Shown here: piece by piece, positions 1-64,000 of the stretch
Numbering within the stretch: position 1 is the stretch's first letter
How the letters are laid out: the number at the start of each line of letters is the position of its first letter
Origin: Nannocystaceae bacterium ST9
GTDB lineage: Bacteria; Myxococcota_A; Polyangia; Nannocystales; Nannocystaceae
Length of the DNA: 64,000 bases
Direction of reading: 5' to 3'
NCBI GenBank assembly: GCA_048320885.1
Contig: JBLWFJ010000001.1
Coordinates: 1,413,642 to 1,477,641, forward strand
The notes under the pieces: model-generated
Databases searched by the model: none
What the model saw: only the letters and a program-made list of their open reading frames with translations
What the model was told of the DNA's origin: nothing
Translations under genes and position numbers: made by a program

Positions 1-1091
1 ACCAGGGCGCGGCCGAAGGGCCGCGACTCGATCGCCAGCAGCACGTCGCGAACCAGGATCGATCCGCCCGCGTGCAGCAGCGCGTCGCCGGTCGACATCG
101 AGGCCGCGAGCACTGCGAAGGCCACGAACGCGAACAGCCACGGGTGCCCGGGCTCGCCCTCGAGCAGGTTGACCAGCCAGAGCAGCACGCCGTCGTCGGC
201 CGGGCCGCCGGCCAGCACCGCGACGTAGCCGAGGAAGAGCAGCGGCAGCAGGAAGAACAGGAAGGTCGGATAGAACACGACCGTCTGCTGAACCAGCCGG
301 GCGCTGCGGGCCGTGAAGCACTTCATGAACATGTGCGGCCACATCGAGAAGCCCAGGATCGACATCAGGATCTCCGAGCTGTAGCGCAGCGAGCTGGTCT
401 GCTCGCCGGGGCCGGGCAAGGTCAGGTACTCGGGGTGCTCGGCGACGACCCGATCGAACATGCCGGCGACCGAACCGTAGAGCTTGGTCGGGATCCACAG
501 CCCGAGCACCCACACGACGATCAGCATCGCGACGCCCTGGATCACGTTGGTCCAGCCGACCCCGCGCACGCCCCCGGCCAGCACGTAGATCAGCACGACC
601 GCGTAGACGATCGCCGCGCCGACCAGCGGCGACCAGCCGGTGATCGCCTCCATGACCACGCCCGCGCCCTTGAGCTGAATGACCAGGTAGGGCACGAACG
701 CGACGACCGTGGCCGCGCCCATCATCACGCTGATCGCCGGGCTCTCGAAGCGGGCGGCGAAGAGCTCGGCCTGGGTGACGAAGCCCTCGCGCGCGCCGAT
801 CCGCCGGACCCGCGCGCCGAAGAAGAAGAGCGGGACCAGCCCGACCGAGCCGTAGGCGAGGATGTAGAACGCGTCGGAGCCCTTGGCCATCACCCGCTGC
901 GGCGTGCCGAGCAGGGCGTAGGCCGAGAAGATCGTCGCGCCGATCACGAAGTACATGACCAGCGGGCCGAACGAGCGCTCGCCGGCCACGAAGTCGTTGG
1001 TGTCGCCCTTGCCGACCCGCCCGGCGAGTACGCCGACCAGCAGCGTGACCGCGAGGTAGCCGAACACGACCGCGGTCGCGAGCTCGTTCAA
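1..1091 (-). CDS. Sodium:solute symporter (SSS family), partial; C-terminus lies beyond the window start
   Basis: Reverse-strand translation from a TTG at 1091 (GGAG about 8 nt upstream) gives a multi-TM protein with strong SSS-family similarity (LNELATAVVFGYLAVTLLVG...GERSFGPLVMYFVIGATIFSAYALLG...). The plus-strand ORF 72..1142 is its antisense artefact. Confidence 0.8.
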   Translation of the reverse strand, partial: MNELATAVVFGYLAVTLLVGVLAGRVGKGDTNDFVAGERSFGPLVMYFVIGATIFSAYALLGTPQRVMAKGSDAFYILAYGSVGLVPLFFFGARVRRIGAREGFVTQAELFAARFESPAISVMMGAATVVAFVPYLVIQLKGAGVVMEAITGWSPLVGAAIVYAVVLIYVLAGGVRGVGWTNVIQGVAMLIVVWVLGLWIPTKLYGSVAGMFDRVVAEHPEYLTLPGPGEQTSSLRYSSEILMSILGFSMWPHMFMKCFTARSARLVQQTVVFYPTFLFFLLPLLFLGYVAVLAGGPADDGVLLWLVNLLEGEPGHPWLFAFVAFAVLAASMSTGDALLHAGGSILVRDVLLAIESRPFGRAL

Positions 1092-1333
1092 GAGCCTGCT
1101 CCTTCGTCGTGCTCGCGATCGTCGACCAGGTGCAGCGCGTAGAGCAGCGCGACGGCCAGGAAGTTGGCGATGATCACGATCAGGATCCACGCCAGCGAGA
1201 AGGGCAGGCCGAGGATCCTGGGCTCGATCGAATCGAAGTAGCGCGGGTAGATCGGCCAGACCAGGGTCGCGGTCGCGAGCGCGAACCAGGCCAGCGCCAG
1301 GCGGGTGGCGACGCGGGAGCGATCGGGCGACAT
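1088..1333 (-). CDS. Small membrane protein, DUF4212-like putative small subunit of the adjacent solute:sodium symporter
   Basis: 81-aa C-terminal part of ORF 1088..2266(-), starting at MSPDRS, with two hydrophobic helices. Its stop overlaps the symporter TTG by 2 nt, the usual DUF4212/SSS pairing. Confidence 0.6.
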   Translation of the reverse strand: MSPDRSRVATRLALAWFALATATLVWPIYPRYFDSIEPRILGLPFSLAWILIVIIANFLAVALLYALHLVDDREHDEGAGS

Positions 1334-1338
1334 GCAGG

Positions 1339-2160
1339 CTACCTGGACTTCTTCTTCGCTGCCGGCTTCTTCTTTGCTACCGGCTTCTTCTTTGCTGCCG
1401 CCTTCTTCTTCGCCGCAGGCTTCTTCTTCGCTGCTGCCTTCTTCTTCGCCGCAGGCTTCTTCTTCGCCGCCGGCTTCTTCTTCGCTGCCGCCTTCTTCGC
1501 TGCCGCAGGCTTCTTCTTCGCTGCCGCCTTCTTCTTCGCCGCAGGCTTCTTCTTCGCTGCCGCCTTCTTCGCTGCCGGCTTCTTCGCCGCCACCTTCTTC
1601 TTCGCCACGACCTCCTTCGCGGCCACGTCGATCGCGGGCGGCACCCAGCGCATCGCGACGGCCTCGACGGCGTCGCGCTGCTCCTGCGTCGGGCTCAGCG
1701 GATCCCTCCACCAGGCGTCGAAGGCGGTGGTGCCGAAGCGGTCGCCGACCGCGAGCCCCTCGAGCCAGCGCGGGTCGGTCATGTGCGCGCGCAAGACGAA
1801 GCTGTGCAGGGGATAGTCGCGCTCGGCCTGCGCAGCCGAGAGCCCGCGGCGGCCTTCGTACCAGGCCCGCTCGTCGTCGATGATCCCACGTCGCGCGACG
1901 AACTCGACGCTGGCGACGAACGTGCCGACGTGCTCGCGATGGAACTCCTCGCTCCAGATCGCGACCTCGCCGAGCGCCTCGAGGGCCTGCTGGAGCGGCA
2001 GCTTGCCGCCGTAGGGCATGCCGCTCCACAGCGCGCTCAAGACGAACGAGCGCGAGAACGCGTAGTCGCTGGCTCCTCCGGCGCCGCTCGTTCGACAGAC
2101 CAGCTCGATCGTGTCGCCCTCGATGCCGCAGATCTCGATGTAGTACGTGTCGCTCGACAT
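1339..2160 (-). CDS. Hypothetical protein with C-terminal histone-H1-like Lys/Ala/Pro repeat tail (KKKPAAKKKAAA x ~9)
   Basis: ATG at 2160 (MSSDTYYIEICGIEGD...). A globular N-terminal ~180 aa is followed by about 90 aa of AKKKPAAKKK repeats encoded by the 33-nt tandem DNA repeat at 1342..1610. Confidence 0.6.
   Translation of the reverse strand: MSSDTYYIEICGIEGDTIELVCRTSGAGGASDYAFSRSFVLSALWSGMPYGGKLPLQQALEALGEVAIWSEEFHREHVGTFVASVEFVARRGIIDDERAWYEGRRGLSAAQAERDYPLHSFVLRAHMTDPRWLEGLAVGDRFGTTAFDAWWRDPLSPTQEQRDAVEAVAMRWVPPAIDVAAKEVVAKKKVAAKKPAAKKAAAKKKPAAKKKAAAKKKPAAAKKAAAKKKPAAKKKPAAKKKAAAKKKPAAKKKAAAKKKPVAKKKPAAKKKSR
1342..1610. repeat. Tandem ~33-nt coding repeat (cttcttcttcgctgccgccttcttc...) encoding a KKKPAAKKKAAA tail
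   Basis: Directly visible periodic repetition of ggcttcttcttcgctgccgccttcttc units. Confidence 0.8.
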
Positions 2161-2192
2161 GCGGCCCGACGGTATCACGCGAACTCGGTAGA

Positions 2193-5100
2193 GTGCGGGG
2201 CATGAACGGCATGAACGGCATGACCGTCGACGAGTTGGTCCGACGCCTCGATCGCCTCGACCACACCGAGCGGCTCGCCGAGCTGATCGCCCATGGCCGC
2301 GCCCTCTCGCCGACCGACGCCGAAGCGCTGAGCCGGGCGCTCTTCGCCGGCGACGTGCACCGTCGACTGCTGGCACTTCAGCTCGCCCAGCTGGTCTCGA
2401 CCGGCGCCCGACCGAGCGCGCTGATCTGGCAGGCGCTCGACGATCGCTCGCTCGCGGTCCGCAGCCTGGCCGCCAAGCTGGTCGGCCGCGACGCCGACGC
2501 GGTCCCGATCGCGCTGCTCGATCGGCTCGACGCCGCCTCGCTCTCGGTGTTGTTTCGCCGGGTCGTCCGCCAGGGTCGAGCCGCGATCGCCGAGCCGCTG
2601 GTCGAGGGCCTGATCGCCCGCGAGCGCATGGCCGAGGCTTGCTACCTGCTGCCGGTCTGTCGGGTCGAGGCGATCCTCGGCTGGCTCGACGCGGTCGCCT
2701 GGCCCGAGACGATCTGGATCCGCCTGGCCAAGTACCGCGCCCCCCTGCTGATCGATCGGATCACCGCGGCCTTCGCCGCGACGCCGGAGCGACCCGACCT
2801 GATCTGGCGACGCTTCCACCCGGGCGTGTGGGCCCGGCTGGCCCGACGCGAGCCGGCGACCCTGGCCGCGTGGATCGATCGCCACGCCGACGCCGAGTCG
2901 CTGCCCCACGAGCTGGCCTCCGCGCTGCCCCACCTGGTCCGCTGGTCGCCGACGTGGATCGCCGGCGTGCTCGGAGCTCGCGTCGCCTGGGTCGCGCAGA
3001 TCGGGCTGCCCAAGGGCCTGGCCGCCCGCGCGAGCGAGGTCGACGACGCGACCCTGGCCCCGCTCGTCCGCGGGCTCGCACGCTCGGCCCCGCACCTGCT
3101 CGGCCAGCTGCTCGCGCGCATGCCCTACCCGCGCCGCGCGAGCCTGTTCGCGCTGGCGATCGAGCCGCTCGAGACCGCGAGGATCGAGTGGCCGACCAGC
3201 CTGCTCGCGGTGCTGCCGACGGCGCTGCGCGATCGCGAGGCCGCCCGCATGCTCGCGCTGACCCGAGCCCGCACCGACGCGACCTGGCGGCGCGAGCTGC
3301 TGGGCCTGCGATCGATCGTCGCCGCTCGGCCCGAGCTCGAGCGCGAGGGCCAGTCTGCGCAGGCCAGCGATCGCGCCGAGGCCCACGCCGCGCTGGTTCG
3401 CAGCAGCTGGCGCTCGCGCGCCGGCATGCCCGAGACGCTCGCGTGGCTCAAGCGGATCCGCAACGAGCAAGACCCGGTGCGGCTCGCCGTCATGATCGCG
3501 CTCGCCGAGGCGCCCGGTCACCACTTCGACGATCCCGGCGCGCTCGATCTCGTGGTCGCGCCGATCTTCGACGCCCGCGACACCTCGTACGCCACGCGGC
3601 ACCAGGTCGCCCGGCTCGCGCATCGGCTGATGGTCGCCCGCGCGACCGAGCCGAGCTCGCCGATGTTCGAGTTCGGGATCAGCCTGCTCGAGCGGCTGGC
3701 CGGACAAGCCGGCACGCCCGATCTGCCCAACCTCGAGCGCAACCTCCCGCGCGGCGCCGAGCAGGCGATCGTCGACGCGCTCTTGCCTTGGGCCGAGGCC
3801 GCGGGCGAGCGCCGGCAAGAAGATCACCTGGTCCGGCTGTGGACCTCGCTCGGCAAGCGAGCGTGGAAGGTCGCGGCGCTCGGCGAGCGGATCGCCCACC
3901 TGATCTGGCAGGGCAGCAAGGCCGGCGCGCCCTACCGCGTCGCGCACTGGCTGGCCGATCCTCGCACCCGCGACGCGCGAGTCCGCGAGCTGGTCAAGCG
4001 CGATCGCTCGGCGCTCTACCTGCACCCGGTGTTCGAGCACTGCCACCGTCGCCGCCAGTCCCTGCTCGTCGATCGCTTCGCTACCACGGCCCCGCGCGGC
4101 CGCTTTCACGACGGCAAGGTCGTGCTCATCCCGATCGTCGATCGCGGGTTCGAGCGCTGGCCGAGCGAGCTGCAGCGCCAGTACGTCGAGTTGATCGCGC
4201 TGGCCGAGATCGAGCCCAAGCACTTCTCGCAGACCCGCGCCGCGCTGATCTCGATGCGCGCGCGCGTGCCGATCACGAGGGTCGAGGACTTCGCCGACGC
4301 GCTGGCCTCGAGCGAGGTGCCCGTGCGAGAGGCCGCGCTCGCGGCCCTGGTCTGGACCGACGATCCCGCGCCCGCGCTGGCGATCCTGCTCGATCACCTC
4401 GAGGGCGATCAGGCCAGGGTCGCGATGTATGCGATGCCGCGCCTGGCTCGCCTGATCGCCCGCGACCGCTTCGTCGACGCGCTCGCCGAGCTGCTCGCCC
4501 GGCCCAAGCTCAAGGTCACCGTGCACAAGGAGGCCCTGCGCCTGCTCGGCCAGCTCGCGACTCCCCGAGCGATCGCGCTGCTTCGCCAGACCTGGACGCA
4601 GCCGCTGCATCGCGACGTCCGGATCGCCACGCTGCACGCCGCGCGATCGATCCTCAGCCAGGCCGACGCATGGACGATCCTCGCCGAGGCGGCCCGCGAC
4701 GGCGACGCCGACATCGTCCGCGCCCTCGTCGAGGTCCCGCTGATCACGATCGCCGAGCGCCACCGCGGCCGCTACCTCGAGGTGATGCGAGCGGTCGTCG
4801 ATCATGCCAGCCCGATCGCTCGCGCGGCCCTGTTCGCGACGCTGGTCGGCGGCTGGTCGAGCGTCGATCCACGCGTGGCCGTCGAGATCGCCACCAAGGT
4901 GATCGCCCGCATGGATCCCAGCGATCCTTGGCGAGCGGCCGCGCAGGTGGTGGCCGAGGGCGCGCGCTCGAGCGACGTGCACGCCCGGATCGAAGCGTCG
5001 ATCGCCGAGCTGATCGCGGCCGCCGAGCGAGACGTCGCGCCCGCGGGCGAGCGCGATCGCATCGCGCATCAGCGGCTGGTCGGCGTGATCGAGGGACTCG

Positions 5101-5528
5101 CCAACCAGCGCCACCCGATCGCCACCGTGCTGCTCGAGCGACTCGCCGCCGCGCTGCTGAGTCAGCCACATTGGTGGTGGGCCGGGGCGCGCCTGCGGAT
5201 CGCCGCCGCGAGCAACGAGCGGCTCGCCAGCGTATGCGTCGAGCTGATCCGCGCGGCCCCGAGCGAACGTTCGCGACGCGTGATCGAAGACGCGGCCCGG
5301 GCCGCCGCGCAGCTGGCCCTGCGGGACTGGAGCGCGAGCGAGGCCGAGCAAGCGCTCGCCGACCTGCGCGCGGGCGAGGCCGGGGTCGTGGCGGTCGCGA
5401 TGCTCGCGGTGTTCGGGCCGCGCTGGGGGTGGGGTGCTGGCTGGGTCGCGGAGCTCGGCGAGCTGCGCGAGGATCCGGAGCTCGACGTGCGGCTGGCCGC
5501 GCGGGCGGTGTGGTTGGTGAGTGGGTGA
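2193..5528 (+). CDS. Large alpha-helical HEAT/ARM-like repeat protein (~1100 aa), function unknown
   Basis: Leu/Ala-rich, non-degenerate composition across 1111 aa. A GTG at 2193 is followed by ATGs at 2202, 2211 and 2220 (MNGMNGM), so the true start is uncertain. The opposite-strand and alternative-frame ORFs 2175..5351 and 2639..5548 are R/G/P-rich artefacts. Confidence 0.6.
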   Translation: MRGMNGMNGMTVDELVRRLDRLDHTERLAELIAHGRALSPTDAEALSRALFAGDVHRRLLALQLAQLVSTGARPSALIWQALDDRSLAVRSLAAKLVGRDADAVPIALLDRLDAASLSVLFRRVVRQGRAAIAEPLVEGLIARERMAEACYLLPVCRVEAILGWLDAVAWPETIWIRLAKYRAPLLIDRITAAFAATPERPDLIWRRFHPGVWARLARREPATLAAWIDRHADAESLPHELASALPHLVRWSPTWIAGVLGARVAWVAQIGLPKGLAARASEVDDATLAPLVRGLARSAPHLLGQLLARMPYPRRASLFALAIEPLETARIEWPTSLLAVLPTALRDREAARMLALTRARTDATWRRELLGLRSIVAARPELEREGQSAQASDRAEAHAALVRSSWRSRAGMPETLAWLKRIRNEQDPVRLAVMIALAEAPGHHFDDPGALDLVVAPIFDARDTSYATRHQVARLAHRLMVARATEPSSPMFEFGISLLERLAGQAGTPDLPNLERNLPRGAEQAIVDALLPWAEAAGERRQEDHLVRLWTSLGKRAWKVAALGERIAHLIWQGSKAGAPYRVAHWLADPRTRDARVRELVKRDRSALYLHPVFEHCHRRRQSLLVDRFATTAPRGRFHDGKVVLIPIVDRGFERWPSELQRQYVELIALAEIEPKHFSQTRAALISMRARVPITRVEDFADALASSEVPVREAALAALVWTDDPAPALAILLDHLEGDQARVAMYAMPRLARLIARDRFVDALAELLARPKLKVTVHKEALRLLGQLATPRAIALLRQTWTQPLHRDVRIATLHAARSILSQADAWTILAEAARDGDADIVRALVEVPLITIAERHRGRYLEVMRAVVDHASPIARAALFATLVGGWSSVDPRVAVEIATKVIARMDPSDPWRAAAQVVAEGARSSDVHARIEASIAELIAAAERDVAPAGERDRIAHQRLVGVIEGLANQRHPIATVLLERLAAALLSQPHWWWAGARLRIAAASNERLASVCVELIRAAPSERSRRVIEDAARAAAQLALRDWSASEAEQALADLRAGEAGVVAVAMLAVFGPRWGWGAGWVAELGELREDPELDVRLAARAVWLVSG

Positions 5529-5529
5529 T

Positions 5530-7257
5530 TCAATCGACCAGGGTCTGACGCGCGATCAACTTGCTGAACGCACCGCCGCGAGCGAGCAAGTCGGCGTGCG
5601 TCCCTCGCTCGACGATCCGACCTCGCTCGAGCACCACGATCAGATCGGCGTCGCGGATCGTGCTCAGGCGATGGGCGATCACCAGGGTCGTTCGCCCGCG
5701 CTGGAGGGCGACCAGCGCCGACTGCACGATCGCCTCGCTCTCGGCATCGAGGGCGCTGGTGGCCTCGTCGAGGACGAGGATCTCGGGATCGCGGAGGATC
5801 GCCCGAGCGATCGCCACCCGCTGACGTTGACCACCGCTCAATTGCACGCCCCGTTCGCCGATCGACGTGTCGTATCCCGACTCGAGTTGCGCGGCGAATT
5901 GCTCGACATGGGCAGCGCGGGCGGCGGCCTCGACCTCGTCCTCGCTGGCGTCGAGTCGGCCATAGCGGATGTTCTCGCGGATGCTGCCGGCGAAGAGCAT
6001 CGGCTCTTGAGTCACGACCGCCATCCGGCCGCGGAGCTCGGCCACTCGCAGTGACCGAAGATCCACGCCGTCGATCGTGACACGACCCGCGCAAGGATCA
6101 TGGAGGCGAAGCAACAGGCGCGCGAGCGTGGACTTGCCGGCCCCGCTCGTCCCGACCAGCGCGCACGTCCGACCAGCGGGTATGTCGAGATCGATCCCAT
6201 CGAGCACTCGCTCTCCCCGGCCCGGATAGCGAAAATCGACCGATTCGAACTTCACCGCCCCGCGAATCGAGCCGAGCTGACGAGGATTCGGAGAATCCCG
6301 AATCTCGGCGCGAGCATCGAGCAGTTCGAATATTCGGGTCGTCGCGCCGCTCGCGGCTTGGAGATTGGTCCAGAGCCCCGCCAAGCCCTCGACCGCGCCG
6401 GCGACCAGCATCGTATAGAGCATGAATTCGGTCAGCTCGCCCGGGCTGATTCGACCGGCGATGACCATGCGCCCGCCCATGTAGAAGATCACGGCGACCG
6501 CCGTCAGGCTGGCGAACGACGAGAGCGACAGAAACCATCCACCCGCGGCGATGCGTCGACGCGCGAGCGCGAGCCCACGCGCGAGCGCTTCGGAGTACCT
6601 CCCCAGCTCGTACGATTCACGTGTGAACGCCTGAACGGTCTCGATCCCGACGATGCCCTGCTGCATCTCGGCGTTCGCCTCGGCCAGCGCATCTTGGCCA
6701 GCCCGCGCCAATCGACGAATGGCCCGACCACACAGATTCGTCACCACAATGAGCGGTGGGACCAGGGCCAACATCATCGCGGTCAGCGACGGATTTCGAT
6801 GAATCAGAATCGCCACGCCACCGAGCAGCGCCAGCGAATGGCGGGCGGCGAGCGAGAGATCACCGGACACCGCCCGATGCAGGCGCGCGACGTCGTCGGT
6901 CACGCGCGACATCAGCTCGCCGGTCCGGCGTCGGTGAAAGAAGCCGGGGGAGAGGCTCAACAGCCGCGAATAGACCGCGACTCGAAGATCCGCGACCACG
7001 CGCTCGCCGATCCACGCGACCTGCGAGTGGCGCAGGAACGAGAACAGGGCCTGGACGGCGAACAGCCCGATCAGGGTCAGCGTGATTCGCCCGAGCAACT
7101 CGGCATCCTGCGCGCCGAAGGCAGAATCGATGATCGCCCCGAAATAGTAGGGGTGAAGCAGCCCGATCCCGCTGGCGATGATCAGGAAGACGAACGCCGC
7201 GAACATGCGACGCCGGTAAGGCCAAGCCAGACCGAGCAGCCGCCGACCCTCATTCAC
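5530..7257 (-). CDS. ABC transporter, fused permease/ATP-binding exporter (MsbA-like, no peptidase domain)
   Basis: Six-TM N-terminal half, then Walker A GTSGAGKST, signature LSGGQRQRVAIARA and Walker B ILVLDEATSALD. The GTG start overlaps the stop of the upstream PDZ-protein gene (GTGA). Confidence 0.9.
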   Translation of the reverse strand: MNEGRRLLGLAWPYRRRMFAAFVFLIIASGIGLLHPYYFGAIIDSAFGAQDAELLGRITLTLIGLFAVQALFSFLRHSQVAWIGERVVADLRVAVYSRLLSLSPGFFHRRRTGELMSRVTDDVARLHRAVSGDLSLAARHSLALLGGVAILIHRNPSLTAMMLALVPPLIVVTNLCGRAIRRLARAGQDALAEANAEMQQGIVGIETVQAFTRESYELGRYSEALARGLALARRRIAAGGWFLSLSSFASLTAVAVIFYMGGRMVIAGRISPGELTEFMLYTMLVAGAVEGLAGLWTNLQAASGATTRIFELLDARAEIRDSPNPRQLGSIRGAVKFESVDFRYPGRGERVLDGIDLDIPAGRTCALVGTSGAGKSTLARLLLRLHDPCAGRVTIDGVDLRSLRVAELRGRMAVVTQEPMLFAGSIRENIRYGRLDASEDEVEAAARAAHVEQFAAQLESGYDTSIGERGVQLSGGQRQRVAIARAILRDPEILVLDEATSALDAESEAIVQSALVALQRGRTTLVIAHRLSTIRDADLIVVLERGRIVERGTHADLLARGGAFSKLIARQTLVD

Positions 7258-10159
7258 CCTGGATCACCACGCCGGCCGCCCGCTCGGTGTCGAGCGTGAC
7301 CGACGTCCCGATCGGCGCGATCAGTCGATACTGCAAGACATAGCGGCGACCGATCACGTCGTAGCCGTCGATGGCCGTGATCACGTCGCCGACCTGCAGG
7401 CCCGCGCGTTCGGCCGGACCCCCGGATACGATCGCCTCGACCCGCCCGTCCTGCTCGGCTTGGTCGCCGACGTGATCCCAGCGCGCCAGCGTGAACCCGA
7501 ACGAGGCCCGCGGCTCGTCGCCCTGCACTCGCCGCGAGGGGATCGCCAGATCACCGACCTCGAGCGGATTGCCCGGATCGACCGTCACCGTCAGGTGGGC
7601 CTCGGTGAGATCGGGCGGTCGAGCGTCGAGGTTCTCCGGGATCACGTGCAGCGTCACGCGTCCGGTCGGCGGATCCGAGACCACGAAGTGGCCCTGATCG
7701 TCGCTGACGTTGCGCGCGTCCTCTCGCGTGTAGCGGCTGCGCATCTGGGCCGCGAGCGAGGTCGCGACCACGCGAAACCCGGCCAGCGGAGCGCTGGTCT
7801 CGAGTCGCACGACTCGGCCGGACAGCATCGTGCGATCGTCGAGCGCCACGTCGCCGACGTCGACCTCGCCCTCGGCCTCGACCTCGGCCTCGGCGACGCC
7901 CGCCCCCGCGCTGGCGTGCACTCGAATCGCGTAGTCGCCGGCAGGTAGACCGGTGATCGACCAGCGCCCTTGCGAGCGCAAGAACGCCTCGCGCCGGCGG
8001 ACCTGCGCGTCGGCACGCACGACCTCGACGACCAACATGTCGGGCGCACGACCATCGCTCGAGTAGTGGGCCTTGCCGGTGATCTCGCCCGTGCCATGCA
8101 CGACCAGCTCGACCCGATCGCCCGGCGCGACCTCGGTCTGCCGAGCCTCGCCGCCACCTCGGACTCGCGCGCTCAGGGTGTAGCGATCCGGCTGCAGGTT
8201 GCGAATCTCGAACGAGCCGTCGAGCTCGGTCATCTTCGCCGCGCAGCGCTGACGGGGCAGCGCGCCGCGAGCCGGCTCGCTCGGCTCGGCGCACACGAAC
8301 GCCGAGCTCAGCGGCTCGCCGTCGGCCGCGACCACTCGCCCGGTGATCGCTCCATCGCGCGCCGCGACCACGAACTCGACCTCGCTGCGCCCACCGGCCT
8401 CGACCTTCACGGTCGCGTGGACGGCTTCGGCCCGCTCGGGGTCGACCAGCGACTGTCCGGTCGCACCGATCACGTCGACGCCGTAGTCGCCGGGTGGGAG
8501 GTGCTCGAACACGAAGCGCCCTGCTTCGTCGACGATCGTCTCACCGCGGAATCGCCCGTTGCTCGCGTGGCGCTGGACCAGGACGCGAGCTTCGAGGGCC
8601 GGCGACCCGCCTTGCTCGACCACGCGGCCGACCAACGCCGCGCCAGGACGCAGGCGGACCTCGAGCTCGTCCTCGGAGGGCAGCGTCGACTCGGTCGGCG
8701 TATCGAGCGGAAACCAACCCGGCGCGCTGGCCAGCGCCACGTACTTGCCGGCGTCGAGCCCGGTCAGTTCGAAGCGGCCTTCGTGATCGGCGATCGCGGT
8801 CGCGGCCGGCGTGGTCGCGCGAGTCGAGATCACCGCGACCAGAGCGTCCGGGATCGGCTTCGAGCCCGACTCGTCGAGGACTTGGCCGCGCAGGGTCAGG
8901 CCCTGCTCGACCTCGACGCGCAGCTCGCTTCGATCGTCGCGCACGCCGGACACCCGGACCGACTGCCGCTGCTCGACGGGTCGATGGCCGGCGCAGTCGA
9001 CCGCGACCTGGTACTCGCCCGCGATCGGCAGCGAGAGCTCGACGCGACCCGAGCCGTCGGTCGTCGCCGCGATCGCGAGCCCGATGTCTTCCTGGGTCAG
9101 TCGAAGGTTCGCGCCCGGGCAGCCCTGGCCGGTCTCGCGCACCACCACCTCGACGAGCACCGTGCTCCCGCGGTGAACCAGGATGTCGACGTCTTCTCGC
9201 CGTTCGGCGAACTCCAGCACGATCGCGCCCTCGCTCGTGCCGTAGCCCCAGGGTCCCTGGCTGGTGACCTGGAACGCGCCGGCCGACATGCCCGCGATCC
9301 GATAGCCGCCCGCCGCGTCCGAGCGCACCGAGAAGCGCTCGTCGGCGCGCGCCTGACCATCGTCGTCGCTCCGCCGCGCGATCACGAGGGCGTCGGCGAT
9401 CGGCTCGCGCGTCTCGGCGTCGAGCACCTTCCCGGCGATCACCGACTCGGGCAGGAGTCGGAGCACGACCGGACCGCTGGGCACGATCAATCGCTCTTCG
9501 CTCGCGGCATAACCTTCGGCGACCGCCCGAACCACGACCTGCCCCTGCGCGGCCCACAGCTCGAATTCGCCGCCGGGCCCCGAGTGCGCCGCGGCGAAGC
9601 TCGCCTCGCCGGCATCGACGACGCTGACGAACGCGCCCTCGATCACTCCGCCGGTCGCGTCCTCGATGCGACCGGCGATCCGACTCCCGCCGGGGGTCAA
9701 GATCACGCGAACGAGTCCCTCGCTCGGCTCGAGCTCGCCGAGGCGCGGGATCGAGGCCGGGCGATACCCGGCCGCAGAGACTCCGATGCGCCAGCGCTCG
9801 CCGCTCGGCACTTCCAAGCCGTCCGCGAGCCCGGCGGAGTCGGTGGTCACACAGCGCTGCTCCGCGCTCGAGCGAGCCGGGATCGCCAGACACACGCGAG
9901 CGGACGGGATCGGTGCGTCGGATCGATCGACGACCGCGACCGCGATCGTTCGCGGCTCGGCGCGCTCGATTCGCGACTTGCTGGTTTGGGCTCGGGCAGG
10001 GTCCACGAGCTCGGGCTCAGCTGCGAGTTGCGGCTCGTCCGAGCTCGCGCGCTCGGGCTCGAGACCGAGCCACAGACTCACTCCGAGCACACCGAACGCC
10101 GCGACGAGCAGCGCGAGCAGCCAGGTTGGTCGCGAGTTTCGTGGTTGTCGGATGGTCAT
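7250..10159 (-). CDS. Membrane-anchored protein with many carboxypeptidase-regulatory-like beta-sandwich repeats and a C-terminal PDZ domain
   Basis: The ATG at 10159 overlaps the stop of the upstream gene (ATGA). The N-terminal TM segment is TWLLALLVAAFGVLGVSLWLGL. Recurring ~80-aa units carry the motif G.V.D...G.P...A.V (DSAGLADGLEVPSGERWRIGVSAAGY..., ATTDGSGRVELSLPIAGEYQVAVDCAGHRP...). The C-terminal segment GLQVGDVITAIDGYDV is PDZ-like. Confidence 0.7.
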   Translation of the reverse strand: MTIRQPRNSRPTWLLALLVAAFGVLGVSLWLGLEPERASSDEPQLAAEPELVDPARAQTSKSRIERAEPRTIAVAVVDRSDAPIPSARVCLAIPARSSAEQRCVTTDSAGLADGLEVPSGERWRIGVSAAGYRPASIPRLGELEPSEGLVRVILTPGGSRIAGRIEDATGGVIEGAFVSVVDAGEASFAAAHSGPGGEFELWAAQGQVVVRAVAEGYAASEERLIVPSGPVVLRLLPESVIAGKVLDAETREPIADALVIARRSDDDGQARADERFSVRSDAAGGYRIAGMSAGAFQVTSQGPWGYGTSEGAIVLEFAERREDVDILVHRGSTVLVEVVVRETGQGCPGANLRLTQEDIGLAIAATTDGSGRVELSLPIAGEYQVAVDCAGHRPVEQRQSVRVSGVRDDRSELRVEVEQGLTLRGQVLDESGSKPIPDALVAVISTRATTPAATAIADHEGRFELTGLDAGKYVALASAPGWFPLDTPTESTLPSEDELEVRLRPGAALVGRVVEQGGSPALEARVLVQRHASNGRFRGETIVDEAGRFVFEHLPPGDYGVDVIGATGQSLVDPERAEAVHATVKVEAGGRSEVEFVVAARDGAITGRVVAADGEPLSSAFVCAEPSEPARGALPRQRCAAKMTELDGSFEIRNLQPDRYTLSARVRGGGEARQTEVAPGDRVELVVHGTGEITGKAHYSSDGRAPDMLVVEVVRADAQVRRREAFLRSQGRWSITGLPAGDYAIRVHASAGAGVAEAEVEAEGEVDVGDVALDDRTMLSGRVVRLETSAPLAGFRVVATSLAAQMRSRYTREDARNVSDDQGHFVVSDPPTGRVTLHVIPENLDARPPDLTEAHLTVTVDPGNPLEVGDLAIPSRRVQGDEPRASFGFTLARWDHVGDQAEQDGRVEAIVSGGPAERAGLQVGDVITAIDGYDVIGRRYVLQYRLIAPIGTSVTLDTERAAGVVIQGE

Positions 10160-11916
10160 GCCGCGCTCTCTCGATTCATGAGTCGGTCGATGGAAATGAT
10201 CACGCTCGGCCAATCGCCACGCCCGGTCAGGGCGTCGAGGACACCTTCGTACAGTTCGCGACGCTGCTCGTCACGAATCCGCGCGATGACGAAACTGCGA
10301 GTGACGGAGATCTCCTCGTCCGCCACGGTCGGCCAGTCGGTCTGCGCGGCGAGCCGAATTGCGGCGAGCGTATCGAGGTCGCTGCGGCCCTCGGCGATCG
10401 AGCGTGCACCGACGTACACGAGGACATCGATACACAGGGGGCTGCGACTCCGCTCACCGAGCGCGCACGCCAGCGCGGTCAGCGGGCGCTCGTCTTCGAC
10501 CGGGGCCAGGTACGTAAACAGGTTTCGATGGGCGATCGGCTCGAGCGGTTCGCCCGTGTCGATGTGACCGAGATGATCGAACCGAGCGTCGACCGTCAGG
10601 GCGCGAGCGTCGATGCCCCTGGCGCGGGCCAGCTGAAGCACGTAGTGGCCGAAGCGCTGCTGGGCGTCCGGCACACGCAACAGTGACGACGCGAACTTGC
10701 GCAAGCGATGGTTCCACACCGTGCGCTTGTCGAGCAGCGGATCTTCATCGAACAAGCCGATGGTCTGGTTCCAACCCCACTTGCGGATGCGCCCCTCGCC
10801 GTCCGTCGAGGTCATCACCAGGGTCACCAGCCGCCCGGCGGGCGGGTTGCCCGAAAAGAGACGCCAACGTCGGACCATCCCGATTCGACGAAACAGCGGC
10901 CCGAGCCGCTCGCGGATCACCCTCGACACCAGCGAGCCATGCGGCGGATCCCAATATAGCGCGAACACGACGTACGCGCACGCCACCGATAATCCCAGGA
11001 TCATGCCGAGACTCGTCTGTGGACCCCAGGCGTGGATCGAGATCTCCCCGATCGCGAAGAACCAGCGAGGATCGATGAACACGCACAAACAGCCGAACAT
11101 GATGTAGCTGAACAACCATAGGCTGAATGCATATGCGATCGCCAGATGCAACGCCACGGCGCACACCAAGAGACTCGGCCGAAGTTCGGCGATCCAGAGT
11201 CCGAATCCGAGCGCGAACTCCAGAGCCAACGTGCCCCACGTACCCAGCGCGACCATCGGTCGCGTCATGAAAACTCGCGGAATCGGCAATCGGTGGTTTC
11301 GTATGTCGGCGTTGTTCAAGGGATAGAACACGGCGGTGCCCTCGCGCCAGGCCGCGTGCGCCAGCTTGTACCAGCAGTTGTAGAAATAGAGGACGGCCAA
11401 CTCGATCTGCAACAACCGCATGCCCCAAGGCGGCGCCTCGACTCCGACGCCGAGATCGCCCGCGGTCAGCCAGCGATCCAACGACAACGACGCGGTGCAG
11501 GGCGAGCACGCCAACAGCAGCACGGCCATTCGCAGCACGGCGTCTCCACCATAGAGCACGTAGCGGTTGGCGCGATGGATGCGTCGAAATGTCAGATAGG
11601 CCAAACCGGCGGGGACGCTGCCCCCGAGACCGAGCGCGAGCAAGACCCCGAACCCACAGTGCGCGACGAGATACACCCGTGGCCGCCAGCTCATCTCGAC
11701 GATTCGCCACCACACCCCCGACGCCGAAGGTCGCCGCCGCAGGCCGAGCGCGTCGGGGTTCAGCCAGACGTCGGCGTCGACGAGATGCCGAGCGCCGTCG
11801 ACGACCAACAGCGAGCCGAGCATCGCGCGGGCCATACCCAACCCGAACACCAGGATCGGCGCGGTGAAGAAATCGACCAACCAGGTCGCCAAGGTGGACA
11901 ACGATATCGGCTCCAT
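10156..11916 (-). CDS. Polytopic membrane protein, possible HTTM (vitamin-K gamma-carboxylase-like) superfamily member with a C-terminal soluble domain
   Basis: ATG at 11916 (MEPISLSTLATWLVDFFTAPILVFGLGMA...). About eight hydrophobic helices in the first ~330 aa are followed by a ~250-aa soluble region. The family assignment is pattern-based and unverified. Confidence 0.55.
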   Translation of the reverse strand: MEPISLSTLATWLVDFFTAPILVFGLGMARAMLGSLLVVDGARHLVDADVWLNPDALGLRRRPSASGVWWRIVEMSWRPRVYLVAHCGFGVLLALGLGGSVPAGLAYLTFRRIHRANRYVLYGGDAVLRMAVLLLACSPCTASLSLDRWLTAGDLGVGVEAPPWGMRLLQIELAVLYFYNCWYKLAHAAWREGTAVFYPLNNADIRNHRLPIPRVFMTRPMVALGTWGTLALEFALGFGLWIAELRPSLLVCAVALHLAIAYAFSLWLFSYIMFGCLCVFIDPRWFFAIGEISIHAWGPQTSLGMILGLSVACAYVVFALYWDPPHGSLVSRVIRERLGPLFRRIGMVRRWRLFSGNPPAGRLVTLVMTSTDGEGRIRKWGWNQTIGLFDEDPLLDKRTVWNHRLRKFASSLLRVPDAQQRFGHYVLQLARARGIDARALTVDARFDHLGHIDTGEPLEPIAHRNLFTYLAPVEDERPLTALACALGERSRSPLCIDVLVYVGARSIAEGRSDLDTLAAIRLAAQTDWPTVADEEISVTRSFVIARIRDEQRRELYEGVLDALTGRGDWPSVIISIDRLMNRESAA

Positions 11917-11924
11917 CGGTGTCC

Positions 11925-13172
11925 TCACGCGCGTGGCGCGTCCAGCCACGCGCCCACCCCCTTGCGAACCAACAGCTTGCCGAGCATCAGCTGGTCGTCT
12001 TCGCCCAGTTGGGCGAACGTTCGCACGACCACGGGGCCTTCGGCGCCACAGAGCTGTCGAAGCGAAGCCTCGAACTTGGCCGGCAACAAGAGCGCGTGAT
12101 TGTTGGCCTCGATTCGGCAAGCGGGAAGCCGACCTGGACCCTCGAGCACGCGAATCAAGGGACGGTCGCCCAGCGCGACTCGGCTGTCCAACGTCATCGC
12201 GTCGAGGTCGGCGAGCGCCGCGAGCCGACCCGCGGCCATGCAGTATTGCTGACGCCGGAGATCGTCGTGCAACCGCGCGACACCGGCCTCGGGCTCGAGG
12301 TGCGCCAACGAGCGCTCCAACCCCGCCCGGGTCGCCGCGATGGCGAGCTCGTCCTCGTCGGCCGCAGCGTCGAGGCGAGGCGAAAACAGCGCTCGACGGA
12401 GGGCCGGGTCTTCGGCGATCTCCGCGAGCGCACGATCGAACGCCCGCGAGACCGCGTCGTAGACCGTGAAGGGCCTGACCCCGATCGCCACGTGAATGCT
12501 GACCCCCTCGCTTCGCTCCGCAAAATGAGGAAACCCGCGAGGGATGTAGAGAGTGTCTCCGGGGCCCAACTCCACGTCGAGCACCAGATCGTCGGCGCTG
12601 GTTCGTGCCACACCGAAATTTCGCTGGTGTGGAAGCGGGGCCACGAAGCGCGGTGCGTAGACCTTCCAGCGCTTGCGACCGCGGACCTGCAGGGCGAACA
12701 CGTCGACGATGTCGTAGTGGAGATCGAGCGCCGACTCGGAGGCGGACGTCGGCGTGACGATCACGTGGCCCTCGGTGCAGGAGTTGAACACTCCCGCGAT
12801 CGTCCTGGCGAGCGCACAGATCCGCGGAAAGTTGGTCTCGGTGAAGGTCAACACGAGCGAAGCGCCACGCGCGAACTCGTCGAGCACCCGCTCGGTGTCC
12901 AACTCGTTGGCCAGGTGCTTGTTCGGTGAATAATGACGCGTGGACAGGTACTGTCGTGGTGCGATGGATCCCTCGCGCGACAACCTCAGGGTCGCGCGAT
13001 TGAAAGCGCCAATCAGCAACGCTCGCTCGATCTCGTCGAGATCGACGAGATCACTGAACCGCGAGGGATCGTCGCGGACGATGTGGCGTGCTCGTCGCTC
13101 CCAGAGCGTCGCAGTGAACTCCGCCAAAGTCACCGGCGCCAATAGCTTGGCGATTGCGTCGGCGTCGGTCAT
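11925..13172 (-). CDS. JmjC-domain / cupin-4 family 2OG-Fe(II) oxygenase (RoxA/YcfD-like protein hydroxylase)
   Basis: ATG at 13172 overlaps the upstream stop (ATGA). The motif LDLHYDIVDVFALQVRGRKRWKVY matches the cupin_4 HxD..DVF..Q..G.K.W core. Confidence 0.8.
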   Translation of the reverse strand: MTDADAIAKLLAPVTLAEFTATLWERRARHIVRDDPSRFSDLVDLDEIERALLIGAFNRATLRLSREGSIAPRQYLSTRHYSPNKHLANELDTERVLDEFARGASLVLTFTETNFPRICALARTIAGVFNSCTEGHVIVTPTSASESALDLHYDIVDVFALQVRGRKRWKVYAPRFVAPLPHQRNFGVARTSADDLVLDVELGPGDTLYIPRGFPHFAERSEGVSIHVAIGVRPFTVYDAVSRAFDRALAEIAEDPALRRALFSPRLDAAADEDELAIAATRAGLERSLAHLEPEAGVARLHDDLRRQQYCMAAGRLAALADLDAMTLDSRVALGDRPLIRVLEGPGRLPACRIEANNHALLLPAKFEASLRQLCGAEGPVVVRTFAQLGEDDQLMLGKLLVRKGVGAWLDAPRA

Positions 13173-13954
13173 GGCGCCCCCGCGCGCGACCGAGTCGATA
13201 TCCACCGCGTGCGATCGAGCAATCGATCGACGGCCTCGTCGGTCAGGCGAAATCCACAGCTGACTCGGCGTGTTCGCGTGGTCACGGCATGCCAGAACAA
13301 GGGTGACTCGCTCCTCACCGAGAATAGATTGAGCACACCGGCGCGCTCCGGCATTCGTACGACTCGGGTGCCGTCCCAATAGCGAAAATCGCTGCCCTCG
13401 TCGTCGTCACAATGGACGACGTAGGCTCGCCAGCCGGCCTCCTGGGCTCGATTCGAATGCCAAGGCACGAACCCGCCACGTGGGCACAGGTTCAACCCGC
13501 GAATGCGATCGAAGCCCTCTCCGATGCAGGTCCGCCACGTGGCTTCGAGGGCGCGTATTGCCGGCGCGTGCATGCGGCCGAGCAGGACGCCTCGATACTG
13601 CAACGCCACCCGCCGTCCCCCTCGGCGTAGCTCGCACGCAAACGGATTTGCAGGATCGCTCGCCTGGTGACGAACGACGCCGTCCCACTCGGTCGCTTGG
13701 GCTTCGGCGTACGTGCGTCGACCGGAGTGCCACCAATCACGCAGTTGCTCTTCCACGGTCGCGCGACTCACGTCGACGGCGCCCTGGGTCATGTGACCGA
13801 GTTCCTGGTCTTCGCGGGACAACAGCGGGGCCATGTCGACGATGGGCACGACCTCGCAGAGCGCCTGAGCAATCACCCGAGTCGCCAGCCACGCGCGCGT
13901 CCCCTCGTTCGTCGAACACAGGTCGATCTGATAGACCCACTCACTCATCGACAT
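13169..13954 (-). CDS. Hypothetical protein, 261 aa, possibly a second oxygenase/cupin-like enzyme; first enzyme gene after the precursor-like ORF
   Basis: ATG at 13954 (MSMSEWVYQIDLC...) with non-degenerate composition. Contains WHSN...VVHCDDDEG...FWHAV His/Asp clusters. No family could be recognised with confidence. Confidence 0.5.
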   Translation of the reverse strand: MSMSEWVYQIDLCSTNEGTRAWLATRVIAQALCEVVPIVDMAPLLSREDQELGHMTQGAVDVSRATVEEQLRDWWHSGRRTYAEAQATEWDGVVRHQASDPANPFACELRRGGRRVALQYRGVLLGRMHAPAIRALEATWRTCIGEGFDRIRGLNLCPRGGFVPWHSNRAQEAGWRAYVVHCDDDEGSDFRYWDGTRVVRMPERAGVLNLFSVRSESPLFWHAVTTRTRRVSCGFRLTDEAVDRLLDRTRWISTRSRAGAP

Positions 13955-13983
13955 GCTCGCGGTTCACGAAGGAGGATTGAAGG

Positions 13984-14003
13984 TCCCCGGATCCGTCCGG
14001 GGA
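13984..14003 (-). terminator. Perfect 8-bp stem / 4-nt loop hairpin (TCCCCGGA tccg TCCGGGGA) 6 nt after the precursor stop, a possible partial terminator or attenuator
   Basis: Inverted repeat read directly from the sequence. No strong U-tract follows, so read-through into the enzyme genes is expected. Confidence 0.3.
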
Positions 14004-14009
14004 TTCTCG

Positions 14010-14258
14010 TCAGCCAGACGCGAGATCGTCGGTCAGATCACCAGTGACGTCGTCGGTGTCCGTGGCGTCCGTGGACGTGGACGTGGTGCCGCCGAAGTCA
14101 CCCACCCAATCATTCGATTCGAGTGCAGACACCCGGCCGCCGGCGATTGCGATGAGCCTGGCCTCCCACCACGCGTCGGAGCCAGGTTGGAGTTCGGGTG
14201 TCGTTGGATTCTGTTTATTCTGATCCGATACCGGATCCTGGTCATGTTTCTTGGTCAT
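14010..14258 (-). CDS. Candidate precursor peptide (82 aa): leader ending ...EARLIAIAGG, then an Asp/Thr/Ser-rich acidic core
   Basis: The ATG at 14258 is preceded by GGGAAAA. Codon usage is unusually A/T-rich for this genome (aaa cat gat gta aat aaa aat cca aca gaa caa). Product: MTKKHDQDPVSDQNKQNPTTPELQPGSDAWWEARLIAIAGGRVSALESNDWVGDFGGTTSTSTDATDTDDVTGDLTDDLASG. It is the first gene of the modification/export operon. Confidence 0.4.
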   Translation of the reverse strand: MTKKHDQDPVSDQNKQNPTTPELQPGSDAWWEARLIAIAGGRVSALESNDWVGDFGGTTSTSTDATDTDDVTGDLTDDLASG

Positions 14259-14305
14259 GATTTTCCCATTGTAGCGAAGAGAACACTGCAGCATGCGGCG
14301 CAACC

Positions 14306-14335
14306 TTTGTAGCGCTAATCATTGGCCATGGTCAA
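14306..14335 (-). promoter_or_regulatory. Putative sigma70-like promoter for the precursor operon (TTGACC, 18 nt spacer, TACAAA)
   Basis: Minus-strand reading ...ctcTTGACCatggccaatgattagcgcTACAAAggttgc..., about 50 nt upstream of the ATG, within the AT-richest intergenic stretch of the window. Confidence 0.25.
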
Positions 14336-14497
14336 GAGATATTTACCTCGACAAGCCTGCTGGCCGTAATTTGGATCGAGGTGGCACCCCCACGATGTAT
14401 TCGGCGTTTCGACCACGACAGGATCGACCGAGGATGGCCCAGTCGCCGGGCCGATCACGAGCACGCAGCGTCGCCTCGCGAGCTATCCTCCCCGCCG

Positions 14498-14971
14498 ATG
14501 TCCGAAGAGCCGAGCGACGACCCGACCGACACCCCGATCGAGTACGAGCCGAGCGACGCGCTGATGGACCTCGTCGAGATGGCGATGACCCACGCGCTCG
14601 ACTCGATCGGCGAGGGCGGACCGCTCGTGCCCTTCGTGGTGTTCGTCGCCGCGGGCGAGCGCAAGCTCGAGCGCTTCTTGGTCGGGGCGTCGGACGACGA
14701 GGACAGCTGGGATCTCGGGCTCTCGGTCGAGCAGGCCAAGCAGTTCACGACCACGCTCGCGGGCAAGGCCGAGCTCGCGGCGATGGCCGTCGACGGCCGG
14801 GTTCGCGCCGAGGACGGCTCGCTGCTCGACTGCGTGTTCGTCGAGGCCTTCGAGGCGACCGGGCCCTGCGCGCTGTGTTTTGGGCAGTGTTACCAGCCGG
14901 CGAGCGAGGGCCAGGCGTTCGCGTTGCTCGGCGAGGGCATGCTGCTCGACACGCTCGTACCGATGTGGTGA
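14498..14971 (+). CDS. Hypothetical acidic protein, YbjN-like domain (paralog of 15858..16253)
   Basis: ATG at 14498 (MSEEPSDDPTD...) within ORF 14381..14971. Shares an ...F..(E/D)DEDSW... segment with the downstream YbjN-like gene. Confidence 0.5.
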   Translation: MSEEPSDDPTDTPIEYEPSDALMDLVEMAMTHALDSIGEGGPLVPFVVFVAAGERKLERFLVGASDDEDSWDLGLSVEQAKQFTTTLAGKAELAAMAVDGRVRAEDGSLLDCVFVEAFEATGPCALCFGQCYQPASEGQAFALLGEGMLLDTLVPMW

Positions 14972-15023
14972 GCCCGCTGCCGCTGCGCTTGCGCTCGACC
15001 CAAGGAAGACCAATCCTGTCGTC

Positions 15024-15851
15024 GTGCCCGCCCGCCGCCCGATCTCCGCCGGCCAAGTCGTGCGGCGGATCGTCGGGCTCGACACCGAGGTGCGGCTGCG
15101 CGAGTGGACGGTGTGGATCCCCGGCTTGTCCGAGGCGCACGACGGCCTGCGAGTCGCCCACCTCAGCGACATCCACGTCGGGCTGGTCACGCCCGATCAG
15201 CGCATCCGCAACGCGGTCGAGCTGATCGCCTCGGTCGAGCCCGATCTGTGCGTGCTGACCGGGGACTTCGCCAGCCGGCGGCCCTCGCCGCTCGAGCGGC
15301 TCGGCAAGCTGCTGCGCGGGCTGCCCGAGCCGACCTACTTCGTGCTCGGCAACCACGATCATCGGGTCGACGCCGCCAAGGTCACCACCGAGCTCGAAGG
15401 CATCGGCTACGTCCACCTCGACAACGAGCACCGCACGATCGAATTCGGCGGCCACCCGCTGCACCTGATCGGCCTCAACGATCCGGTCACGCGTCGGCAT
15501 CGGCCCGAGCAGGCGGTCGCCGGGCTGCCCGAGGGCGGCACTCGCCTGCTGCTCGCCCACCAGGCCGAGAGCCTGGCCGAGGTGCTCGCGCTCGGGCAGC
15601 ACGTCGACCTCTGCGTCAGCGGCCACACCCACGGCGGGCAGATCTACCTGCCGGGGCTCACCGATCGGATGATGGCGCGCATGGGCCTGCGCCACGTTCG
15701 TGGGCTTCGCCGGCTCGACGACATCGGGCCCTGGCTGCACGTGACCCACGGGGTCGGGGCCGCGGTCATGCCCTTGCGCGTGGCCTCGCGGCCCGAAGTC
15801 GGGCTGCTGACGCTGCGCCGCGATCGGACCGATCGCGCGTTCGTGGGCTGA
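15024..15851 (+). CDS. Metallophosphoesterase (calcineurin-like phosphoesterase)
   Basis: Motifs LSDIHVG, GDF, GNHDH and GHTHGG in the canonical order. The start (GTG 15024) is uncertain. The upstream part of ORF 14880.. is R-rich junk. Confidence 0.75.
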   Translation: MPARRPISAGQVVRRIVGLDTEVRLREWTVWIPGLSEAHDGLRVAHLSDIHVGLVTPDQRIRNAVELIASVEPDLCVLTGDFASRRPSPLERLGKLLRGLPEPTYFVLGNHDHRVDAAKVTTELEGIGYVHLDNEHRTIEFGGHPLHLIGLNDPVTRRHRPEQAVAGLPEGGTRLLLAHQAESLAEVLALGQHVDLCVSGHTHGGQIYLPGLTDRMMARMGLRHVRGLRRLDDIGPWLHVTHGVGAAVMPLRVASRPEVGLLTLRRDRTDRAFVG

Positions 15852-15857
15852 GCGCCC

Positions 15858-16253
15858 TCAGCCCTCGTCGGTCCCGAACGCCTGATCTTCGATCCCGTCG
15901 GCGAACATCGCCACGCTCCAGATCATCGCCTTGCACAGATCGACGTCGACGCTCTCGAGCGGCAGCTGGGCGCAGGCGTAGGCCTCGCCCTCGGACGCGG
16001 CGATGAAGGCGTAGCCGATCCCGGAGTTGGCTTCGAGCAGCGCCTCGGCGTCGAGCTCGGCGAGCGGGCCGATGACGCTGTAGACGCTCATCCACGAGTC
16101 GCCGTCCTCGTCGTCTTCGATCCCGACGGTCACGAGCTGCGTGCGGCCGTCCTCGAAGGCGACCTCCAGCGCGAACGCATCGTCTCCGACTTGCTTGTAC
16201 GCGACCTCGAATTGCGAGGCGACATCGCGGATCACATCGTGCAGGGTGGCCAT
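15858..16253 (-). CDS. YbjN-like domain protein (putative sensory transduction regulator / chaperone-like)
   Basis: ATG at 16253 (MATLHDVIRDVASQFEVAYKQVGDDAFALEVAFEDGRTQLVTVG...), 131 aa. The remainder of ORF 15858..16814 is R/A-rich artefact. Confidence 0.6.
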   Translation of the reverse strand: MATLHDVIRDVASQFEVAYKQVGDDAFALEVAFEDGRTQLVTVGIEDDEDGDSWMSVYSVIGPLAELDAEALLEANSGIGYAFIAASEGEAYACAQLPLESVDVDLCKAMIWSVAMFADGIEDQAFGTDEG

Positions 16254-16291
16254 CGGCGACGAGGCTAGCAAGACGCTTCGATCGCCGACAA

Positions 16292-17181
16292 CTAGCGATT
16301 CGTCCGCAGCGGGATCAATCCGGCCGAAGATCCGGCCGAAGATCCGGCCGAAGATCCGGCCGAAGTCGACTCGCCGCTCGCTTTCGCGTGCGCCTGCCAG
16401 ACCGCGGCGAGCTCGCGATCGAGCAAGTGACTGGGATGCACGTGCTCGAGCGCCCCGAGCATGCTCGCGCGGATCCGCGGGTTGTCGCGCTCGAGCGTGT
16501 CGAGCAGCTCGCGCATCCTCTCGCGCTGCAGGCCGCTCTGCGATCCACACAGGTTGCAAGGCAGGATCGGATAGCCGGCCCACGCCGCGTGCTCGATCAA
16601 GTCGGCCTCGGCACAGCGGATCAGCGGACGGATCACCTCGAAGCGGCCATCGTCGGTCGTGTAGCGGGCCGGCATCGCCTGCAGCTTGCCGGCGAAGAAC
16701 AGGTTCATCAGCAGGGTCTCGAGCGCGTCGTCGCGGTGATGCCCGAGCGCGATCTTGTTGCAGCCGAGCCGCGCGGCGGTGGTGTAGAGGATCCCCCGAC
16801 GCATCCGCGAACACACGGCGCAGTAGGTCTTGCCCTCGGCGGTCTGCTCGATCACGGTCGAGTAGGTGTCTTCGCGGACGATCTCGAAGGGCGCGCCGAA
16901 GCGCTCGAGCCAGTCTCGCAGCAGGCTCCCCTCGTAGCCGGGCTGGACCTGATCGAGGTGGACGGCGGTCAGGCGAAACTCGATCGGCGCCCGGCCGCGC
17001 AGCTGCCAGAGCATGTCGAGCAGCGCGTAGCTGTCCTTGCCGCCCGAGACCGCGACCAGGATGTGATCGCCGGGCTGGATCAGCGCGAAGTCGCCGATCG
17101 CCTTGCCCATCGCGCGGGCCAGTCGGGCGCTGCAGGCCGGTCGCTCGCTCATCGTCATCGCTGTCATCGCTGTCATCGCTG

Positions 17182-17185
<4 letters not shown>
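16292..17185 (-). CDS. ttcA: tRNA 2-thiocytidine(32) synthetase TtcA (PP-loop ATPase)
   Basis: SGGKDS PP-loop motif plus CAVC and CNLCG cysteine pairs. An N-terminal MTAMTAMTAMT comes from a 9-nt tandem repeat (start ATG 17185, GGGAG upstream). A C-terminal (SAGS)x4 comes from a 12-nt repeat at 16315..16366. Confidence 0.85.
16315..16366. repeat. 12-nt tandem repeat (gatccggccgaa x4) in the ttcA 3' end
   Basis: Direct read of the sequence. Confidence 0.8.
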
Positions 17186-17622
<437 letters not shown>

Positions 17623-17623
17623 G

Positions 17624-17908
17624 TCAGTCCTGCTTGGCCCCGACCTCGAGCTTGGGCCCGGTCTGGTGCTTGGCCTTCCACTCGGCGTAGGGCATGCCGT
17701 AGACGGTCTCGCGCGCGTCGTCGAGATCGAGCTCGACCCCGCGCTCGGCGGCCGCGGCCGCGTACCACTTGGACAGGCAGTTGCGACAGAACCCGGCCAG
17801 GTTCATCACGTCGATGTTCTGGACCTCGGGCCGGGCCTGGAAGTGCTCGACGAGGCGGCGAAACACGGCGGCCTCGATCTCGGTACGCGTGCGATCGTCG
17901 ATCGGCAT
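17624..17908 (-). CDS. DUF1244-like small protein
   Basis: ATG at 17908 (MPIDDRTRTEIEAAVFRRLVEHFQ...CRNCLSKWY...), 94 aa, one nt upstream of the yjbQ start. Confidence 0.6.
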   Translation of the reverse strand: MPIDDRTRTEIEAAVFRRLVEHFQARPEVQNIDVMNLAGFCRNCLSKWYAAAAAERGVELDLDDARETVYGMPYAEWKAKHQTGPKLEVGAKQD

Positions 17909-18003
17909 GGCGCGGAACGTACACCGGCGGCGCGGCTGTGACGATCGGTCGCACGACAATGCGTCGCAGGGGGTTGGGCGCGCGCGGCCTTTACCCTCCG
18001 GCC

Positions 18004-18378
18004 ATGCTCTGGTCCTGGCTGCGCGCCCTCCGTCCCCTGCCCTGCATCGCCCTGCTCGCCCTGACGCTGCCGACCGGCTGCGACGACGGCGACGAGGACG
18101 ACGACCACCATCACGCCGACGAGGCCGACGAGACCGCGGACACGAGCGGCGAGACCGGCGAAGTCGACCTCGCCAACGGCCAGGCGATCCACGAGGGCAC
18201 CTGCCTGACCTGCCACCCCGCCAACGGCATCGACCTCGAGGAGCACATCCCCGAGCACACCGACGTGCAGCTGTTCGACGTCATCGATCTCGGCGAAGGC
18301 GACATGCCGGCCCAGGATCAGCTCTCCGATCAGGACATCCACGACGTGATCGCGTATCTGCGCTCGATCTACGGCTGA
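18004..18378 (+). CDS. Mono-haem c-type cytochrome lipoprotein
   Basis: ATG at 18004. Signal peptide with lipobox LTLPTGC, an acidic His-rich linker (DDGDEDDDHHHADEADE), and a CLTCH haem-binding motif. Only the C-terminus of the otherwise spurious ORF 16141..18378 is real. Confidence 0.65.
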   Translation: MLWSWLRALRPLPCIALLALTLPTGCDDGDEDDDHHHADEADETADTSGETGEVDLANGQAIHEGTCLTCHPANGIDLEEHIPEHTDVQLFDVIDLGEGDMPAQDQLSDQDIHDVIAYLRSIYG

Positions 18379-18399
18379 GCGCAGATACGCGAGCCGCGA

Positions 18400-19167
18400 T
18401 CAGGGCTCGTCGTCGGATCCGCCCCAGCCCCAGAGCTTGCCGATCTGCTTGCAGGCGCGCGCGAGCTGGGCGGTCGCGGCGTGGTTGTTGCCGTACTCGG
18501 GGAACACGTCGACCAGCGCGACATCGGCCGCGAGCGTCGGCAGCAGCTTGAACGCGTCGCCGATCAGCACCTTGACCTTGGGCTTGCCATGCGCGGCGAG
18601 CAGGACCATCGCGCGCGGCATGATCAGATCGCAGAGCTCGCGCGAGCGCTCGACCACGGTCAGCTCGCTGACCGCTTGCCGCTTGCCGACCTCGATCAGC
18701 TGGTGGGCGAGCCCGAGCCCCGCGATGACCACACGTCCGCGCGCGAGCTTGGTGCCCGGCCGCAGCGTCAGCAGCTCGGCCGGGGTCAGGCTCATCCACG
18801 GGTACATGCCCCACTGACCATCGGCTCGCTTCTCGTAGAGCACCGGGATCTCGACGTCGTCGTCGAACACGACCGAGCCGCGCTGCTGGTTGAACCAGGT
18901 CTCCATCAGCTTGCCGCGGCGGTGCAGGCGGATGACGTAGCGAAACTGGCCGCCGGGTGAGTCGATGTATTCGTCGGCCTGCAACTGACCTGCGGGCGCA
19001 TCGCTGGGTACGACCTCGGGAAACAGGCGCGTGATCGGGTAGGTCTTGGCCTGGATGTTGAGCTCGGTCTGATAGCGGAGCTTGCGAGACCAAGGCACAC
19101 ATTGCCCGAGCCGTCGCTCGATGTCGGCCGCCAGGTGGGCTCGCTGTGCAGGGGTCAGCACGATCAT
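18400..19167 (-). CDS. Hypothetical protein with spermidine-synthase-like / class I Rossmann fold
   Basis: VVIAGLGLAHQLIEV...LTVVERSRELCDLI...VKVLIGDAFKLL...VALVDVF resembles the aminopropyltransferase layout but lacks GGGDGG. Confidence 0.5.
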   Translation of the reverse strand: MIVLTPAQRAHLAADIERRLGQCVPWSRKLRYQTELNIQAKTYPITRLFPEVVPSDAPAGQLQADEYIDSPGGQFRYVIRLHRRGKLMETWFNQQRGSVVFDDDVEIPVLYEKRADGQWGMYPWMSLTPAELLTLRPGTKLARGRVVIAGLGLAHQLIEVGKRQAVSELTVVERSRELCDLIMPRAMVLLAAHGKPKVKVLIGDAFKLLPTLAADVALVDVFPEYGNNHAATAQLARACKQIGKLWGWGGSDDEP

Positions 19168-19267
19168 GAGCGAAGATTGTACGCCGCCTCGCGCTCCGGC
19201 CCGAGCGCTTCGCGAGTCGCCGATTTCGAGTGGCGGAGGGCCTGTTCCTTGCTATGTCGGAGCTGCG

Positions 19268-19714
19268 ATGACTCGCGTGCATCCGCCGGAGCTGCGCCAT
19301 CTCGTGCACGAGTCCGTGCCACGAATGATCGTCGCGCTGGGCATGCCGCGATCGCTGGCGCGGAAGATCGCGCAGCGTGGGTGCTCGAGCGCGGCGTCGC
19401 GCGAGCGGCTGATCTACGTGCGCGACGAAGCCTGGTCGCTCGCCAAGCAGCGCTGGCAGGCCGGGCAGAAGCCCGAGGCCGAGCGCGCCGAGCTGCTGGC
19501 GACGATCACCGGCCTGCTCGCGCTGGTGCTCGACGTGCGTGGCCACGACCCCGAGCTGGCCGACGCGATGATCGATCGCGCGCTCGCGCTGTGCACGAGC
19601 TGGGCGATCACCGAGCTCGCCGTGCACACGGCCAAGCCCGAGCGACTGCACGAAGGTTGGGCGCTCTCCCTCGCGCGTTGGTTCGCGGGTCGGCGCAAGC
19701 CTTCGGTCGCCTGA
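19268..19714 (+). CDS. Hypothetical protein (148 aa)
   Basis: ATG at 19268 (MTRVHPPELRHLVHESVPRMIVALG...) with helical, non-degenerate composition. The upstream part of the ORF is junk. Confidence 0.4.
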   Translation: MTRVHPPELRHLVHESVPRMIVALGMPRSLARKIAQRGCSSAASRERLIYVRDEAWSLAKQRWQAGQKPEAERAELLATITGLLALVLDVRGHDPELADAMIDRALALCTSWAITELAVHTAKPERLHEGWALSLARWFAGRRKPSVA

Positions 19715-19732
19715 GCCCTCGACCTGGCCGGG

Positions 19733-21481
19733 TCAGATCGAGATCGAGCCCTTGCGGAACTCGGTGGTCCCGATCATCGCGTTGATCAGCACCGGCTTGC
19801 CGGCCTTGGCCTGCGCCTGCGCGCGCGCGATCGTCTCGCCGATCTTCGCCGGATCGTCGAGCAGCAGGCCCTCGCCGCCGTAGCCCTGCGCGACCACGTG
19901 ATAGTCGCTGCGCCGCAGCACCGTCCCGCACGCGTCGCCGAGCATCTCGACCTGATCGCGGGCGATCTGAGCCCACGATCCATCGTTGCCGACGATCGCG
20001 ATCGGGGCCATGCCGTGGCGCACGTAGGTGTCGAACTCGGCCAGCGAGTAGGCCGACGAGCCGTCGCCGTAGATCAGCCAGACCTCGGCGTTCGGTCGAC
20101 AGGCCGCGCCGGCGATCGCAAAGCCACCGCCGACCCCGAGCGTGCCGAACACCCCGGGGTCGAGCCACGAGAGCGGCCGGCGAGGCTTCAGGATGTACGC
20201 CGCCGTGGCCACGAAGTCGCCACCGTCGACGACCAGCACGCTCTCGTCGGCCATCCGCTGCTCGAGCTGCAAGAAGATGTCGAGCGGGTTGAGGCCGCCC
20301 TTCAGCGTGTCTTTCGACTGCGCGACGATCTCGTGGTCGCGCTCGCGCTCGGCCTGTTGGAGCCTGGAATGCCACTCGATCCAGCGCTCGGGCTTGGCGG
20401 TGAAGCGGCTGGCGAGCTGCTGGATCACCCGGCCCGAGTCGGCGTGGATCCCGAGCGTCGGCTTGCGATTCTTGCTCAGCGCCTCGAGCTCGAGGTTGAT
20501 CGTGATCAGCTTGGCCTTGCGGCCGATCGCCTGGCCGTAGCCGAGCCGAAAGTCGAGCGGGAATCCGCAGACCAGCACGAGGTCGGCGGCCTTGAGCGCG
20601 GCGCTGCGCTTGTGTCGGTATTGCAGCTCGTGATCGCGGCCGAGCAGGCCGCGGGCCATGCCGGCCAGGAACACCGGCGCGCCCAGCCGAGCGAGCGCGT
20701 CGGCGATCGCCCGGACCTCGCCCGCGCGCGCGACCGCCTGCGAGCCGACCACGATCACCGGCCGCTCCGCGTCGCGCAGCAAGTTGAGCGCGCGGCCGAG
20801 CTCGATCATGTTGGCCTGTGGGATCTCGACGCTCGCCGGATCGCTGGGATCGGGCCCGGGCGCGCCCCAGAACTGGCGAGCGAGGTGCTGCTCGAGGTAG
20901 GCCCGAGTCGCGTAGCCGGCCAGGTTCTTGGGCTGCGCTACCCCGCCTTGCTCGATGTACCACTTCCGCACGATCGCCTCGGCGTAGAGCATGTCGACCG
21001 GGACCTCGACGAACACCGGCCCGGGCACGCCCTCGCGCGCGAGTCGAAACGCGGCCTCGACCGTCGGGACCAGCTGGCGGACGGCTCGCGGCGTGAACAC
21101 GTGCTTGACGTGCGGCCGCATCAGCGCGCGCTGATCGATGTCTTGCAGGGCGCCGCGACCCTCGAGCACGGTCGCCGTCTTGCCGCCGAAGATCACCAGC
21201 GGCGACTCGGCCAGCTGGGCGTTCTTGATCGCGGTGATCGTGTTGGTCAGGCCGGGCCCGGCCGTGACCGCGGCGACGCCCGGGATCCCGGTCATGCGCG
21301 CGGTGGCGTCGGCCGCAAACACGGCGCTGGCCTCGTCGCGCACGTCGATCACCGCGATGCCGGCCCGCTTGGCCCCGACCAGGATCGGCGAGATGTGGCC
21401 GCCGCACAGGGTGTAGAGCTGGCGGACCCCTTGCCGGGTCAGCACGCGCGCGATGATCTCTCCGCCGTCGATGCCGGTCAT
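19733..21481 (-). CDS. Thiamine pyrophosphate-dependent enzyme (acetolactate synthase large subunit-like)
   Basis: N-terminal TPP-Pyr domain ([21 protein letters not shown]) and C-terminal TPP-binding GDGS...N motif ([16 protein letters not shown]...GNDGSW). ATG at 21481. Confidence 0.85.
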
Positions 21482-21551
21482 GTCGTCGTCCCCGCTCGAA
21501 CACATAGCAGTCGGCCGGACGCGTGTCGTGGGTCAGGTCCGCGAGCAAGGG

Positions 21552-22258
21552 CGCTAAGATGTGGAAGTCCAATGCCACCCGCGACCCCAGGCTCCACCGA
21601 TACGCCCGATACGCCCGAGGCGGCTGCCAAGGCCCGCTTCTGGGACAAGATTGCCCGCAAGTACGCCGCCGGTCCGGTCGAGGATCCGGCCGGCTACGAG
21701 CGGACGCTGGCACGCACGCGAGAGCTGCTCTCGCCCACGCAGCGGGTGCTCGAGGTCGGCTGTGGGACCGGCACCACCGCCTTGCACCTCGCCCCCTCGA
21801 CCGGGCACATGCTCGCGACCGACGTGTCGCCGGAGATGATCGCCATCGCGCGAGAGAAGCTGGCCGCCTCGCCGCGGCCCAACCTCGAGTTCGCGGTCGC
21901 CGACGCCGACGCGCCCGGGTTCGGCCAAGCCACCTACGACGTCGTGCTGGCCTTCAACCTCCTGCACCTCGTCGCGGATCTCGACGCCGCGCTGAGCTCC
22001 CTCGTGGCGGCGCTCGAGCCGGGCGGGGTGCTGGTGTCGAAGACGGCCTGCATGGGCGACATGAACCCGCTCATCACCCGGCTGGTCATCCCGGTCATGC
22101 GCCTGTTCGGCAAGGCGCCGCCGGTGCTCTGCTTCGACGCGGCCCAGCTGCGAGCCGCGCTGACGCGGCACGGCCTGGAGGTCGTCGCGCTCGAGTACCA
22201 CGGCAGCAAGGGCAAGGACGCGCGGCCCTTCATCATCGCCAAGAAGATCGCCACGTAG
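21552..22258 (+). CDS. Class I SAM-dependent methyltransferase
   Basis: Motif I VLEVGCGTGTTALHLA and a post-I acidic residue (LATDVSPEM). ATG at 21552. Confidence 0.8.
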
Positions 22259-22269
22259 ACTCGCGGCGA

Positions 22270-22689
22270 TCAGCCGCCCGCGGATCGATCGAGCACGTGC
22301 CGATCGAGCACGGCGCAGTTGAAGGTCCCGAGCAGCACGGCCTCGCCCTCGGCCCCTTCGTCGCCGAGCACGAACACCTCGACCTCGACCTCGCGCTTGC
22401 GGCCCGACTCGCGGACCAGCACGGCCCGAGCGCGGACCGACTGGCCGGCGCGGACCGGCGCGGTGAACTTGACGTTGGCCGAGCCGAGCACGACGTTGGG
22501 GTGGTTGACGGCCAGCATCGCCGCGTGATCGGCCAGCCCGAACACGAAGCCGCCGTGAACCAACCCGCGATCGTCGACGGCCATCGCGGGCGTGGTCGTC
22601 AGCACGACGTCGGCCTCGCCGGGCGCCAGCCGTTCGGCCCGGCCACACAGGCTCGTGTCGATGTCGAGGTGCGTCGCGGATCCAGTCAT
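22270..22689 (-). CDS. Hotdog-fold thioesterase (PaaI-like)
   Basis: ATG at 22689 (MTGSATHLDIDTSLCG...GLVHGGFVFGLADHAAMLAVN...), 139 aa. Only the 3' end of ORF 22270..23844 is real. Confidence 0.7.
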   Translation of the reverse strand: MTGSATHLDIDTSLCGRAERLAPGEADVVLTTTPAMAVDDRGLVHGGFVFGLADHAAMLAVNHPNVVLGSANVKFTAPVRAGQSVRARAVLVRESGRKREVEVEVFVLGDEGAEGEAVLLGTFNCAVLDRHVLDRSAGG

Positions 22690-22716
22690 CGCGCCGTCCC
22701 GTGTAGCATCCCCGGC

Positions 22717-23950
22717 ATGGCCAGCGCCACGAGCTTCTGCCCCGAGTGTGGAACCGAGAACCCCGGCGACGCCAACAAGTGCAGCGCGTGCGGACGTTCG
22801 CTCGACGCGATGGCCGAGCTCGAGCGAGCCGGCAAGGTCGTGCGCGGCCGCAAGCTCCACGGGTCGGTCGCCGCGACCGCGGCCGGCGTGTGCGTCGGCT
22901 TCGTGGTGCTCGCCTGGATCGCCGGGCTCTCGCTGCGGCTCGACGTCGAGACCGTGACGCAGTTCGACGGCGAGCAGTTCCGGGCGGTCGAGCTGCTCGC
23001 CGCCGAGGCCGGACTCTGGCAGGTGTTCGGCAACGTGGTCGGGTTCGCGGCCGCCGGGCTGATCGCCGCGTCGGTGTTCGGCGGGCGCTATCTCAAGGAG
23101 GTGCTGCTCGGGGCCGCGGCCGGGCTGGCCCTGCAGGCGCTGATCTGGCTGGCGATGGTCCAGAAGGCCGGCGGCAGCCTCGCCGGCGATCTGTGGATCG
23201 TCGGCGAGGGCTTCGTGATGCGCGGGCCGGCGCCGCTGCTGCTCGCTCAATTGCTGCTGCTCATGCTCTTCGGCGCGATGCTGGCCGCGTTCACCGGCTT
23301 CGTCGTGCGCGAGCTGATCACCGGCAAATCCGAGTGCGTGCACTGCCATCGCAGCCACGCGATCCGACCCCAGCCGCCCGCTCGCTGCCCGCACTGCGAC
23401 GCCGACCAGGTCCGCGACGGCGTGCAGTGGCCCTGGGTGCTGGTGTTCGCGGCCGCCGGCACGCTGGTCTGGGCGCTGGTCTTGGCGTTCGCCCGCGAGC
23501 CCCTCGGGTTCGCGCTCGAGTGTCGCGAGTCGCTCGCCGCCGACACGCTCACGCCGGCCTGCGACGCCGCCTTGCGCAACGACGACTACACGATCTTCGT
23601 GATCGAGCGGACCCGGACCTCGCTGAGCTTCTGGGCGATCGACCAATGGCTCTTCCTCGAGGTCGGCGCGGCCTGGATGTTCATGGGCCCGGTCGCGCTG
23701 ATGTTCGCGGTCAAGCGAGGCGCCCGAGCCTCGGCGGCGGCCCTGATCCCCACCTTGTGGTTGTTGGCCAGCTTCGTGGTGATGGTCGTGCTCGCCGACC
23801 TCGGCGGCAGCGAGCAGGGCTTCTTGTTCCTGATGCGGCTGCAAGTGCTCGCGTTGGTGATCTGGGGGGGTCGCGGGCGCGCTCGGTCTCGCGCTGGCCT
23901 ACAAGCTTCGCTTCCGCAGCGAGGCCGCGTACCTCGACGAGATCGAGTGA
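22717..23950 (+). CDS. Zinc-ribbon (CPECG...CSACG) multi-TM membrane protein carrying a +1 frameshift in a G7 run at 23864-23870
   Basis: ATG at 22717 (MASATSFCPECGTENPGDANKCSACGRSL...). The reading frame becomes R-rich junk after ...LALVIWG at the G7 run, and the frame starting at 23870 completes a clean TM/C-terminus VAGALGLALAYKLRFRSEAAYLDEIE* (stop 23948-50). Either a sequencing error or a pseudogene. Confidence 0.55.
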
Positions 23951-24002
23951 TCGATCGCAGCGAGCGACCCACACGCGCGCGTGGCTCCTGTACGCTGGGC
24001 GT

Positions 24003-27000
24003 GTGGACGTGGACGGGACGCTCGAGTCGACGAGCGATGGCGAAGACGAATCGGAGCTCGAGTCGTCGTCGAGCGACGAGTCCTCGCACGCGTCCTCGAT
24101 CGACGACTCGGGCGTCGACACCTCGGCCGACTCGACCCGCACGCCCCGACCCGACGTGTTCGATCTGCACGTGGGCGAGCTGCTCGACGGCTATCGACTC
24201 GACCAACTGATCGGCGCAGGCGGGATGGGTCGAGTGTTCGAAGCTCGGCACGTCCGCAGCGGCGAGCTGGTGGCGCTCAAGCTGCTCAGTTGCAGCGATC
24301 CCGGCCATCTGGCCCGGTTCAAGCGCGAATTCCGGGCACTGGCCAGGGTCGAGCACGCCAACCTGATCCGGCTCGGGGAGCTGCGCGTGCTGTCCGAGAC
24401 GCGCGCCTACATCACGATGGAACGGATCCGCGGGCGGCCCTTCGTCGACTGGGTTCGCAGGCGAACACCGCCCGGTCGACTGCCCAACTTGCTGCGCCTG
24501 CAACGAGCGATGCGTCAGCTGATCGCCGGTGCGTCGCGACTGCACCACGAGCAGTGTGTCCATCGCGACCTCAAGCCCTCGAACGTGCTGATCACCGACG
24601 AGGGCCGCGTGGTCATCCTCGACTTCGGCCTGATCCGCGAGGCCCAATCCGGGACGCCCACGCTCACGCGCGATGGCCAAGTGTTGGGGACCCCGGCGTA
24701 CATGGCCCCGGAACAGGCCAGTCGCGAGCACGACGTGAGCCCGGCCTCCGACTGGTACGCGGTCGGGGTGATGCTCTTCGAGTGCCTGACCGGCGCGCGG
24801 CCCTTCGATGGTTCGGCGGCGGCGATCATGATCGCCAAGCGGACCCGCGACGCGCCCGATCCCGGCACGATGGTCTACGGGCTGCCCGAGCCGCTGCGCG
24901 AGCTCTGCGTCCGATTGCTGGCCCGCGAGGCCGCCGCCCGGCCGAGCGAGGGCGAGCTGATCGCGGTGTTCGGCGAGGTCTCGGGGCCCTTGCCCGCCGC
25001 GCTCGAGCAGCCCGCCTTCGTCGGTCGCGCGCGCGAGCTCGAGTGTCTGCGCGAGGCGAGGCGCGAGGTTCAGGCCAGCGCGAGCCCGGTAGTCGTGCGG
25101 ATCGTCGGCGCGCCCGGGCTCGGCAAGTCGACGCTGGTCCGCCACTACTTTCGTGAGCTCGTCGATCAGCCCGAGGTCACCTCGCTGCGCTGTCGCTGCC
25201 TCGAGCGCGAGTCGCTGCCCTACAAGGGCATCGACGGGATCGTCGACTCGCTCGCCGTGTTGATCCGTCGGATGTCCGAGGTCGAGGCCGCGGCCCTGCA
25301 ACCGCGCCAGCTCGGCGCGCTCGCTCGGATCTTCCCGGCCTTGGCCGGCGCTTGGGGCCCGCGTCCGCGCACGCTCGACGCCGAGCCCAAGGAGCTGCGC
25401 CGGATGGGTGGCGCTGCGCTACGCGAGGTGTTTCAGCGGCTCGCCGATCGCCGCCAACTGATCGTCGCGATCGACGACTTCCAGTGGGCCGACATCGACA
25501 GCGCTCGGCTCTTGCTCGAGATCCTCGGCCCGCCCGACCCGCCGGCGATCCTGCTGATCCTCGGCCACACCGACGCGCGCGGCGAGGCGCTCGAGCTGCT
25601 CGATCGCTACGACGCGTTCGCCGACATCCGCGTCGACGAGATCCAGCTCGGCCCGCTCTCGCGCGACGAAGCCGAGCAGCTCGTGCATGCCCTGACCCCT
25701 GGCGACGAGCTCGGCGACGAGCAGCTCGAGCAGGTGGTTCGGCGCAGCGAGGGCAGCCCCTTGCTGGTCCACCAGCTCGCGCGTGTCGACGTCGGCGTGG
25801 CGCTCGACGACGCGGCCGATCGCCTGATCGTCCGGCGCGTGCTCGAGCTGCCGGCCGCGCAACGCCAGCTGCTCGAGCAGATCGCGGTGGCCTCGGGGCC
25901 CTTGTCGCGCGCCGCGATCGACTCGCTGATCGAGGCGAGCTCGGTCGACCTCGCGGCCCTGGTCGAGAGCGGCCTGGTCCGCCGCGAGCCGCTCGCGAGC
26001 GGCGAGCAGCTCGAGTGCGCCCACGCCCGGATCCGCGAGCTGGTCGTCGCCGAGCTGACCCCGAACGAGCTGAGCCGACGCCACCGCGAGCTGGCCAAGG
26101 TGCTCGAGCAGCACGGCGCCGAGCCGGAGGCGATCGCCGATCACTGGGAGCAGGGTCGCCGGCCCCAGCACGCCGCCCACTGGGCCGAGCAGGCCGCCCG
26201 GCAAGCCGCGAGCATGCTGGCCTTCGCCCGCGCGGCCGCGGCCTATCGCCGGGCCCTGCGGGCGCTCGGCAACCTGACGATCGGCCCGGTCGACGAGCTG
26301 CGCGAGCAACTGGCAGAGCAGCTGATCGCGCTGGGCGAGGTCCGCGATGCCGCCGATCTGCTGGTCGAGCTCGCGACCCGAGCCGCGCCCGAGCGAGCCT
26401 CGGCGCTGCGTCGGCGCGTGGCCTGGCTGCTGCTCGAAGACGGCCGGATCGAAGAGGCGTTCCCGCTGATCGGAGAGCAGCTCGAGCAGGTCGGCGAGGC
26501 GTTGCCCAGCGAGCGCTGGCGGATCGTGCTCGGGCTGGTCCGCGACCGCGCGGCGCTGGCCCTGCGCGGGCTCGAGTTCGAGCCCCGAGCCGAGGCCGAG
26601 ATCGACCCCGATCGGCTGGCGCGGGTCGACACGCTCAGCACCTTCGTCACCTTGCTCTCGCAGTACGGCCACCACCCGCGCGCGGCGTTGATCACCTCGG
26701 CCTTGCGCGCCCGCCTGCTCCGGCTCGCGCTCGCGGCCGGCGAGCCCGGCCGGGTCGCCTACTCGCTCGCCCACGAGGGCTTGATCCTCGCGGCCTCGGG
26801 CAACACCGAGCTCGGCGATCGCCTGGTCGAGCGCGGCCGTCGACTGCTGCCCGAGCCGAGCGCCGACTCGACCGCGGCGCTGCGAGTCCGCCACGTCGAG
26901 GCGATGCTCTACTTCATGACCGGTCGCTGGCCGCGGGCGAGCGAGCGGATCGACGCGCTGGTCGAGCTCAGCGAGCACAGCGCGAGCGGCTGGCTGCGCC

Positions 27001-27797
27001 CTCAGCTCTTGGCCCGCCGCGCCCAGCTCTGGCTGGTCTGCGGGCGCTTCAACGATCTGCGCCGCAGCCTGCCGCGCGAGCTCGCGGCCATGCGCGAGCG
27101 CGGCAACGTCTACAACCTCTCGCGCCTGGTCGCCGTCGACGTCGAGCTCTGCCTCGCCGAGGGTCGACTCGCCGAGGCCCACGAGCGGCTGACCAAGTTC
27201 ATCGCCGACTGCCCGATGACCTTCCACACCTTCGAAACCATCTGGCTGCAGATGGCCGAGGTCCAAGTCGCGCTGTTTCGCGGCCAGCTCGACCGGGCCC
27301 GCCAATTGACCGAGCGGATGCTCGACCAGGCCCGCGCGCACCAGGTCCATCGAATCGCGATGATGCGGCTCTACTTCGAGAACCTCGAGGCTCGCGTGCT
27401 CGCGGCCACGCTGGTCGAGGATCCACGCAGCCGCTCGCTGCGTCGCGGCCTGCGTCGGGCTATCCGCGCGCTACAAGCCTCGGACAAGCCGATGTTCGTC
27501 GGCATGGCCGCCAGCAGCCGCGCGCTGGTCCGCGAGGCCGAAGACGACCTCGCGGGCGCGCAGCGAGCCTGGCACGCGAGCGCCCACGCGTTCGAGCAGT
27601 GCGGGATGGCGGCCCGGGTCGCGGCCGTGCAGATGCGGATCCCCGCGCGGGTCGGCGAGGGCCACGCCTACTTCGAGCGAGAGCGCGTCGCCGGCTGGCA
27701 TCGCTTCGTCGAGGTGTTCGCCGCGAGCCTCCGCGACTTCCCCGATGACCTCGCCTCGATCAGTCGGGCCTCGTCGACCGACGGTCAACCGCAATGA
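24003..27797 (+). CDS. Ser/Thr protein kinase fused to a STAND/AAA P-loop NTPase and a long helical (TPR-like) C-terminal region
   Basis: Hanks kinase motifs GAGGMGRVFEA, VALK, HRDLKPSN, DFG and APE. P-loop GAPGLGKST with a Walker B (IVAIDDFQWAD). About 700 aa of Leu/Ala/Arg-rich helical repeats. Acidic Ser/Asp-rich N-terminal leader. GTG at 24003 is the first in-frame start after the upstream stop. Confidence 0.85.
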   Translation: MDVDGTLESTSDGEDESELESSSSDESSHASSIDDSGVDTSADSTRTPRPDVFDLHVGELLDGYRLDQLIGAGGMGRVFEARHVRSGELVALKLLSCSDPGHLARFKREFRALARVEHANLIRLGELRVLSETRAYITMERIRGRPFVDWVRRRTPPGRLPNLLRLQRAMRQLIAGASRLHHEQCVHRDLKPSNVLITDEGRVVILDFGLIREAQSGTPTLTRDGQVLGTPAYMAPEQASREHDVSPASDWYAVGVMLFECLTGARPFDGSAAAIMIAKRTRDAPDPGTMVYGLPEPLRELCVRLLAREAAARPSEGELIAVFGEVSGPLPAALEQPAFVGRARELECLREARREVQASASPVVVRIVGAPGLGKSTLVRHYFRELVDQPEVTSLRCRCLERESLPYKGIDGIVDSLAVLIRRMSEVEAAALQPRQLGALARIFPALAGAWGPRPRTLDAEPKELRRMGGAALREVFQRLADRRQLIVAIDDFQWADIDSARLLLEILGPPDPPAILLILGHTDARGEALELLDRYDAFADIRVDEIQLGPLSRDEAEQLVHALTPGDELGDEQLEQVVRRSEGSPLLVHQLARVDVGVALDDAADRLIVRRVLELPAAQRQLLEQIAVASGPLSRAAIDSLIEASSVDLAALVESGLVRREPLASGEQLECAHARIRELVVAELTPNELSRRHRELAKVLEQHGAEPEAIADHWEQGRRPQHAAHWAEQAARQAASMLAFARAAAAYRRALRALGNLTIGPVDELREQLAEQLIALGEVRDAADLLVELATRAAPERASALRRRVAWLLLEDGRIEEAFPLIGEQLEQVGEALPSERWRIVLGLVRDRAALALRGLEFEPRAEAEIDPDRLARVDTLSTFVTLLSQYGHHPRAALITSALRARLLRLALAAGEPGRVAYSLAHEGLILAASGNTELGDRLVERGRRLLPEPSADSTAALRVRHVEAMLYFMTGRWPRASERIDALVELSEHSASGWLRPQLLARRAQLWLVCGRFNDLRRSLPRELAAMRERGNVYNLSRLVAVDVELCLAEGRLAEAHERLTKFIADCPMTFHTFETIWLQMAEVQVALFRGQLDRARQLTERMLDQARAHQVHRIAMMRLYFENLEARVLAATLVEDPRSRSLRRGLRRAIRALQASDKPMFVGMAASSRALVREAEDDLAGAQRAWHASAHAFEQCGMAARVAAVQMRIPARVGEGHAYFERERVAGWHRFVEVFAASLRDFPDDLASISRASSTDGQPQ

Positions 27798-28022
27798 TGC
27801 CGGGCGAGCGTGTCGAGCTCGCTGCGAACGTCGACGCCGATCAGCGTGACCACGTTCGTGCGAGCATCGATCTCGACCTCGGCCGACTCGCGCTGCTCGA
27901 CGACGAGCTCGGGCTCGGGAGGTGGACCGGTCGCGATCGAGTGGCCCGAGCCCGATCGCAGCCGTGATTCGGGGTTGCCGTTCGCGCGGGCCAGCGGGTA
28001 CCCTGCCCCGCGAAGGTCACGA

Positions 28023-29678
28023 ATGAACCAGCCGAAAGAAGAATGGGGCACCCGCCTGGGCGTGATCCTGGCCGTGGCCGGGTCGGCCGTCGGTCTGGGC
28101 AACTTCCTGCGCTTTCCGGGCCAAGCGGCGGCCAACGGCGGCGGGGCGTTCATGATCCCCTACTTCTGCGCGCTGCTGGTGCTGGGGATCCCGATCGGCT
28201 GGGCCGAGTGGACGATGGGCCGCTACGGCGGGCGCAAGGGCTTCCACTCGGCGCCGGCGATCATGGGCACGATCGGCAAGGGCCGCCTCGCTCGCTACCT
28301 CGGGATCATCGGCGTGCTGATCCCGCTCGGGGTCTCGTTCTACTACGTGTTCATCGAGGCCTGGTGCCTGGGTTACTGCTGGCAGTACATCGAGGCGATG
28401 TTCGGCGGGCAGGGGCTGGGCATCGACGCGAACGCGACGATCGACGAGCAGACCAAGGCCTCGTCGGGCTTCTTCGCCGCGTTCACCGGCCAGAGCGCCA
28501 ATGGGGTGATCTTCACCGACTTCGGCGAGACCGCGCTGTTTTGGCTGGCGGTGATCTCGGTCAACGTGTTCTTCGTGTTTCGCGGGCTCTCGAAGGGCAT
28601 CGAGAAGTTCTGCAGCATGGCGATGCCGGCGATGGCCATCTGCGCGTTGATCGTGCTGATCCGCGTGCTGACCTTGCCGGCCAACCCCGAGGCGCCCGAG
28701 CAGAACGTCGCCAACGGGCTCGGCTTCATGTGGAACCCCGACTTCGCCGCGCTGGCCAAACCGCAGACCTGGATGGCCGCGGCCGGGCAGATCTTCTTCA
28801 GCCTCTCGGTCGGGTTCGGCGTGATCATCAACTACGCCAGCTACCTCAAGAAGAAGGACGACGTGGTGCTCTCGGGCCTGACCGCGTCGGCGACCAACGA
28901 GGTGTTCGAGGTCGGGTTCGGCGGGATGATCACCCTGACCGCCTCGTTCGTGTTCCTCGGGCTCTCGGGCACGATCGGCGCGGTCGCGGGCGGCTCGTTC
29001 GGGCTCGGGTTCACGACCTTGCCGGTCGTGTTCGCCCACATGCCGCTCGGCAACCTGATCGGCGCGCTGTGGTTCTTCATGCTCTTCCTGGCCGCGATCA
29101 CCAGCTCGCTCTCGATGTACCAGCCGACCCTGGCCTTCGTGCAGGAGGCGCTCGGCACCGACCGGACCAAGTCGACCGCGCTGGTGACCCTGCTCGGGCT
29201 GGTCGGCTCGGCCTGGGTGGTGTGGTTCAGCGAAGGCAGCGTCGCGCTCGGCACGATCGACGACTGGGTCGGCACCTTCTTGATCGTCGTGCTCGCCGCG
29301 ATCCAGGTCATCTTGTTCGGCTGGGTGTTCGGCATCGAGCACGGCCGCAAGGAGGCCCATGAGGGCGCGCAGCTGCACATCCCGCGCGTGTTCTGGTTCA
29401 TCATCAAGTACGTCGCCCCGATCTATCTGCTGATCACGATCGGCCGCTTCGTGATCGAGACCCTGCCGGGCTGGCTCGACGGCCTCGCCGCCAACCCGGT
29501 CGCGCGCAACACCGTGCTGCTGATCGGCGTGGTGATCCTGATCCTCTGCGCGCTGGTCTACGTCGGCGAGAAGCGCTGGCGCGCGCTCGGCATGGACATC
29601 GACGGCGAGTACCCGCCCTACGACGAAGCGCCACCGATCACGCCGCCAGCGAGCGCCGCGAAGGGAGTCGAGCCATGA
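28023..29678 (+). CDS. Neurotransmitter:sodium symporter (NSS/SNF) family transporter
   Basis: ATG at 28023 (MNQPKEEWGTRLGVILAVAGSAVGLGNFLRFP...), the canonical NSS TM1 motif. About 12 TM helices. Confidence 0.85.
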   Translation: MNQPKEEWGTRLGVILAVAGSAVGLGNFLRFPGQAAANGGGAFMIPYFCALLVLGIPIGWAEWTMGRYGGRKGFHSAPAIMGTIGKGRLARYLGIIGVLIPLGVSFYYVFIEAWCLGYCWQYIEAMFGGQGLGIDANATIDEQTKASSGFFAAFTGQSANGVIFTDFGETALFWLAVISVNVFFVFRGLSKGIEKFCSMAMPAMAICALIVLIRVLTLPANPEAPEQNVANGLGFMWNPDFAALAKPQTWMAAAGQIFFSLSVGFGVIINYASYLKKKDDVVLSGLTASATNEVFEVGFGGMITLTASFVFLGLSGTIGAVAGGSFGLGFTTLPVVFAHMPLGNLIGALWFFMLFLAAITSSLSMYQPTLAFVQEALGTDRTKSTALVTLLGLVGSAWVVWFSEGSVALGTIDDWVGTFLIVVLAAIQVILFGWVFGIEHGRKEAHEGAQLHIPRVFWFIIKYVAPIYLLITIGRFVIETLPGWLDGLAANPVARNTVLLIGVVILILCALVYVGEKRWRALGMDIDGEYPPYDEAPPITPPASAAKGVEP

Positions 29679-29776
29679 CCAGCGCCGGCATCGTGTTCAT
29701 GATCGTCTCGCTCTCGTTCGTGTGGGGGCTGGCGTTCTGGTGCTTCCGCAAGGTGCTCGGCGCCCCGAAGGATTGA
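29675..29776 (+). CDS. 33-aa single-TM peptide, putative NSS-associated small subunit (MetS-like)
   Basis: ATG overlaps the NSS stop (ATGA). Product: MTSAGIVFMIVSLSFVWGLAFWCFRKVLGAPKD. Confidence 0.45.
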   Translation: MTSAGIVFMIVSLSFVWGLAFWCFRKVLGAPKD

Positions 29777-29834
29777 GGCTGCGCGAGCACGGTGGCTCGT
29801 CGATCTTCGGACCAGGAGGACCGACGATAGCCGG

Positions 29835-30428
29835 GTGCTAGCGTTGGCCATGCGCGCGAACGACATCATCCTGGCGAGCACCCTCGTGGTTCTCTTCACA
29901 CTTCCCACTGCGCACGCGGGCGATCCGAAGGCTCCCTTGCCGCCCGACTTGTGCGAAGAGCCAGTCCACGCGGTGACCGGTGAGGTCTACACGGATCTCG
30001 TCGGGCAGACGATCTCGCGGTTCTGCAAGCCGCGGATCGATCCGCCCGTGCTCGACCGCGAGGTCTGCTGCTCGATCGGCGCCTCCGCATCGTGCAAGTT
30101 CCCGACCTCGGTCGGCCGGTGCACGAGCGGCATGAAATTCTGGTGCGAGTATGGGCAGCAGATCGGCACGTCGGTGATCTGCTACCAGCAGAGTCCGGAC
30201 GCTTGCGCACAGGGATACTGCAATGGCTACGATACTGGCACGCCGGTGTTCATCTTCGAGAGCACGAGTTGGATCTGCTGCAACGACGAAGGTGGAGGGT
30301 GTGTCTACGTTGGCGAGGGCGGCATGACCCCACCCGCAGAAGCGTCGTGTGGTGGCTGGCTGACGAGCTGCAACACCGGCAGCACGAACGAAGACGGCAC
30401 GGTCAGTTGTCACGGCGACGCGGAGTGA
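29835..30428 (+). CDS. Secreted Cys-rich protein (about 20 Cys), function unknown
   Basis: Signal peptide MRANDIILASTLVVLFTLPTAHA and a Cys-rich mature region. The 3' end overlaps the convergent kinase gene. Confidence 0.55.
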   Translation: MLALAMRANDIILASTLVVLFTLPTAHAGDPKAPLPPDLCEEPVHAVTGEVYTDLVGQTISRFCKPRIDPPVLDREVCCSIGASASCKFPTSVGRCTSGMKFWCEYGQQIGTSVICYQQSPDACAQGYCNGYDTGTPVFIFESTSWICCNDEGGGCVYVGEGGMTPPAEASCGGWLTSCNTGSTNEDGTVSCHGDAE

Positions 30429-31761
30429 TGGCGCGAGCGCGGGCGCGCAATTCGGTCGCTTCCACAACCTGTGCGACGTTTCCGTTGTCGTCGGCGACCT
30501 CCAATGCCCGAGTGGCGGTGACCTCTGCGAAGATCGCCGCCATCATCGGGTCCGACGAATTCGATTCTCGCTCGGCGGAGTCGAGCAGACCCCTGGAGAG
30601 TCGCAGAAGGTCGGCTGCTTTCAGCGCCACGTTCGCTTCGTTGAGTCGGTGGTACTCCAGCAGCGCTCCCGCGGAGTCACCGACTTCCGCGAGTTCGATC
30701 GCCCGGCTGACGCTCGGCTCGCGCCACTCGACCTGGGACGGCAGCGAGCACACGCCGGCGAGCACGACCGTGCTCGTGACCATCGCCGCCCAGACGACCG
30801 CGATCGCAACTTGGATCCGGGCCCACCGTCGTCGCCGAGCCTGCTGACGGTCCCGCCGTGGTCGCTCCCGCTCGTCGTTCAGCACCTGCTCGAGATTGGC
30901 GAGCAACGTCGACAACGTCGGCCGTCGCTCGGGGTCGTCGTCCGCGGCTGCGGCCAGGAATTCATGAACGCGATCGGGGACCCTGAAGCCGGCCAGCGAC
31001 CACTGGAGCGCGCGCGCATACGAGTACACGTCGCCCGCAAGCGTCCAGACGCCGAGGTCACGCTCGGGCGGAGCAAAGCCCACCGTTCCCGCGACGTCCC
31101 CCTGGAGAGTCTCGCCGCGTGCAATCCCAAAGTCCGCCAACTTGCCGACCTCGTCGGCAATCAGGAAGTTCGCCGGCTTGACGTCGCCATGAACGGTGCC
31201 GCGCGAATGGCAGTGCGCCAGGCCGCGGCCGGCTTCGAGCGCTCGGGCGAGCACGCGCTTCCAATCGCGGCTGTGTCGCGCGTAGCCGTGCAGGCTCCCC
31301 TGCGAGCACCACTCGAGCACGATCGTCGGGTGGCCCTCGCAAACGAGCGTGTCATGGACCGTGACCACGTTGGGATGACTCGCGCCCACGGCGAGTCGCG
31401 CCTCGAGATCGATCGAGCGGCGCGAGATCTTGAGCACGACTGCTCGATCGGCGTAGCAATCGATTGCGATATACACCCCAGCCCAGCGACTCACGCTCAA
31501 CTTCTCGCAGACCAGAAAGCGACGGCGCGGCAGAGAGTTGGCGAACGCGAGCAACTTCTCCTCGTCGATCGCGAGTTCGGCGACGTACTTGGCGAGGTCG
31601 CAATCGAGCGCACCCAGTTGCTGCTTGTCCGCGTCGGTAGTGAGGGGACCCCACCACGCAGGAAGCGATCCGAGCGGCTCCGGCAAGGTTGCGACCCGCT
31701 CGTCATCGCCCGATCGCTCGTCGGGCTCGTCGACGTCGTGCGGCTCGCGGGTGTCGGTCAC
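30403..31761 (-). CDS. Ser/Thr protein kinase (divergent), with a TM segment and a C-terminal extracytoplasmic domain
   Basis: Kinase motifs HGDVKPANFLI, DFG and APPE. TM segment IQVAIAVVWAAMVTSTVVLAGV. Downstream of, and co-directional with, the XRE regulator gene. Confidence 0.8.
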   Translation of the reverse strand: MTDTREPHDVDEPDERSGDDERVATLPEPLGSLPAWWGPLTTDADKQQLGALDCDLAKYVAELAIDEEKLLAFANSLPRRRFLVCEKLSVSRWAGVYIAIDCYADRAVVLKISRRSIDLEARLAVGASHPNVVTVHDTLVCEGHPTIVLEWCSQGSLHGYARHSRDWKRVLARALEAGRGLAHCHSRGTVHGDVKPANFLIADEVGKLADFGIARGETLQGDVAGTVGFAPPERDLGVWTLAGDVYSYARALQWSLAGFRVPDRVHEFLAAAADDDPERRPTLSTLLANLEQVLNDERERPRRDRQQARRRRWARIQVAIAVVWAAMVTSTVVLAGVCSLPSQVEWREPSVSRAIELAEVGDSAGALLEYHRLNEANVALKAADLLRLSRGLLDSAERESNSSDPMMAAIFAEVTATRALEVADDNGNVAQVVEATELRARARAITPRRRDN

Positions 31762-31812
31762 CGTGAGCCGCAGCCTATCTGCTCCGCCTCGGTCGGGAAC
31801 CTGGTCCGAAGG

Positions 31813-32184
31813 TCAAGTCATGGGCCGAGTCGTGGTCTCTGGCGAATCCGACAGACGATCGATCGACGCCATGAGCCGCGCACGGGCTGGCGCAGAAGCG
31901 TTCTCGAGCTGGAATCGAAGCGCCGCCAACCACCGTGTGGTGGTCGAGCCCGCGTGGGGATCGACTACCAGGGTCCACCAACGCGTGTCGAGGGCTCGAC
32001 CGAGCGAGACCAGCGTTCGAAGGGTCGGGCTGTGATGGGTGCCCTGCTCGATCGAATAGATCGTCTTCGCCGACAGCCCGCAGCGCTCGGCCAGCTTCTC
32101 GCGTGTGAGTCGATGATGACGTCGAAGCTCCTTGACGTTCTTGGCGAGCTGCTCCAGCTCGGGCTCGAGGTCTCGGGTGGTCAT
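31813..32184 (-). CDS. XRE-family helix-turn-helix transcriptional regulator
   Basis: ATG at 32184. LTREKLAERCGLSAKTIYSIEQG is a classic HTH_3 motif. Confidence 0.65.
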   Translation of the reverse strand: MTTRDLEPELEQLAKNVKELRRHHRLTREKLAERCGLSAKTIYSIEQGTHHSPTLRTLVSLGRALDTRWWTLVVDPHAGSTTTRWLAALRFQLENASAPARARLMASIDRLSDSPETTTRPMT

Positions 32185-32291
32185 GGTCGCGCCGTGGTCA
32201 GCGTGAACGCGTCGCCGACTCGGTTCCATGGAAAAATTTTACCAAATGATCCGTGTTGACACCTCGCGCGCGACCGCGTGAAGGTCGGATC

Positions 32292-32792
32292 GTGCCGCCT
32301 GGATTCCCCGACGAGCCGACGCTGCGGAAGCTCCACCGCGACCTCCATCAGTTCTTCCATCGTCGACTCCCCAGCGACTGCGACTCCGATGACTACGTTG
32401 CCGAGGTCCTGCTCACGCTCAGGAACTATCGTGGCTCGGCGAGCTCGAGGTCCTACGCGTTCGGCGTGGCACACAGGATGCTGGCCAGCGCCTACCGACG
32501 CCCGCGACGAACAGGGTCGCTCGAGACGGCGATGAACGAGCCCGCCGCGGACTTGCCCTCGCCATCGACCGCGCTGCGGCGGCGGCAGACCGCGAGCATG
32601 CTGCGGAGCGAGGTCGAAGCGATCAACCCCGTGTATGGCGAGGTCGTGCGGCTGCGACTCGACGGTCACGGGCCGGCGGAGATCGCCGAGCGGCTCGGCG
32701 TTCCATCGCACACGGTGCGGTCGAGGTTCGCTCGCGGACTCGCGCAACTGCGCGAGCGGCTCGCGGGGCGACGAGACACGATCGAGCTTTGA
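32292..32792 (+). CDS. ECF-type sigma factor (sigma-70 region 2/4)
   Basis: Region 4 HTH GHGPAEIAERLGVPSHTVRSRFARGLAQLRERL. The likely GTG start at 32292 has GAAGG 7 nt upstream; the ORF-track start (32253) is less likely. Confidence 0.6.
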   Translation: MPPGFPDEPTLRKLHRDLHQFFHRRLPSDCDSDDYVAEVLLTLRNYRGSASSRSYAFGVAHRMLASAYRRPRRTGSLETAMNEPAADLPSPSTALRRRQTASMLRSEVEAINPVYGEVVRLRLDGHGPAEIAERLGVPSHTVRSRFARGLAQLRERLAGRRDTIEL

Positions 32793-33048
32793 TCTGATAT
32801 ATCGATGTGAGTAGAATGCGGCAATCAAATGATTGCCATTTGCGCAGTGTCCATATTCACACTGCGAAATCAGCATGCGAAAGAGATTCGGCCTCGAATG
32901 TCGATCAGGGCATGAGGTCGTGCACCTCATCCACCGCGACCACACCAAAGCACTTTAGGGGTGGCTTGGGGTGGTCATGCCGGATTATGAACGGCGTGAG
33001 GACGAGCTACGGCGGCTCGGCGGCGGTTGGAGTGGTCGCGAAACGAGA

Positions 33049-33495
33049 TCAACGAACCGAACAACCAGAGCCATCCGGTTCCTCGCAGCGAGCAGGTTCA
33101 TCAACCGGGTAGCCGCCGATCATCTCGATCCACTGGCCCTCTTCGTGCCAGTAGGCGCAATCGTTGTCCTCGGGATAGCCCATCCGCGTGGCGTTCTCCA
33201 GACACACCTTCAACGCCTCGTCGTTGAAGTAGTCATCATACTCACCCGACTTCTTCTCTTCGATGGTCAGGCATAGACAGACGGGCGTGTTCCCACCATT
33301 TGGGCCTCCGACCATTTTGACGGGATTTCCTTGCTCGTCATAGACGGAAGCCGCGTTCACGATCGTGCAGATCGTCCAAAGGTCTTCCGCTTCGCCGTCT
33401 GCGAGCCGCTCTTGACATGACAAAACGAGTCCGAGCGACAGGACCAGTGCAACACGTAGCTTGGCGCGGGTGCTCCGGGTGATCATGGTGATCAT
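33049..33495 (-). CDS. Lipoprotein, hypothetical (low-GC islet)
   Basis: MITMITRSTRAKLRVALVLSLGLVLSC signal with LVLSC lipobox. The start overlaps the stop of the upstream frameshifted gene (ATGA). Confidence 0.55.
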   Translation of the reverse strand: MITMITRSTRAKLRVALVLSLGLVLSCQERLADGEAEDLWTICTIVNAASVYDEQGNPVKMVGGPNGGNTPVCLCLTIEEKKSGEYDDYFNDEALKVCLENATRMGYPEDNDCAYWHEEGQWIEMIGGYPVDEPARCEEPDGSGCSVR

Positions 33496-34093
33496 GGTGG
33501 GGGCTCGAAGGGCAGGTCGGGGACCACCACACCACCTTCGTCGGTATCGGTGTCCGTAGTATCGGTGTCCGTAGTATCGGTGTTCGTAGTATCCGCATCC
33601 GTAGTATCCGTGGTGTCAGTCGTGTAGCCGACCTCGTCGACCGCTCCAAACGGAGGGCAGTCTCCGTCCTTGTCTTCGTCGGTCATGTCGCCCACGAACG
33701 GGCACTTTGAAGTCGTGTTCTCGTCCCGGTTGGCGGTCGCTTGGTCGACCTTCGCGGATTCGCAAGGTGTTGGGTCAGCGAGGATCTGGATCGCCAACTC
33801 TTCGCACTGCACACGGGGTGCATGCAGGTGCAACCCGGCGGCGGATCGCCGAACTCGTCGACGATCTCGACCTCGCCCGCGCGGTTGCTGCTGATCACCG
33901 GCTCGAGTCGTGCACAGACTCGGTATCCCTCGTACGTGTAGTAGATGCACTCGAACGGAACGACGCACGCGGACTGAGACGCAGCCACGACCGCGGACAG
34001 AACGAACCCCGAGCTCAACGCGGCAGCCCTCACTCGCTCCGAGTACCGCGGCCCCAGTCGCGCACCCCAGCCCCCGACTGCCCTTCCGGCCAC
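33492..34093 (-). pseudogene. Secreted Cys-rich protein with a Thr/Asp-repeat tail (TDTTD...), split by a 1-nt frameshift at the G4/C4 run around 33815-33818
   Basis: Frame A (34093..33683) gives a signal peptide plus ...GDPPPGCTCMHPV and then junk. Frame B (33968..33492) gives junk and then CEELAIQILADPTPCESAKVDQ...TDTTDTTDADTTNTDTTDTDTTDTDTDEGGVVVPDLPFEPPP. One extra C in cacccc would join them as ...CMHPRVQCEEL.... Confidence 0.4.
33540..33615. repeat. 15-nt tandem repeat (gtagtatcggtgtcc-like x5) encoding TDTTD repeats
   Basis: Direct read of the sequence. Confidence 0.7.
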
Positions 34094-34165
34094 CGAGCGT
34101 CAGCTCACGAACTTTCGCTCGCTCCCGAGTGCATCCGATCCTCGCTACCCAGCGAAGAGGTGGGC

Positions 34166-35065
34166 ATGCCGGCTTTCGAACCGTGTTCGCCGCCTTCTCC
34201 GCCGCCGATCTCGATCGTCCGTCGTGATCGGCCCCGCAAGCCCGCGCGAGCCATCTCGAACCCGAGCTTTCCGGTCACCGACGTGGTCGTTCGAGCCCTG
34301 CGGCGCGCGGGCGCGGGCGAGTTCGGCTCGCTGATCGCGTCGACCGGACAGCTCGAGCAGATCGGCTCGCGCTTCACCGTGCTGGCGCCGAGCGACGCGG
34401 CGCTGGCCGAGCTGCCCGACGAGCTCGTCGGCGATCCGGCGGCGCTGCATCGCCTGCTCGCCTTCCATCTGATCACCGGCGAGGCGCTGGCGTCCCGCGA
34501 GCTGAGCGAGCGCGACTACGTGCCCTCGAGCCACGGCCAGCGGCTCGGCTGCGAGATCGACGAGCAGGGCGCGGTCCTGGTCGACGGCGCCGCGCTGGTC
34601 CACGCCGACTTGCCGGCGGCCGGCGGTGTGCTGCACGTCATCGATCGCGTGCTGCAGCCGGCCGAGCTCGATCTGCTCGAGCTGCTCTGGCTCTCGGACT
34701 CGCACCCTCGGTTGATCACGGCCTGCGAGGTGCTCGGGCTCGAGGATCGCCTGCGCGGGTCGATCCCCTTCACGCTGCTGGCTCCGCGCGGGCTGACGAC
34801 GATGCCGACCTGGCGCTGGCATGCGCTGCTCCAACCGAGCGGGCACGCCAGCTTGCGGGCGCTGATCCATCGTCACCTGATCCCCGGTCGCGTGTACCTC
34901 GACGGGTCGGGCCGCGAGCTCCGAGCCCGCAACCTCGAAGGCCGGGCGCTGACGATCGAGCGCTCGAATGGCCAGACCAGCGTCGCCGGACGGCGAGTTC
35001 GGGCCGGGGACATCGAGGCGCGCAACGGGCTCGTTCACGTGATCGAGGGCATGCTCGGCGCCTGA
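34166..35065 (+). CDS. Tandem fasciclin (FAS1) domain protein without an obvious signal peptide
   Basis: ATG at 34166 with a GAGGTGG RBS. Two FAS1 cores (RFTVLAPSDAALAEL, IPFTLLAPRGLTTMP). The N-terminus MPAFEPCSPPSPPP is not hydrophobic. Confidence 0.7.
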   Translation: MPAFEPCSPPSPPPISIVRRDRPRKPARAISNPSFPVTDVVVRALRRAGAGEFGSLIASTGQLEQIGSRFTVLAPSDAALAELPDELVGDPAALHRLLAFHLITGEALASRELSERDYVPSSHGQRLGCEIDEQGAVLVDGAALVHADLPAAGGVLHVIDRVLQPAELDLLELLWLSDSHPRLITACEVLGLEDRLRGSIPFTLLAPRGLTTMPTWRWHALLQPSGHASLRALIHRHLIPGRVYLDGSGRELRARNLEGRALTIERSNGQTSVAGRRVRAGDIEARNGLVHVIEGMLGA

Positions 35066-35119
35066 AGCCGCTTCGAAGCTGCCAGGACTTTTCGTGCGGG
35101 CCGCGAAAGTGCTACTTCC

Positions 35120-35689
35120 TTGGGCCTGACCACGCCGCCCCAGAGCCTGCTCGGCCGCGTCGCCACGGGGGACCCCGGCGCGGCCCGTCTGTGCATCGCC
35201 GAGTACGGTCCCTTGGTGTGGAGCATCGCGCGGCGCATGGCCCCGAGCTCGACCGAGGCCGAGGACGCGGTTCAAGAGATCTTCATCGAGCTGTGGAAGC
35301 ACGCCGGGCGCTACGACCCGGCTCAGGCCAGCGAGCCTGCCTTCGTGACCATGATCGCCCGCCGCCGCATGATCGATCGCCTGCGTCGGGCCGAGCGCCG
35401 ACCTCGGCTCAAGCCGATGCCGGACTCGCTGGTCGGCGAGCAGCACGACGCGATCGAGCGCTGCGCGGAGGCGTCGCTGGCCGCGAGCGCCCTCGCTGCG
35501 CTCGATCCACGTCAACGCCGGGTGCTGACGCTGGCGATCGGTCACGGCATGACGCATGCCGAGATCTCCGAGCTGACCGAGATGCCGATCGGGACCGTCA
35601 AGTCGCTGGTTCGTCGAGCGCTGGTCGCCGTGCGCAAGCGTGTGTTGGACTTCGGCGAGACCGTCGAGAGCAGGGGTGACGCCGGATGA
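35120..35689 (+). CDS. ECF sigma factor (RpoE-like)
   Basis: Region 2 (VQEIFIELWKHAGRYD) and region 4 (GMTHAEISELTEMPIGTVKSLVRRA). TTG start. Confidence 0.8.
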   Translation: MGLTTPPQSLLGRVATGDPGAARLCIAEYGPLVWSIARRMAPSSTEAEDAVQEIFIELWKHAGRYDPAQASEPAFVTMIARRRMIDRLRRAERRPRLKPMPDSLVGEQHDAIERCAEASLAASALAALDPRQRRVLTLAIGHGMTHAEISELTEMPIGTVKSLVRRALVAVRKRVLDFGETVESRGDAG

Positions 35690-47061: not shown

Positions 47062-49074
47062 GTGACCCCCATGCCCGATCAACACGCTTCGCACGACGAG
47101 CTCCCGCTCACGCCCACCGGCCGCCTCTCGGACGCCTCGCGCCGGCTGGCCGCGCTCGCCCACGAGCTCGGCCACGACGACCTGGCCACCACGATCACCG
47201 ACGACACCCGCCGCCGACTCGACGACGGTCGCGTGCGCGTGGTCGTGCTCGGCGAGATCAAGCACGGCAAGAGCTCGCTGATCAACGCGCTGCTCGGCGT
47301 GGCGCTGCTGCCGGTCGGGGTCACGCCCACGACCGGGGCCGTGGTCGCGATCCGAGTCGACCCCGATCGCGACGCCGCGCGGACCGGCACCTTCATCCTC
47401 AACCCCGACGGCACCCGCGACGCGCTCGAGCGCGAGCGCTTCGACGCGCTCGCGCGTGGGCGACGGGTCGCGATCGAGCCGGCCGCCAACCAAGGCGAGT
47501 CCGAGCCGATCCACGAGCTCGAGCCGGGCGGCGTGCCCGAGCTGCTCGTCGACGACACCCGCCTGCCGGCGACGGTCGAGCTGATCGACACGCCCGGGTT
47601 CAACGACATCGCCCGGTTCCGGGCGGCGATCAGCCGGGCCGAGCTGCCGCGCGCCGACGTGCTGGTCTTGGTGCTCGACGCCACGCAGGTGCTCAGCCGC
47701 AGCGAGCTCGCGCTGATCCGCGACGCGATCGCGGCGGTCGGTGGGCTGGGCGAGAGCGGTGCGCGCTGCGAGCTGGTCATCAATCGGATCGACCTCGTGC
47801 AAGAAGACGAGCGCCCGCGGATCGTCGCCCACCTGCGCGAGCAGCTGAGCGGCGTGCTGCCGGGCGAGCTCGAGCCCTACACGACCAACGCCAAGCTGGC
47901 CCTGCGCGAGCCCGGCGATCCCTCGCCGGCGGTCCAGGCCGTCGCGGCGCTGCGGGCCAAGCTGTTCGGGCTCGCGGGCGAGGGCAAGCAGATCCTCCCG
48001 GCTCGCGCTCGCTCGGCGATGCTCCGCAACGCTCGCCTGCTCGGCTACAACGCGACCATCCAGGCTCGCGCGCTGCACCTCGAGCGCGAGACGATCGCCG
48101 AAGAGATCCTCGCGGTCGAGCGGGCGATGGGCGATCAGGCCCGCGACCTCGAGCTGCTGCGCAAGCAGATCGACGTCGCCGGCACCCGGATCCGCACGGC
48201 CAGCGAGCAGCGCCAGGCCGCGTTCCGCCGCGAGCTCGAGGAGGCCGCCAAGCTGCAGATCGGCAAGGCCGACCTCCACAACCTGACCCAGGTCGTGCCC
48301 GGGGCGATCCAAGACGCGTTCCTCGAGTTCGTGCACGGCGAGAGCGAGCGGCTGCGCGGCGAGCTCGACGAGCTGACCCGCGAGGTGTTCGCGACCCACG
48401 GCGAGATGGCCCGTCGCCGACTCTTCGAGGCCACCTTGCCGCTCGGGTTTCGCGGGCCCGGGCTCTACGTCGAGCCGCCGGCGATCCTGATCGAGGTCGG
48501 CATGCTCGTGCTCGGCCTGGTCGGCACGATCCTCTGGTACTTCGGCAGCGCGATGACCGGGATGATCATGGCGATCGCCTCGCCGATCACCACGGTGATC
48601 CTGCGCGAGAAGACCGTCCGCGACGCGCGAGAGCAGGCCAAGCGAGTGCTGCCCGAGGCGCTCGACGCCGCGGCGCTCCAGCTCGCCAACGCGGTCGCGC
48701 TGGCGATCGCGACCCACGGGCGGGCGCTCGACGAGCACCTGATGCTGGCCGATCGAGCGCTCGGCGAGCAGCTGGTCGCGAGCCTGCGCACGGCAGCCCG
48801 CCGACTCGACAGCCACGAGGCCAAGCTCGAGGCGATCGCGGCTCGCCGTCCACCCGCGCCTGCGCCCGAAGCCGGCGAGCCGACCCCCGACTCGCAAGCG
48901 CCCACGCTCCCGCCCGAGCTCGCGACCCGGCGCCTGCACGAGCGGGTGGCCGCGGCCGCGCAGGCCGAGCTCGGTCGACTCGAGCATCAGCTCGGCGAGC
49001 TGATCGTCGAGCTCGAGGGGCTGGAGCTCGGCGGCGAGCCGAGCTCGGTCGAGGGCCCCGCGGTGATCCACTGA
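47062..49074 (+). CDS. Bacterial dynamin-like GTPase (BDLP), first of a tandem pair
   Basis: G1 GEIKHGKSSLINALLG and G3 DTPG, with a long coiled-coil/helical stalk and a hydrophobic paddle-like segment (ILIEVGMLVLGLVGTILWYFG). Confidence 0.85.
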   Translation: MTPMPDQHASHDELPLTPTGRLSDASRRLAALAHELGHDDLATTITDDTRRRLDDGRVRVVVLGEIKHGKSSLINALLGVALLPVGVTPTTGAVVAIRVDPDRDAARTGTFILNPDGTRDALERERFDALARGRRVAIEPAANQGESEPIHELEPGGVPELLVDDTRLPATVELIDTPGFNDIARFRAAISRAELPRADVLVLVLDATQVLSRSELALIRDAIAAVGGLGESGARCELVINRIDLVQEDERPRIVAHLREQLSGVLPGELEPYTTNAKLALREPGDPSPAVQAVAALRAKLFGLAGEGKQILPARARSAMLRNARLLGYNATIQARALHLERETIAEEILAVERAMGDQARDLELLRKQIDVAGTRIRTASEQRQAAFRRELEEAAKLQIGKADLHNLTQVVPGAIQDAFLEFVHGESERLRGELDELTREVFATHGEMARRRLFEATLPLGFRGPGLYVEPPAILIEVGMLVLGLVGTILWYFGSAMTGMIMAIASPITTVILREKTVRDAREQAKRVLPEALDAAALQLANAVALAIATHGRALDEHLMLADRALGEQLVASLRTAARRLDSHEAKLEAIAARRPPAPAPEAGEPTPDSQAPTLPPELATRRLHERVAAAAQAELGRLEHQLGELIVELEGLELGGEPSSVEGPAVIH

Positions 49075-49098
49075 CGAACTCGAGAGCGACAGCGCGAC

Positions 49099-52000
49099 AT
49101 GGCCGACGAGCAGGACGACGAGCGCAAGACCAAACCCCTCGAGCAGGCGGGCAAGCGCGCGCGCGCGTGGGCCAAGAACCTCGAGCTGCCGAGCATCGAG
49201 CTGCGCTCGGTCGGCGACGCGCTCGGCGGCTTCGCTCGCAAGGTCCGCGATCTCGCGGTCGAGGTCAGCGAGAGCGTCGGCGTGCCCGAGGTGGTCCGCG
49301 ACGCGGCCGAGCAGTCTCGGGCGCTGCGCCTGGCCGGCGAGTTCGAGCGCGCCAACGAGCTGCTGCGTCCCCTGCTCGACGGCCACGCCGGCGAGCCCAC
49401 GCTGCTGACCGCGCTGCTGCTGACCGCGGTCCACGAGCGGCTGGTCGGCGATCGCCTGCCGAGCAAGCTCGAGATCCTGCGCGAGCACGCCAGTCGACTC
49501 GACCCCAAGAAGCCGCTGCCGGCCATCCATCTGCTCGACGCCGTCGAGGCGCTCGCGACCGACGACCGACCCGACAAGGCCCTCGACGCGCTGCGGCGGG
49601 CGACCCGGGCGATCGACAAGCTCGGCTCGCTCGACCTCGCCGAGGGTCGGCTGCTCGGTCACTTGCTCGCGGCGGCGGCCCACCGGCGGCTCGGCTCGCC
49701 CGATCGATCGATCCGCGAGATTCGCAAGGCCGCGGCCGCGCTGCCGAGCAACGCCGGCCCGGCGCTGCGCCGGATGACGCTGACGCTCGGGGTCGATCAG
49801 CTGCTCGCCGACGGACGGATCGGCGAGGCCGAGCGATGGATCCGATCGGCCCAGCAGCAGCGCGCCGATCGGGCCCAGCCGACGATCGATCCCGACGCCG
49901 AGCCCGACGCGCCCGCGAGCGCGCCCCGACCTTCGCCGCCGCAAGAGCCCAGCGAGCTCGAGCGGGCCCTGCTGGCCCGCGTGTTGGCGGTCCGCGGCGA
50001 GCGAGAGCAGGCGCTCGCGCTGCTGGCCACGCTGCCGCGCGAGGGCGAGCTGTTCGCCGAGGTCCGCGTGCGCGTGCTGATCATGGTCGGGGATCCGAGC
50101 GCCGCGCGAGCCGAGGCGCTGCAACACCTCCAGCGCGACGCGGCCCACCCCGAGCGCCTGCGGCTGTGGGCGCTGGCCGAGCAACGCACGTGGCGAGCCG
50201 GCGGCGGGCCGCCGAGCGGATCGAACGGGCCGGTGATCCAAGCCCTGGTTCGCGCGCTCGAGCTGGCGCCCGCGCACGGCCGCGCCGCCCAGGCACAAGA
50301 GCTCGCCCACGTCGCGCTGCTCGCCGACGATCTCTCCGATCCGGTCCAGCGCGTGCTCGCGGCGGTCCGTCGCGACTTGCGAGACGCGATCGGCGAAGAG
50401 CTGCACCTGCATCGGATCCGCGCGGCGCTGGTCCGGGCCCGCGGCTCGGGCGTGCTCGATCCCGAGGTCGCGGCCGAGTTCGTCGGTCCGCCCTTTCGCC
50501 TGCGTGCCCGGCCCGAGCTGACCGAGGTGCTGGGTCCCGACGAGCTCAGCCCGCTGCGCGATCCCTTGCGCCGCGAGGCGCTGGTCGCCGGTCAGCGCCA
50601 GCTCGCCGCCGCCGAGCGAACCATGCTGGCCGGGCCCGAGCACCTCGACGCGGTCGAGCGAGCGCTGGTCGCCGCGCTGATCGAGGATCCCGAGCTCGGC
50701 GTGGCCCGCCGCAAGTTGGCCGCGCTGACCCGCCCGCGCGCCGGCGAGCGGCTCGAAGACCTGCTCGCCCACGCGACCGAGCTGCTGGCCAAGCTGCCCG
50801 ACGAGCTGCTCGGGGCCTCGCTGCGCCCGGCCGGCGAGGCCCTGCGTCGGGTGATCGCCGCGCGCGAGCGGCTGGCTCGGCCGCTGACGATCGCTATCAT
50901 GGGCGAGTTCTCGGCCGGCAAGAGCACCTTCGTCAACGCGCTGCTCGGCGAGGCCGTCGCGCCGATGGGCGTGCTGCCGACGACCAACACGATCAACGTG
51001 TTTCGCCGCGGCACCGGTCGCGGCGCGCGGGTCCACTATCGCGACGGCAGCATCGCGACGGTCAGCGCGGCCGAGCTCGACGCCTACCTGCGCAACCTCG
51101 ACGACAAGGAGGCCGATCGGATCCGCCACCTCGAGATCGATCGGGTCGGCGAGCGGATGGGCGACGCCGCGGTCGTCGACACGCCCGGCCTCAACGCGCT
51201 CGACGACTACCACGAGAAGGTCGCCCGCGAGTTCATCGAAGAGGCCGACGCGGTGGTCTGGATCTTCTCGGCGACCCAGGGCGGGACCGCGACCGAGGCC
51301 GGGATCCTCCGCGAGCTGCGAGCCGGCGGCCGCAAGGTGCTCGGCGTGCTCAACAAGGTCGACGTGCTCGACTCCGACGACGAGCGGCGCGAGCTGGCCG
51401 ACTACCTGCGCGAGCAGCTGGGCCCCGTGCTGGTCGAGGTGCTGCCGCTCTCGGCCAGCGCCGCGCTCTCGCATCGCTCGGGCAAGATCGCCGGCCCGGA
51501 CCCCTTCGCCCACGTCGACGACGCGCTCGAGCGCCACTTCTTGCAGCACGCCCGCGAGCTCAAGGCCGAGCTGACCAAGCGGCGGCTGAGCGAGGCGCTG
51601 ATCCTGGCCAAGACCACGCTCGAGGCCGCGGTCGCCGAGCTCGAGTCGCGCGGCGCCGACGAGCCGCTCGCCGCCGCGCTGGCCCGCGCCACCGCGGCGC
51701 TCGGCAAGTTCTCCGAGGATCTCCACGAGGCCCTGCTCGGGCTCGACGACGTGCTGACCCGCGAGGCGCTGGCGATCGGGCTGGTCGAGGCCGGCGAGGG
51801 CGTGCGCCGCAAGGTCGATCGCCAGGACGCCGAGTACCTCGAAGCCACGCTCGAGGACGTCGCGCTGCGAGTCCTGCAAGATCGCCTGGCCGCGCTGACC
51901 GGCGAGCACGAGGTGCTGGCCGGCCTGCTGGTCGAGCGCCTGGTCCCCTGGGCGCGCGGCTACCTGGCCGGGCTCTCGGCCCGCGGGTTCGCCAGCGATC

Positions 52001-52248
52001 TGATCTCGACCCACGGACGCGCGGCCACCCGCGGCGAGCAAGCCCTGCGCGACAGCCTGCGCGCGGCCGTGCGACCGCTGGCCGACGACTGGCGACTCGC
52101 GACCCGCGAGCTGTTCCGCGAGCTCGAGCGGGCGCTCGCGCGGGCTCGCCAGCGCTCGAGCAGCGCGCCGCGAGCCGAGGCCCTGCGCCTGCGGACCTCG
52201 GCGCTGGCCGGGATCGAGGGCCTGCTCGCTACGCTCGAGCAGCCCTGA
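49099..52248 (+). CDS. Bacterial dynamin-like GTPase, second of the pair, with a ~560-aa helical N-terminal extension
   Basis: G1 GEFSAGKSTFVNALLG, G3 DTPGLN and NKVD (G4). The giant antisense ORF 46615..52041 is an artefact. Confidence 0.85.
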   Translation: MADEQDDERKTKPLEQAGKRARAWAKNLELPSIELRSVGDALGGFARKVRDLAVEVSESVGVPEVVRDAAEQSRALRLAGEFERANELLRPLLDGHAGEPTLLTALLLTAVHERLVGDRLPSKLEILREHASRLDPKKPLPAIHLLDAVEALATDDRPDKALDALRRATRAIDKLGSLDLAEGRLLGHLLAAAAHRRLGSPDRSIREIRKAAAALPSNAGPALRRMTLTLGVDQLLADGRIGEAERWIRSAQQQRADRAQPTIDPDAEPDAPASAPRPSPPQEPSELERALLARVLAVRGEREQALALLATLPREGELFAEVRVRVLIMVGDPSAARAEALQHLQRDAAHPERLRLWALAEQRTWRAGGGPPSGSNGPVIQALVRALELAPAHGRAAQAQELAHVALLADDLSDPVQRVLAAVRRDLRDAIGEELHLHRIRAALVRARGSGVLDPEVAAEFVGPPFRLRARPELTEVLGPDELSPLRDPLRREALVAGQRQLAAAERTMLAGPEHLDAVERALVAALIEDPELGVARRKLAALTRPRAGERLEDLLAHATELLAKLPDELLGASLRPAGEALRRVIAARERLARPLTIAIMGEFSAGKSTFVNALLGEAVAPMGVLPTTNTINVFRRGTGRGARVHYRDGSIATVSAAELDAYLRNLDDKEADRIRHLEIDRVGERMGDAAVVDTPGLNALDDYHEKVAREFIEEADAVVWIFSATQGGTATEAGILRELRAGGRKVLGVLNKVDVLDSDDERRELADYLREQLGPVLVEVLPLSASAALSHRSGKIAGPDPFAHVDDALERHFLQHARELKAELTKRRLSEALILAKTTLEAAVAELESRGADEPLAAALARATAALGKFSEDLHEALLGLDDVLTREALAIGLVEAGEGVRRKVDRQDAEYLEATLEDVALRVLQDRLAALTGEHEVLAGLLVERLVPWARGYLAGLSARGFASDLISTHGRAATRGEQALRDSLRAAVRPLADDWRLATRELFRELERALARARQRSSSAPRAEALRLRTSALAGIEGLLATLEQP

Positions 52249-52277
52249 GCCGAGCCCGAGGTGATAGCGTGGCGGGC

Positions 52278-52937
52278 ATGAGCGACGACCACGACGAAGA
52301 CATCACCGAAGACGAGCTCGCCGACGCCGTCGGCTCGCCCGGTCGGCGGATGTCGCCGGCGTTGATGGTGTTCGGGCTCGGGCTCTTCGCCTGCGCGGCG
52401 CTGCCCCTGACCCCGAGCGGGACCAGCTTCCTCGGCCTGCTGCTCGCCGCGTTCGGCCGCAGCCCGCTCGAGGGCCTGATGATGGCGCTCGGGTTCGGGG
52501 CGCCGTTCTGGTACGGCTTGGTCGTCGCGATCGGGGCCTGGCCCAAGGGTCCGCTCGGCACCCACGCGCTGCGACAGATCCTGATCAGCAACGCCAGCTT
52601 GCTGCACGGTCAGCTCGCCCTGGTCGCATGGTTGCTGTGGCGCGACGGCCTCGGCGTGCTGCCCTCGGCCCTGCTCGGGTTCGCGGTCGTGAGCGGCGGG
52701 TTCTTCATCGTCCAGCACGCCAGCGCGAGCGCGGCCGAAGGCGGCGTCGACGAGCAGGGCCGCCGACACGAAGGCATGGACCCGCGCTGGCTGATCCGCT
52801 GGACCGCGACCGTGCTGGTCGGCGTGTGCGGCTGGCTGCGCCTGCAGCTGCTCGGCGGCCTCGCGTTCGGCTGGGCCGTCGAAGCCGCGCTGGCCTGCAG
52901 CGTGGCGATCGCCGTCGTGCTCACCCGCCGTCGCTAG
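52278..52937 (+). CDS. Multi-TM membrane protein, function unknown
   Basis: ATG at 52278 (MSDDHDEDITEDE...), followed by six hydrophobic helices. Confidence 0.55.
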   Translation: MSDDHDEDITEDELADAVGSPGRRMSPALMVFGLGLFACAALPLTPSGTSFLGLLLAAFGRSPLEGLMMALGFGAPFWYGLVVAIGAWPKGPLGTHALRQILISNASLLHGQLALVAWLLWRDGLGVLPSALLGFAVVSGGFFIVQHASASAAEGGVDEQGRRHEGMDPRWLIRWTATVLVGVCGWLRLQLLGGLAFGWAVEAALACSVAIAVVLTRRR

Positions 52938-53535
52938 CTATGGGAGGCCGTTCCGCCGGCCTCCCCCGTGCCGGCGGAGCCGTCACGGGTCCTCCTCCTC
53001 GCAAGCGCTGCGCGCCTGTTCGCTTCGCCTTCGCTCGCTCATGTCGCTCGATGCGCTGGCTTTGGAAGACCTGACGATCCCCATCGCGCAGCGAGTGTCC
53101 GCCATCGCGCGACAGCCCACCGAGCGACGGGCCCCCAACGATGACAGCAACGGTTCGCGAACCGTTCGCGAAGTGACGCCACCCCATTCCCGAGTTCGAT
53201 CCGAGCGAGCGAACGCGAGCGAACGCAAAGCGAACGAGCGCGATGTCTGGACGGCCCTCGAGCGAAGGAATGCGCGAGCGAACGCGACGCGAACGAGCGC
53301 GGCGCCTGGAAGGCCTCCGAGCGAAGGAATGAGCGAGCGAACGCGAAGCGAACAGGCCCGAAGGGCCTGCGAGGAGGAGGACCCGTGACGGCTCCGCCGG
53401 CACGGGGGAGGGCGGCGGAACGCCCTCCCTCAAACCAACCAAACAGGCCCGAAGGGCCTGCCAGGAGGAGGACCCGTGACGGCTCCGCCGGCACGGGGGA
53501 GGGCGGCGGAACGCCCTCCCTCAAACCAACCCATC
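52938..53535. repeat. Cluster of GC-rich palindromic repeat elements. Copy A (52938-53042, forward) and copy B (~53328-53430, inverted) flank degenerate ~60-nt gcgaacg-rich tandem units; copy C (53441-53522) is a direct repeat of B
   Basis: RC of A aligns with B nearly base-for-base (atgagcgagcgaa.gcgaagcgaacagg...gaggaggaggacccgtgacggctccgccggcacggggga...). The core hairpin is GGGAGG[G/C]CG-TTCCGC-CG[C/G]CCTCCC. All ORFs across this region are spurious. Confidence 0.8.
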
Positions 53536-53609
53536 GGTGATCCCAAGGTGACAGCAGTGTCGATGACCGTCACGGGGTCGTGCCCGCATATTGACGTCGG
53601 GCCAAGCCG

Positions 53610-54566
53610 ATGCTGTTGCGATTTCCAGAGTCCCCCGACCGGCGGACGTCCACCCCGAGCGAGAGTGGCGACGCCACCGCCGACTTGCCGGTGGTCGAGC
53701 GCGCGCTCCAGGTGCAATTCGTCGGGGGCTTCGAGGGCCTCTCGCTGGTCACGATCGCCTGCGATTCGCAGCCGGCCTGGCTGCTCGAAGAGATCGCCGC
53801 GATCCTCGAGATCACCAGCGACGCCGCGCTCGAGCATCTGGCCGCGCGCTGGCACGACCACTGCCCGAGCGACGCGCTGATCCGGCTCGAGGGTGGAGTC
53901 CGCCGCGAGCTGGTCGACAAGCTCGACCGCGCCCACGTCGTGCTCGCGCGCGGCCGCAAGGCGCTGCTGCTGGTTCGGATGCCGGCGATCGACGAGCTGG
54001 TCGCGCGGCTCGACGTGCCGGCCGCTCGCCGGCTGCGGACTCACCTGCGCGAGCGCGTGGTCCCGGAGTTTCACGCCTGGGAGCGGGCCGCGAGGGCGCT
54101 CGAGCAGCCGCTGCTCTCGGCCGACGCGGTGACGATCGCCGGCAACCGACTCGAGTTCGAACGCCGCTGCTTCGAGGCCGCGGTGCTCGAGCGACTGCTC
54201 GATCGACTCGAGCGTGAGGGCTTGGTCGAGAGCGATCGCCTGGTCGCGTTTCGGGTCGTGGCCAGCGAGCTCGCGCTCGGAGCCCGGCTCGCCGACTTCG
54301 CCGAGTCGCTCGCCCACGGCTGGTCGACGCCCACGCAGATCGCCGAGCGCTGGCACGACACCAGCCCGCTGCGGGTCGGTCGGGTGATCGGCTCGCTCGG
54401 GCTCAAGGGCAGCCGCGCGCACTCGCGGGCGCTGCTCAACAAGGCTCGCGGCCACGACCGGACGGTCGTGTCGCACGTGTACAGCCCGGCCGCGGTCGCG
54501 TTGATCGAACGCGAGCTGCGCAGCCGTGGCCATCGCCGGATCGATCCCGAAGACGCGCTCGCCTGA
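53610..54566 (+). CDS. Bro-N domain (prophage antirepressor-like) protein
   Basis: The N-terminus LQVQFVGGFEGLSLVTIACDSQPAWLLEEIAAILEI fits the Bro-N F..F...iR....g.pWF.a.dva..L pattern. The C-terminal part is helical and uncharacterised. Confidence 0.55.
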   Translation: MLLRFPESPDRRTSTPSESGDATADLPVVERALQVQFVGGFEGLSLVTIACDSQPAWLLEEIAAILEITSDAALEHLAARWHDHCPSDALIRLEGGVRRELVDKLDRAHVVLARGRKALLLVRMPAIDELVARLDVPAARRLRTHLRERVVPEFHAWERAARALEQPLLSADAVTIAGNRLEFERRCFEAAVLERLLDRLEREGLVESDRLVAFRVVASELALGARLADFAESLAHGWSTPTQIAERWHDTSPLRVGRVIGSLGLKGSRAHSRALLNKARGHDRTVVSHVYSPAAVALIERELRSRGHRRIDPEDALA

Positions 54567-54583
54567 GTCGAGCAAGTGGACAC

Positions 54584-55042
54584 ATGATGAGTGGCAAGCA
54601 AAAACGCGTTCGCGTGCGCTTCTCGGTCGACGACGACGAGCAAGCCAGCAAGATCACCGCGCTGCTCGAGGCGCTCGGCTACGATCCGGTCCGCGACCTC
54701 GAGCAGGGCTCGCCGGTCTCGCGGCTGCGCTGGGCGGTCGCGCGGCTGTCCAACCAGGCCCACCTGACCGAGCGCGAGCGCGACATCCTCGATCGCGTGC
54801 TGCAAGGCTCGAGCAACCACGACATCGGCGAGCTGCTCGGGATCAGCCGGGCGACGGTGAAGTGGCACATGCACAACATCTTCACCAAGACCGGCTCGCG
54901 CACGCGCGAGGCCCTGCTGCGCGACGCGCTGCAGCTGCGCACGACTCCGGTGCTCGAGCTGGTCGAGGACGAGCCCGAGGCCGGCGACGCCGACCTCGAC
55001 GCCGGCCTCGACCAGGTCGAGCCCGATCTCGACGACGAGTGA
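54584..55042 (+). CDS. LuxR-family HTH transcriptional regulator with an acidic C-terminal tail
   Basis: LTERERDILDRVLQGSSNHDIGELLGISRATVKWHMHNIFTKTG is a canonical GerE/LuxR HTH. Confidence 0.75.
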   Translation: MMSGKQKRVRVRFSVDDDEQASKITALLEALGYDPVRDLEQGSPVSRLRWAVARLSNQAHLTERERDILDRVLQGSSNHDIGELLGISRATVKWHMHNIFTKTGSRTREALLRDALQLRTTPVLELVEDEPEAGDADLDAGLDQVEPDLDDE

Positions 55043-55090
55043 CTCGAGTCGACCCCGCCCGCGCCGCGACTCTGCATGTCCCGACCGGCC

Positions 55091-55267
55091 TCACTTCCTC
55101 GGCGCGAGCCCGGTCGGGACGAAGGGCCCCGGACAGACTTCGGTCTCGGGATCGCAGGGGTTGGGGTTGAACAGGTCACAGGCGGGCAGCAGCGCGGTGA
55201 AGGCCAGCAGGGCGGCCATGACCAGACTCTTGCTCGCGCCACCGAGATTCCATCGATTGTCTCGCAT
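55091..55267 (-). CDS. Small lipoprotein (58 aa), not called as a separate ORF in the track
   Basis: MRDNRWNLGGASKSLVMAALLAFTALLPACDLFNPNPCDPETEVCPGPFVPTGLAPRK has a positive n-region, a hydrophobic core and an LLPAC lipobox. It lies inside the 3' end of the spurious ORF 55091..57052, downstream of dnaB. Confidence 0.4.
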   Translation of the reverse strand: MRDNRWNLGGASKSLVMAALLAFTALLPACDLFNPNPCDPETEVCPGPFVPTGLAPRK

Positions 55268-55398
55268 CGCCACTGAGACCCACGCTCGCGCGGCCGCGGT
55301 TTCGAGATCGATCGTGAGCAGCCCCGAGCGACGATCGGGGATCGAAGGGGAATGCGAACGAGGCAGGAATGTCGGCTGCGCTGCGCCTACGCGTGGCG

Positions 55399-56862
55399 TC
55401 AGAAGTCGCCACCGCCACCACCGGCGTAGTCGGGCGCCGGGTTTTCGAATCGCGTGTGTCGCTTGATGAAGTTGAGGTTCACGGTCCCGATCGGGCCGTT
55501 GCGCTGCTTGCCGATGATGATCTCGGCCTTGTTCTCGACCTCGCGGACCTTCTCTTCCGGCGAGTCGGCCGGCAGATAGCGCTCCTCGCGATAGATGAAC
55601 ATGATCACGTCGGCGTCCTGCTCGATCGCCCCGGACTCGCGCAAGTCCGAGAGCTGCGGGCGATGATCGGCGCGCGAGTCGACGGCGCGGTTGAGCTGCG
55701 AGAGCGCGACGACCGGGACCTTGAGCTCCTTGGCCATCGCCTTGAGCCCGCGGCTGATCTCCGAGATCTCCTGCTCGCGCGAGTCGTAGCGGGCCTTGCC
55801 GCCGCGCGCGAGCTGAAGGTAGTCGACCATGATCAGGCCCAGCTGCTTGTGGTTGGCGGTCGGATCGTCGGGGTCGGGATCGGGGAAGATGGTTCGATCG
55901 TCGCGCCAGCGACGAGAGCGAGCGCGCAGCTCGAGGATGCTCGGCGCGGCGGTGTCGTCGATGTAGAGCGGCGCGTTCGAGATCCGATCGGCGGCCGCGA
56001 TCAGCCCGCGGAAGTCCTGCTCCATCATTCGCCCGCCGCGACGCAGCAGCGAGTAGTCGACCCGCGCCTCGCTGCACAGCACGCGCTCGACCAGCTGGGT
56101 CGCGCCCATCTCGAGCGAGAAGAAGAGCACCGGGAAGCGAGCCGGCCGCTGCTCGGGCGGCGCGTTGGCGAACTTCTGGGGCAGGATGCAGGCGTTCTGG
56201 GCGATGTTGAGCGCGAACGCGGTCTTGCCCATCGAGGGCCGGGCCGCGAGGATGACCAGGTCGCCGGGCTGCAGGCCCGCGGTCATCTCGTCGAGCTGGT
56301 AGAAGCCGGTCGACACGCCGGTGATCGGATCGGTCTGGCGCTGGCGCTCGGTGATGCCCTGGAACACCTCGAGCATCAGCTCGCGCGACGATCGGTAGGT
56401 GCTCTTGCGCCCGCGCTCGTTGACCTTGAGCACCCGCTGCTCGGCCGTGTCGACGTAGGCCCGGGGATCCTCGACCTCGCTCATGCCCTCCTCCGCGATC
56501 TCGCGGGTGACGACGACGAGGTTGCGGATCTGGGCGGCCTCGAGGATCAGCTCGGCGTGGGCCTTGATGTTGTGCGCGGTCGCGTAGCGATCGAGGCGAG
56601 CCAGGCCCTCGATCCCGCCGACCAACTCGAGCTCGCCCGTCCGCCGGAGCTGGGCCTCGAGCGTGATCACGTCGATCGGTTCGCCGCGCTCCTCGAGCAC
56701 GCGCATCGCTCGGAACGTGGCTTGGTAGGCCGGGACGTAGAAGTCGTCCTCGCCGATCAGCTCGAGCACTTCGCCGAGCGCATCGCGGCCGCGCAGCATG
56801 ACCCCGCCGAGCACGGCGGCTTCGGCTTCCTTGCGGTGGGGGAGCGTGCGAGGTTCGGCCAT
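55399..56862 (-). CDS. dnaB: Replicative DNA helicase DnaB
   Basis: N-terminal DnaB domain (EAEAAVLGGVML...). Walker A ARPSMGKTAFALNIAQN, Walker B LIMVDYLQL and the SQLNR arginine finger region. Start ATG 56862 or 56883. Confidence 0.9.
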   Translation of the reverse strand: MAEPRTLPHRKEAEAAVLGGVMLRGRDALGEVLELIGEDDFYVPAYQATFRAMRVLEERGEPIDVITLEAQLRRTGELELVGGIEGLARLDRYATAHNIKAHAELILEAAQIRNLVVVTREIAEEGMSEVEDPRAYVDTAEQRVLKVNERGRKSTYRSSRELMLEVFQGITERQRQTDPITGVSTGFYQLDEMTAGLQPGDLVILAARPSMGKTAFALNIAQNACILPQKFANAPPEQRPARFPVLFFSLEMGATQLVERVLCSEARVDYSLLRRGGRMMEQDFRGLIAAADRISNAPLYIDDTAAPSILELRARSRRWRDDRTIFPDPDPDDPTANHKQLGLIMVDYLQLARGGKARYDSREQEISEISRGLKAMAKELKVPVVALSQLNRAVDSRADHRPQLSDLRESGAIEQDADVIMFIYREERYLPADSPEEKVREVENKAEIIIGKQRNGPIGTVNLNFIKRHTRFENPAPDYAGGGGGDF

Positions 56863-57050
56863 CGGTCCCGGGCGGGGGGACACGGTGCCCCGACGCGCGG
56901 GCCGGGGGCAAGCCGCCCGCCGGCGCTTGTCTGGCCCAGATCATCGAATTGCGGCGCCCGCGATTCCCGCATGGCTCGGTTTTGCGACATGCACGCACTG
57001 GCGGCGCCGGCGATGGGCGCCGACCCCCGCCCGTGATAGGTTCACGCCGC

Positions 57051-58085
57051 ATGGCGCGGGTGCCCGAGAAGATCGGCCATTACGAGGTCAAGGGTCTGCT
57101 CGGCAAAGGGGCGATGGGTGAGGTGTACGAGGGCCTCGACCCCAGCCTCAACCGCCGCGTCGCGCTGAAGGTCCTCGGTCGCAAGCACCAGGAGTCGACC
57201 GAGTTCAAGAACCGCTTCCTCCGCGAGGGCCGAGCGCTGGCGGCGATGAACCACAACAACGTGGTTCAGGTGTACTTCATCGGCGAGTTCGAGGGCCGGC
57301 CCTTCCTGGCCATGGAGTTCCTCGACGGCGACGACATCGGCGGGCTGATCAAGAAGAACGGCCCGCTCTACCCCGGCGACGCGGCCGAGGTCGTGCGGCA
57401 GGCCGCGGTCGGGCTGCTCGAGGCCAAGCGGGTCGGCGTGGTCCACCGCGACGTCAAGCCATCGAACCTGGTCGTGACCAAGACCGGCGAGGTCAAGGTC
57501 ACCGACTTCGGCCTGGCCAAGGCGCTGCAAGAAGACCTGTCGATCACCGCGACCGGCGTGTTCGTCGGCACGCCCGACTACCTCGCGCCCGAGCAGGCGA
57601 TGGGCGAAGAGGTCGACTCGAGCGCCGACGTCTACGCGCTCGGTTGCTCGCTCTACCACATGTGCACGGGCAGCCCGCCCTTCCGCAAGGGCGGCAGCGA
57701 CGACCACTACACCGCCGTCGTCCGCCGTCACCTCAAGGCCGAGCGCCCGGTCCTCAAGCAGCAGATCCCGACCTTCGACGAGCCGCTCAGCGATCTGTGC
57801 CGACGCATGATGAGCCGCCGGCCCGACGTCCGGCCCACGCTCGAAGAGCTGATCGACTGCCTGCCCGAGATCTCCTCGCGACTCGGCGGTCGGATCCCCC
57901 CGCGCCACGCCGCCGTCGAGCTGATCTCGTCGCCGCCGCCCAACCCGGCCGAGCCGGCGCCCTCGAAGTCGGAGCCCGAGAAGCCCGAGAACCCGCTCGG
58001 CGGACGGACGCTCGCGATCGCGATCGGCGTGGGGATCGCGATCGGGGTCGTCGGCTCGTTGCTGGTCATGCTGTTGGCTAATTAG
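57051..58085 (+). CDS. Ser/Thr protein kinase with a C-terminal TM anchor
   Basis: Kinase motifs GKGAMGEVYEG, ALKVL, HRDVKPSN, DFG and APE. C-terminal helix LAIAIGVGIAIGVVGSLLVMLLAN. The upstream part of ORF 56949.. is junk. Confidence 0.85.
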   Translation: MARVPEKIGHYEVKGLLGKGAMGEVYEGLDPSLNRRVALKVLGRKHQESTEFKNRFLREGRALAAMNHNNVVQVYFIGEFEGRPFLAMEFLDGDDIGGLIKKNGPLYPGDAAEVVRQAAVGLLEAKRVGVVHRDVKPSNLVVTKTGEVKVTDFGLAKALQEDLSITATGVFVGTPDYLAPEQAMGEEVDSSADVYALGCSLYHMCTGSPPFRKGGSDDHYTAVVRRHLKAERPVLKQQIPTFDEPLSDLCRRMMSRRPDVRPTLEELIDCLPEISSRLGGRIPPRHAAVELISSPPPNPAEPAPSKSEPEKPENPLGGRTLAIAIGVGIAIGVVGSLLVMLLAN

Positions 58086-58260
58086 TCATAGGGAGGGCGT
58101 TCCGCCGCCCTCCCCCGCTTCGCGGGGCCCCCTCCTCACTGCCCTAGCGGGCCGCTCACTCCGGTTCGCGGTCGGTTGCGGGCGTCTCCTTGCTGCCGCT
58201 CACTCTGGTTCGTGGTCAAGCGCGTCCTCGCTGAATTCTGGAGGCGCTCGCGGGCCGCGG
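58086..58260. repeat. Dispersed copy (D) of the palindromic repeat-element family, immediately 3' of the kinase stop codon
   Basis: The stretch ggagggcgttccgccgccctcccccgcttcgcggggccccctcctcactgccct..cgggccgctcactccggttcgcggtcggttgcgg is about 100 nt near-identical to copy E at 60950. Confidence 0.8.
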
Positions 58261-58291
58261 ACGATCGGCGTGGCGTGATAGCTTCGCGGGC

Positions 58292-59134
58292 GTGAGCGGC
58301 TTCGATCCCAATTGGCATCCCGAGGGGGCCGTGTGTGCCAAGGCGCTGCGCGAGCGGTTGCCTGGGCTCGCGCCGGTCGACTGGCTGATCATCGGTGGCT
58401 CGGGCATCGGGCGGCCGCTGGTCGAGCAGGGCGAGCATGGGCTCGGGCTTCGCGTGCTGCATTCGGTCGCGCTGGCCGAGCTCGGGTTGCCGGCGCCGAG
58501 CGTGCCGGGGCACGGCAGCGCGCTGGTGATCGGCGAGCTCGATCGCGAGGGCGGCGGGGCGCCGATCCGCGTGGCGGTGCAGACCGGGCGCATCCATCCT
58601 TACGAGGGGCACTCGGTCGGCCTGGTCTGCGCGCCGCTCGGGGCGATGTTCGAGGTCGGGGTCGGTCGCGTGCTGCTGACGGCGGCGGTCGGCGGGGTCG
58701 ATCCCATGCTGCGCGTCGGGGCGATCGTCAGCTTCCGCGATCAGATGGCCCTCTTCGCTCCGACGCCGCTGCGTGGGGCGGCGTTCGTCGACTGCTCGAA
58801 CCTCTACGATCGCGAGCTTCGCAAGGCGCTGCGCCAGCAGGCCGGCGATCCCTCGATCCTGCCCGAGGTCGTGTACGGCCACGCTCGCGGCCCGCAGTAC
58901 GAGAGCCCGGCCGAGGTCGCGGCGCTGCGCCTGCTCGGCGCCGACGTGGTCGGGATGTCGACGACCTACGAGGCGATCCTGGCCGCGGCCCATCGCGTGC
59001 CCTGCTGTGGGCTCGGCGTGGTCACCAACGCGGCCGGCAGCGAGGCGCTCTCGCACGTCGAGGTCGAGCGCGAGTCGATCAAGGCGCGCGGGCGCCTGGT
59101 CGCGATCCTCCGCAAGCTGATCCAGAGCGCGTGA
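58292..59134 (+). CDS. Purine nucleoside phosphorylase family protein (PunA/MtnP-type)
   Basis: GTG start. The phosphate-binding N-terminus (LIIGGSGIG) and the C-terminal VVTNAAG signature are typical of the PNP/MTAP family. Confidence 0.75.
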   Translation: MSGFDPNWHPEGAVCAKALRERLPGLAPVDWLIIGGSGIGRPLVEQGEHGLGLRVLHSVALAELGLPAPSVPGHGSALVIGELDREGGGAPIRVAVQTGRIHPYEGHSVGLVCAPLGAMFEVGVGRVLLTAAVGGVDPMLRVGAIVSFRDQMALFAPTPLRGAAFVDCSNLYDRELRKALRQQAGDPSILPEVVYGHARGPQYESPAEVAALRLLGADVVGMSTTYEAILAAAHRVPCCGLGVVTNAAGSEALSHVEVERESIKARGRLVAILRKLIQSA

Positions 59135-59904
59135 TGGGCGACCTCGGCAAGACCACTCGAACCGCGTTGATCACCGGAGCCTCGAGCGGGATCGGGGCCG
59201 CGCTCGCGCGAGCGCTCGCTCGCCAGGGCATCGAGGTGGTGATCGCGGCTCGCCGCGAGGCCGCGCTGCGCGAGCTCGCCTCCACGATCGAGGCCGAGGG
59301 CGGCAAGGCCCGCGTGCTCGCGCTCGACGTCCGCGAGCCCGAAGCGACGGTCGAGGCGATCCAGGCGATCGACGCAGAGCTCGGTGGACTCGATCTGGTC
59401 GTCGCCAACGCGGGCGTCGGTCAGCAGCGCTGGGCCGGCAAGCTCGACTGGCAGGCGTGCAGCCAGGTCATCGACGTCAACGTGCGGGGTGCCGTCGCCA
59501 CCTTGGTCGCGGTGCTGCCGAAGATGGTCGAGCGCGGCCGCGGGCGATTGGTCGGGATCTCGAGCGTCGCGCAGTACCGCGGCCTGCCCAAGAACGCGGC
59601 CTACAGCGCGAGCAAGGCGTTCCTCAGCACCTTCCTCGAGAGCCTGCGCGTCGACCTGCGCCGGACCGGCGTCAGCGTGACCGACGTGCGCCCAGGCTTC
59701 GTCGACACGCCGCTGAGCGCCGCGGTCCCGCGCAAGCCCTTCGAGATCGACGCCGACGCGGCCGCCCGCCTGATCGTCGACGCGGTCGATCGTCGCCGTC
59801 GCGTGCTGGTGTTCCCGCTGCCGATGCGGATGTTGGGGGCGCTGCTGACCGTGATGCCGGCCGCGATCTACGAGCCGATCGTCGGCGGCGCGACCAAAAA
59901 GTAG
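59134..59904 (+). CDS. SDR-family short-chain dehydrogenase/reductase
   Basis: TGASSGIG cofactor motif, NAG, and the YSASK catalytic tetrad. The ATG overlaps the upstream stop. Confidence 0.85.
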   Translation: MGDLGKTTRTALITGASSGIGAALARALARQGIEVVIAARREAALRELASTIEAEGGKARVLALDVREPEATVEAIQAIDAELGGLDLVVANAGVGQQRWAGKLDWQACSQVIDVNVRGAVATLVAVLPKMVERGRGRLVGISSVAQYRGLPKNAAYSASKAFLSTFLESLRVDLRRTGVSVTDVRPGFVDTPLSAAVPRKPFEIDADAAARLIVDAVDRRRRVLVFPLPMRMLGALLTVMPAAIYEPIVGGATKK

Positions 59905-60063
59905 GTGGGGATCGCGCCGGCCCGCCTGCGAGGCCTGCGAGTTCTCTCCTGACGACGCGAGAATTCACTGCTTGCCCGGTTCGGCGGCGCTGGCTATAAC
60001 GTGCACGAGCGTTGAAAACGACTTTCAATGCTTCCTCCAGGTCCGCCGTCCCCGAGAGTCTGC

Positions 60064-60258
60064 ATGCTCGTCTGCCTCTGCAAGGGTGTCTCCGACCGCC
60101 GCATCACCGAAGAGATCCGCCGTGGCGCCTGCACGCTGCAAGCGATCCAAGACGGCTGCCAGGCGGGCACGGACTGCAAGAGCTGTGTTCGGCAGATCCG
60201 TCAGATGCTCGCCGGCCAGGGCCACGCTCGCCAGGACGCCGGCGATCTCGGCGGCTGA
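60064..60258 (+). CDS. bfd: Bacterioferritin-associated ferredoxin (BFD-like [2Fe-2S] domain)
   Basis: MLVCLCKGVSDRRITEEIRRGACTLQAIQDGCQAGTDCKSC carries the C.C...C..C arrangement and lies directly upstream of bfr. Confidence 0.7.
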   Translation: MLVCLCKGVSDRRITEEIRRGACTLQAIQDGCQAGTDCKSCVRQIRQMLAGQGHARQDAGDLGG

Positions 60259-60417
60259 GCCCGCTGGCGCTGGATGAAAGCGACTTTCATCCCCGCGCCG
60301 ACTCGGGCCGAAGCTCGCGAGGCGCCCGCGAGTTGAAAGTGGCAGTCGGCTTCGTTGCGCCGACCCATCGTCACGCAGCGATTGCAGCCGCAGCGTCGCT
60401 TGCCTAGGGTGAGCGCG

Positions 60418-60888
60418 ATGAAGGGCAAGCCAGAGATCATCGATCTGCTCAACGAGGTACTGACCGCGGAGCTCACCGCCATCAATCAGTACTTCATCCA
60501 CGCCAAGATGCTGCAGAACTGGGGCCTGCTGCGTCTCGCGGGCAAGGTCCGCGCCGAGTCGATCGACGAAATGAAGCACGCCGACGCACTGATCGAGCGC
60601 ATCTTGTATCTGGAGGGCATCCCCAACCTCCAGCGGCTCGGCAAGGTCAACGTCGGCGAGACGCCCAAGGAGCAGCTCCAGCTCGACTTGGCCGTCGAGC
60701 ACGAGGCGCTCGCTCGCTTCAATCGCGGCGTCGCGCTCTGCCGCGACCTCGGTGACAACGGCAGCCGCGAGCTGCTCGAGCGAATGCTGATCTCCGAAGA
60801 GGAGCACACCGATTGGCTCGAGACTCAGCTCGACTTGATCGCTCGGCTCGGCGAGGTCCAGTACCTCGCGCAGCAGCTCGGAGGTTGA
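60418..60888 (+). CDS. bfr: Bacterioferritin
   Basis: [36 protein letters not shown]... is the canonical Bfr N-terminus, including the haem-ligand Met region. Confidence 0.9.
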
Positions 60889-60899
60889 GCAGACCCTCC

Positions 60900-61075
60900 G
60901 CGAACGAGCGAGCGAACGCGATCGCGGACAGCCCGAAGCGGTTTTATGGAGGGCGTTCCGCCGCCCTCCCCCGCTTCGCGGGGCCCCCTCCTCACTGCCC
61001 TCTCGGGCCGCTCACTCCGGTTCGCGGTCGGTTGCGGAGGTCTCTGAATTTCTGGAGGGGGTTCCGCCCTCGCTA
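60900..61075. repeat. Dispersed copy (E) of the palindromic repeat-element family, immediately 3' of the bfr stop
   Basis: Contains both the gagcgagcgaacgcga end-motif and the GGAGGGCG-TTCCGC-CGCCCTCC hairpin module. Confidence 0.8.
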
Positions 61076-61081
61076 GCGTTC

Positions 61082-61510
61082 TCACAGCACGCTGTAGCGA
61101 GTGCCGCGAGCCTTGCCGTGCCAGGTGACCAGCTCGGCCTCGATCAGGCGCGCGACCGCCTTGCGAACCTGCAGGGACGTCCCGTTGATGTGGTTGCGGA
61201 TCTCGGTCGCCGACACGGGCTCTTCGGACGCGCGGATGAACTCCAGCACGCGCGCATCGTAGTCGCGCCGGCCGGCGGCGGTCCGCGTGTTGACGTCCTC
61301 CTCTTCGGCCCGGCTGCGCGCCAGCTCGTCCATGTCGGCGTGCAGCGACTCGCGACCGGCGCGAATGACTTCGCCGACGGTCACGCTCGAGAGCAGGCCG
61401 GAGAACTGGCCGCGGCTGAGCTTCGAGAGCTCGGCGAGCGTCATTTCGGGGTGGGCGCGGATCAAGTCGAGGAAGACCGTGCGCTGCACGTCCTTCACCG
61501 CCTCGGACAT
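61082..61510 (-). CDS. Winged-helix DNA-binding protein, hypothetical
   Basis: ATG at 61510 (MSEAVKDVQRTVFLDLIRAHPEMTLAELSKLS...). The C-terminal ATEIRNHINGTSLQVRKAVARLIEAELV is wHTH-like. Confidence 0.5.
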   Translation of the reverse strand: MSEAVKDVQRTVFLDLIRAHPEMTLAELSKLSRGQFSGLLSSVTVGEVIRAGRESLHADMDELARSRAEEEDVNTRTAAGRRDYDARVLEFIRASEEPVSATEIRNHINGTSLQVRKAVARLIEAELVTWHGKARGTRYSVL

Positions 61511-61909
61511 TTCCCGTTCGAAACTCGACACACGGACAAGATAGCAGAGCGCCTGGGTGAGCACTATCCCCCCGCGTGGATCGATGGGGGATATACATAA
61601 CACTCCCAACCCTGGTGATCGGCAAACCGCCGCGAGCGCCCCTGGAACGTTCGATTGCGGCAAACCGACCAGGTGTCGTACATCTCGGCACCTGCTGAAA
61701 TGAACATGATTGTTCGTCGAGCGAGTACCGAGATGCGCCCTGGAAGCCGGCGCCACTGGTCCGATTCGAGCATTGCCGCCGGTTCGCCTGGAGTGTGATC
61801 AATCCCCCGCGCGCGCTTTGGCCCCACGATCACGTGCGTTAGTACACGTATTCACAGTAAGCGGCCCCGGGGTCGGCAGCGCCGCCCCGAGGCCCCGACT
61901 CGCGCTCGG

Positions 61910-64000
61910 TCAGTCCTTCAGGTGCCGGCCGAGCCAGCCCAACACTTCGTCGTGCCACTGCTTGGAGTTGGCCGGGTTCAGCACCCAATGATTCTCGTCG
62001 GGGAAGTGCAGGAAGCGACTCTCGATACCGCGCCGCTGCAGGGCGGTGAAGGTCGAGAGGCCCTGCTCGACCGGGACCCGATAATCGAGCGAGCCGTGCA
62101 CGACCAGCATCGGGGTCTTCCAGGCCTCGACGTGGGCGACCGGATTGAAGCGCGCGTAGCCGTCGCGGTTGGCGAACTCGGGCCCGCCGAACTCCCACTC
62201 GGGGAACCACTGCTCTTCGGTCGAGTAGTACATCGAGCGCTGATCGAAGATCCCGTCGTGGTTGACCAGGCAGCGGAAGCCCTCCGGCCACTGCCCGGCG
62301 ATCCAGTTGATCATGAACCCGCCGTACGAGGCCCCGAGCGCGCAGGCTCGCTCGCCGTCGAGCCAGGGGTAGGTCGCGCGCGCGTGCGCGAGCCCGAGCT
62401 TCAGATCGTCGAGCGGCTTGCCGCCCCAGTCGCCCTGGATCGCGTCGGTGAACGCCTGGCCGTAGCCGGTCGAGCCGTGGAAGTCGATCATGATCGCCGC
62501 GTAGCCGGCCCCCGCGTAGGTCTGCGGGTTCCAGCGAAAGTGGAAGTGATCGCCGAACGAGCCCTGCGGGCCGCCGTGGATCAAGAACGCGATCGGATAG
62601 GTCTTGGCCGGATCGAAGTCGACCGGCTTGACCACCCACCCGTAGACCGTGTCGCCACCGCCACCCGTGAACTGGAATTGCTCGGCCTCGCCGAGCTTGG
62701 TGCGAGCCATCAGCTCGTCGTTGTGGTGGGTCAGCGGGGCCGACTCGCCGACCGGCTGGCCCTGCGCGTCGAGCTGGGCCGACCACAGCTCGGGCGCGTG
62801 GCGAAGATCGTCGTGCACGAACACCAGGCGATCCTTGCCGACTTGCAGGTTGGCGGCGGTGCCCTGCGCGTCGATGACCGTGGGCTCGCCGCTCGCGAGA
62901 TCGACCGTGAAGATCGCGACGTGGCCGAGCTGCTGGGCGAGCACCCAGGCCCGATCGCCGGCGGGCGCGAGCACGAACTGATCGACCGAGCGATCCCAGG
63001 CCGCGGTGATCGTCCGCGGCTCGCCCTCGAGCCCGCCGCCGGTCCACGCCTGGCTGGTCAGCGCGAAGCGGTCGGCCTCGTAGCCCGGGCGAGCCATCGC
63101 CTTCCAGACCAGGGTCTTGCCGTCGGGCGTGAACGCGGGCTCGGTGTCCCAGGCCGGGTTGCTGGTCAGGCGCGTCGGCGGCTTGCTGCCGTCGATCGGG
63201 ACCACGTAGAGATCGAAGTTGGTCGAGAAGGGCTCGCCCGGACCGCCCGCGGCGTCGCGGGCCGCGAACACCAGCTGGGCGCCGTCGGGCGTGAACGTGA
63301 ATTCCTCGGGGCCGCCGAAGGGCTTCGAGGGCGCGTCGGCATCGAGCGCGCGGGTCAGGATCGTCGCGTCCTTGGTCTTGGTCGCGATCGTCAGGGCCAG
63401 CAGCGCGCTGCGTCGATCGTCGGCCCAGGTGTCCCAGTGGCGCACGAACATGCGATCGTAGGCGTGCCCGGTCGCGGGATCGGCCTCGCGCTCGCGCAGG
63501 CGATCGGCCGTGCACTGCAAGGTCTCGCAGTCGGGGAACAGCTCGGCGCCGACGATCAGCGTCTTGCCGTCCGGCGAGAGCTCGAGGTTGCCGACCGGGA
63601 CCGGCAGGTCGCTGATCTGCTCGAGCGCGCCCGCGGCCCGGCTCTCGAACGCCACGCGCCAGACCTGCATCGAGCCCGAGCGCTTGGACAGGAAGTAGAT
63701 CCACTTGCCATCGGCCGACCACAGCGGCGAGTTCAGGCCCTTGGGGTGCGCGTCGAGGCGCAGCGGCGTGCCGCCCTCCGTGCCGATCACCCACAGGCTG
63801 GTCCGGCCGAGGTTGGCCTGCATGTCGGTCTCGCGCAGCACGTAGGCGATCCGGGTGCCGTCGGGCGAGAGCGCGGGCGTCTGCACGCGATCGACCTCGA
63901 GCAGATCGAGGACCGAGAAGGGGTGCTCGCCGGCCGGCGCGATCGGGGCGATCACCACCGGCTCGTCGGACTCGGGCGTGGTCGTGGTCGTGGTCGTGGT
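61910..64000 (-). CDS. S9-family prolyl oligopeptidase / dipeptidyl aminopeptidase (beta-propeller + alpha/beta hydrolase), N-terminus beyond the window
   Basis: The WD40-like propeller half is followed by the GASYGG nucleophile elbow, with Asp/His later. The frame stays open past 64000 (TTTTTTTPESDEP linker), so the gene is 5'-partial. Confidence 0.85.
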   Translation of the reverse strand, partial: TTTTTTTTPESDEPVVIAPIAPAGEHPFSVLDLLEVDRVQTPALSPDGTRIAYVLRETDMQANLGRTSLWVIGTEGGTPLRLDAHPKGLNSPLWSADGKWIYFLSKRSGSMQVWRVAFESRAAGALEQISDLPVPVGNLELSPDGKTLIVGAELFPDCETLQCTADRLREREADPATGHAYDRMFVRHWDTWADDRRSALLALTIATKTKDATILTRALDADAPSKPFGGPEEFTFTPDGAQLVFAARDAAGGPGEPFSTNFDLYVVPIDGSKPPTRLTSNPAWDTEPAFTPDGKTLVWKAMARPGYEADRFALTSQAWTGGGLEGEPRTITAAWDRSVDQFVLAPAGDRAWVLAQQLGHVAIFTVDLASGEPTVIDAQGTAANLQVGKDRLVFVHDDLRHAPELWSAQLDAQGQPVGESAPLTHHNDELMARTKLGEAEQFQFTGGGGDTVYGWVVKPVDFDPAKTYPIAFLIHGGPQGSFGDHFHFRWNPQTYAGAGYAAIMIDFHGSTGYGQAFTDAIQGDWGGKPLDDLKLGLAHARATYPWLDGERACALGASYGGFMINWIAGQWPEGFRCLVNHDGIFDQRSMYYSTEEQWFPEWEFGGPEFANRDGYARFNPVAHVEAWKTPMLVVHGSLDYRVPVEQGLSTFTALQRRGIESRFLHFPDENHWVLNPANSKQWHDEVLGWLGRHLKD

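Follow-up and report, generated by a model that had tools for sequence, protein, structure and literature searches.

Organisation and composition of the operon

The DNA analysed here (the window) is a stretch of 64,000 nt from Nannocystaceae bacterium ST9. The list of ORFs places six genes, referred to below as A to F, on its minus strand at positions 5530-14258. Gene A (14010..14258) encodes a precursor-like peptide of 82 aa. It is followed by gene B (13169..13954), which encodes a divergent Fe(II)/2-oxoglutarate (2OG)-oxygenase-like protein of 261 aa, and gene C (11925..13172), which encodes a ribosomal-oxygenase-type JmjC hydroxylase of 415 aa (PF08007). Gene D (10156..11916) encodes a polytopic HTTM membrane protein of 586 aa. 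Gene E (7250..10159) encodes an anchored protein of 969 aa with CarboxypepD_reg repeats and a PDZ domain, and gene F (5530..7257) encodes a half-size ABC exporter of 575 aa.

The genes are tightly packed. B/C and D/E meet at ATGA junctions (13169-13172 and 10156-10159 respectively), E and F overlap by 8 nt (GTGAATGA, 7250-7257), and the A-B and C-D gaps are 55 nt and 8 nt, a layout consistent with translational coupling. These overlapping and near-abutting junctions are as given in an initial annotation of the same DNA, and its domain calls were all borne out as well. Its count of seven genes was not: an ORF search found no seventh gene within 5530-14340, and the annotation's own list also names six. 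Two further statements did not hold, namely that B is His/Asp-rich and that there is a single bacterial precedent for D; both are dealt with below.

The operon is lower in GC content than its flanks (0.70-0.74). Genes B, C, D and F have values of 0.65-0.66, and gene A, rightly described at the outset as a low-GC peptide gene, has a value of 0.60. On one side a convergent plus-strand ORF ends at 5528; on the other, divergent plus-strand genes begin at about 14498 (ATG). The intergenic region upstream of A (14259..14497) has the lowest GC content of the region (0.54-0.59) and is presumed to contain the operon promoter, reading on the minus strand; a simple scan upstream of A found no sigma-70 consensus promoter. 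No Rfam families were found in 5000-15500.

A GC-rich hairpin (13984..14003, minus strand) lies 6 nt past the stop codon of A. In the RNA fold it consists of UCCCCGGA-CGGA-UCCGGGGA, followed by CCUUC. It was not flagged by a terminator scan, since it has no T-run. The fold of the window hairpin is not significant against shuffles within the single sequence (z = -1.3 to -1.65); the argument for it comes instead from recurrence across loci. Most related loci have a GC-rich hairpin 3' of the peptide gene, and hairpins of differing sequence occupy the equivalent position in L002, L005, L009, L007/L015 and L014 (L numbers designate the related loci). The hairpin is a candidate attenuator, or a candidate for a stem that stabilises the transcript, and would set the ratio of precursor to enzymes; in that role it would hold precursor transcripts in excess of enzyme transcripts.

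The peptide and its homologues

In peptide A, a hydrophilic N-terminus of variable sequence precedes the invariant GSDAWWEARLIAIAGGR block; the acidic tail, rich in Ser, Thr and Asp, ends in TDDVTGDLTDDLASG. NCBI annotates A as a hypothetical protein (ACNOYE_06025, MFV8750087.1), and exact-sequence look-ups of A and of B returned no record. Its sequence contains no hydrophobic, signal-peptide-like N-terminus. A profile search of 5.8 billion proteins, together with the tracing of B homologues, yielded twelve homologous peptides. They have in common a GSxxWWxxRL…G…R block, after which come variable acidic Ser/Thr/Asp-rich tails; the alignments agree with the Asp/Thr/Ser-rich core first described for A.

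Eight residues are invariant across the twelve peptides in the alignments: G26, S27, W30, W31, R34, L35, G41 and R42. The block is under purifying selection, with synonymous codon changes exceeding non-synonymous changes among closer relatives; between the window and L002 there are 8 synonymous and 2 non-synonymous changes in 16 codons. The C-terminal parts differ in length and composition among the 12 homologues. Thr and Ser are abundant in the cores, and T76 is invariant in the ten close homologues. No acidic core position is strictly invariant across the 12, the nearest being D50 in about 90%, so a carboxylation target is not obvious. Judged from its sequence and that of its relatives, the 82-aa ORF is a real gene. 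The invariant block looks like a leader, i.e. a recognition element, and the acidic Ser/Thr/Asp-rich C-terminal part looks like a modified core.

Distribution and gene neighbourhood

The peptide gene adjoins the JmjC and HTTM genes in every related locus with readable surroundings, and usually the ABC exporter and beta-sandwich/PDZ genes too. Conservation of the small ORF beside the enzymes, one of the two checks proposed for the modified-peptide reading, was thus found throughout. Peptide, JmjC and HTTM genes occur together in the window, L002, L005/L006/L012, L009-L011 and L013. L001, L004, L007 and L008 come from one sample series; they are overlapping pieces of operons that are nearly identical, and jointly they span peptide, B, JmjC and HTTM. 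L014 has the same genes in a rearranged order. The HTTM proteins of the co-localised loci are 35-63% identical. The ABC gene lies downstream in all four loci that are long enough, following the HTTM gene in L002, L005 and L009. E is found in three of the four loci that reach far enough past the HTTM gene to judge. L005 has a full-length E orthologue placed after the ABC gene, with an identity (58%) similar to that of C and D, and in L003 an E-like gene comes after the HTTM gene. E is absent from L002, the one large contig, and may therefore be dispensable. The presence of B follows the type of peptide tail: it adjoins the peptide gene in 5/5 distinct loci whose peptide tail is of the Asp-rich [GC]D[LF] type and in 0/3 whose tail is of the GITT[SA]TLE type.

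These neighbourhoods bear on whether the peptide is the substrate at all. The target of the enzymes could instead be a lipid, some component of the envelope or a larger protein, E for example, with the peptide in a regulatory or accessory role. F is of a type resembling the lipid flippase MsbA, ROX-type JmjC enzymes usually target folded proteins such as ribosomal proteins, and E is large and co-conserved. However, it is E that is missing from L002, whereas the peptide gene is missing from no locus; its leader-like block is invariant while the C-terminal part diversifies, and the presence of the accessory enzyme B tracks the tail type. In most related loci the peptide gene also comes first and is followed by the conserved hairpin, the usual layout for RiPP genes. 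A substrate other than the peptide is accordingly considered quite improbable.

What lies upstream varies between loci: L007 has an RND pump and OEP, L015 a PKS module and the window a metallophosphoesterase. The cluster boundary was therefore set at the peptide gene. A PF13649 methyltransferase gene lies beside the precursor gene in L007 and L015, the two copies being 90% identical. It was rejected as a core component because no homologue adjoins the window operon; it is also absent from L002, L005 and L009. Small ORFs (68 and 62 aa) that precede the peptide gene in L009-L011 were rejected too, as they are unlike the peptide and look like chance ORFs of the promoter region.

The family appears sparsely distributed. 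A scan of GTDB species representatives with the HTTM alignment gave one locus, in a Myxococcales MAG that was already in the set. Neither the leader DNA pattern, which as a control matches every collected locus, nor the JmjC alignment matched anything in the metagenome collection. The family is thus either very rare or confined to recent samples.

The two oxygenases

Protein C matches Pfam JmjC_2 with 73.9 bits (cut-off 22, E 1.1e-20), in agreement with its first description as a JmjC/cupin-4 2OG oxygenase. The iron-binding triad H152-x-D154…H216 is intact and does not vary among 5 orthologues. Among proteins of solved structure, the best relatives are NO66, MINA53 and YcfD, and C aligns to the iron ligands of NO66. 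JmjC oxygenases that modify RiPPs are known: CzlI (curacozole) and BipG (biphenomycin). Like these, C is of the Fe/2OG JmjC type, is encoded beside a precursor gene and putatively hydroxylates peptide side chains. It differs in being of the NO66/MINA53/YcfD (PF08007) type with a long C-terminal extension. CzlI and BipG are also accessory tailoring enzymes, whereas C is one of the two universally conserved enzymes of this system.

Protein B has a double-stranded beta-helix (DSBH) fold with a 2OG-binding Arg. Its motif is H165-x-N167…H221…R229-x-S231, conserved in the family as H-x-N/D…H…R-x-S. In place of the canonical HxD/E…H iron triad the B family carries H-[ST]-N, with D in 1 of 22 aligned members. 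It is a family of about 300 2OG oxygenases with this unusual HxN motif and without a Pfam assignment. The label "His/Asp-rich" does not suit B, which contains 2.7% His and 6.1% Asp as compared with 13.4% Arg.

Three members of the B family (P0054, P0056 and P0071) carry both DUF6817 and HD_4, the SmaX signature. Fusions have been reported for SmaO-SmaX pairs, and the SmaA/SmaO/SmaX pathway converts Asp to beta-hydroxy-Asp and then to aminomalonate in a RiPP (PMC12186529). By analogy through these fusions, B may beta-hydroxylate Asp in the Asp-rich tail in the manner of SmaO. Precursor A also resembles that system in having a GG motif and an Asp adjoining Gly. There are several differences. B has HxN and not HxD, and the operon lacks an ATP-grasp or other class-defining enzyme of the Sma pathway. 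The window operon also has no SmaX/HD-domain gene, so any reaction catalysed by B would stop at hydroxy-Asp. Of the Gla/beta-hydroxy-Asp-like chemistry originally proposed for this locus, we infer that the beta-hydroxy-Asp half alone has gained indirect support, from the SmaX-like HD fusions in the B family.

The HTTM membrane protein

Protein D is named "HTTM domain-containing protein" by NCBI (MFV8750085.1). It matches Pfam HTTM (PF05090) with 49.8 bits (cut-off 27.7), and its homologues in L013 and L014 score 33.8 and 55.1 bits respectively; the HTTM likeness of the 10156-11916 product, the other check proposed for the modified-peptide reading, was therefore upheld. In D, the HTTM domain occupies the N-terminal ~290 aa. 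A second domain, made up of the C-terminal ~265 aa, has no detectable relatives outside the system, and by sequence residues 323-586 matched neither GGCX nor any Pfam family. The only PDB match is human GGCX, the vitamin K-dependent carboxylase; it is weak (E about 0.01-0.04) and covers the HTTM region only. In the profile alignment, which is equally weak (E about 0.01), K184 of D lies opposite K218 of GGCX, the catalytic base of that enzyme. K184 is invariant in 7 homologues. An AF2 model of D, built from a 4-sequence alignment, had a pLDDT of 47.8, too poor for comparison of folds.

The topology of D was assessed from a hand-made transmembrane segmentation and the positive-inside rule. With both a 9-TM and an 8-TM segmentation, the side that holds K184 and the C-terminal domain has 16-23 Lys and Arg residues, against 1-2 on the opposite side. 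This charge bias suggests that the active site faces the cytoplasm, which would be opposite to the topology of GGCX; it is not the bias predicted for an extracytoplasmic (lumen-equivalent) active site.

Three known systems with HTTM proteins can be compared with D. In SdpABC of Bacillus subtilis, the HTTM protein SdpB is needed to mature SdpC, a ribosomal peptide and secreted killing factor. SdpB had been put forward as the only known bacterial precedent, but the HTTM protein of linaridin clusters and MloH of malonomycin biosynthesis are further cases of HTTM proteins in pathways to peptide natural products. The sole NCBIfam match of D is the SdpB family (TIGR04033, residues 166-283, E 4.5e-12), and the operon likewise combines a peptide, an HTTM protein and an exporter. 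D might then act like SdpB, with the peptide serving as a toxin in cannibalism or competition; predation and developmental lysis are both known from myxobacteria. Yet the match scores 46.2 bits, far below the cut-off of 178.4. The operon lacks both a homologue of SdpA and an immunity pair like SdpI/SdpR, A carries no Sec signal peptide, sdpABC has no counterpart of the two oxygenases, and A is strongly acidic and hydrophilic whereas SDP is hydrophobic. Toxin maturation of this kind is very improbable here.

MloH is a bacterial homologue of the vitamin K-dependent carboxylase which carboxylates Asp in malonomycin biosynthesis (described in 2018, cited in PMC12186529; bioRxiv 10.64898/2026.08.19.745780). 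Compared by description, D and MloH are alike in being bacterial HTTM proteins that carry an additional fused domain and have a place in a natural-product pathway, and the aspartyl carboxylation by MloH may be set beside the Asp-rich cores found here. The substrate of MloH is a hybrid polyketide/non-ribosomal intermediate and not a ribosomal peptide.

The exporter, the PDZ protein and the comparison with linaridins

Protein E has nine CarboxypepD_reg stretches (245.7 bits) and a PDZ_6/PDZ domain at 883-960, all above the Pfam gathering score; the beta-sandwich repeats and C-terminal PDZ domain read from the sequence at first are thus genuine. A single hydrophobic segment (14-32), preceded by Arg residues, forms an N-terminal membrane anchor. 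No protease domain was found in E by Pfam. F has ABC_membrane and ABC_tran domains, and its best NCBIfam model is TIGR02204 (MsbA_rel), which accords with its description as an MsbA-like ABC exporter. F has no C39 peptidase domain, and its maximal ORF is too short to include an N-terminal peptidase domain. Despite the GG motif in A, none of the six proteins has a protease domain that could serve as leader peptidase.

The exporter type also fits a rival RiPP reading in which D would not be a carboxylase. Linaridin clusters carry an HTTM-domain protein (crdG), and LinT, their exporter, is defined by the same TIGR02204 model that best fits F. D could have the role of LinG, or of the LinG part of LinH/CypH, which is genetically required for conversion of Thr to dehydrobutyrine; the product would be a dehydroamino-acid peptide, possibly cross-linked, from a Thr/Ser-rich core such as those described above with their invariant T76. 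The comparison of D with LinG/CypH is by description. The methyltransferase beside the precursor gene in L007 and L015 belongs to PF13649, as does LinM, but it is missing from the window, L002, L005 and L009. LinG, LinE and LinL are all required for linaridin formation, whereas Pfam detects no alpha/beta-hydrolase (LinE) among the operon proteins and there is no spare gene for LinL; the operon has the JmjC and SmaO-like oxygenases and E instead. The leader also differs, and the host is a myxobacterium, while all but two known linaridin clusters are actinobacterial. A putatively Asp-directed oxygenase and acidic cores point to chemistry at acidic residues, and a linaridin-like role for D is regarded as unlikely.

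Proposed pathway and significance

The locus has the generic features of a RiPP cluster: a precursor with a leader-like conserved part and a variable core, and tailoring enzymes that are co-localised and co-conserved. The operon probably directs the biosynthesis of a ribosomally made, post-translationally modified peptide of an undescribed family, the chemistry being deduced from the enzymes. No published description of this system was found, in line with the view in the initial annotation that the gene order is unlike that of any characterised RiPP class. As a dozen rare relatives repeat the arrangement, it looks like a new RiPP-type family. The modified-peptide reading proposed at the outset is thus supported overall, both the HTTM assignment and the conservation of the small ORF having come out in its favour.

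In the proposed pathway, the JmjC oxygenase C would hydroxylate a side chain of the peptide in the cytoplasm, and B would beta-hydroxylate Asp where the core has an Asp-rich …DDV[CT]GDLTDDL… tail. The private C-terminal domain of D probably holds the leader. With reduced menaquinone and O2, D would form a strong base where the inner membrane faces the cytoplasm, and this base would deprotonate a core residue, the likeliest outcome being carboxylation of Asp or Glu. The ABC exporter F would then carry the product over the inner membrane, where the membrane-anchored, periplasm-spanning E may take it up or hand it on. The expected product would be a polyanionic, metal-binding peptide (Ca2+ or Fe3+).

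A more specific proposal, which is tentative and somewhat doubtful, is that D genuinely carboxylates peptides in a menaquinone-dependent reaction. The enzyme would be leader-guided and cytoplasm-facing, would work with two Fe/2OG hydroxylases to give a hydroxylated, polycarboxylated metal-binding product, and would be the prokaryotic counterpart of the metazoan GGCX/propeptide system. Both D and GGCX have an HTTM membrane domain, and the catalytic K218 is matched in the alignment by the invariant Lys of D. Each also has a large C-terminal domain, predicted to lie on the same side of the membrane as the Lys, since four predicted transmembrane helices lie between them. GGCX acts on ribosomal peptides in which an N-terminal recognition segment precedes an acidic region, and A is a candidate substrate of this form. 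The differences are considerable. The similarity is marginal and confined to the HTTM domain, and the C-terminal domains are unrelated by sequence. The active site of D is predicted to be cytoplasmic and not extracytoplasmic, its quinone would be menaquinone, and Glu is less frequent in the cores than Asp, Thr and Ser. In addition, two Fe/2OG oxygenases and an ABC exporter belong to the operon system.

If the carboxylase proposal is correct, no bacterial enzyme before D will have been shown to form Gla-like or carboxy-Asp residues in a ribosomal peptide, and the metazoan GGCX/propeptide system might have evolved from such a system. HTTM proteins are widespread in bacteria and almost none has a known substrate, which bears on where vitamin K-dependent carboxylation came from. 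The operon provides one of them with a genetically encoded, co-conserved candidate substrate, and the question thereby becomes testable. As a new RiPP family, the operon and its relatives would be marked by two conserved enzymes, a JmjC oxygenase of the ROX type and an HTTM membrane enzyme. The operon would also give a functional context to the orphan 2OG-oxygenase family of B. It could illuminate the role of the HTTM protein in linaridin biosynthesis. Polyanionic hydroxy- and carboxy-peptides of the kind expected here are possible new metal chelators or mineral-binding molecules.

Operon organisation and composition

The operon probably represents a new family among RiPP clusters. It comprises six head-to-tail minus-strand ORFs (5530-14258), not the seven of the initial annotation: gene A (14010-14258, 82 aa) encodes the peptide, B (13169-13954, 261 aa) a 2OG-oxygenase-like protein, C (11925-13172, 415 aa) a JmjC protein, D (10156-11916, 586 aa) an HTTM protein, E (7250-10159, 969 aa) a beta-sandwich/PDZ protein and F (5530-7257, 575 aa) an ABC exporter. 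The gene junctions of the initial annotation were borne out: B/C and D/E each share an ATGA overlap, and E/F share GTGAATGA. The C/D gap is 8 nt and the A/B gap 55 nt.

A perfect 8-bp GC-rich stem at 13984-14003 (-) starts 6 nt past the stop codon of A. Related loci (L002, L005, L009, L007/L015 and L014) have hairpins in the same position, with other sequences. Single hairpins are unexceptional against shuffles in GC-rich sequence; the case lies in their recurrence with changed sequence. A hairpin after the precursor gene is the usual layout of RiPP operons, in which the precursor transcript must outnumber those of the enzymes.

Downstream, a plus-strand ORF (2193-5528) converges on the operon. 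It encodes 1111 aa, has a strong codon bias (GC3 0.91) and no Pfam match, and its stop codon is about 1 base from that of F. On the plus strand upstream of A lie a 157-aa ORF and a metallophosphoesterase gene, both unrelated to the operon. The window has a GC content of 69%. Operon genes have a GC of 0.60-0.66, compared with 0.70-0.74 in the flanks, except for E (0.715), which resembles the genome; GC3 of A, B, C, D and F is 0.69-0.81, compared with about 0.9 in the flanks. These differences suggest either horizontal acquisition of the operon or a separate history for E.

Precursor peptide

The initial annotation had staked its reading on the small ORF being present and conserved beside the enzymes. 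The ORF passed this test: 12 peptides were found, with synteny, ten when 5.8 billion proteins were searched with a profile and two more via two distant B homologues. Peptide A has no Pfam or NCBIfam match and no signal peptide. In all 12 peptides a variable hydrophilic N-terminus precedes an invariant block, G-S-x-x-W-W-x-x-R-L-(5)-G-(n)-R, and the C-terminal parts vary in length and composition. Among closer relatives, the 16-codon block shows more synonymous than non-synonymous differences (8 to 2 between the window and L002; 5 to 0 between L002 and L005), which indicates at codon level that the A frame is translated and subject to purifying selection. Within the limits of sequence evidence, A is thus made by the ribosome.

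Two kinds of C-terminal tail occur. Type 1 cores (the window peptide, P0157, P0158, P0160 and P0161) end in …TDDV[CT]GDLTDDLAS(S)G, and type 2 cores in …GITT[SA]TLE…. In the divergent loci L013 and L014, the peptide tails are also rich in Asp and contain GDL, GDD or CDL.

Related loci

The window reads A-B-C-D-E-F. Near-identical operons from one sample series (L001, L004, L007 and L008) give A-B-C-D as a composite of overlapping fragments, L003 has C-D-E and L015 has A-B. The order is A-C-D-F in L009-L011 and in L002, where unrelated genes follow on a 43.6-kb contig; it is A-C-D-F-E in L005, the sequence of which is the same as that of a Myxococcales MAG contig (L006/L012). Divergent loci have A-B-C-D (L013) and C-A-B-D (L014). 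From these gene orders, the invariant core of the system is the peptide, the JmjC protein and the HTTM protein. The exporter is found wherever the contig is long enough, and E in three of the four loci that reach far enough past the HTTM gene to judge. The E orthologue in L005 is full length with 58% identity, about equal to C and D. Upstream flanks vary from locus to locus; the cluster therefore starts at the peptide gene.

This is a very rare family, with one match among 185,579 species-representative genomes and none in a metagenome collection of 241 million records, searched with the JmjC alignment and with a DNA pattern of the leader that is present in every local locus.

A PF13649 methyltransferase gene lies directly upstream of the type 1 precursor in L007 (3876-4610 (-)) and L015 (2261-3046 (+)). 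The two proteins are 90% identical, but their genes point in opposite directions with respect to the peptide gene. No counterpart lies beside the operon in the window. Further upstream, L015 carries the end of a polyketide synthase module (3-2201; KR, carrier protein, thioesterase), and L007 has an AcrB-type RND pump with an outer-membrane efflux protein in the corresponding place. Just upstream of the L002 precursor is a gene for a 126-aa Cys-rich putative lipoprotein with no Pfam match (2171-2551).

Oxygenases

JmjC enzymes, including CzlI and BipG, are already known in RiPP pathways. Protein C, initially annotated as a JmjC/cupin-4 oxygenase, indeed matches Pfam JmjC_2 (73.9 bits). It is closest by sequence to the ribosomal oxygenases NO66, MINA53 and YcfD, and H152-x-D154…H216 is kept in all five aligned orthologues. 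The C-terminal ~170 aa form a long conserved extension with no Pfam match, which by analogy could be a leader-binding domain: a 2025 survey (PMC12710340) describes PF08007 JmjC domains with fused RRE-like peptide-binding folds, bacterial homologues of which lie in RiPP-like contexts.

Protein B has no Pfam or NCBIfam match. An exhaustive HMMER search yielded 319 relatives, most of them aligned at residues 150-250. Invariant residues H165, H221, R229 and S231 have the spacing of an HxD…H…RxS motif, but 21 of 22 aligned members carry Asn at the middle position and one carries Asp. This Pfam-orphan family of about 319 2OG-oxygenase-like proteins (P0006-P0155) thus has Asn where the iron-binding Asp is expected; its conserved signature is YPxGGFxEWH-T-N…GWRxY…LWHxVxSxTxRxSxG. 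Some members have N-terminal membrane anchors, and one, P0129, carries a fused phage tail assembly chaperone domain.

SmaO, a Pfam-orphan Fe/2OG enzyme described in 2025, beta-hydroxylates Asp beside Gly in a RiPP precursor; SmaX (DUF6817/HD_4) cleaves the product to aminomalonate, and SmaO-SmaX fusions exist (PMC12186529). Because three B-family members (P0054, P0056 and P0071) carry a fused DUF6817/HD_4 domain, paralleling those fusions, we infer for B the activity of a SmaO-like Asp beta-hydroxylase, with the Asp-rich tail as its target. Unlike the SmaO/SmaX pathway, the present operon has no SmaX gene. B adjoins the peptide gene in all five distinct Asp-rich-tail loci with readable context and in none of three type 2 loci; as the loci are phylogenetically related, this association is suggestive and not statistical proof. 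That B follows the tail type, together with the leader/core pattern of the peptide, disfavours the alternative that A is not the substrate.

HTTM protein

The HTTM assignment of D held (Pfam HTTM, 49.8 bits). Its only solved relatives are human GGCX structures, matched weakly (E 0.01-0.04) and in the HTTM region only. In a profile alignment, K184 of D, inside an invariant YFYNCWYK, lies opposite K218 of GGCX, the base that deprotonates vitamin K hydroquinone; K218A abolishes activity (bioRxiv 10.1101/2025.02.09.637231). K184, W190, H114, Y-G-G-D at 122-125 and H257 are invariant in seven D homologues, down to 35% identity. No relatives could be detected for the conserved domain at residues 323-586, and the AF2 model (pLDDT 47.8) is too poor for comparing it with the GGCX propeptide clamp.

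Four helices are predicted between K184 and the C-terminal domain, which would place both on one side of the membrane, as in GGCX. Lys and Arg number 16-23 on that side and 1-2 on the other in the seven homologues. Under the positive-inside rule, with a hand-made helix segmentation, the active site and C-terminal domain are hence predicted to face the cytoplasm, an orientation opposite to that of GGCX; nine-helix and eight-helix segmentations gave the same result. A cytoplasmic active site would fit a precursor without a signal peptide, soluble oxygenases, and the bacterial carboxylase homologue MloH, reported to act on an assembly-line intermediate.

An SdpB-like role for D is unlikely: its score of 46 bits compares with a cut-off of 178, and SdpA, a signal peptide and immunity genes are all missing.

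Predicted periplasmic protein and exporter

Domain searches agreed with the first description of E (about nine repeats and a PDZ domain): Pfam finds nine CarboxypepD_reg stretches, with a PDZ domain at the C-terminus, and no protease domain. E has a single N-terminal anchor preceded by Arg residues and is therefore predicted to reach into the periplasm. F, described as an MsbA-like exporter, has the transmembrane and ATPase domains (Pfam), with TIGR02204 (MsbA_rel) as its best NCBIfam model. It has no C39 peptidase domain, and the ORF is too short to hold one.

As an alternative, D may play the part of the HTTM-type protein of linaridin clusters, which is genetically required for Thr dehydration. 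Those clusters, too, have a TIGR02204 transporter and a PF13649 methyltransferase (LinM), and a PF13649 gene adjoins the precursor in L007 and L015. However, LinE and LinL are absent from the present operon and the methyltransferase is not conserved. Defining features of the linaridin, SdpABC and SmaO/SmaX pathways were each looked for and not found, so the operon belongs to none of the three. Searches of a literature collection for HTTM proteins together with RiPPs, precursor peptides or myxobacteria, and for vitamin K-dependent carboxylases together with RiPPs, found no such system described.

Proposed pathway

In the most probable mechanism, B, C and D would recognise the GSxxWWxxRL block of A. 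C would hydroxylate a side chain of the peptide and B would beta-hydroxylate Asp in its tail. D would carry out quinol-driven proton abstraction at the inner face of the membrane, with carboxylation of Asp or Glu as the likeliest outcome. F would export the product and E would handle it in the periplasm; none of the six operon genes accounts for leader removal. The main value of the system is the pairing of a GGCX-like enzyme from a bacterium with a candidate substrate that is both obvious and genetically encoded.

Public annotation and other features

The HTTM protein shows 100% identity to an annotated protein of Nannocystaceae bacterium ST9, MFV8750085.1, the start of which is placed 8 residues later (578 compared with 586 aa). 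In the same genome the peptide is annotated as a hypothetical protein (MFV8750087.1). These accessions leave one number for both B and C, and an exact look-up of the B sequence found no record; the public genome may therefore lack an annotation for B (or C) or call it differently. Elsewhere in the window, 22707-27797 (+) encodes a 1696-aa fusion of a Ser/Thr protein kinase with an AAA_16 ATPase domain, the kind of large signalling protein that is typical of myxobacteria.

What the first reader, a model, noticed from the sequence alone, without database searches (positions are those of the whole stretch)
10156..11916. HTTM-like (vitamin K-dependent gamma-carboxylase superfamily) membrane protein embedded in the peptide operon
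The 587-aa protein has about 8 N-terminal TM helices (FTAPILVFGLGMA, VYLVAHCGFGVLLALGLGG, LAVLYFYNCWYKLAHAAW, LLVCAVALHLAIAYAFSLWLFSYIMFGCLCVFI and others) followed by a ~250-aa soluble domain. That architecture matches bacterial HTTM proteins. If confirmed, pairing it with a leader-bearing acidic peptide would suggest a carboxylase-like or other lipid-cofactor-dependent modification of a ribosomal peptide, which has essentially no characterised bacterial precedent beyond SdpB/SdpC.
Basis: inference. Interest (0 to 1): 0.6.

Follow-up and report, generated by a model that had tools for sequence, protein, structure and literature searches.

The report
GGCX-like membrane enzyme in peptide operon
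The gene really encodes a bacterial relative of the human vitamin-K-dependent carboxylase, and it sits in a small, previously undescribed myxobacterial operon that appears to make and export a modified ribosomal peptide, although which chemical change the enzyme makes is still unknown.

Summary

The GGCX quinol-activating residues are kept: K184=K218, E233=D263, H257=H287, F269=F299. The GGCX Glu-binding residues N159/H160 and a recognisable lumenal domain are not.

The gene lies in a tight six-gene operon: 82-aa precursor-like peptide, 261-aa orphan protein, JmjC hydroxylase, HTTM, membrane-anchored CarboxypepD_reg/PDZ protein, ABC exporter. This peptide/JmjC/HTTM set recurs in at least eight independent loci. 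More distant members of the same two-domain HTTM subfamily sit in LanB-type peptide clusters. Every locus examined has an Fe/2OG-type hydroxylase, and an ABC exporter lies next to or near the HTTM gene wherever the contig is long enough to show it.

The precursor family has 9 members among 5.8 billion proteins. It shares a GSxxWWxxRL motif and an Asp/Thr/Ser-rich tail.

Best reading: a quinol-dependent peptide-tailoring enzyme of a new RiPP-like pathway. The chemistry is unresolved.

Linaridin LinG/LinH and the malonomycin carboxylase MloH are precedents.

The parts
14010..14258 (-). Precursor-like peptide gene (82 aa): MTKKHDQDPVSDQNKQNPTTPELQPGSDAWWEARLIAIAGGRVSALESNDWVGDFGGTTSTSTDATDTDDVTGDLTDDLASG. 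It has a variable polar N-terminus, a conserved GSxxWWxxRL...GG(R/D) segment and an Asp/Thr/Ser-rich tail.
   Evidence: ORF. NCBI annotates the same 82-aa ORF (P0155). Homologous small ORFs lie next to JmjC/HTTM genes in L001, L004/L012/L013, L005, L006 and L014. Alignment A7 has invariant G26, S27, W30, W31, R34, L35, G41, R42, D50. Only 9 family members were found among 5.8 billion proteins.
13984..14003 (-). Perfect 8-bp GC-rich hairpin (TCCCCGGA-cgga-TCCGGGGA), 6 nt after the peptide stop codon. It is a likely attenuator or mRNA-stabilising element between the precursor gene and the enzyme genes.
   Evidence: Sequence. RNAfold of the 58-nt intergenic stretch that contains it gives -20.7 kcal/mol. 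Equivalent GC-rich hairpins lie directly after the peptide stop codon in L001, L004, L005 and L006, and the L006 hairpin is followed by a T-run. The simple terminator scan did not call it because there is no T-run.
13169..13954 (-). 261-aa orphan protein with invariant PWH(S/T)N ... WH ... RxS motifs. These resemble a 2OG-oxygenase HxD...H...RxS signature with Asn in place of Asp. Its stop overlaps the JmjC start by 4 nt.
   Evidence: Alignment A5 with homologues from L003, L005 and L006. A 265-aa gene sits in the same position in L014. No Pfam hit at E<=10. No PDB sequence hit. No hhalign similarity to an Asp/Arg hydroxylase. Absent from L001, L004 and L012.
11925..13172 (-). JmjC_2 (ribosomal-oxygenase type) Fe(II)/2OG hydroxylase, 415 aa, with an intact H152-x-D154...H227 triad and K167.
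   Evidence: Pfam PF08007, E=1.1e-20. Invariant residues in alignment A6. Closest solved relatives are NO66 (E=6.5e-33), MINA53, YxbC and YcfD. A JmjC gene is adjacent to the HTTM gene in L001-L006, L012 and L013, and lies one or two small genes away in L006 and L014.
10156..11916 (-). The finding itself: a 586-aa HTTM-superfamily membrane protein. It has a 9-TM core (residues ~13-322, window 10951-11880) plus a unique C-terminal domain (residues 323-586, window 10159-10950).
   Evidence: The stop codon overlaps the next gene's start as ATGA.
11365..11367 (-). Codon of Lys184, equivalent to the human GGCX catalytic base K218. It lies in the invariant YFYNCWYK motif.
   Evidence: Translation check. 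K184=K218 in the profile-PDB alignment and in hhalign. Invariant in 133 diverse HTTM proteins.
11218..11220 (-). Codon of Glu233, equivalent to GGCX D263, the acid partner of K218.
   Evidence: Nearly invariant in alignments A2 and A4. D263E in GGCX retains 25% activity, and giant-virus homologues also carry Glu here (PMC13486548).
11146..11148 (-). Codon of His257, equivalent to GGCX H287. It is followed by F264 and F269, equivalent to GGCX F294 and F299 (quinone/CO2 pocket).
   Evidence: H257 is invariant in 133 HTTMs. The roles of F294 and F299 are from PMC12589487 and PMC12647623.
7250..10159 (-). 969-aa protein with an N-terminal membrane anchor, nine CarboxypepD_reg (transthyretin-like) repeats and a C-terminal PDZ domain. 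It is predicted to be extracytoplasmic.
   Evidence: Pfam PF13620 (9 stretches, E=3.3e-74) and the PDZ families. Homologues follow the HTTM or ABC gene in L002 and L012.
5530..7257 (-). ABC exporter (fused permease and ATPase, 575 aa) without a C39 peptidase domain. It is the last gene of the operon and overlaps the preceding gene by 8 nt.
   Evidence: Pfam ABC_membrane and ABC_tran; NCBIfam MsbA-related and bacteriocin-exporter families, all below their equivalog cutoffs. An ABC exporter lies next to or near the HTTM gene in L001, L007, L009, L010, L011 and L012.

Best explanation
The gene encodes a member of a small, previously uncharacterised subfamily of HTTM (vitamin-K-dependent-carboxylase superfamily) membrane proteins. 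These proteins serve as tailoring enzymes in ribosomal-peptide (RiPP-like) pathways.

Proposed sequence of events in this operon:
1. The 82-aa precursor is made in excess. A hairpin after its gene is consistent with this.
2. The cytoplasmic JmjC Fe/2OG oxygenase hydroxylates a side chain. The 261-aa oxygenase-like protein may also take part.
3. The HTTM protein then modifies the peptide at the membrane surface. Its membrane core uses the conserved K184/E233/H257/F269 site to activate a membrane quinol (menaquinol in a myxobacterium) with O2, as GGCX does with vitamin K hydroquinone. Its unique C-terminal domain holds the peptide, probably through the conserved WWxxRL segment.
4. The charge distribution predicts that this happens on the cytoplasmic face, immediately before export by the neighbouring ABC transporter. 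The anchored CarboxypepD_reg/PDZ protein would then receive the peptide outside the cell.

Shown: family membership, fold, conserved core residues, the conserved precursor and the conserved gene neighbourhood.

Inferred: quinol use, orientation in the membrane, the order of steps and the role of the C-terminal domain.

Unknown: the actual chemical change. Carboxylation of Asp/Glu (MloH/GGCX-like) is the leading candidate. Oxidation or elimination at the hydroxylated residue, and Thr/Ser dehydration, are the alternatives.
For: - HTTM membership and GGCX-like fold.
- Core residues K184=K218, E233=D263, H257=H287, F264/F269=F294/F299. They are invariant or nearly so across 15 subfamily members and 133 HTTMs. 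Their roles in GGCX are taken from PMC12589487, PMC12647623 and PMC13486548.
- The two-domain subfamily is rare. About 15 clusters among 1.84 billion representatives carry the C-terminal domain, against about 2,900 HTTM hits overall.
- Every member whose context could be read lies in a peptide-type cluster with an Fe/2OG-type hydroxylase, and with an ABC exporter where the contig reaches far enough. Peptide/JmjC/HTTM sets: window, L001, L003, L004, L005, L006, L012, L014. LanB dehydratase + C39-ABC + AspH or PhyH: L007, L009; L011 has C39-ABC + PhyH on a contig that is cut upstream. Cupin_8 + ABC + sulfotransferase: L010.
- Precursor-like properties of the small ORF: a conserved motif, a variable acidic tail, a hairpin after the stop codon, and only 9 relatives, each found beside the same enzymes wherever the context could be read.
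- Tight coupling of the six genes: 4-nt, ATGA and 8-nt overlaps and an 8-nt gap.
- Charge bias: 8-17 Lys+Arg on the active-site-side loops against 1-3 on the other side in all 15 members.
- Precedents for HTTM enzymes acting on peptidyl substrates: MloH and LinG/LinH (PMC12186529; 10.1101/2020.07.09.196543).
Against: - No biochemical data exist for this subfamily.
- The conserved K/E/H core is shared by all HTTM proteins. These include SdpB-like and linaridin proteins whose chemistry is unknown, so the core does not prove quinol-dependent catalysis on the peptide.
- The GGCX residues that bind the substrate Glu (N159/H160) are not conserved.
- No counterpart of the GGCX lumenal domain or of DUF5819 was detected.
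- No VKOR-like quinone-epoxide reductase is in the operon or its immediate flanks.
- The cytoplasm-facing topology is the opposite of human GGCX. It rests only on the positive-inside rule. The bias is specific to this subfamily and not general among HTTMs, so the Arg-rich loops could instead reflect binding of an acidic substrate.
- Core peptides differ greatly between window-type and LanB-type clusters, so no common target residue is obvious.
- The HTTM gene's constant adjacency to the exporter is equally compatible with an export-accessory role.
Confidence: 0.55

Rival explanations
1. Linaridin-like role. The HTTM protein is a functional analogue of LinG/LinH (CypH) and takes part in converting Thr/Ser of the core into dehydrobutyrine or dehydroalanine, rather than in carboxylation.
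For: Linaridin clusters need an HTTM-type transmembrane protein, and its loss abolishes the product. It is proposed, though unproven, to install Dhb (10.1101/2020.07.09.196543; PMC9927463). The tails of the precursors here are very rich in Thr and Ser, for example GGTTSTSTDATDTDD and GITTSTLE. Hybrid clusters that combine LanB with LinE/G/L are described in the linaridin survey, so co-occurrence with LanB does not exclude this role.
Against: There is no LinE (alpha/beta-hydrolase) or LinL homologue, and no N-methyltransferase, in the window operon. The nearest relatives outside the subfamily are stand-alone HTTMs and DCC1 or TPR fusions, not hydrolase fusions. Linaridins are almost exclusively actinobacterial. 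In L007 and L009 a LanB dehydratase is already present. The invariable partner here is a hydroxylase, which has no role in linaridin biosynthesis.
Confidence: 0.17
2. SdpB-like accessory role. The protein does not chemically tailor the core. Instead it assists proteolytic maturation, leader removal, membrane delivery or export together with the adjacent ABC transporter, or it provides self-protection.
For: The HTTM gene is adjacent or nearly adjacent to an ABC exporter gene in every locus long enough to show it. Its start is within 1-4 nt of, or overlaps, the C39-ABC stop in L007, L009 and L011. The window operon has no recognisable leader peptidase, although the precursor carries a GG motif. 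SdpB is required with SdpA for maturation of the SdpC toxin without any known carboxylation (own knowledge of Perez Morales et al. 2013; the NCBIfam model is named export_SdpB).
Against: The protein fails the SdpB family cutoff by a wide margin, 46 against 178 bits. No SdpA-like partner is present. Strict conservation of the K/E/H/F active-site set and of motifs in the C-terminal domain (W351, F354, W382, H403, R404) argues for catalysis rather than scaffolding. There are no protease motifs.
Confidence: 0.18
3. The HTTM protein has nothing to do with the peptide. It is a general membrane quinone or lipid redox enzyme that happens to lie in the operon.
For: Most HTTM proteins are stand-alone, ~300-aa proteins of unknown and probably diverse function. 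Giant-virus homologues are proposed to serve lipid modification (PMC13486548).
Against: The two-domain subfamily is found only in peptide-type clusters across at least 11 independent loci, despite 24-63% sequence identity and rearranged gene orders. Gene overlaps indicate co-translation. The flanking genes of the window operon are unrelated housekeeping genes with a different GC3.
Confidence: 0.05

Closest known systems
[quoted passage not shown]
   Different: - Only 15% identity.
- The Glu-binding N159/H160 are not conserved.
- I260 replaces N290.
- The C-terminal domain (an alpha/beta subdomain plus a four-helix bundle) is not detectably related to the GGCX lumenal domain.
- The predicted orientation is opposite, with the active site facing the cytoplasm.
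- The substrate is a small bacterial peptide rich in Asp/Thr/Ser, not a Gla domain.
- A JmjC hydroxylase is an obligatory partner.
MloH, VKDC orthologue of malonomycin biosynthesis (Streptomyces; Law et al. 2018 Nat Catal, cited in PMC12186529, PMC12647623, 10.64898/2026.08.19.745780)
   Same: It is a bacterial HTTM-superfamily enzyme in a natural-product cluster that modifies a peptidyl substrate. Its substrate residue is aspartyl, and the precursors here are Asp-rich.
   Different: MloH acts on a hybrid polyketide/non-ribosomal intermediate, not on a ribosomal peptide. It is described as an HTTM fused to a DUF5819-like region, which is not detected here.
Linaridin LinG / LinH (CypH, LegG, CrdG) transmembrane proteins
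   Same: It is an HTTM-domain membrane protein encoded inside a RiPP cluster. It is essential for product formation, it neighbours an ABC exporter, the core is Thr-rich, and the mechanism is unresolved.
   Different: Linaridin systems need LinE (alpha/beta-hydrolase, fused in LinH) and LinL, usually have an N-methyltransferase, and are actinobacterial. None of these is present here. This subfamily instead has its own C-terminal domain, always has a Fe/2OG hydroxylase partner, and occurs in myxobacteria-type genomes.
SdpB (Bacillus subtilis sporulation-delaying-protein maturation; NCBIfam TIGR04033)
   Same: It is an HTTM membrane protein needed for the maturation of a ribosomal toxin peptide (SdpC). 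There is a partial match over residues 166-283.
   Different: The score of 46 bits is far below the family cutoff of 178. There are no SdpA or SdpC homologues. SdpB is ~300 aa and lacks the C-terminal domain. SdpC is a Sec-exported, disulfide-containing protein, whereas this precursor has no signal peptide and, in the window, no Cys.
Giant-virus truncated VKGC-like 'vitamin K epoxidase' domains (PMC13486548)
   Same: They show the same residue pattern at the core: Lys retained, Glu in place of D263, Ile in place of N290. They also lack the GGCX carboxylase-specific 374-418 region.
   Different: The viral proteins are fused or adjacent to sterol or fatty-acid desaturases and to VKOR, and are proposed to act on lipids. 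Here the partners are a peptide, hydroxylases and an exporter, and no VKOR is nearby.

Membership tests
HTTM domain / GGCX superfamily (Pfam PF05090) | Score above the curated Pfam gathering threshold | tested here: met
   49.8 bits against 27.7, E=4.7e-13, residues 71-285. The relatives P0005-P0015 also pass.
HTTM domain / GGCX superfamily (Pfam PF05090) | Polytopic helical core that superposes on the GGCX transmembrane domain | tested here: met
HTTM domain / GGCX superfamily (Pfam PF05090) | Conserved Lys equivalent to GGCX K218, plus its acidic partner (D263) and His (H287) | tested here: met
   K184, E233 and H257 align to K218, D263 and H287. They are invariant or nearly invariant in 133 sequences.
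[quoted passage not shown] | Substrate-Glu binding residues N159/H160 (and Y395, R436) | tested here: not met
   The N159/H160 positions are G123/G124 in the phmmer alignment and R118/Y119 in hhalign. They are variable across the subfamily in either register. Y395 and R436 could not be placed because the C-terminal region does not align.
[quoted passage not shown] | Lumenal propeptide-binding domain and the conserved 374-418 loop (M401/M402 CO2 trap) | tested here: not met
[quoted passage not shown] | Active site and soluble domain on the extracytoplasmic (lumen-equivalent) side | tested here: inconclusive
   The positive-inside count predicts the opposite orientation in all 15 subfamily members: 8-17 against 1-3 K+R. 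The bias is not general among HTTMs and was not tested experimentally.
[quoted passage not shown] | Quinol- and O2-dependent epoxidase and CO2-dependent carboxylase activity | not testable with these tools
   This requires biochemistry.
SdpB family (NCBIfam TIGR04033) | Score above the curated family cutoff | tested here: not met
   46.2 bits against a cutoff of 178.4, and the match is partial, covering residues 166-283.
SdpB family (NCBIfam TIGR04033) | Partner genes sdpA and sdpC in the locus | tested here: not met
   None of the five neighbouring products matches such families in Pfam or NCBIfam.
Linaridin LinG/LinH | Co-occurring LinE alpha/beta-hydrolase (or a fusion with it) and LinL | tested here: not met
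   There is no hydrolase domain in the protein or in the operon. The related loci also lack one.
Linaridin LinG/LinH | Match to the custom LinG/LinH profile HMMs | not tested
   Neither the models nor the reference sequences are available in these tools.
MloH-type bacterial VKDC orthologue | HTTM fused to a DUF5819-like region, within an NRPS/PKS cluster | tested here: not met
   There is no DUF5819 hit at E<=10 in this protein or in 9 relatives. There are no NRPS or PKS genes in the operon. A structural comparison with MloH was not possible.
RiPP biosynthetic gene cluster (generic) | Short precursor ORF with a conserved recognition segment and a more variable core, next to the tailoring enzymes | tested here: met
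   Alignment A7 and six further peptides. The ORF always lies beside the JmjC/HTTM genes.
RiPP biosynthetic gene cluster (generic) | Dedicated exporter and leader peptidase | tested here: inconclusive
   The ABC exporter is present. No peptidase domain is found in the window operon. C39-ABC fusions occur only in the LanB-type relatives.
RiPP biosynthetic gene cluster (generic) | Demonstrated post-translational modification of the peptide | not testable with these tools
   This requires mass spectrometry of the product.

The most novel reading that the evidence does not exclude
A new class of myxobacterial ribosomal peptides in which a GGCX-like, menaquinol- and O2-dependent membrane enzyme carboxylates Asp or Glu residues of a ribosomal precursor. 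It would act on the cytoplasmic face and work together with a JmjC beta-hydroxylase. The product would be a polyanionic, metal-chelating peptide rich in Gla, beta-carboxy-Asp or hydroxy-Asp, and it would then be exported. This would be the first ribosomal-peptide substrate of a bacterial vitamin-K-type carboxylase. It would also show that the carboxylase fold can work in the inverted membrane orientation.
Probability: 0.2. Interest if true: 0.85.

Novelty: new variant of a known kind. Interest (0 to 1): 0.62.

Why it matters
What bacterial HTTM proteins do is a long-standing gap. Thousands exist: about 2,900 clusters matched the profile here. Only MloH has a defined reaction, and the role of the HTTM protein in linaridin biosynthesis is still unproven.

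This subfamily offers an unusually clean test system:
- a six-gene operon;
- an identifiable substrate peptide with a conserved recognition motif;
- an obligatory Fe/2OG hydroxylase partner;
- a confident structural model with the GGCX catalytic Lys, acid and His in place.

Co-expression followed by mass spectrometry would show directly which reaction a GGCX-type active site performs on a ribosomal peptide. If that reaction is carboxylation, vitamin-K-type CO2 fixation would extend to bacterial ribosomal peptides and would define a new RiPP class. If it is dehydration or oxidation, it would inform the unsolved linaridin mechanism. Either way, the peptide/JmjC/HTTM cluster and its LanB-type cousins are practical genome-mining handles for new natural products in myxobacteria.

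Tried and rejected
1. The 654-aa reading from the TTG at 12120 was rejected. It is an out-of-frame overlap with the JmjC gene, and homologues start at the ATG at 11916.
2. The first AlphaFold run, with the 4-sequence alignment, was unusable: pLDDT 47.6. It was replaced by a 133-sequence alignment: pLDDT 91.3.
3. The search for homologous proteins with the 15-sequence alignment returned only the same 4 proteins, so that search was wasted.
4. A metagenome-contig scan with alignment A3 found no relative. The earlier attempt with A2 failed because it had no conserved stretch. The genome-contig scan gave one locus only.
5. The afdb50 fold library was not available, so AFDB relatives of the C-terminal domain could not be surveyed.
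6. The C-terminal domain alone has no Pfam family. Its only PDB sequence hits are weak matches to designed helical repeats and an unrelated dehydrogenase, best E=0.016. I take these as composition artefacts of a helical bundle.
7. The 261-aa protein has no Pfam hit at E<=10, no PDB hit, and no hhalign similarity to the L007 Asp/Arg hydroxylase. The 2OG-oxygenase reading rests on motifs seen by eye only.
8. A propeptide-style numbering of the precursor against the GGCX propeptide positions (-16 Phe, -10 Ala, -6 Leu) was considered and dropped as numerology.
9. The simple promoter and terminator scan gave nothing useful for operon boundaries.
10. The idea that the positive-inside bias is a general property of bacterial HTTMs was tested and rejected. 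This weakens, but does not remove, the topology inference.
11. No common target residue could be deduced from the window-type and LanB-type precursors.

Full report
**Observation.** The window is a ~70% GC myxobacterial sequence. The product of the target gene is 100% identical to an 'HTTM domain-containing protein' of Nannocystaceae bacterium ST9. The ORF at 10156-11916 (-) encodes 586 residues. The longer TTG-initiated reading overlaps the upstream gene out of frame and is contradicted by the N-termini of the homologues.

**Family and fold.** Pfam HTTM (PF05090) is hit at 49.8 bits against a gathering score of 27.7. A single-sequence search of PDB found only human GGCX, and weakly (E=0.035). 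A 15-sequence family profile raised this to E=1.3e-6. hhalign of a 133-sequence profile against GGCX residues 51-316 gave 99.1% probability and E=1.8e-18 over 250 columns.

**Active site.** In GGCX, K218 deprotonates vitamin K hydroquinone and D263 assists it. F294 and F299 line the quinone/CO2 pocket. N159, H160 and Y395 hold the substrate Glu (PMC12589487, PMC12647623, PMC13486548).

Here K184, E233, H257, F264 and F269 align with K218, D263, H287, F294 and F299. K184 and H257 are invariant, and E233 nearly so, in 133 diverse HTTMs. I260 replaces N290. Together with Glu at the D263 position, this is the same pattern reported for the giant-virus 'epoxidase-only' homologues (PMC13486548).

**A distinct, rare subfamily.** An exhaustive profile search of 1.84 billion representatives gave 2,894 HTTM hits. 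Only about 15 clusters extend through the C-terminal domain. In these, W351, F354, W382 and H403-R404 of that domain are invariant or nearly so, in addition to the core residues. The nearest proteins outside the subfamily are uncharacterised stand-alone HTTMs and DCC1 or TPR fusions.

**Genomic context.** In the window the gene is the fourth of six tightly packed minus-strand genes:
1. An 82-aa small ORF (14010-14258).
2. A 261-aa orphan protein.
3. A JmjC_2 hydroxylase with an intact HxD...H triad. Its closest solved relatives are the ribosomal oxygenases NO66, MINA53 and YcfD.
4. The HTTM protein.
5. A membrane-anchored protein with nine CarboxypepD_reg repeats and a PDZ domain.
6. An ABC exporter.

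The gene junctions are 4-nt, ATGA and 8-nt overlaps or an 8-nt gap. The flanking genes are unrelated housekeeping genes. They have GC3 of 0.89-0.93, against 0.69-0.86 within the operon.

The same set recurs elsewhere:
- peptide-JmjC-HTTM-ABC in L001;
- peptide-JmjC-HTTM-ABC-CarboxypepD_reg/PDZ in L012;
- 261aa-JmjC-HTTM in L003;
- JmjC-HTTM-CarboxypepD_reg in L002;
- peptide-260aa-JmjC-HTTM in L005, where the HTTM is only 35% identical;
- JmjC-peptide-267aa-HTTM in L006 and L014.

More distant subfamily members lie in LanB-type clusters. L007 and L009 carry LanB dehydratase N- and C-terminal genes, a C39-ABC exporter directly upstream, an Asp/Arg or PhyH hydroxylase, an SQHop_cyclase_C protein and a methyltransferase. 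L011 has the same set except LanB, on a contig that is cut upstream. One further member sits in a Cupin_8/ABC/sulfotransferase cluster (L010). The invariant partner is an Fe/2OG-type hydroxylase, and an ABC exporter is present wherever the contig reaches far enough.

**The peptide.** Ten sequences are now known, and only 9 were found among 5.8 billion proteins. They share a variable polar N-terminus, a conserved GSxxWW(E/K)xRL...GG(R/D) segment, and a tail rich in Asp, Glu, Thr and Ser. The tail is conserved within subgroups: DDWxxD.GGTTxT...GITT(S/A)TLE, GDLTDDLASG and DDSTCCDLDSSTxxTW. A GC-rich hairpin follows the stop codon in all five loci examined, as is common for precursor genes. L009's 56-aa ORF looks like a conventional lanthipeptide precursor with an FGG site. 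The subfamily therefore serves different core types.

**Topology.** In all 15 subfamily members, the loops homologous to GGCX's lumenal loops carry 8-17 Lys+Arg, and the opposite loops carry 1-3. By the positive-inside rule, K184 and the C-terminal domain face the cytoplasm. This is the reverse of GGCX. It would be convenient for an enzyme acting between a cytoplasmic hydroxylase and an exporter. The bias is not general in HTTMs, so it may partly reflect binding of an acidic substrate. I treat the orientation as a prediction at about two-thirds confidence.

**Mechanism.** My best-supported reading (0.55) is a quinol/O2-dependent tailoring enzyme that acts on the hydroxylated precursor at the membrane just before export, with the C-terminal domain as the peptide-binding module. 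The specific chemistry is open.
- Carboxylation of Asp/Glu has the MloH and GGCX precedents and fits the acidic cores, but the Glu-binding residues are missing.
- Thr/Ser dehydration has the linaridin LinG/LinH precedent, but LinE and LinL are absent.
- Oxidation or elimination at the hydroxylated residue would explain the obligatory hydroxylase partner, but has no precedent in this fold.
- An SdpB-like processing or export accessory role remains possible because of the constant adjacency to the exporter.

**Comparison with known systems and novelty.** HTTM proteins in peptide natural-product clusters are already known: linaridins (10.1101/2020.07.09.196543; PMC9927463), MloH (Law 2018, via PMC12186529 and PMC12647623) and SdpB.

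The following appear new, as far as the held literature shows:
- the two-domain subfamily;
- its strict pairing with Fe/2OG hydroxylases;
- the WWxxRL precursor family;
- the predicted inverted orientation.

I classify the finding as a new variant of a known kind, with interest 0.62.

Noticed in passing
window 13984-14003 (-); also L001 ~3020-3045, L004 ~1618-1640, L006 ~7147-7175: A GC-rich hairpin lies directly after the stop codon of the small peptide gene in every locus examined. In L006 it is followed by a T-run, like an intrinsic terminator. This suggests attenuation or mRNA stabilisation that raises the precursor-to-enzyme ratio.
   Followed up: partly
window 5530-14258 versus its flanks: The operon has lower third-position GC (0.69-0.81; 0.86 for the PDZ-protein gene) than the neighbouring genes (0.89-0.93). 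This suggests horizontal acquisition or distinct codon usage.
   Followed up: partly
window 13169-13954 (-); L003 1-588; L005 773-1555; L006 7201-8004; L014 4897-5694: An orphan ~260-aa protein family with invariant PWH(S/T)N ... WH ... RxS motifs, which resemble a 2OG-oxygenase signature with Asn replacing Asp. It has no Pfam or PDB match. It is present in some peptide/JmjC/HTTM clusters and absent from others (L001, L004, L012).
   Followed up: partly
window 7250-10159 (-); L002 2818-4116; L012 6576-9455: A ~960-970-aa membrane-anchored protein with nine CarboxypepD_reg (transthyretin-like) repeats and a C-terminal PDZ domain belongs to the conserved cluster. PDZ domains bind C-termini, and several of the precursors end in similar ...SG or ...PG tails. 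It could receive the exported peptide.
   Followed up: no
L007 1-13671, L009 1-15985, L011 1-8198: LanB-type peptide clusters, one from a Polyangiaceae MAG, carry the same two-domain HTTM directly after a C39-ABC exporter. They also have a PhyH or Asp/Arg hydroxylase, an SQHop_cyclase_C protein and a methyltransferase. L007 and L009 also carry LanB genes and a conserved ~126-aa protein (RVLLGVL..TRWFRARF..FLDFAGL). L009 has a 56-aa precursor with an FGG site.
   Followed up: partly
window 16292-17512 (-): The PP-loop ATPase gene contains short in-frame tandem repeats: MTAMTAMTAMT near the N-terminus and SAGSSAGSSAGSSAG near the C-terminus. The opposite strand reads GRIFGRIFGRIF.
   Followed up: no
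window 2193-5528 (+): A 1111-aa ORF with very high GC3 (0.91), so probably a real gene. It has no Pfam match at E<=0.001. It converges on the 3' end of the ABC exporter gene.
   Followed up: no
L001 2171-2551: A 126-aa Cys-rich, lipoprotein-like ORF lies just upstream of the precursor gene in L001. It has no counterpart in the window.
   Followed up: no
alignment A4 (133 HTTM proteins): The strong positive-charge asymmetry of the loops is specific to the two-domain subfamily. Generic bacterial HTTMs show a weak or mixed bias: means of 8.0 against 5.6, with the active-site side higher in only 63 of 133. HTTM proteins may therefore not all share one membrane orientation.
   Followed up: partly

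What the first reader, a model, noticed from the sequence alone, without database searches (positions are those of the whole stretch)
14010..14258. Putative precursor peptide: low-GC codon usage, Gly-Gly leader end, highly acidic Thr/Asp core
Within a roughly 70% GC genome this ORF uses many A/T-ending codons (aaa, cat, gat, gta, aat, cca, aca, gaa, caa) and sits in the AT-richest pocket of the window (14200-14340), which is typical of RiPP precursor genes. The predicted leader (MTKKHDQDPVSDQNKQNPTTPELQPGSDAWWEARLIAIAGG) ends in GG, as in double-glycine/NHLP-type leaders. The 41-aa core contains 10 Asp, 9 Thr and 4 Ser and no Cys. The ORF track reports only a longer version (14010..14303); the internal ATG at 14258 with GGGAAAA upstream is the more plausible start.
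Basis: partly seen in the sequence, partly recalled or inferred. Interest (0 to 1): 0.7.

Follow-up and report, generated by a model that had tools for sequence, protein, structure and literature searches.

The report
Small peptide gene with carboxylase-like enzymes

Summary
The 82-aa ORF (14258->14010, minus strand) is real. NCBI annotates the identical protein in Nannocystaceae bacterium ST9. Related small ORFs occur in the same place in five other loci, one truncated, and a sixth locus preserves a C-terminal fragment at its contig edge. Differences from the closest one fall mainly on third codon positions (14/14/42). It heads a tightly coupled operon: peptide, a P4H-like 2OG-oxygenase-fold protein with no Pfam model (B), a ribosomal-oxygenase-type JmjC hydroxylase (C), an HTTM membrane protein (D), a secreted multi-domain PDZ protein (E) and an ABC exporter (F). 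D aligns, weakly, with human gamma-glutamyl carboxylase so that its invariant residues fall on the carboxylase's key active-site residues. Peptide + JmjC + HTTM recur in three complete loci (window, L004, L009) and in L005, where the HTTM gene is cut by the contig end; the ABC exporter is seen in two loci. B and E are accessory. The peptides share a leader block (GSxxWWxxRLxx[IV]x[GN]G) followed by a variable Asp/Thr/Ser-rich tail. The NHLP or double-glycine processing label is not supported, because there is no NHLP match and no C39 peptidase. The chemistry (Asp carboxylation, hydroxylation or Thr dehydration) is inferred only. No paper found describes this combination.

The parts
14010..14258 (-). 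Gene A: 82-aa precursor or substrate peptide (stop codon included)
   Evidence: Translation. It is identical to NCBI hypothetical protein ACNOYE_06025 of Nannocystaceae bacterium ST9. Syntenic homologues were found. Substitutions fall mainly on third codon positions.
14136..14258 (-). Leader part (residues 1-41): variable polar N-terminus, then the conserved block PGSDAWWEARLIAIAGG
   Evidence: The block GSxxWWxxRLxx[IV]x[GN]G is shared by six loci. The WWxxRL motif occurs once per locus in six-frame translations.
14013..14135 (-). Core or tail part (residues 42-82): Asp/Thr/Ser-rich (9 D, 8 T, 5 S), with DDVT and GDLTDD motifs
   Evidence: Composition. The tail varies between distant loci but is always acidic and S/T-rich. 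DDx[T/C] is present in all six tails, including the L002 fragment (read from the sequences).
14259..14494 (.). Divergent intergenic or promoter region; the window's GC minimum (14204-14343) spans its A-proximal part and the first codons of gene A
   Evidence: GC minimum of the window. Direct repeat CGCTACAA[A/T]GG at 14266-14276 and 14304-14314. A TTGACC-18-TACAAA element was read. The consensus scan itself found no promoter.
13169..13954 (-). Gene B: 261-aa protein with a 2OG/Fe(II)-oxygenase (DSBH, prolyl-hydroxylase-like) fold and an H166-x-N168...H222...R230-x-S232 motif; accessory
11925..13172 (-). Gene C: 415-aa JmjC_2 (ribosomal-oxygenase type) Fe(II)/2OG hydroxylase; its start overlaps the B stop (ATGA)
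   Evidence: Pfam JmjC_2 1.4e-20. Closest solved relatives are NO66 3e-32, MINA53, YxbC and YcfD. H152-x-D154, K167 and H216 are invariant. Start coordinate.
10156..11916 (-). Gene D: 586-aa membrane protein with an N-terminal HTTM (vitamin K-dependent carboxylase-like) domain and a ~266-aa hydrophilic C-terminal domain
   Evidence: Pfam HTTM 7.9e-13. The family profile hits human GGCX only weakly (E 2e-4 to 7e-3). In that alignment K184, W190, E233, H257 and F269, all invariant in the family, align with GGCX K218, W223, D263, H287 and F299. Residue roles are from PMC12647623. Hydropathy.
7250..10159 (-). Gene E: 969-aa secreted or anchored protein with 9 CarboxypepD_reg domains and a C-terminal PDZ; accessory
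   Evidence: Pfam. N-terminal hydrophobic anchor. An E-like gene follows HTTM in L010. A 31%-identical full-length relative sits two genes upstream of a B-like gene in L006. E is absent from L009.
5530..7257 (-). Gene F: 575-aa MsbA-like ABC exporter (permease + ATPase) without a C39 peptidase domain
   Evidence: Pfam and NCBIfam. It is 60% identical over its full length to the ABC gene that directly follows HTTM in L009.

Best explanation
Gene A encodes the ribosomal substrate (precursor) peptide of a small, previously undescribed RiPP-like pathway.

Shown:
- A is a real gene under purifying selection.
- It is the first gene of a translationally coupled operon A-B-C-D-E-F.
- The combination peptide + JmjC hydroxylase + HTTM protein recurs in three complete loci (window, L004, L009) and in L005, where the HTTM gene is cut by the contig end; a linked ABC exporter is seen in the window and L009.
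- The peptides share a leader block and differ in an Asp/Thr/Ser-rich tail.

Inferred mechanism:
- The amphipathic leader GSxAWWExRLxxIxGG acts as the docking element, analogous to the propeptide of vitamin K-dependent proteins or a RiPP leader. It would dock on the soluble domains of the enzymes: the C-terminal part of the JmjC protein, the C-terminal domain of D, or the N-terminal ~100 residues of B.
- The JmjC enzyme, and B in the loci that carry it, hydroxylate side chains of the tail.
- The HTTM enzyme D uses menaquinol and O2, through the conserved Lys184 base, to generate a strong base that deprotonates a C-H in the tail.
- The most attractive outcome is carboxylation of Asp, as the bacterial orthologue MloH does to an aspartyl unit. 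The alternative is alpha-proton abstraction leading to Thr/Ser dehydration, as suspected for linaridin LinG.
- The ABC transporter F exports the product.
- E (PDZ plus nine beta-sandwich domains) may bind or present it outside the cell.
- A poly-acidic, hydroxylated or carboxylated product would plausibly bind metal ions.
For: Real gene: identical NCBI protein; syntenic homologues; codon-position differences 14/14/42 against L001 and 70/55/119 summed over leader-block pairs.

Operon: ATGA overlaps between B and C and between D and E, and an overlap between E and F.

Recurring cassette:
- L004: peptide-B-JmjC-HTTM.
- L005: JmjC-peptide-B-HTTM.
- L009: peptide-JmjC-HTTM-ABC.
- L011: B-JmjC-HTTM.
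- L010: an upstream gene cut by the contig end (not identified), then HTTM and an E-like gene.

Leader and core pattern.

Enzyme competence:
- JmjC keeps HxD...H plus Lys and is closest to protein-residue hydroxylases.
- D keeps the equivalents of GGCX K218, W223, D263, H287 and F299 (roles from PMC12647623).
- B has a confident 2OG-oxygenase fold.

Precedents: GGCX reads a propeptide and then modifies many acidic residues processively, and MloH carboxylates aspartyl (PMC12647623, PMC12186529, bioRxiv 10.64898/2026.08.19.745780). JmjC hydroxylase BipG acts on a RiPP precursor (PMC12707348), and PF08007 JmjC proteins occur with RRE-like domains in RiPP-like contexts (PMC12710340). HTTM/LinG is required in linaridin biosynthesis (bioRxiv 10.1101/2020.07.09.196543, PMC9927463).
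Against: - There is no experimental evidence of expression or modification.
- No leader peptidase is encoded: F lacks a C39 domain and E has no protease domain.
- Among close relatives the tail is as conserved as the leader (TDDV[C/T]GDLTDDLAS). This is less typical of hypervariable RiPP cores.
- Thr/Asp-rich low-complexity stretches also occur in an unrelated ORF of this genome (33492-33968), so composition alone is weak evidence.
- B carries Asn where 2OG oxygenases carry the metal-binding Asp/Glu, so its activity is uncertain.
- The tail is Asp-rich rather than Glu-rich, so it does not fit canonical gamma-carboxylation.
- The membrane topology of D, and therefore the side on which it would meet the peptide, could not be resolved.
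- The family is tiny: about eight loci, three of which hold a complete peptide-JmjC-HTTM set.
Confidence: 0.6

Rival explanations
1. A is a small acidic protein that is not itself modified. It could be an adaptor, chaperone, regulator or inhibitor of the enzymes, whose true substrate would be another molecule: the secreted protein E, a lipid or a cell-envelope component.
For: No peptidase gene lies in the operon. The tail is strongly conserved among close relatives. E-like proteins co-occur with B-like or HTTM genes in L006 and L010, and L006 has no recognisable small peptide. Acidic T/D-rich stretches are common in this genome.
Against: L009 keeps peptide + JmjC + HTTM + ABC but lacks E and B, so E cannot be the general substrate. 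The conserved helix followed by a variable tail, first-gene position and a dedicated exporter form the classical precursor arrangement. JmjC_2 enzymes of this type hydroxylate protein or peptide residues (PMC12707348).
Confidence: 0.2
2. A is a precursor peptide, but the HTTM enzyme works like the linaridin LinG/LinH component. It would convert Thr/Ser of the tail to dehydrobutyrine or dehydroalanine (with or without epimerisation), not carboxylate it. The product would be a dehydrated, hydroxylated linear peptide.
For: The tail holds 13 Ser+Thr of 41 residues, and 7-12 in the homologues. HTTM-domain proteins are required for linaridin maturation and no other Thr dehydratase is known there (bioRxiv 10.1101/2020.07.09.196543; PMC9927463).
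Against: The other linaridin genes, LinE (alpha/beta-hydrolase), LinL and LinM (methyltransferase), are absent from the operon. The linaridin mechanism is itself unproven. D retains the residue that stacks on CO2 in GGCX (F269, equivalent to F299). This would be unnecessary for elimination chemistry.
Confidence: 0.15
3. The ORF is not a gene: it is a chance ORF in a promoter-proximal AT-rich region, or the real gene is the + strand ORF 13953..14312.
For: The region is the GC minimum of the window. A 119-aa + strand ORF overlaps it. The peptide has no family match.
Against: It is conserved at the protein level in six other loci, including one truncated copy and one edge fragment, at the same position. 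Synonymous substitutions dominate in this frame. NCBI annotates it.
Confidence: 0.02

Closest known systems
[quoted passage not shown]
   Same: D has an HTTM membrane domain followed by a large soluble C-terminal domain. Equivalents of the catalytic Lys218, Trp223, Asp263, His287 and Phe299 are conserved in D. The substrate logic also matches: a short helical recognition peptide followed by a run of acidic residues that could be modified repeatedly (PMC12647623).
   Different: The system is bacterial, and the tail is Asp-rich rather than Glu-rich. Similarity to GGCX is weak (E 2e-4) and confined to the HTTM region. The C-terminal domain shows no detectable sequence similarity. The pathway adds a JmjC hydroxylase and an ABC exporter. 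Cofactor use is untested.
MloH, the bacterial VKDC orthologue of malonomycin biosynthesis
   Same: It is a bacterial HTTM enzyme fused to a soluble domain that carboxylates an aspartyl unit (PMC12186529; bioRxiv 10.64898/2026.08.19.745780; PMC12647623). This matches the Asp-rich substrate proposed here.
   Different: MloH acts on a hybrid PKS-NRPS intermediate, not on a ribosomal peptide. No sequence comparison with MloH could be made here.
Linaridins (LinA with LinG/LinH, LinE, LinL, LinM)
   Same: It is a RiPP pathway that needs an HTTM-type membrane protein of unknown mechanism. It has a Thr-rich core and an MsbA-related ABC exporter (TIGR02204 family) (bioRxiv 10.1101/2020.07.09.196543).
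   Different: There is no alpha/beta-hydrolase, LinL or N-methyltransferase here. The leader is different, the core is highly acidic, and a JmjC hydroxylase is present.
SdpABC (Bacillus sporulation-delaying protein)
   Same: It is an HTTM-family membrane protein (SdpB) encoded beside the small protein it helps to mature. D gives a partial TIGR04033 match.
   Different: The score is far below the family cut-off (45.9 against 178.4 bits). There is no SdpA. SdpC has a signal peptide and a different sequence.
JmjC/ROX hydroxylases in RiPP pathways (BipG of biphenomycin) and peptide Asp beta-hydroxylases (SmaO, CinX)
   Same: These are Fe(II)/2OG enzymes that hydroxylate residues of a leader-bearing precursor (PMC12707348, PMC12186529). 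C has the full HxD...H plus Lys motif.
   Different: In those pathways other class-defining enzymes (MNIO/rSAM, ATP-grasp, lanthionine synthetases) are present. Here the partner is an HTTM enzyme.
Double-glycine leader bacteriocins and peptides exported by peptidase-containing ABC transporters
   Same: The leader end RL-x-x-[IV]-x-[GN]-G fits the ELxxIxGG register, and a dedicated ABC exporter is present.
   Different: The exporter has no C39 peptidase domain, so cleavage at GG is unsupported.

Membership tests
NHLP / Nif11-type leader peptides | Match to the NHLP or Nif11 leader models (NCBIfam/TIGRFAM) | tested here: not met
   The peptide has no NCBIfam or Pfam hit, even at E<=10 in Pfam.
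Double-glycine (PCAT-processed) leader peptides | GG (or GA/GS) at the leader end with hydrophobic residues at -4 and -7 | tested here: met
   The window, L001, L008 and L009 read RL(I/A)A(I/V)AGG. L005 reads RLASVRGG. L004 has NG.
Double-glycine (PCAT-processed) leader peptides | Cluster-encoded ABC transporter with an N-terminal C39 peptidase domain | tested here: not met
   F is 575 aa, with ABC_membrane at 18-288 and ABC_tran at 352-501, and no C39 hit. The best NCBIfam match is MsbA-related TIGR02204. For the L009 orthologue, only ABC transporter families are on record.
RiPP precursor (generic) | Small ORF with a conserved leader and variable core, co-located and co-oriented with modifying enzymes and an exporter, recurring across taxa | tested here: met
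RiPP precursor (generic) | Demonstrated post-translational modification and leader removal | not testable with these tools
   This needs MS of the expressed peptide. No peptidase gene was found in the operon.
Vitamin K-dependent carboxylase family (GGCX/MloH), for gene D | HTTM domain with the catalytic Lys (GGCX K218) and pocket residues | tested here: met
   Pfam HTTM 7.9e-13. K184, W190, E233, H257 and F269 are invariant in six homologues and align with K218, W223, D263, H287 and F299. The alignment E-value is weak (2e-4 to 7e-3).
Vitamin K-dependent carboxylase family (GGCX/MloH), for gene D | Quinol- and O2-dependent carboxylation of an acidic residue in a propeptide-tagged substrate | not testable with these tools
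   This is a biochemical property. The Asp-rich tail and helical leader are only analogous.
Linaridins | LinG/LinH together with LinE (alpha/beta-hydrolase), LinL and usually LinM | tested here: not met
   Only the HTTM domain is present. The operon genes gave no hydrolase or methyltransferase hits, and the C-terminal half of D has no Pfam match.
SdpABC system | SdpB-family protein above the TIGR04033 cut-off, plus SdpA and a signal-peptide-bearing SdpC | tested here: not met
   45.9 bits against a cut-off of 178.4. There is no SdpA-like gene. Peptide A has a polar N-terminus without a hydrophobic signal.
Ribosomal-oxygenase (ROX) JmjC hydroxylases, for gene C | JmjC_2 fold with the HxD...H iron triad and a 2OG-binding Lys | tested here: met
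   PF08007 1.4e-20. NO66 3e-32. H152, D154, K167 and H216 are invariant. The Lys assignment rests on spacing, from knowledge of NO66/MINA53.
Fe(II)/2OG oxygenases (P4H/PHD/AlkB-like), for gene B | DSBH fold with HxD/E...H and an RxS 2OG-binding motif | tested here: inconclusive
Graspetides (Thr/Asp-rich cores) | ATP-grasp ligase in the cluster | tested here: not met
   None of the operon genes gave an ATP-grasp hit.

The most novel reading that the evidence does not exclude
This would be the first bacterial ribosomal peptide matured by a vitamin K (menaquinone)-dependent carboxylase homologue. D would read the GSxAWWExRL leader like a propeptide and carboxylate several Asp residues of the tail (to beta-carboxy-aspartate or aminomalonate-type residues). 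Together with JmjC hydroxylation, this would give a Gla-like, metal-binding secreted peptide. It would define a new RiPP class and give bacterial HTTM/VKDC homologues a natural peptide substrate.
Probability: 0.2. Interest if true: 0.9.

Novelty: new variant of a known kind. Interest (0 to 1): 0.7.

Why it matters
[quoted passage not shown] The characterised example found in the papers read here is MloH, which acts on a non-ribosomal intermediate.
- A compact operon that pairs such an enzyme, with its catalytic residues intact, with a genetically encoded leader-tagged acidic peptide would make that question directly testable by co-expression and mass spectrometry.
- It would also add a new enzyme combination (HTTM + ROX-type JmjC, with or without an Asn-variant 2OG-oxygenase-fold protein) to RiPP genome mining.
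- It could shed light on the unsolved role of the HTTM component in linaridin biosynthesis.

Tried and rejected
- Pfam and NCBIfam searches of the peptide, B and the C-terminal half of D found nothing.
- A PDB sequence search with B found nothing.
- The first structure prediction of B, from a 2-sequence alignment, was too uncertain to use (pLDDT 54.9). It was repeated with 62 sequences (pLDDT 93.2).
- The genome-contig scan with B gave only a weak 22-residue Devosia match (L003). This was not pursued.
- Both metagenome-contig scans, with the B and D alignments, found no relatives. All related loci therefore came from exact-protein look-ups.
- The afdb50 fold library was unavailable.
- The promoter/terminator scan found no promoter, and its one terminator-like hit is on the wrong strand inside the ORF.
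- Rfam found nothing in the window.
- The hydropathy-based topology of D was ambiguous, so the side of the membrane on which D acts is left open.
- L006/L007 (an E-like gene, then a 371-aa gene without a family match, then a B-like gene) have no WWxxRL peptide and no HTTM gene. Their 371-aa gene is not detectably JmjC. I treat them as a distant, different arrangement rather than as members.
- Literature searches for HTTM or VKDC combined with RiPP or JmjC found no description of this cassette.
- Readings considered and rejected: NHLP leader, PCAT processing, SDP-like toxin, graspetide, linaridin membership (see the membership table).

Full report
**Observation**

The core counts need a small correction: 9 Asp, 8 Thr, 5 Ser and no Cys. 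The stretch 14204-14343 is the lowest-GC 140-nt window of the whole 64 kb, at 0.45 against 0.694 overall. GC3 of the ORF is 0.69. The downstream operon genes have 0.74-0.85 and the divergent neighbour 0.94.

**Is it a gene?**

Yes.

- The identical 82-aa protein is annotated in Nannocystaceae bacterium ST9. This also identifies the source organism as a myxobacterium.
- A 72-aa homologue (74% identity) lies in a Logan contig directly upstream of a homologue of the next gene (L001).
- A JGI contig starts inside a third copy, followed by homologues of genes B and C (L002).
- Between the window and L001, 72 aligned codons differ at positions 1/2/3 in 14/14/42 cases, with 29 synonymous and 19 non-synonymous codon changes.
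- More distant copies were reached through the neighbouring genes (L004, L005, L008, L009). The conserved leader block again shows third-position-dominated change, for example 1/0/7 between L001 and L009 and 70/55/119 summed over all pairs, which are not independent.
- The overlapping + strand ORF is therefore not the conserved frame.

**Surroundings**

Gene starts and overlaps show a tightly packed minus-strand operon A-B-C-D-E-F. ATGA overlaps link B to C and D to E, and E overlaps F.

- B (261 aa) has no Pfam, NCBIfam or PDB sequence match.
  - A profile search of 1.84 billion representatives found four full-length or near-full-length relatives. It also found about 500 proteins that share only the C-terminal ~100 residues.
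  - With that deeper alignment AlphaFold gives pLDDT 93.2.
  - The motif is H166-x-N168...H222...R230-x-S232. Asn, not Asp/Glu, is nearly invariant across the 62 aligned family members, so catalytic competence is uncertain.
- C (415 aa) is a JmjC_2 protein.
  - Its closest solved relatives are the protein-residue hydroxylases NO66 (3e-32), MINA53, YxbC and YcfD.
  - H152-x-D154, K167 and H216 are invariant.
- D (586 aa) has an N-terminal HTTM domain (7.9e-13) and a 266-aa hydrophilic C-terminal domain.
  - A profile of six D homologues hits only human gamma-glutamyl carboxylase in the PDB, and only weakly (E 2e-4 to 7e-3).
  - In that alignment the invariant K184, W190, E233, H257 and F269 fall on GGCX K218, W223, D263, H287 and F299.
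  - In GGCX, K218 is the general base, W223 stacks on it, D263 sits beside it, and F299 stacks on CO2 (PMC12647623).
- E (969 aa) has an N-terminal anchor, nine CarboxypepD_reg domains and a C-terminal PDZ.
- F is an MsbA-like ABC exporter without a peptidase domain.

**Recurrence**

- L004 carries peptide-B-JmjC-HTTM.
- L005 (NCBI MAG GCA_050290105.1) carries JmjC-peptide-B-HTTM.
- L009, from a 43.6-kb JGI contig, carries peptide-JmjC-HTTM-ABC and has neither B nor E. Its ABC gene is 60% identical to F over the full length.
- L011 carries B-JmjC-HTTM.
- L010 carries an upstream gene cut by the contig end (not identified), then HTTM and an E-like gene.

The invariant core is therefore peptide + JmjC + HTTM, usually with the exporter. 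B and E are accessory. The family is rare. Word-based and exhaustive searches of billions of proteins gave about eight loci, and scans of GTDB genomes and JGI metagenome contigs added none.

**Anatomy of the peptides**

- The N-termini are variable and polar.
- A conserved block follows: G-S-x-x-W-W-x-x-R-L-x-x-[IV]-x-[GN]-G. WWxxRL occurs exactly once per locus in six-frame translations.
- The tail is 24-41 residues long, differs strongly between distant loci, and is always Asp/Glu- and Ser/Thr-rich.
- DDx[T/C] occurs in all six tails, including the L002 fragment.
- [G/C]DL[T/D] occurs in the five loci that also carry B and not in the B-less L009. This is suggestive only (n=1 for the negative case).
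- Among close relatives the tail end TDDV[C/T]GDLTDDLAS is as conserved as the leader.

**How it most likely works**

- Shown: gene reality, operon structure, recurrence, leader and tail pattern, folds and motifs of the enzymes.
- Inferred: the leader helix docks on a soluble domain of the enzymes. The JmjC enzyme, and B where present, hydroxylate tail residues. D uses menaquinol and O2 through Lys184 to make a strong base that deprotonates a tail C-H. F exports the product.
- For D's outcome I favour carboxylation of Asp. The bacterial orthologue MloH carboxylates an aspartyl unit (PMC12186529, PMC12647623, bioRxiv 10.64898/2026.08.19.745780), D keeps the CO2-stacking Phe, and the tail is Asp-rich.
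- The main chemical rival is linaridin-like Thr/Ser dehydration. There an HTTM-type LinG/LinH is required but its mechanism is unknown (bioRxiv 10.1101/2020.07.09.196543; PMC9927463).
- JmjC hydroxylases acting on RiPP precursors have precedent: BipG (PMC12707348), and PF08007 proteins with RRE-like domains in RiPP-like contexts (PMC12710340).
- That myxobacteria use menaquinones is from general knowledge and was not tested here.

**Caveats**

- Nothing shows expression or modification.
- No leader peptidase is encoded.
- Membrane topology of D could not be settled.
- The GGCX alignment is weak in E-value, although the Pfam HTTM match is solid.
- Thr/Asp-rich repeats also occur in an unrelated ORF of this window (33492-33968), so composition alone proves little.
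- The non-precursor reading (adaptor or regulator, with E or something else as substrate) keeps about 0.2.

**Comparison with known systems**

- It works most like the GGCX-propeptide-Gla paradigm, transplanted into a bacterial operon.
- It resembles linaridins and SdpABC in pairing an HTTM protein with a small gene product.
- It fails the membership tests for NHLP, PCAT-processed double-glycine peptides, linaridins, SdpABC and graspetides (see the table).
- Full-text searches found no description of an HTTM + JmjC peptide cassette.

**Verdict**

The specific leader-class label is not. I rate it a new variant of a known kind: a candidate new RiPP family with an unusual class-defining enzyme. 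Interest is 0.7, because it offers a directly testable natural peptide substrate for bacterial vitamin K-dependent-carboxylase homologues.

Noticed in passing
window 33492-33968 (-), next to 33049-33495 (-): An ORF with a long Thr/Asp repeat (YTTDTTDTTDADTTNTDTTDTDTTDTDTDEGG) lies beside a lipoprotein-like ORF. It shows that acidic T/D-rich low-complexity sequence is not unique to the small peptide in this genome.
   Followed up: no
window 32776-32915 and 33206-33345: These are the second- and third-lowest GC pockets of the window (0.457 and 0.521 in 140 nt). They lie around a sigma-factor-like ORF and the lipoprotein-like ORF.
   Followed up: no
window 14266-14276 and 14304-14314: The direct repeat CGCTACAA[A/T]GG (minus strand) occurs twice just upstream of the peptide start codon. 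A TTGACC-18 nt-TACAAA sigma70-like element lies upstream (read). It could be a promoter or an operator.
   Followed up: partly
L008 34-159 and 125-862: This contig has a leader-only version of the small ORF (it stops after GGRVSSRDIEF). It runs straight into a B homologue that lacks its first ~40 residues. This is either a natural deletion or an assembly artefact.
   Followed up: partly
window 13169-13954 (-), residues ~136-250 of B: The C-terminal jelly-roll domain of B defines a family of more than 500 proteins in public data. The family has a WH[ST]N...H...RxS motif (Asn where 2OG oxygenases carry Asp/Glu) and no Pfam or NCBIfam model.
   Followed up: partly
L006 735-6919 and L007: This is a distant arrangement: an E-like CarboxypepD_reg/PDZ protein, a 371-aa protein, a B-like protein and a 459-aa protein. 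It has no HTTM gene and no WWxxRL peptide, and lies beside an IS21-type transposase pair.
   Followed up: partly
L009 2171-2551: A 126-aa Cys-rich lipoprotein-like ORF lies immediately upstream of the peptide gene in the B-less locus. Whether it belongs to the system is unknown.
   Followed up: no
window 1339-2376 (-): This ORF ends in a long Lys/Ala/Pro repeat (AKKKPAAKKKAAAKKKP...), a histone-H1-like tail.
   Followed up: no
window 14495-14971 (+): The divergent 158-aa acidic protein has no family match and GC3 of 0.94. It is not conserved next to the cassette in the other loci.
   Followed up: partly

Follow-up and report, generated by a model that had tools for sequence, protein, structure and literature searches.

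The repeat cluster and its neighbouring genes

The 64,000-nucleotide stretch of DNA analysed here (the window), from Nannocystaceae bacterium ST9, carries a cluster of GC-rich repeats at 52938-53535, lodged in a 672-bp spacer between two genes (Table 1). The codon-position GC signal is absent across 52938-53600, and this stretch is therefore non-coding. The upstream gene is the last after two dynamin-like GTPase genes, and its present stop codon TAG (52935-52937) comes from copy A of the repeat; its ortholog in the related locus L033 is four codons longer and ends in TGA. The downstream gene had been labelled Bro-N antirepressor-like in the initial annotation, a label that is not established, the Bro-N match of its 318-aa product (E = 0.24) scoring 12.5 bits against a cut-off of 25.6. 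A PHROGs search with both flanking proteins and an exact look-up of the downstream protein in the contig index returned no match, and a prophage or antirepressor context was rejected, given the absence of phage genes and the sub-threshold Bro-N score.

Within the cluster the order is copy A on the forward strand, box repeats, and copies B and C on the reverse strand. The arms of a 101-nt inverted repeat (52942-53042 and 53329-53429, 93% complementary, 286 nt between them) bear out the earlier description of A and B as near-exact reverse complements, the coordinates first given being nearly exact. The tandem relation of copy C to copy B likewise stands: a 91-nt unit occurs at 53346-53436 and again at 53437-53527 with 97% identity, TRF reports 2.0 copies at 98% over 53351-53531, and the two copies are 97-99% identical overall. 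A 33-nt core occurs exactly three times, against an expectation of zero. CRISPR was rejected, as it had been in the initial annotation, since the inverted and tandem units have no spacers and the window holds no cas genes.

The DNA between the inverted arms had been described as about 285 bp holding three sub-repeats of about 60 nt. The period is real (59 nt by TRF, at 53214-53353, 87%), but there are only 2.4 copies of this gcgaacg-rich repeat, two of them complete and the third an incomplete one that forms the start of copy B. Of the 286-nt interior, repeat makes up only about 150 nt, the other 135 nt or so (53066-53200) being ordinary ancestral spacer. Nor are the 59-nt units separate internal repeats: they belong to the B element as its box-plus-spacer module, which occurs in tandem in other genomes too (loci L002, L007, L014 and L025). 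TRF also reports periods of 10, 11 and 15 at 53205-53305, where GCGAAC-type motifs recur every 10-11 bp.

Table 1. Genes, repeat units and other features of the window discussed in the text (columns: feature, coordinates, strand, remarks)
Upstream gene, ~220 aa, no Pfam family	52269-52937	+	Codon-phase GC signal runs to 52937
Copy A, full type-1 unit	52935-53065	+	CM match 118 bits, model positions 1-113; ends +/-3 nt
Copy A modules, 5' part	HP3 52942-52965; HP2 52965-52989	+	Begins with TAG + CTAT
Copy A modules, 3' part	TCCTCCTCCTC 52990-53000; HP1 53002-53018; TTCGC box 53019-53042; tail 53043-53065	+	
Remnant of ancestral spacer	53066-53200	.	Matches the plain 144-nt spacer of L033 in short collinear pieces
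Old in-frame stop TGA, followed by GATCCCCATCG	53072-53074 (TGA)		Inside the ancestral spacer remnant
Palindrome AACGGTTCGCGAACCGTT	53149-53172		In the ancestral spacer remnant; TRF period 11
Tandem box-plus-spacer module of the B element	53203-53353	-	TRF score 217, 59-nt period, 2.4 copies
Last box of the 59-nt tandem	53329-53352	-	Same as the box of copy B
Copy B, full type-1 unit	53329-53443	-	CM match 121 bits, positions 1-113
Copy B modules, first part	Box 53329-53352; HP1 53353-53369; GAGGAGGAGGA 53371-53381	-	
Copy B modules, second part	HP2 53382-53406; HP3 53406-53429; T-rich linker 53430-53443	-	
Copy C, box-less 91-nt unit in tandem with B	53444-53534	-	CM 83 bits, positions 23-113, filters off
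Copy C modules	HP1 53444-53460; HP2 53473-53497; HP3 53497-53520	-	Terminal TCAAACCAACCCAT
Conserved region 5' of downstream gene	53535-53609	+	90% identical to L033; outside the repeat; right edge of the insertion
Downstream gene, 318 aa	53610-54566	+	Only a sub-threshold Bro-N hint
Type-2 family member	58082-58275	+	194 nt in the window vs 1 nt in L033
Type-2 member modules, first part	HP3 58091-58114	+	TTAG-TCATAG; HP3; CCCGC-TTCG-GCGGG hairpin
Type-2 member modules, second part		+	CCCCCTCCTCACTG; CCC-TAGC-GGG hairpin; two CCGCTCACTCYGGTTCGYGGTC boxes
Third insertion site	60885-61045	+	Reverse box fragment 60899-60921, then type-2 unit, HP3 60947-60970
Decayed solo HP3-like hairpin GGAGGGGGTTCCGCCCTC	61046-61066	.	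Between convergent genes

A dispersed family with three conserved hairpins

The most constant element of the unit is the hairpin HP3, GGGAGGGCG-TTCCGC-CGCCCTCCC, with a 9-bp stem and a 6-nt loop. Its pattern has five matches in the window, where 0.14 are expected, and two of these lie outside the A-C cluster. In the genome collection it was found at 32 loci or more, at least 28 of which come from two Nannocystaceae/'Myxococcales' metagenome-assembled genomes and Paraliomyxa miuraensis; many of the loci listed fall at contig ends, and one further variant of the family was seen in a metagenome. The exact 33-mer of the HP2/HP3 junction has no match in the genome collection, which suggests that the A-C subfamily is rare, and outside the window the HP2 variant of copies A-C was found only on one metagenome contig. 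A scan of viral contigs for HP3 and a blastn comparison of the whole cluster with plasmids and phages gave no match. Rfam returned nothing at gathering score over the window and nothing at E <= 1 over 52500-61500, and ARAGORN found no tRNA or tmRNA in the cluster region; the unit is thus neither unique to the window nor derived from a tRNA, an rRNA or a known RNA family. In the searchable literature on repeats of Nannocystis, Enhygromyxa and Myxococcus, and on REP, RAYT and MITE elements, we found no description of the family.

Oriented extraction and an alignment of 22 units reveal a shared module plan. The unit starts with a T-rich end, often (C/T)TAG-TCTTTT, followed by the near-invariant HP3, HP2, a CCCCCTCCTC tract (CCTCC) and HP1, and closes with either a T-rich linker, which leads into the next unit, or a TTCGC-rich box and a spacer of about 30 nt, a module that may in turn occur in several copies. 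HP3 and the box are much better conserved than the hairpin between them: the sequence of HP2 is swapped between subfamilies, whereas that of HP3 is invariant across genera. Also conserved are an ATG at the end of the box and a single-stranded tract between hairpins that is SD-like or anti-SD-like. The four bases 5' of HP3 vary, being GTAG in L018, ATAG in L028, L031 and at window position 58087, TTAG in L032, TATG in copy A, and TTTG or TTTT in most other copies. All family copies that were assessed are non-coding, and mosaics resembling the window cluster occur in L002, L007, L012, L016, L025 and L028.

A model with these three hairpins is 94-97% paired across the copies and contains eight pairs changed on both sides, a level of pairing and compensation reached by none of 500 shuffles, with slid controls at 29-50%; RNAalifold, the folding check bearing on the hairpin first proposed, recovers the same hairpins de novo. 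Compensated changes support all three of them, and none of the seven differences between A and B breaks a pair. The G:C to C:G swap previously noted in the core hairpin is confirmed: copy A reads GGGAGGC...GCCTCCC, copies B and C GGGAGGG...CCCTCCC, and HP1 contains a second compensated pair. The swap had been taken to suggest selection on the secondary structure. The compensated changes do keep the hairpins, but in a DNA palindrome compensation can also come from template switching from one arm to the other, and selection on RNA structure is therefore unproven. A strand call from G.U pairs was rejected because each orientation has one wobble-only position, which amounts to no strand preference. 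In the orientation that the copies favour with respect to genes, HP1 contains an A.C mismatch.

Filled sites, empty sites and gene ends

The window and L033, whose DnaB proteins are 96% identical, are collinear at 82-89% identity. The collinearity breaks at 52931-53534, 58082-58275 and 60885-61081, three repeat-bearing segments that are empty in L033, with synteny resuming at 53535 after the first; one more gap between BLAST blocks (54940-55406) lies between a GerE-type gene and dnaB. The earlier idea of an insertion hot spot for a structured, GC-rich dispersed repeat is supported. At the first site, compared through local matches, and at the second, the element was inserted 0-3 codons before the old stop, and each brought a new TAG. 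The second element separates the last sense codon of a Ser/Thr kinase gene from the stop that this gene had before (TGATAG, 58276-58281), and the kinase frame now ends at the TAG that the element brought (58083-58085); the true start of the gene that follows it is the GTG at 58292. The third site measures 197 nt in the window against 38 nt in L033, and the decayed hairpin next to it is orthologous to an intact solo hairpin in L033, GGGAGGGCG-GAA-CGCCCTCCC. In the syntenic DNA of four relatives, about 100 kb in all, no family copy was found.

Polymorphism extends to strain level. The Enhygromyxa contigs L041 and L042, 99.4-99.7% identical, differ only by a 157-nt related element and a duplicated ATG. 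This fresh insert in L041 has only 101 of its 157 nt in common with another copy, its ends of 27 and 29 nt being private to it, and at its start 11 nt of the target flank are repeated in inverted form; template switching accounts for this better than transposition of the cut-and-paste or copy-out kind. Together with its flank the insert forms an 11-bp hairpin plus a T-run (TTTT) directly at the stop codon of a kinase gene. The near-palindromic junction at the second window site points the same way as the inverted flank copy, towards template-switched or flank-guided copying. Two other contig pairs considered as strain-level indels (L036/L037 and L043/L044) were discarded, as they show only scaffold gaps in unrelated short tandem repeats.

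The initial annotation had compared the layout to a MITE-like transposition hot spot, but the strict definition of a MITE does not apply to single units that have neither terminal inverted repeats nor a consistent target-site duplication. Terminal inverted repeats are absent from the well-embedded single units (L006, L014, L018, the second window site and L041). The search for target-site duplications gave inconsistent results among the sites compared: ATG (3 bp) in L041/L042, TAG or T(C/G)ATAG, which is ambiguous, at the second window site, and none seen at the first. CTAG stands on both sides of the unit in three loci. The empty allele of the first site has no TAG at the insertion point, and at the second site the TAG is new relative to AAC|TGATAG. 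No transposase was found in the window, and a tblastn search of 440 kb with E. coli RayT, which has low power, returned nothing.

The copies, placed by a local codon-phase test, favour the 3' ends of genes. The end of HP3 lies 2-59 nt after the stop codon of a co-directional gene in 20 of the 25 assessable copies, and the surrounding genes are convergent in nine cases, tandem in eight and divergent in one. TAG is enriched beside HP3 (8/16 versus a background of 23%, p = 0.016). Read in the favoured orientation, the units hold many pyrimidines and few A residues: (T-A)/(T+A) is 0.5-0.67, and C >= G. Where tandem genes make the orientation informative, the bias amounts to no more than about 8 to 3. 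On the reverse strand, which is the forward orientation of the family, a consensus terminator is scored at 53442-53462, where HP1 of copy C is joined by TGGTTGGTTT in the T-rich B-C linker. We found no other terminator at the units and no promoter-like site within the unit; the T-run of HP3 precedes its stem rather than following it.

Relationship to known repeats, origin and significance

The repeat is thus a dispersed multi-copy family with presence/absence polymorphism, including a new insertion at strain level, with conserved hairpins and with a preference for the 3' ends of genes. It is a REP/BIME-like mosaic mobile repeat, lineage-specific and previously undescribed, and it represents a familiar kind of bacterial repeat, not a new type of system. 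As with the REPs and BIMEs (bacterial interspersed mosaic elements) of Enterobacteria and Pseudomonas, its units are short, GC-rich palindromes that are repeated many times outside coding sequence and follow the ends of genes or lie between convergent ones; they form mosaic clusters with other motifs, in both orientations and in tandem; and they are non-coding, lack terminal inverted repeats, have a hairpin with compensated changes and break assemblies at contig ends. The initial comparison to a nested REP array accordingly holds for the palindromes and mosaic clusters but not for the nesting, the elements being separate insertions. Unlike REPs, the family shows no sequence similarity to them, has three hairpins in fixed order over about 91-130 nt in place of one 35-nt palindrome, and carries at its end a stop codon that is found within the last codons of genes. 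The GTAG-type tetranucleotide at the foot of the REP palindrome is the cleavage site of RAYT, the Y1/HUH transposase that mobilizes REPIN doublets and whose gene is flanked by its REPs; here the corresponding tetranucleotide is variable (GTAG once) in place of the fixed GTAG, and no RAYT gene was found in the 440 kb searched at low power.

Other classes share some of these traits. MITEs such as Correia/NEMIS of Neisseria, ERIC and Nezha are likewise small, non-coding, multi-copy, structured and strain-polymorphic, insert near genes and can bring terminator-like structures, but differ in their terminal inverted repeats and consistent target-site duplications; we know of no full-length insertion sequence related to the present family. 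The BOX elements of Streptococcus pneumoniae (boxA-boxB(n)-boxC) are modular, intergenic and predicted to fold stably, with an internal module of varying copy number, but their sequence, modules and host are unrelated, and to our knowledge they have not been reported to replace stop codons. The IS200/IS605-derived PATEs also lack terminal inverted repeats, have hairpins near their ends, show an orientation bias and may parallel the family in a fixed short end motif, here (C/T)TAG. In contrast to PATEs, which insert without duplication 3' of a fixed tetra- or pentanucleotide already present in the target, the one clean new insertion (L041) has a 3-bp duplication, the TAG of the first two window sites is apparently borne by the element and not pre-existing in the target, and neither TnpA nor TnpB lies nearby. 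Rickettsia palindromic elements too are structured repeats that land, and are tolerated, inside open reading frames, but those are translated in frame within proteins, whereas the present elements end the frame at once with their own TAG at its extreme 3' end.

We consider it probable that the region is an insertion hot spot filled by this lineage-specific family of small, non-coding, non-autonomous repeats of Nannocystaceae, which are marine myxobacteria. Copy A would have entered the upstream gene within its last codons, and now supplies its stop; a second element, facing the other way, would have landed farther into the spacer and then undergone local duplication of some of its parts, the 91-nt unit to two copies and the 59-nt box-plus-spacer module to 2.4. 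Two insertions followed by local duplication would produce the appearance of inverted copies flanking tandem units. The elements may be copied in trans by an enzyme recognizing HP3, through single-strand chemistry of the REP/RAYT or IS200/IS605 kind, or alternatively by template switching during replication. Once placed with HP3 beside a stop codon, they could work as 3'-end structures of transcripts that bring about termination or protect the mRNA, a role that would account for the orientation bias.

The last possibility may be turned around, such that the units are primarily selected cis-acting modules of transcript ends (terminators, intrinsic or Rho-dependent, or RNA stabilizers) that spread occasionally by recombination or template switching, without dedicated transposition. 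This proposal, which we regard as unlikely, accommodates the placement of HP3 shortly past co-directional stops, with only one copy in a divergent promoter region, the composition of the favoured strand, the consensus terminator of copy C, the hairpin and T-run that the L041 insert creates, the invariance of HP3 across genera and the solo HP3-like hairpin between convergent genes in L033. However, copies B and C point against both flanking genes, none of the hairpins in solitary units is followed by a U-tract, close relatives function without elements at all three sites, and function leaves the near-identity of many copies and their pile-up at contig ends unexplained; in any case such a role is compatible with mobility and not opposed to it. 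It appears improbable that the family represents an unrecognized superfamily of mobile 'gene-end cassettes' that lack terminal inverted repeats and would target a few nucleotides around stop/start junctions, bring their own stop and terminator-like hairpins and be copied by template switching or under guidance of the flank, as hinted by the 11-nt inverted flank copy in L041 and by the sharing of only the 101-nt core.

The geometry of the cluster could also be read as one composite MITE- or REPIN-like doublet, extending from 52938 to about 53436 and moved as a whole, with copy C as a later end duplication. REPINs in other bacteria are inverted REP doublets, the 101-nt inverted repeat has its HP3 ends facing outward, and in L028 a unit is followed by a degenerate inverted HP3. 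Such an origin is nevertheless very improbable: the interior at 53066-53200 is collinear with the plain spacer of the relative, including the old stop TGA and TCCCCATCG, the units at 28 family loci compared are solitary or in direct tandem rather than inverted pairs, in distinction from REPINs, copy A alone explains the gene-end replacement, and no duplication flanks the A...B span. What the initial annotation saw as one nested element with inverted copies bracketing repeats thus resolves into copy A and a B/C array, separate tail-to-tail insertions with the old spacer between them. Just as remote is a role of the arrays as DNA-level platforms for a chromosomal protein, with phased GCGAAC boxes and the invariant HP3 as putative recognition sites. 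BIMEs, which the mosaic modules resemble, bind gyrase and IHF in E. coli, and the 10-11 bp period and the conservation of HP3 and box over the intervening hairpin would agree with this, but close relatives lack the elements in their syntenic regions, and we know of no protein partner for HP3/box arrays. A small RNA, riboregulator or short peptide is extremely unlikely as a product of the unit. The conserved ATGAGCGAGCGAACG... in the reverse orientation, or an exposed GAGGAGG/CCUCCUC tract acting on ribosome-binding sites, could provide a route, in line with the conserved structure, the SD-like or anti-SD-like tract and the ATG at the box end. Against it stand the empty Rfam search, the lack of a promoter-like site and the equivalence of the two strands in wobble pairs; a small ORF was rejected outright, there being no codon-phase signal and the HP2 length variants breaking the frame.

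The repeats of large myxobacterial genomes have been poorly charted. The family described here breaks assemblies of Nannocystaceae genomes because its copies pile up at contig ends, and it provides strain-level markers. It also shifts the annotated ends and starts of genes, as in the window, where the stop codons of two genes were replaced and the start call of a third was misled, and it shows in a clean natural case how structured repeats land precisely at operon junctions. Should the units prove to terminate or stabilize transcripts, portable 3'-end parts for high-GC hosts could be drawn from them. The copying of hairpin repeats without terminal inverted repeats is only partly explained, even for REP/BIME elements, and the L041/L042 pair, an insertion caught in the act, could reveal how it takes place.

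The three-hairpin unit and its arrangement

Folding, suggested by the initial annotation for its core hairpin, yields three successive hairpins (HP3, HP2 and HP1; z = -3.2 to -4.0) in each of the copies A, B and C that occupy the 672-bp spacer after the ~220-aa gene (site 1). The geometry first proposed for this spacer is largely recovered by repeat finders: A and B form an inverted repeat (arms 52942-53042 and 53329-53429, 101 nt, 93% complementary, 286 nt apart), C follows B as a direct tandem repeat (53346-53436 and 53437-53527, 91 nt, 97%), and the degenerate sub-repeats between A and B have a 59-nt period (53214-53353, 2.4 copies, 87%), representing additional copies of the box plus spacer of copy B. 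Three exact occurrences of a 33-nt core contrast with an expectation of none. The codon-position GC signal, strong in both neighboring genes, is absent over 52938-53600; the G+C content of the window is 69%. A palindrome in the ancestral part of the spacer (AACGGTTCGCGAACCGTT, 53149-53172), reported by TRF as an 11-nt tandem and partly kept in the relative L033, carries a GTTCGC/GCGAAC motif, as does the box of the element.

Coordinates of the unit's modules (read in copy A orientation) and of associated features
Feature	Position	Remarks
T-rich end with TAG	5' of HP3	First module
HP3	52942-52965	GGGAGG(G/C)CG-TTCCGC-CG(C/G)CCTCCC
HP2	52965-52989	Copy A
TCCTCCTCCTC	52990-53000	Copy A, between HP2 and HP1
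HP1	53002-53018	Copy A
TTCGC box	53019-53042	Copy A; 3' end CTCGCTCAT
Tail	After box	Copy A; ~23 nt
Copy B	53329-53443	Same unit as A, opposite strand
Copy C	53444-53534	Lacks box; joined to B by T-rich linker; 83 bits in unfiltered covariance model scoring
Two adjacent dynamin-like GTPase genes	Within 47062-52937	670 and 1049 aa
~220-aa protein	After dynamin-like pair, up to 52937	No family
318-aa protein	Downstream of site 1	Sub-threshold Bro-N hint
177-aa protein	60355-60888	Position corresponds to L033 ferritin gene (PF00210)
Other neighbors		GerE-type regulator, DnaB, Ser/Thr kinase, nucleoside phosphorylase, short-chain dehydrogenase
L041 insert	4787-4943 (L041)	Versus L042 4871-4873

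None of the seven differences between A and B breaks a pair: four constitute two compensated pairs (the G:C to C:G swap already noticed in the core hairpin and a second in another hairpin), one upgrades A.C to G-C, one lies in a loop and one in the box. In an alignment of 22 units, scored on the three-hairpin model against 500 shuffles and slid controls, pairing reaches 93.6% or 97.0% depending on orientation, with one wobble-only position in each, so that the strand cannot be called. These values were reached by none of the 500 shuffles, and slid controls gave 29-50%; RNAalifold recovers the three hairpins unaided. Eight pairs are altered on both sides, the double changes in HP2 mostly separating two or three subfamilies and hence reflecting few independent events. 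Arm-to-arm template switching in DNA palindromes can yield compensated changes without selection on RNA. Of the proposed selection on structure, hairpin maintenance with compensated changes stands, but these changes do not prove selection at the RNA level.

Filled and empty sites in related genomes

The neighborhood is ordinary chromosome, with no transposase, integrase, phage or, as had been anticipated, cas genes. The dynamin-like genes are a typical bacterial pair, and their order with the ~220-aa gene is conserved in L033, a 244-kb metagenome contig that is the closest syntenic relative (DnaB 96% identical, versus 88-89% for Pseudenhygromyxa and Enhygromyxa). These identities place the window in a marine myxobacterium of the Nannocystaceae. 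The downstream gene described as Bro-N antirepressor-like is present, whereas its Bro-N match is sub-threshold (E = 0.24). The 75 nt before its ATG (53535-53609) are 90% identical to L033 though intergenic, and likely represent a promoter or operator region spared by the insertions. Elsewhere in the window, a 'tRNA-???' with a 2-nt anticodon called by ARAGORN at 26500-26597, inside a long coding ORF (24003-27797), is almost certainly a false positive.

L033 is collinear with the window over 46-64 kb at 82-89% identity, and the alignment breaks at 52931-53534 (604 versus 144 nt), 58082-58275 (194 versus 1) and 60885-61081 (197 versus 38) coincide with the three repeat-bearing segments (sites 1 to 3); one more BLAST-block gap (54940-55406) lies between the GerE-type gene and dnaB. 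The syntenic DNA of four relatives, ~100 kb in all, contains no copy of the family. At site 1 the L033 gene extends four more codons, ending TGA-TCCCCATCG, whereas the window reads ...CGTCGC followed by copy A with its TAG, the old ...ACC-TGA-(C)GATCCCCATCG being retained at 53068-53086. Additional short matches in collinear order place the plain L033 spacer at 53066-53200, indicating that A and the B/C array entered an older spacer separately and lie in it tail to tail. The initial annotation's nested cluster, with inverted copies bracketing internal repeats, is therefore not supported as one element, while the hot spot that it envisaged is supported. The best reading is a hot spot with at least two insertions followed by local tandem duplication. 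A composite inverted-repeat element would account for the complementary arms, but given the ancestral spacer between them we regard it as very improbable.

At site 2, L033 reads AAC-TGATAG-GGTCGCCGCC-GTG, i.e. the kinase stop, 13 nt and the phosphorylase start. In the window the element sits between the last sense codon of the kinase and the old TGATAG, and its TAG has become the stop codon of the kinase. The conserved phosphorylase start is GTG 58292; the mechanical ORF start, 58235, falls within the insertion and would probably be mis-called as the start by annotation pipelines. Among relatives (58086-58291; L033-L044) this junction is hypervariable, measuring 5, 7, 13, 78, 90, 167 or 206 nt, and harbors insertions of independent origin as well as other short tandem repeats (e.g. 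CCCGACTAT three times in L043). The site is a repeatedly used hot spot and probably an operon junction. At site 3, L033 (6127-6145) has a solo HP3-like hairpin, GGGAGGGCG-GAA-CGCCCTCCC, where a ferritin-family gene (PF00210) and an HTH gene converge; a decayed version of this hairpin, its loop apparently in the opposite orientation, lies beside the insertion in the window (61046-61066).

The near-identical Enhygromyxa contigs L041 and L042 (99.4-99.7% over 11 kb) differ by a sole indel of 157 nt plus a duplicated ATG, again at the kinase-phosphorylase junction. The insert obeys the grammar of the family (CTGGTTTTGATAG, hairpin, hairpin, GGCCCCTCACCCCCTG, hairpin, TTGGTTG...). Elsewhere on L041, 7 nt past another gene's stop, lies a further copy that is 80% identical to it over the central 101 nt, with compensated differences and the outer stem of HP3 in its first hairpin. 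The insert begins with 9 private nucleotides and then an 11-nt perfect inverted copy of the left target flank; flank and insert jointly form a terminator-like hairpin followed by a T-run.

Family membership and position relative to genes

The unit is dispersed, as first suspected, rather than unique to the window: HP3 recurs exactly at 58091-58114 and 60947-60970, each time opening a type-2 element with the same grammar and different HP2, HP1 and box sequences, and, in the collection of species-representative genomes, a degenerate HP3 pattern matches at least 32 loci. Among the matches listed, 28 of 32 belong to Paraliomyxa miuraensis and two MAGs, one assigned to Nannocystaceae and one to 'Myxococcales'; many are <100 nt from contig ends, as expected of an assembly-breaking repeat. 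Oriented extraction reveals a constant module order across loci, with at least three unrelated hairpins in the HP2 position; box-plus-spacer tandem repeats like those of site 1, and tandem units connected through the same T-rich linker as B and C, also recur elsewhere. Copies A-C carry a rare HP2 variant, which is matched exactly nowhere in the genome collection and twice in metagenomes. One of these matches is a genuine family member in which HP3 shows another compensated change; the second is an identical 25-nt hairpin (CCCGTGACGGCTCCGCCGGCACGGG, L039 448-472) on an unrelated contig of 57% GC, with no other module of the unit around it. Units of the 'Myxococcales' SOY_6_C MAG (L029, L005, L008, L009) are accompanied by an extra repeat, a palindrome of ~36 nt (..AGTCGC.TTGATTG...CAATCAATGCGACT..) with a T-run after it, which in L029 (1560-1640 and 1400-1445) flanks the unit on both sides. 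Rfam and the plasmid, phage and viral contig collections yielded no family matches, and the searchable literature no description of the family.

Of 25 assessable copies, 20 have their HP3 end 2-59 nt past a co-directional gene's stop codon; contexts are convergent (9), tandem co-directional (8), tandem reversed (4, including B and C) and divergent (1). TAG accounts for 8 of 16 stops before HP3, versus a 23% background (p = 0.016), and for 6 of 8 within 7 nt of it. In three genomes TAGTC(T/A)T forms the left end, implying that the TAG travels with the element. The strand in the favored orientation is rich in pyrimidines and poor in A.

Nature of the family

The repeats are dispersed, polymorphic and recently inserted, maintain their hairpins and prefer gene ends. 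We consider it probable that they constitute a lineage-specific, non-autonomous, mosaic family of REP/BIME-like repeats, which might be mobilized in trans, by recognition of a hairpin or by template switching, and may secondarily serve as 3'-end structures of transcripts. That they are purely functional terminator cassettes, which would fit the gene-end preference and is compatible with this reading, we deem unlikely. The sole consensus terminator found is HP1 with the T-rich linker. A protein-binding platform is as improbable as the composite element, and an sRNA or peptide gene, in a spacer devoid of codon-position signal, is scarcely credible.

REP/BIME sequences offer the closest likeness in how the family works. 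The tetranucleotide 5' of HP3 is variable here, and a low-power tblastn search of 440 kb with E. coli RayT gave no hit, so that the family is at most a candidate for the RAYT-associated class. The MITE-like nature initially suggested falls short of the strict definition, terminal inverted repeats being absent from well-embedded units. Duplication of the target varies, with ATG in the L041/L042 pair and CTAG on both sides of three well-embedded units. Nor do the insertions show the IS200/IS605-type pattern, in which the target motif exists beforehand and no duplication arises. The flank-derived inverted copy in the L041 insert keeps open a more novel copying mechanism.

The feature is thus real and largely as first guessed: a new family or variant of bacterial structured intergenic repeats, ordinary in kind. 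What is unusual about it is the stop codon borne by the element, a middle hairpin that is exchanged while the first stays invariant, and the fresh insertion that copied its flank.
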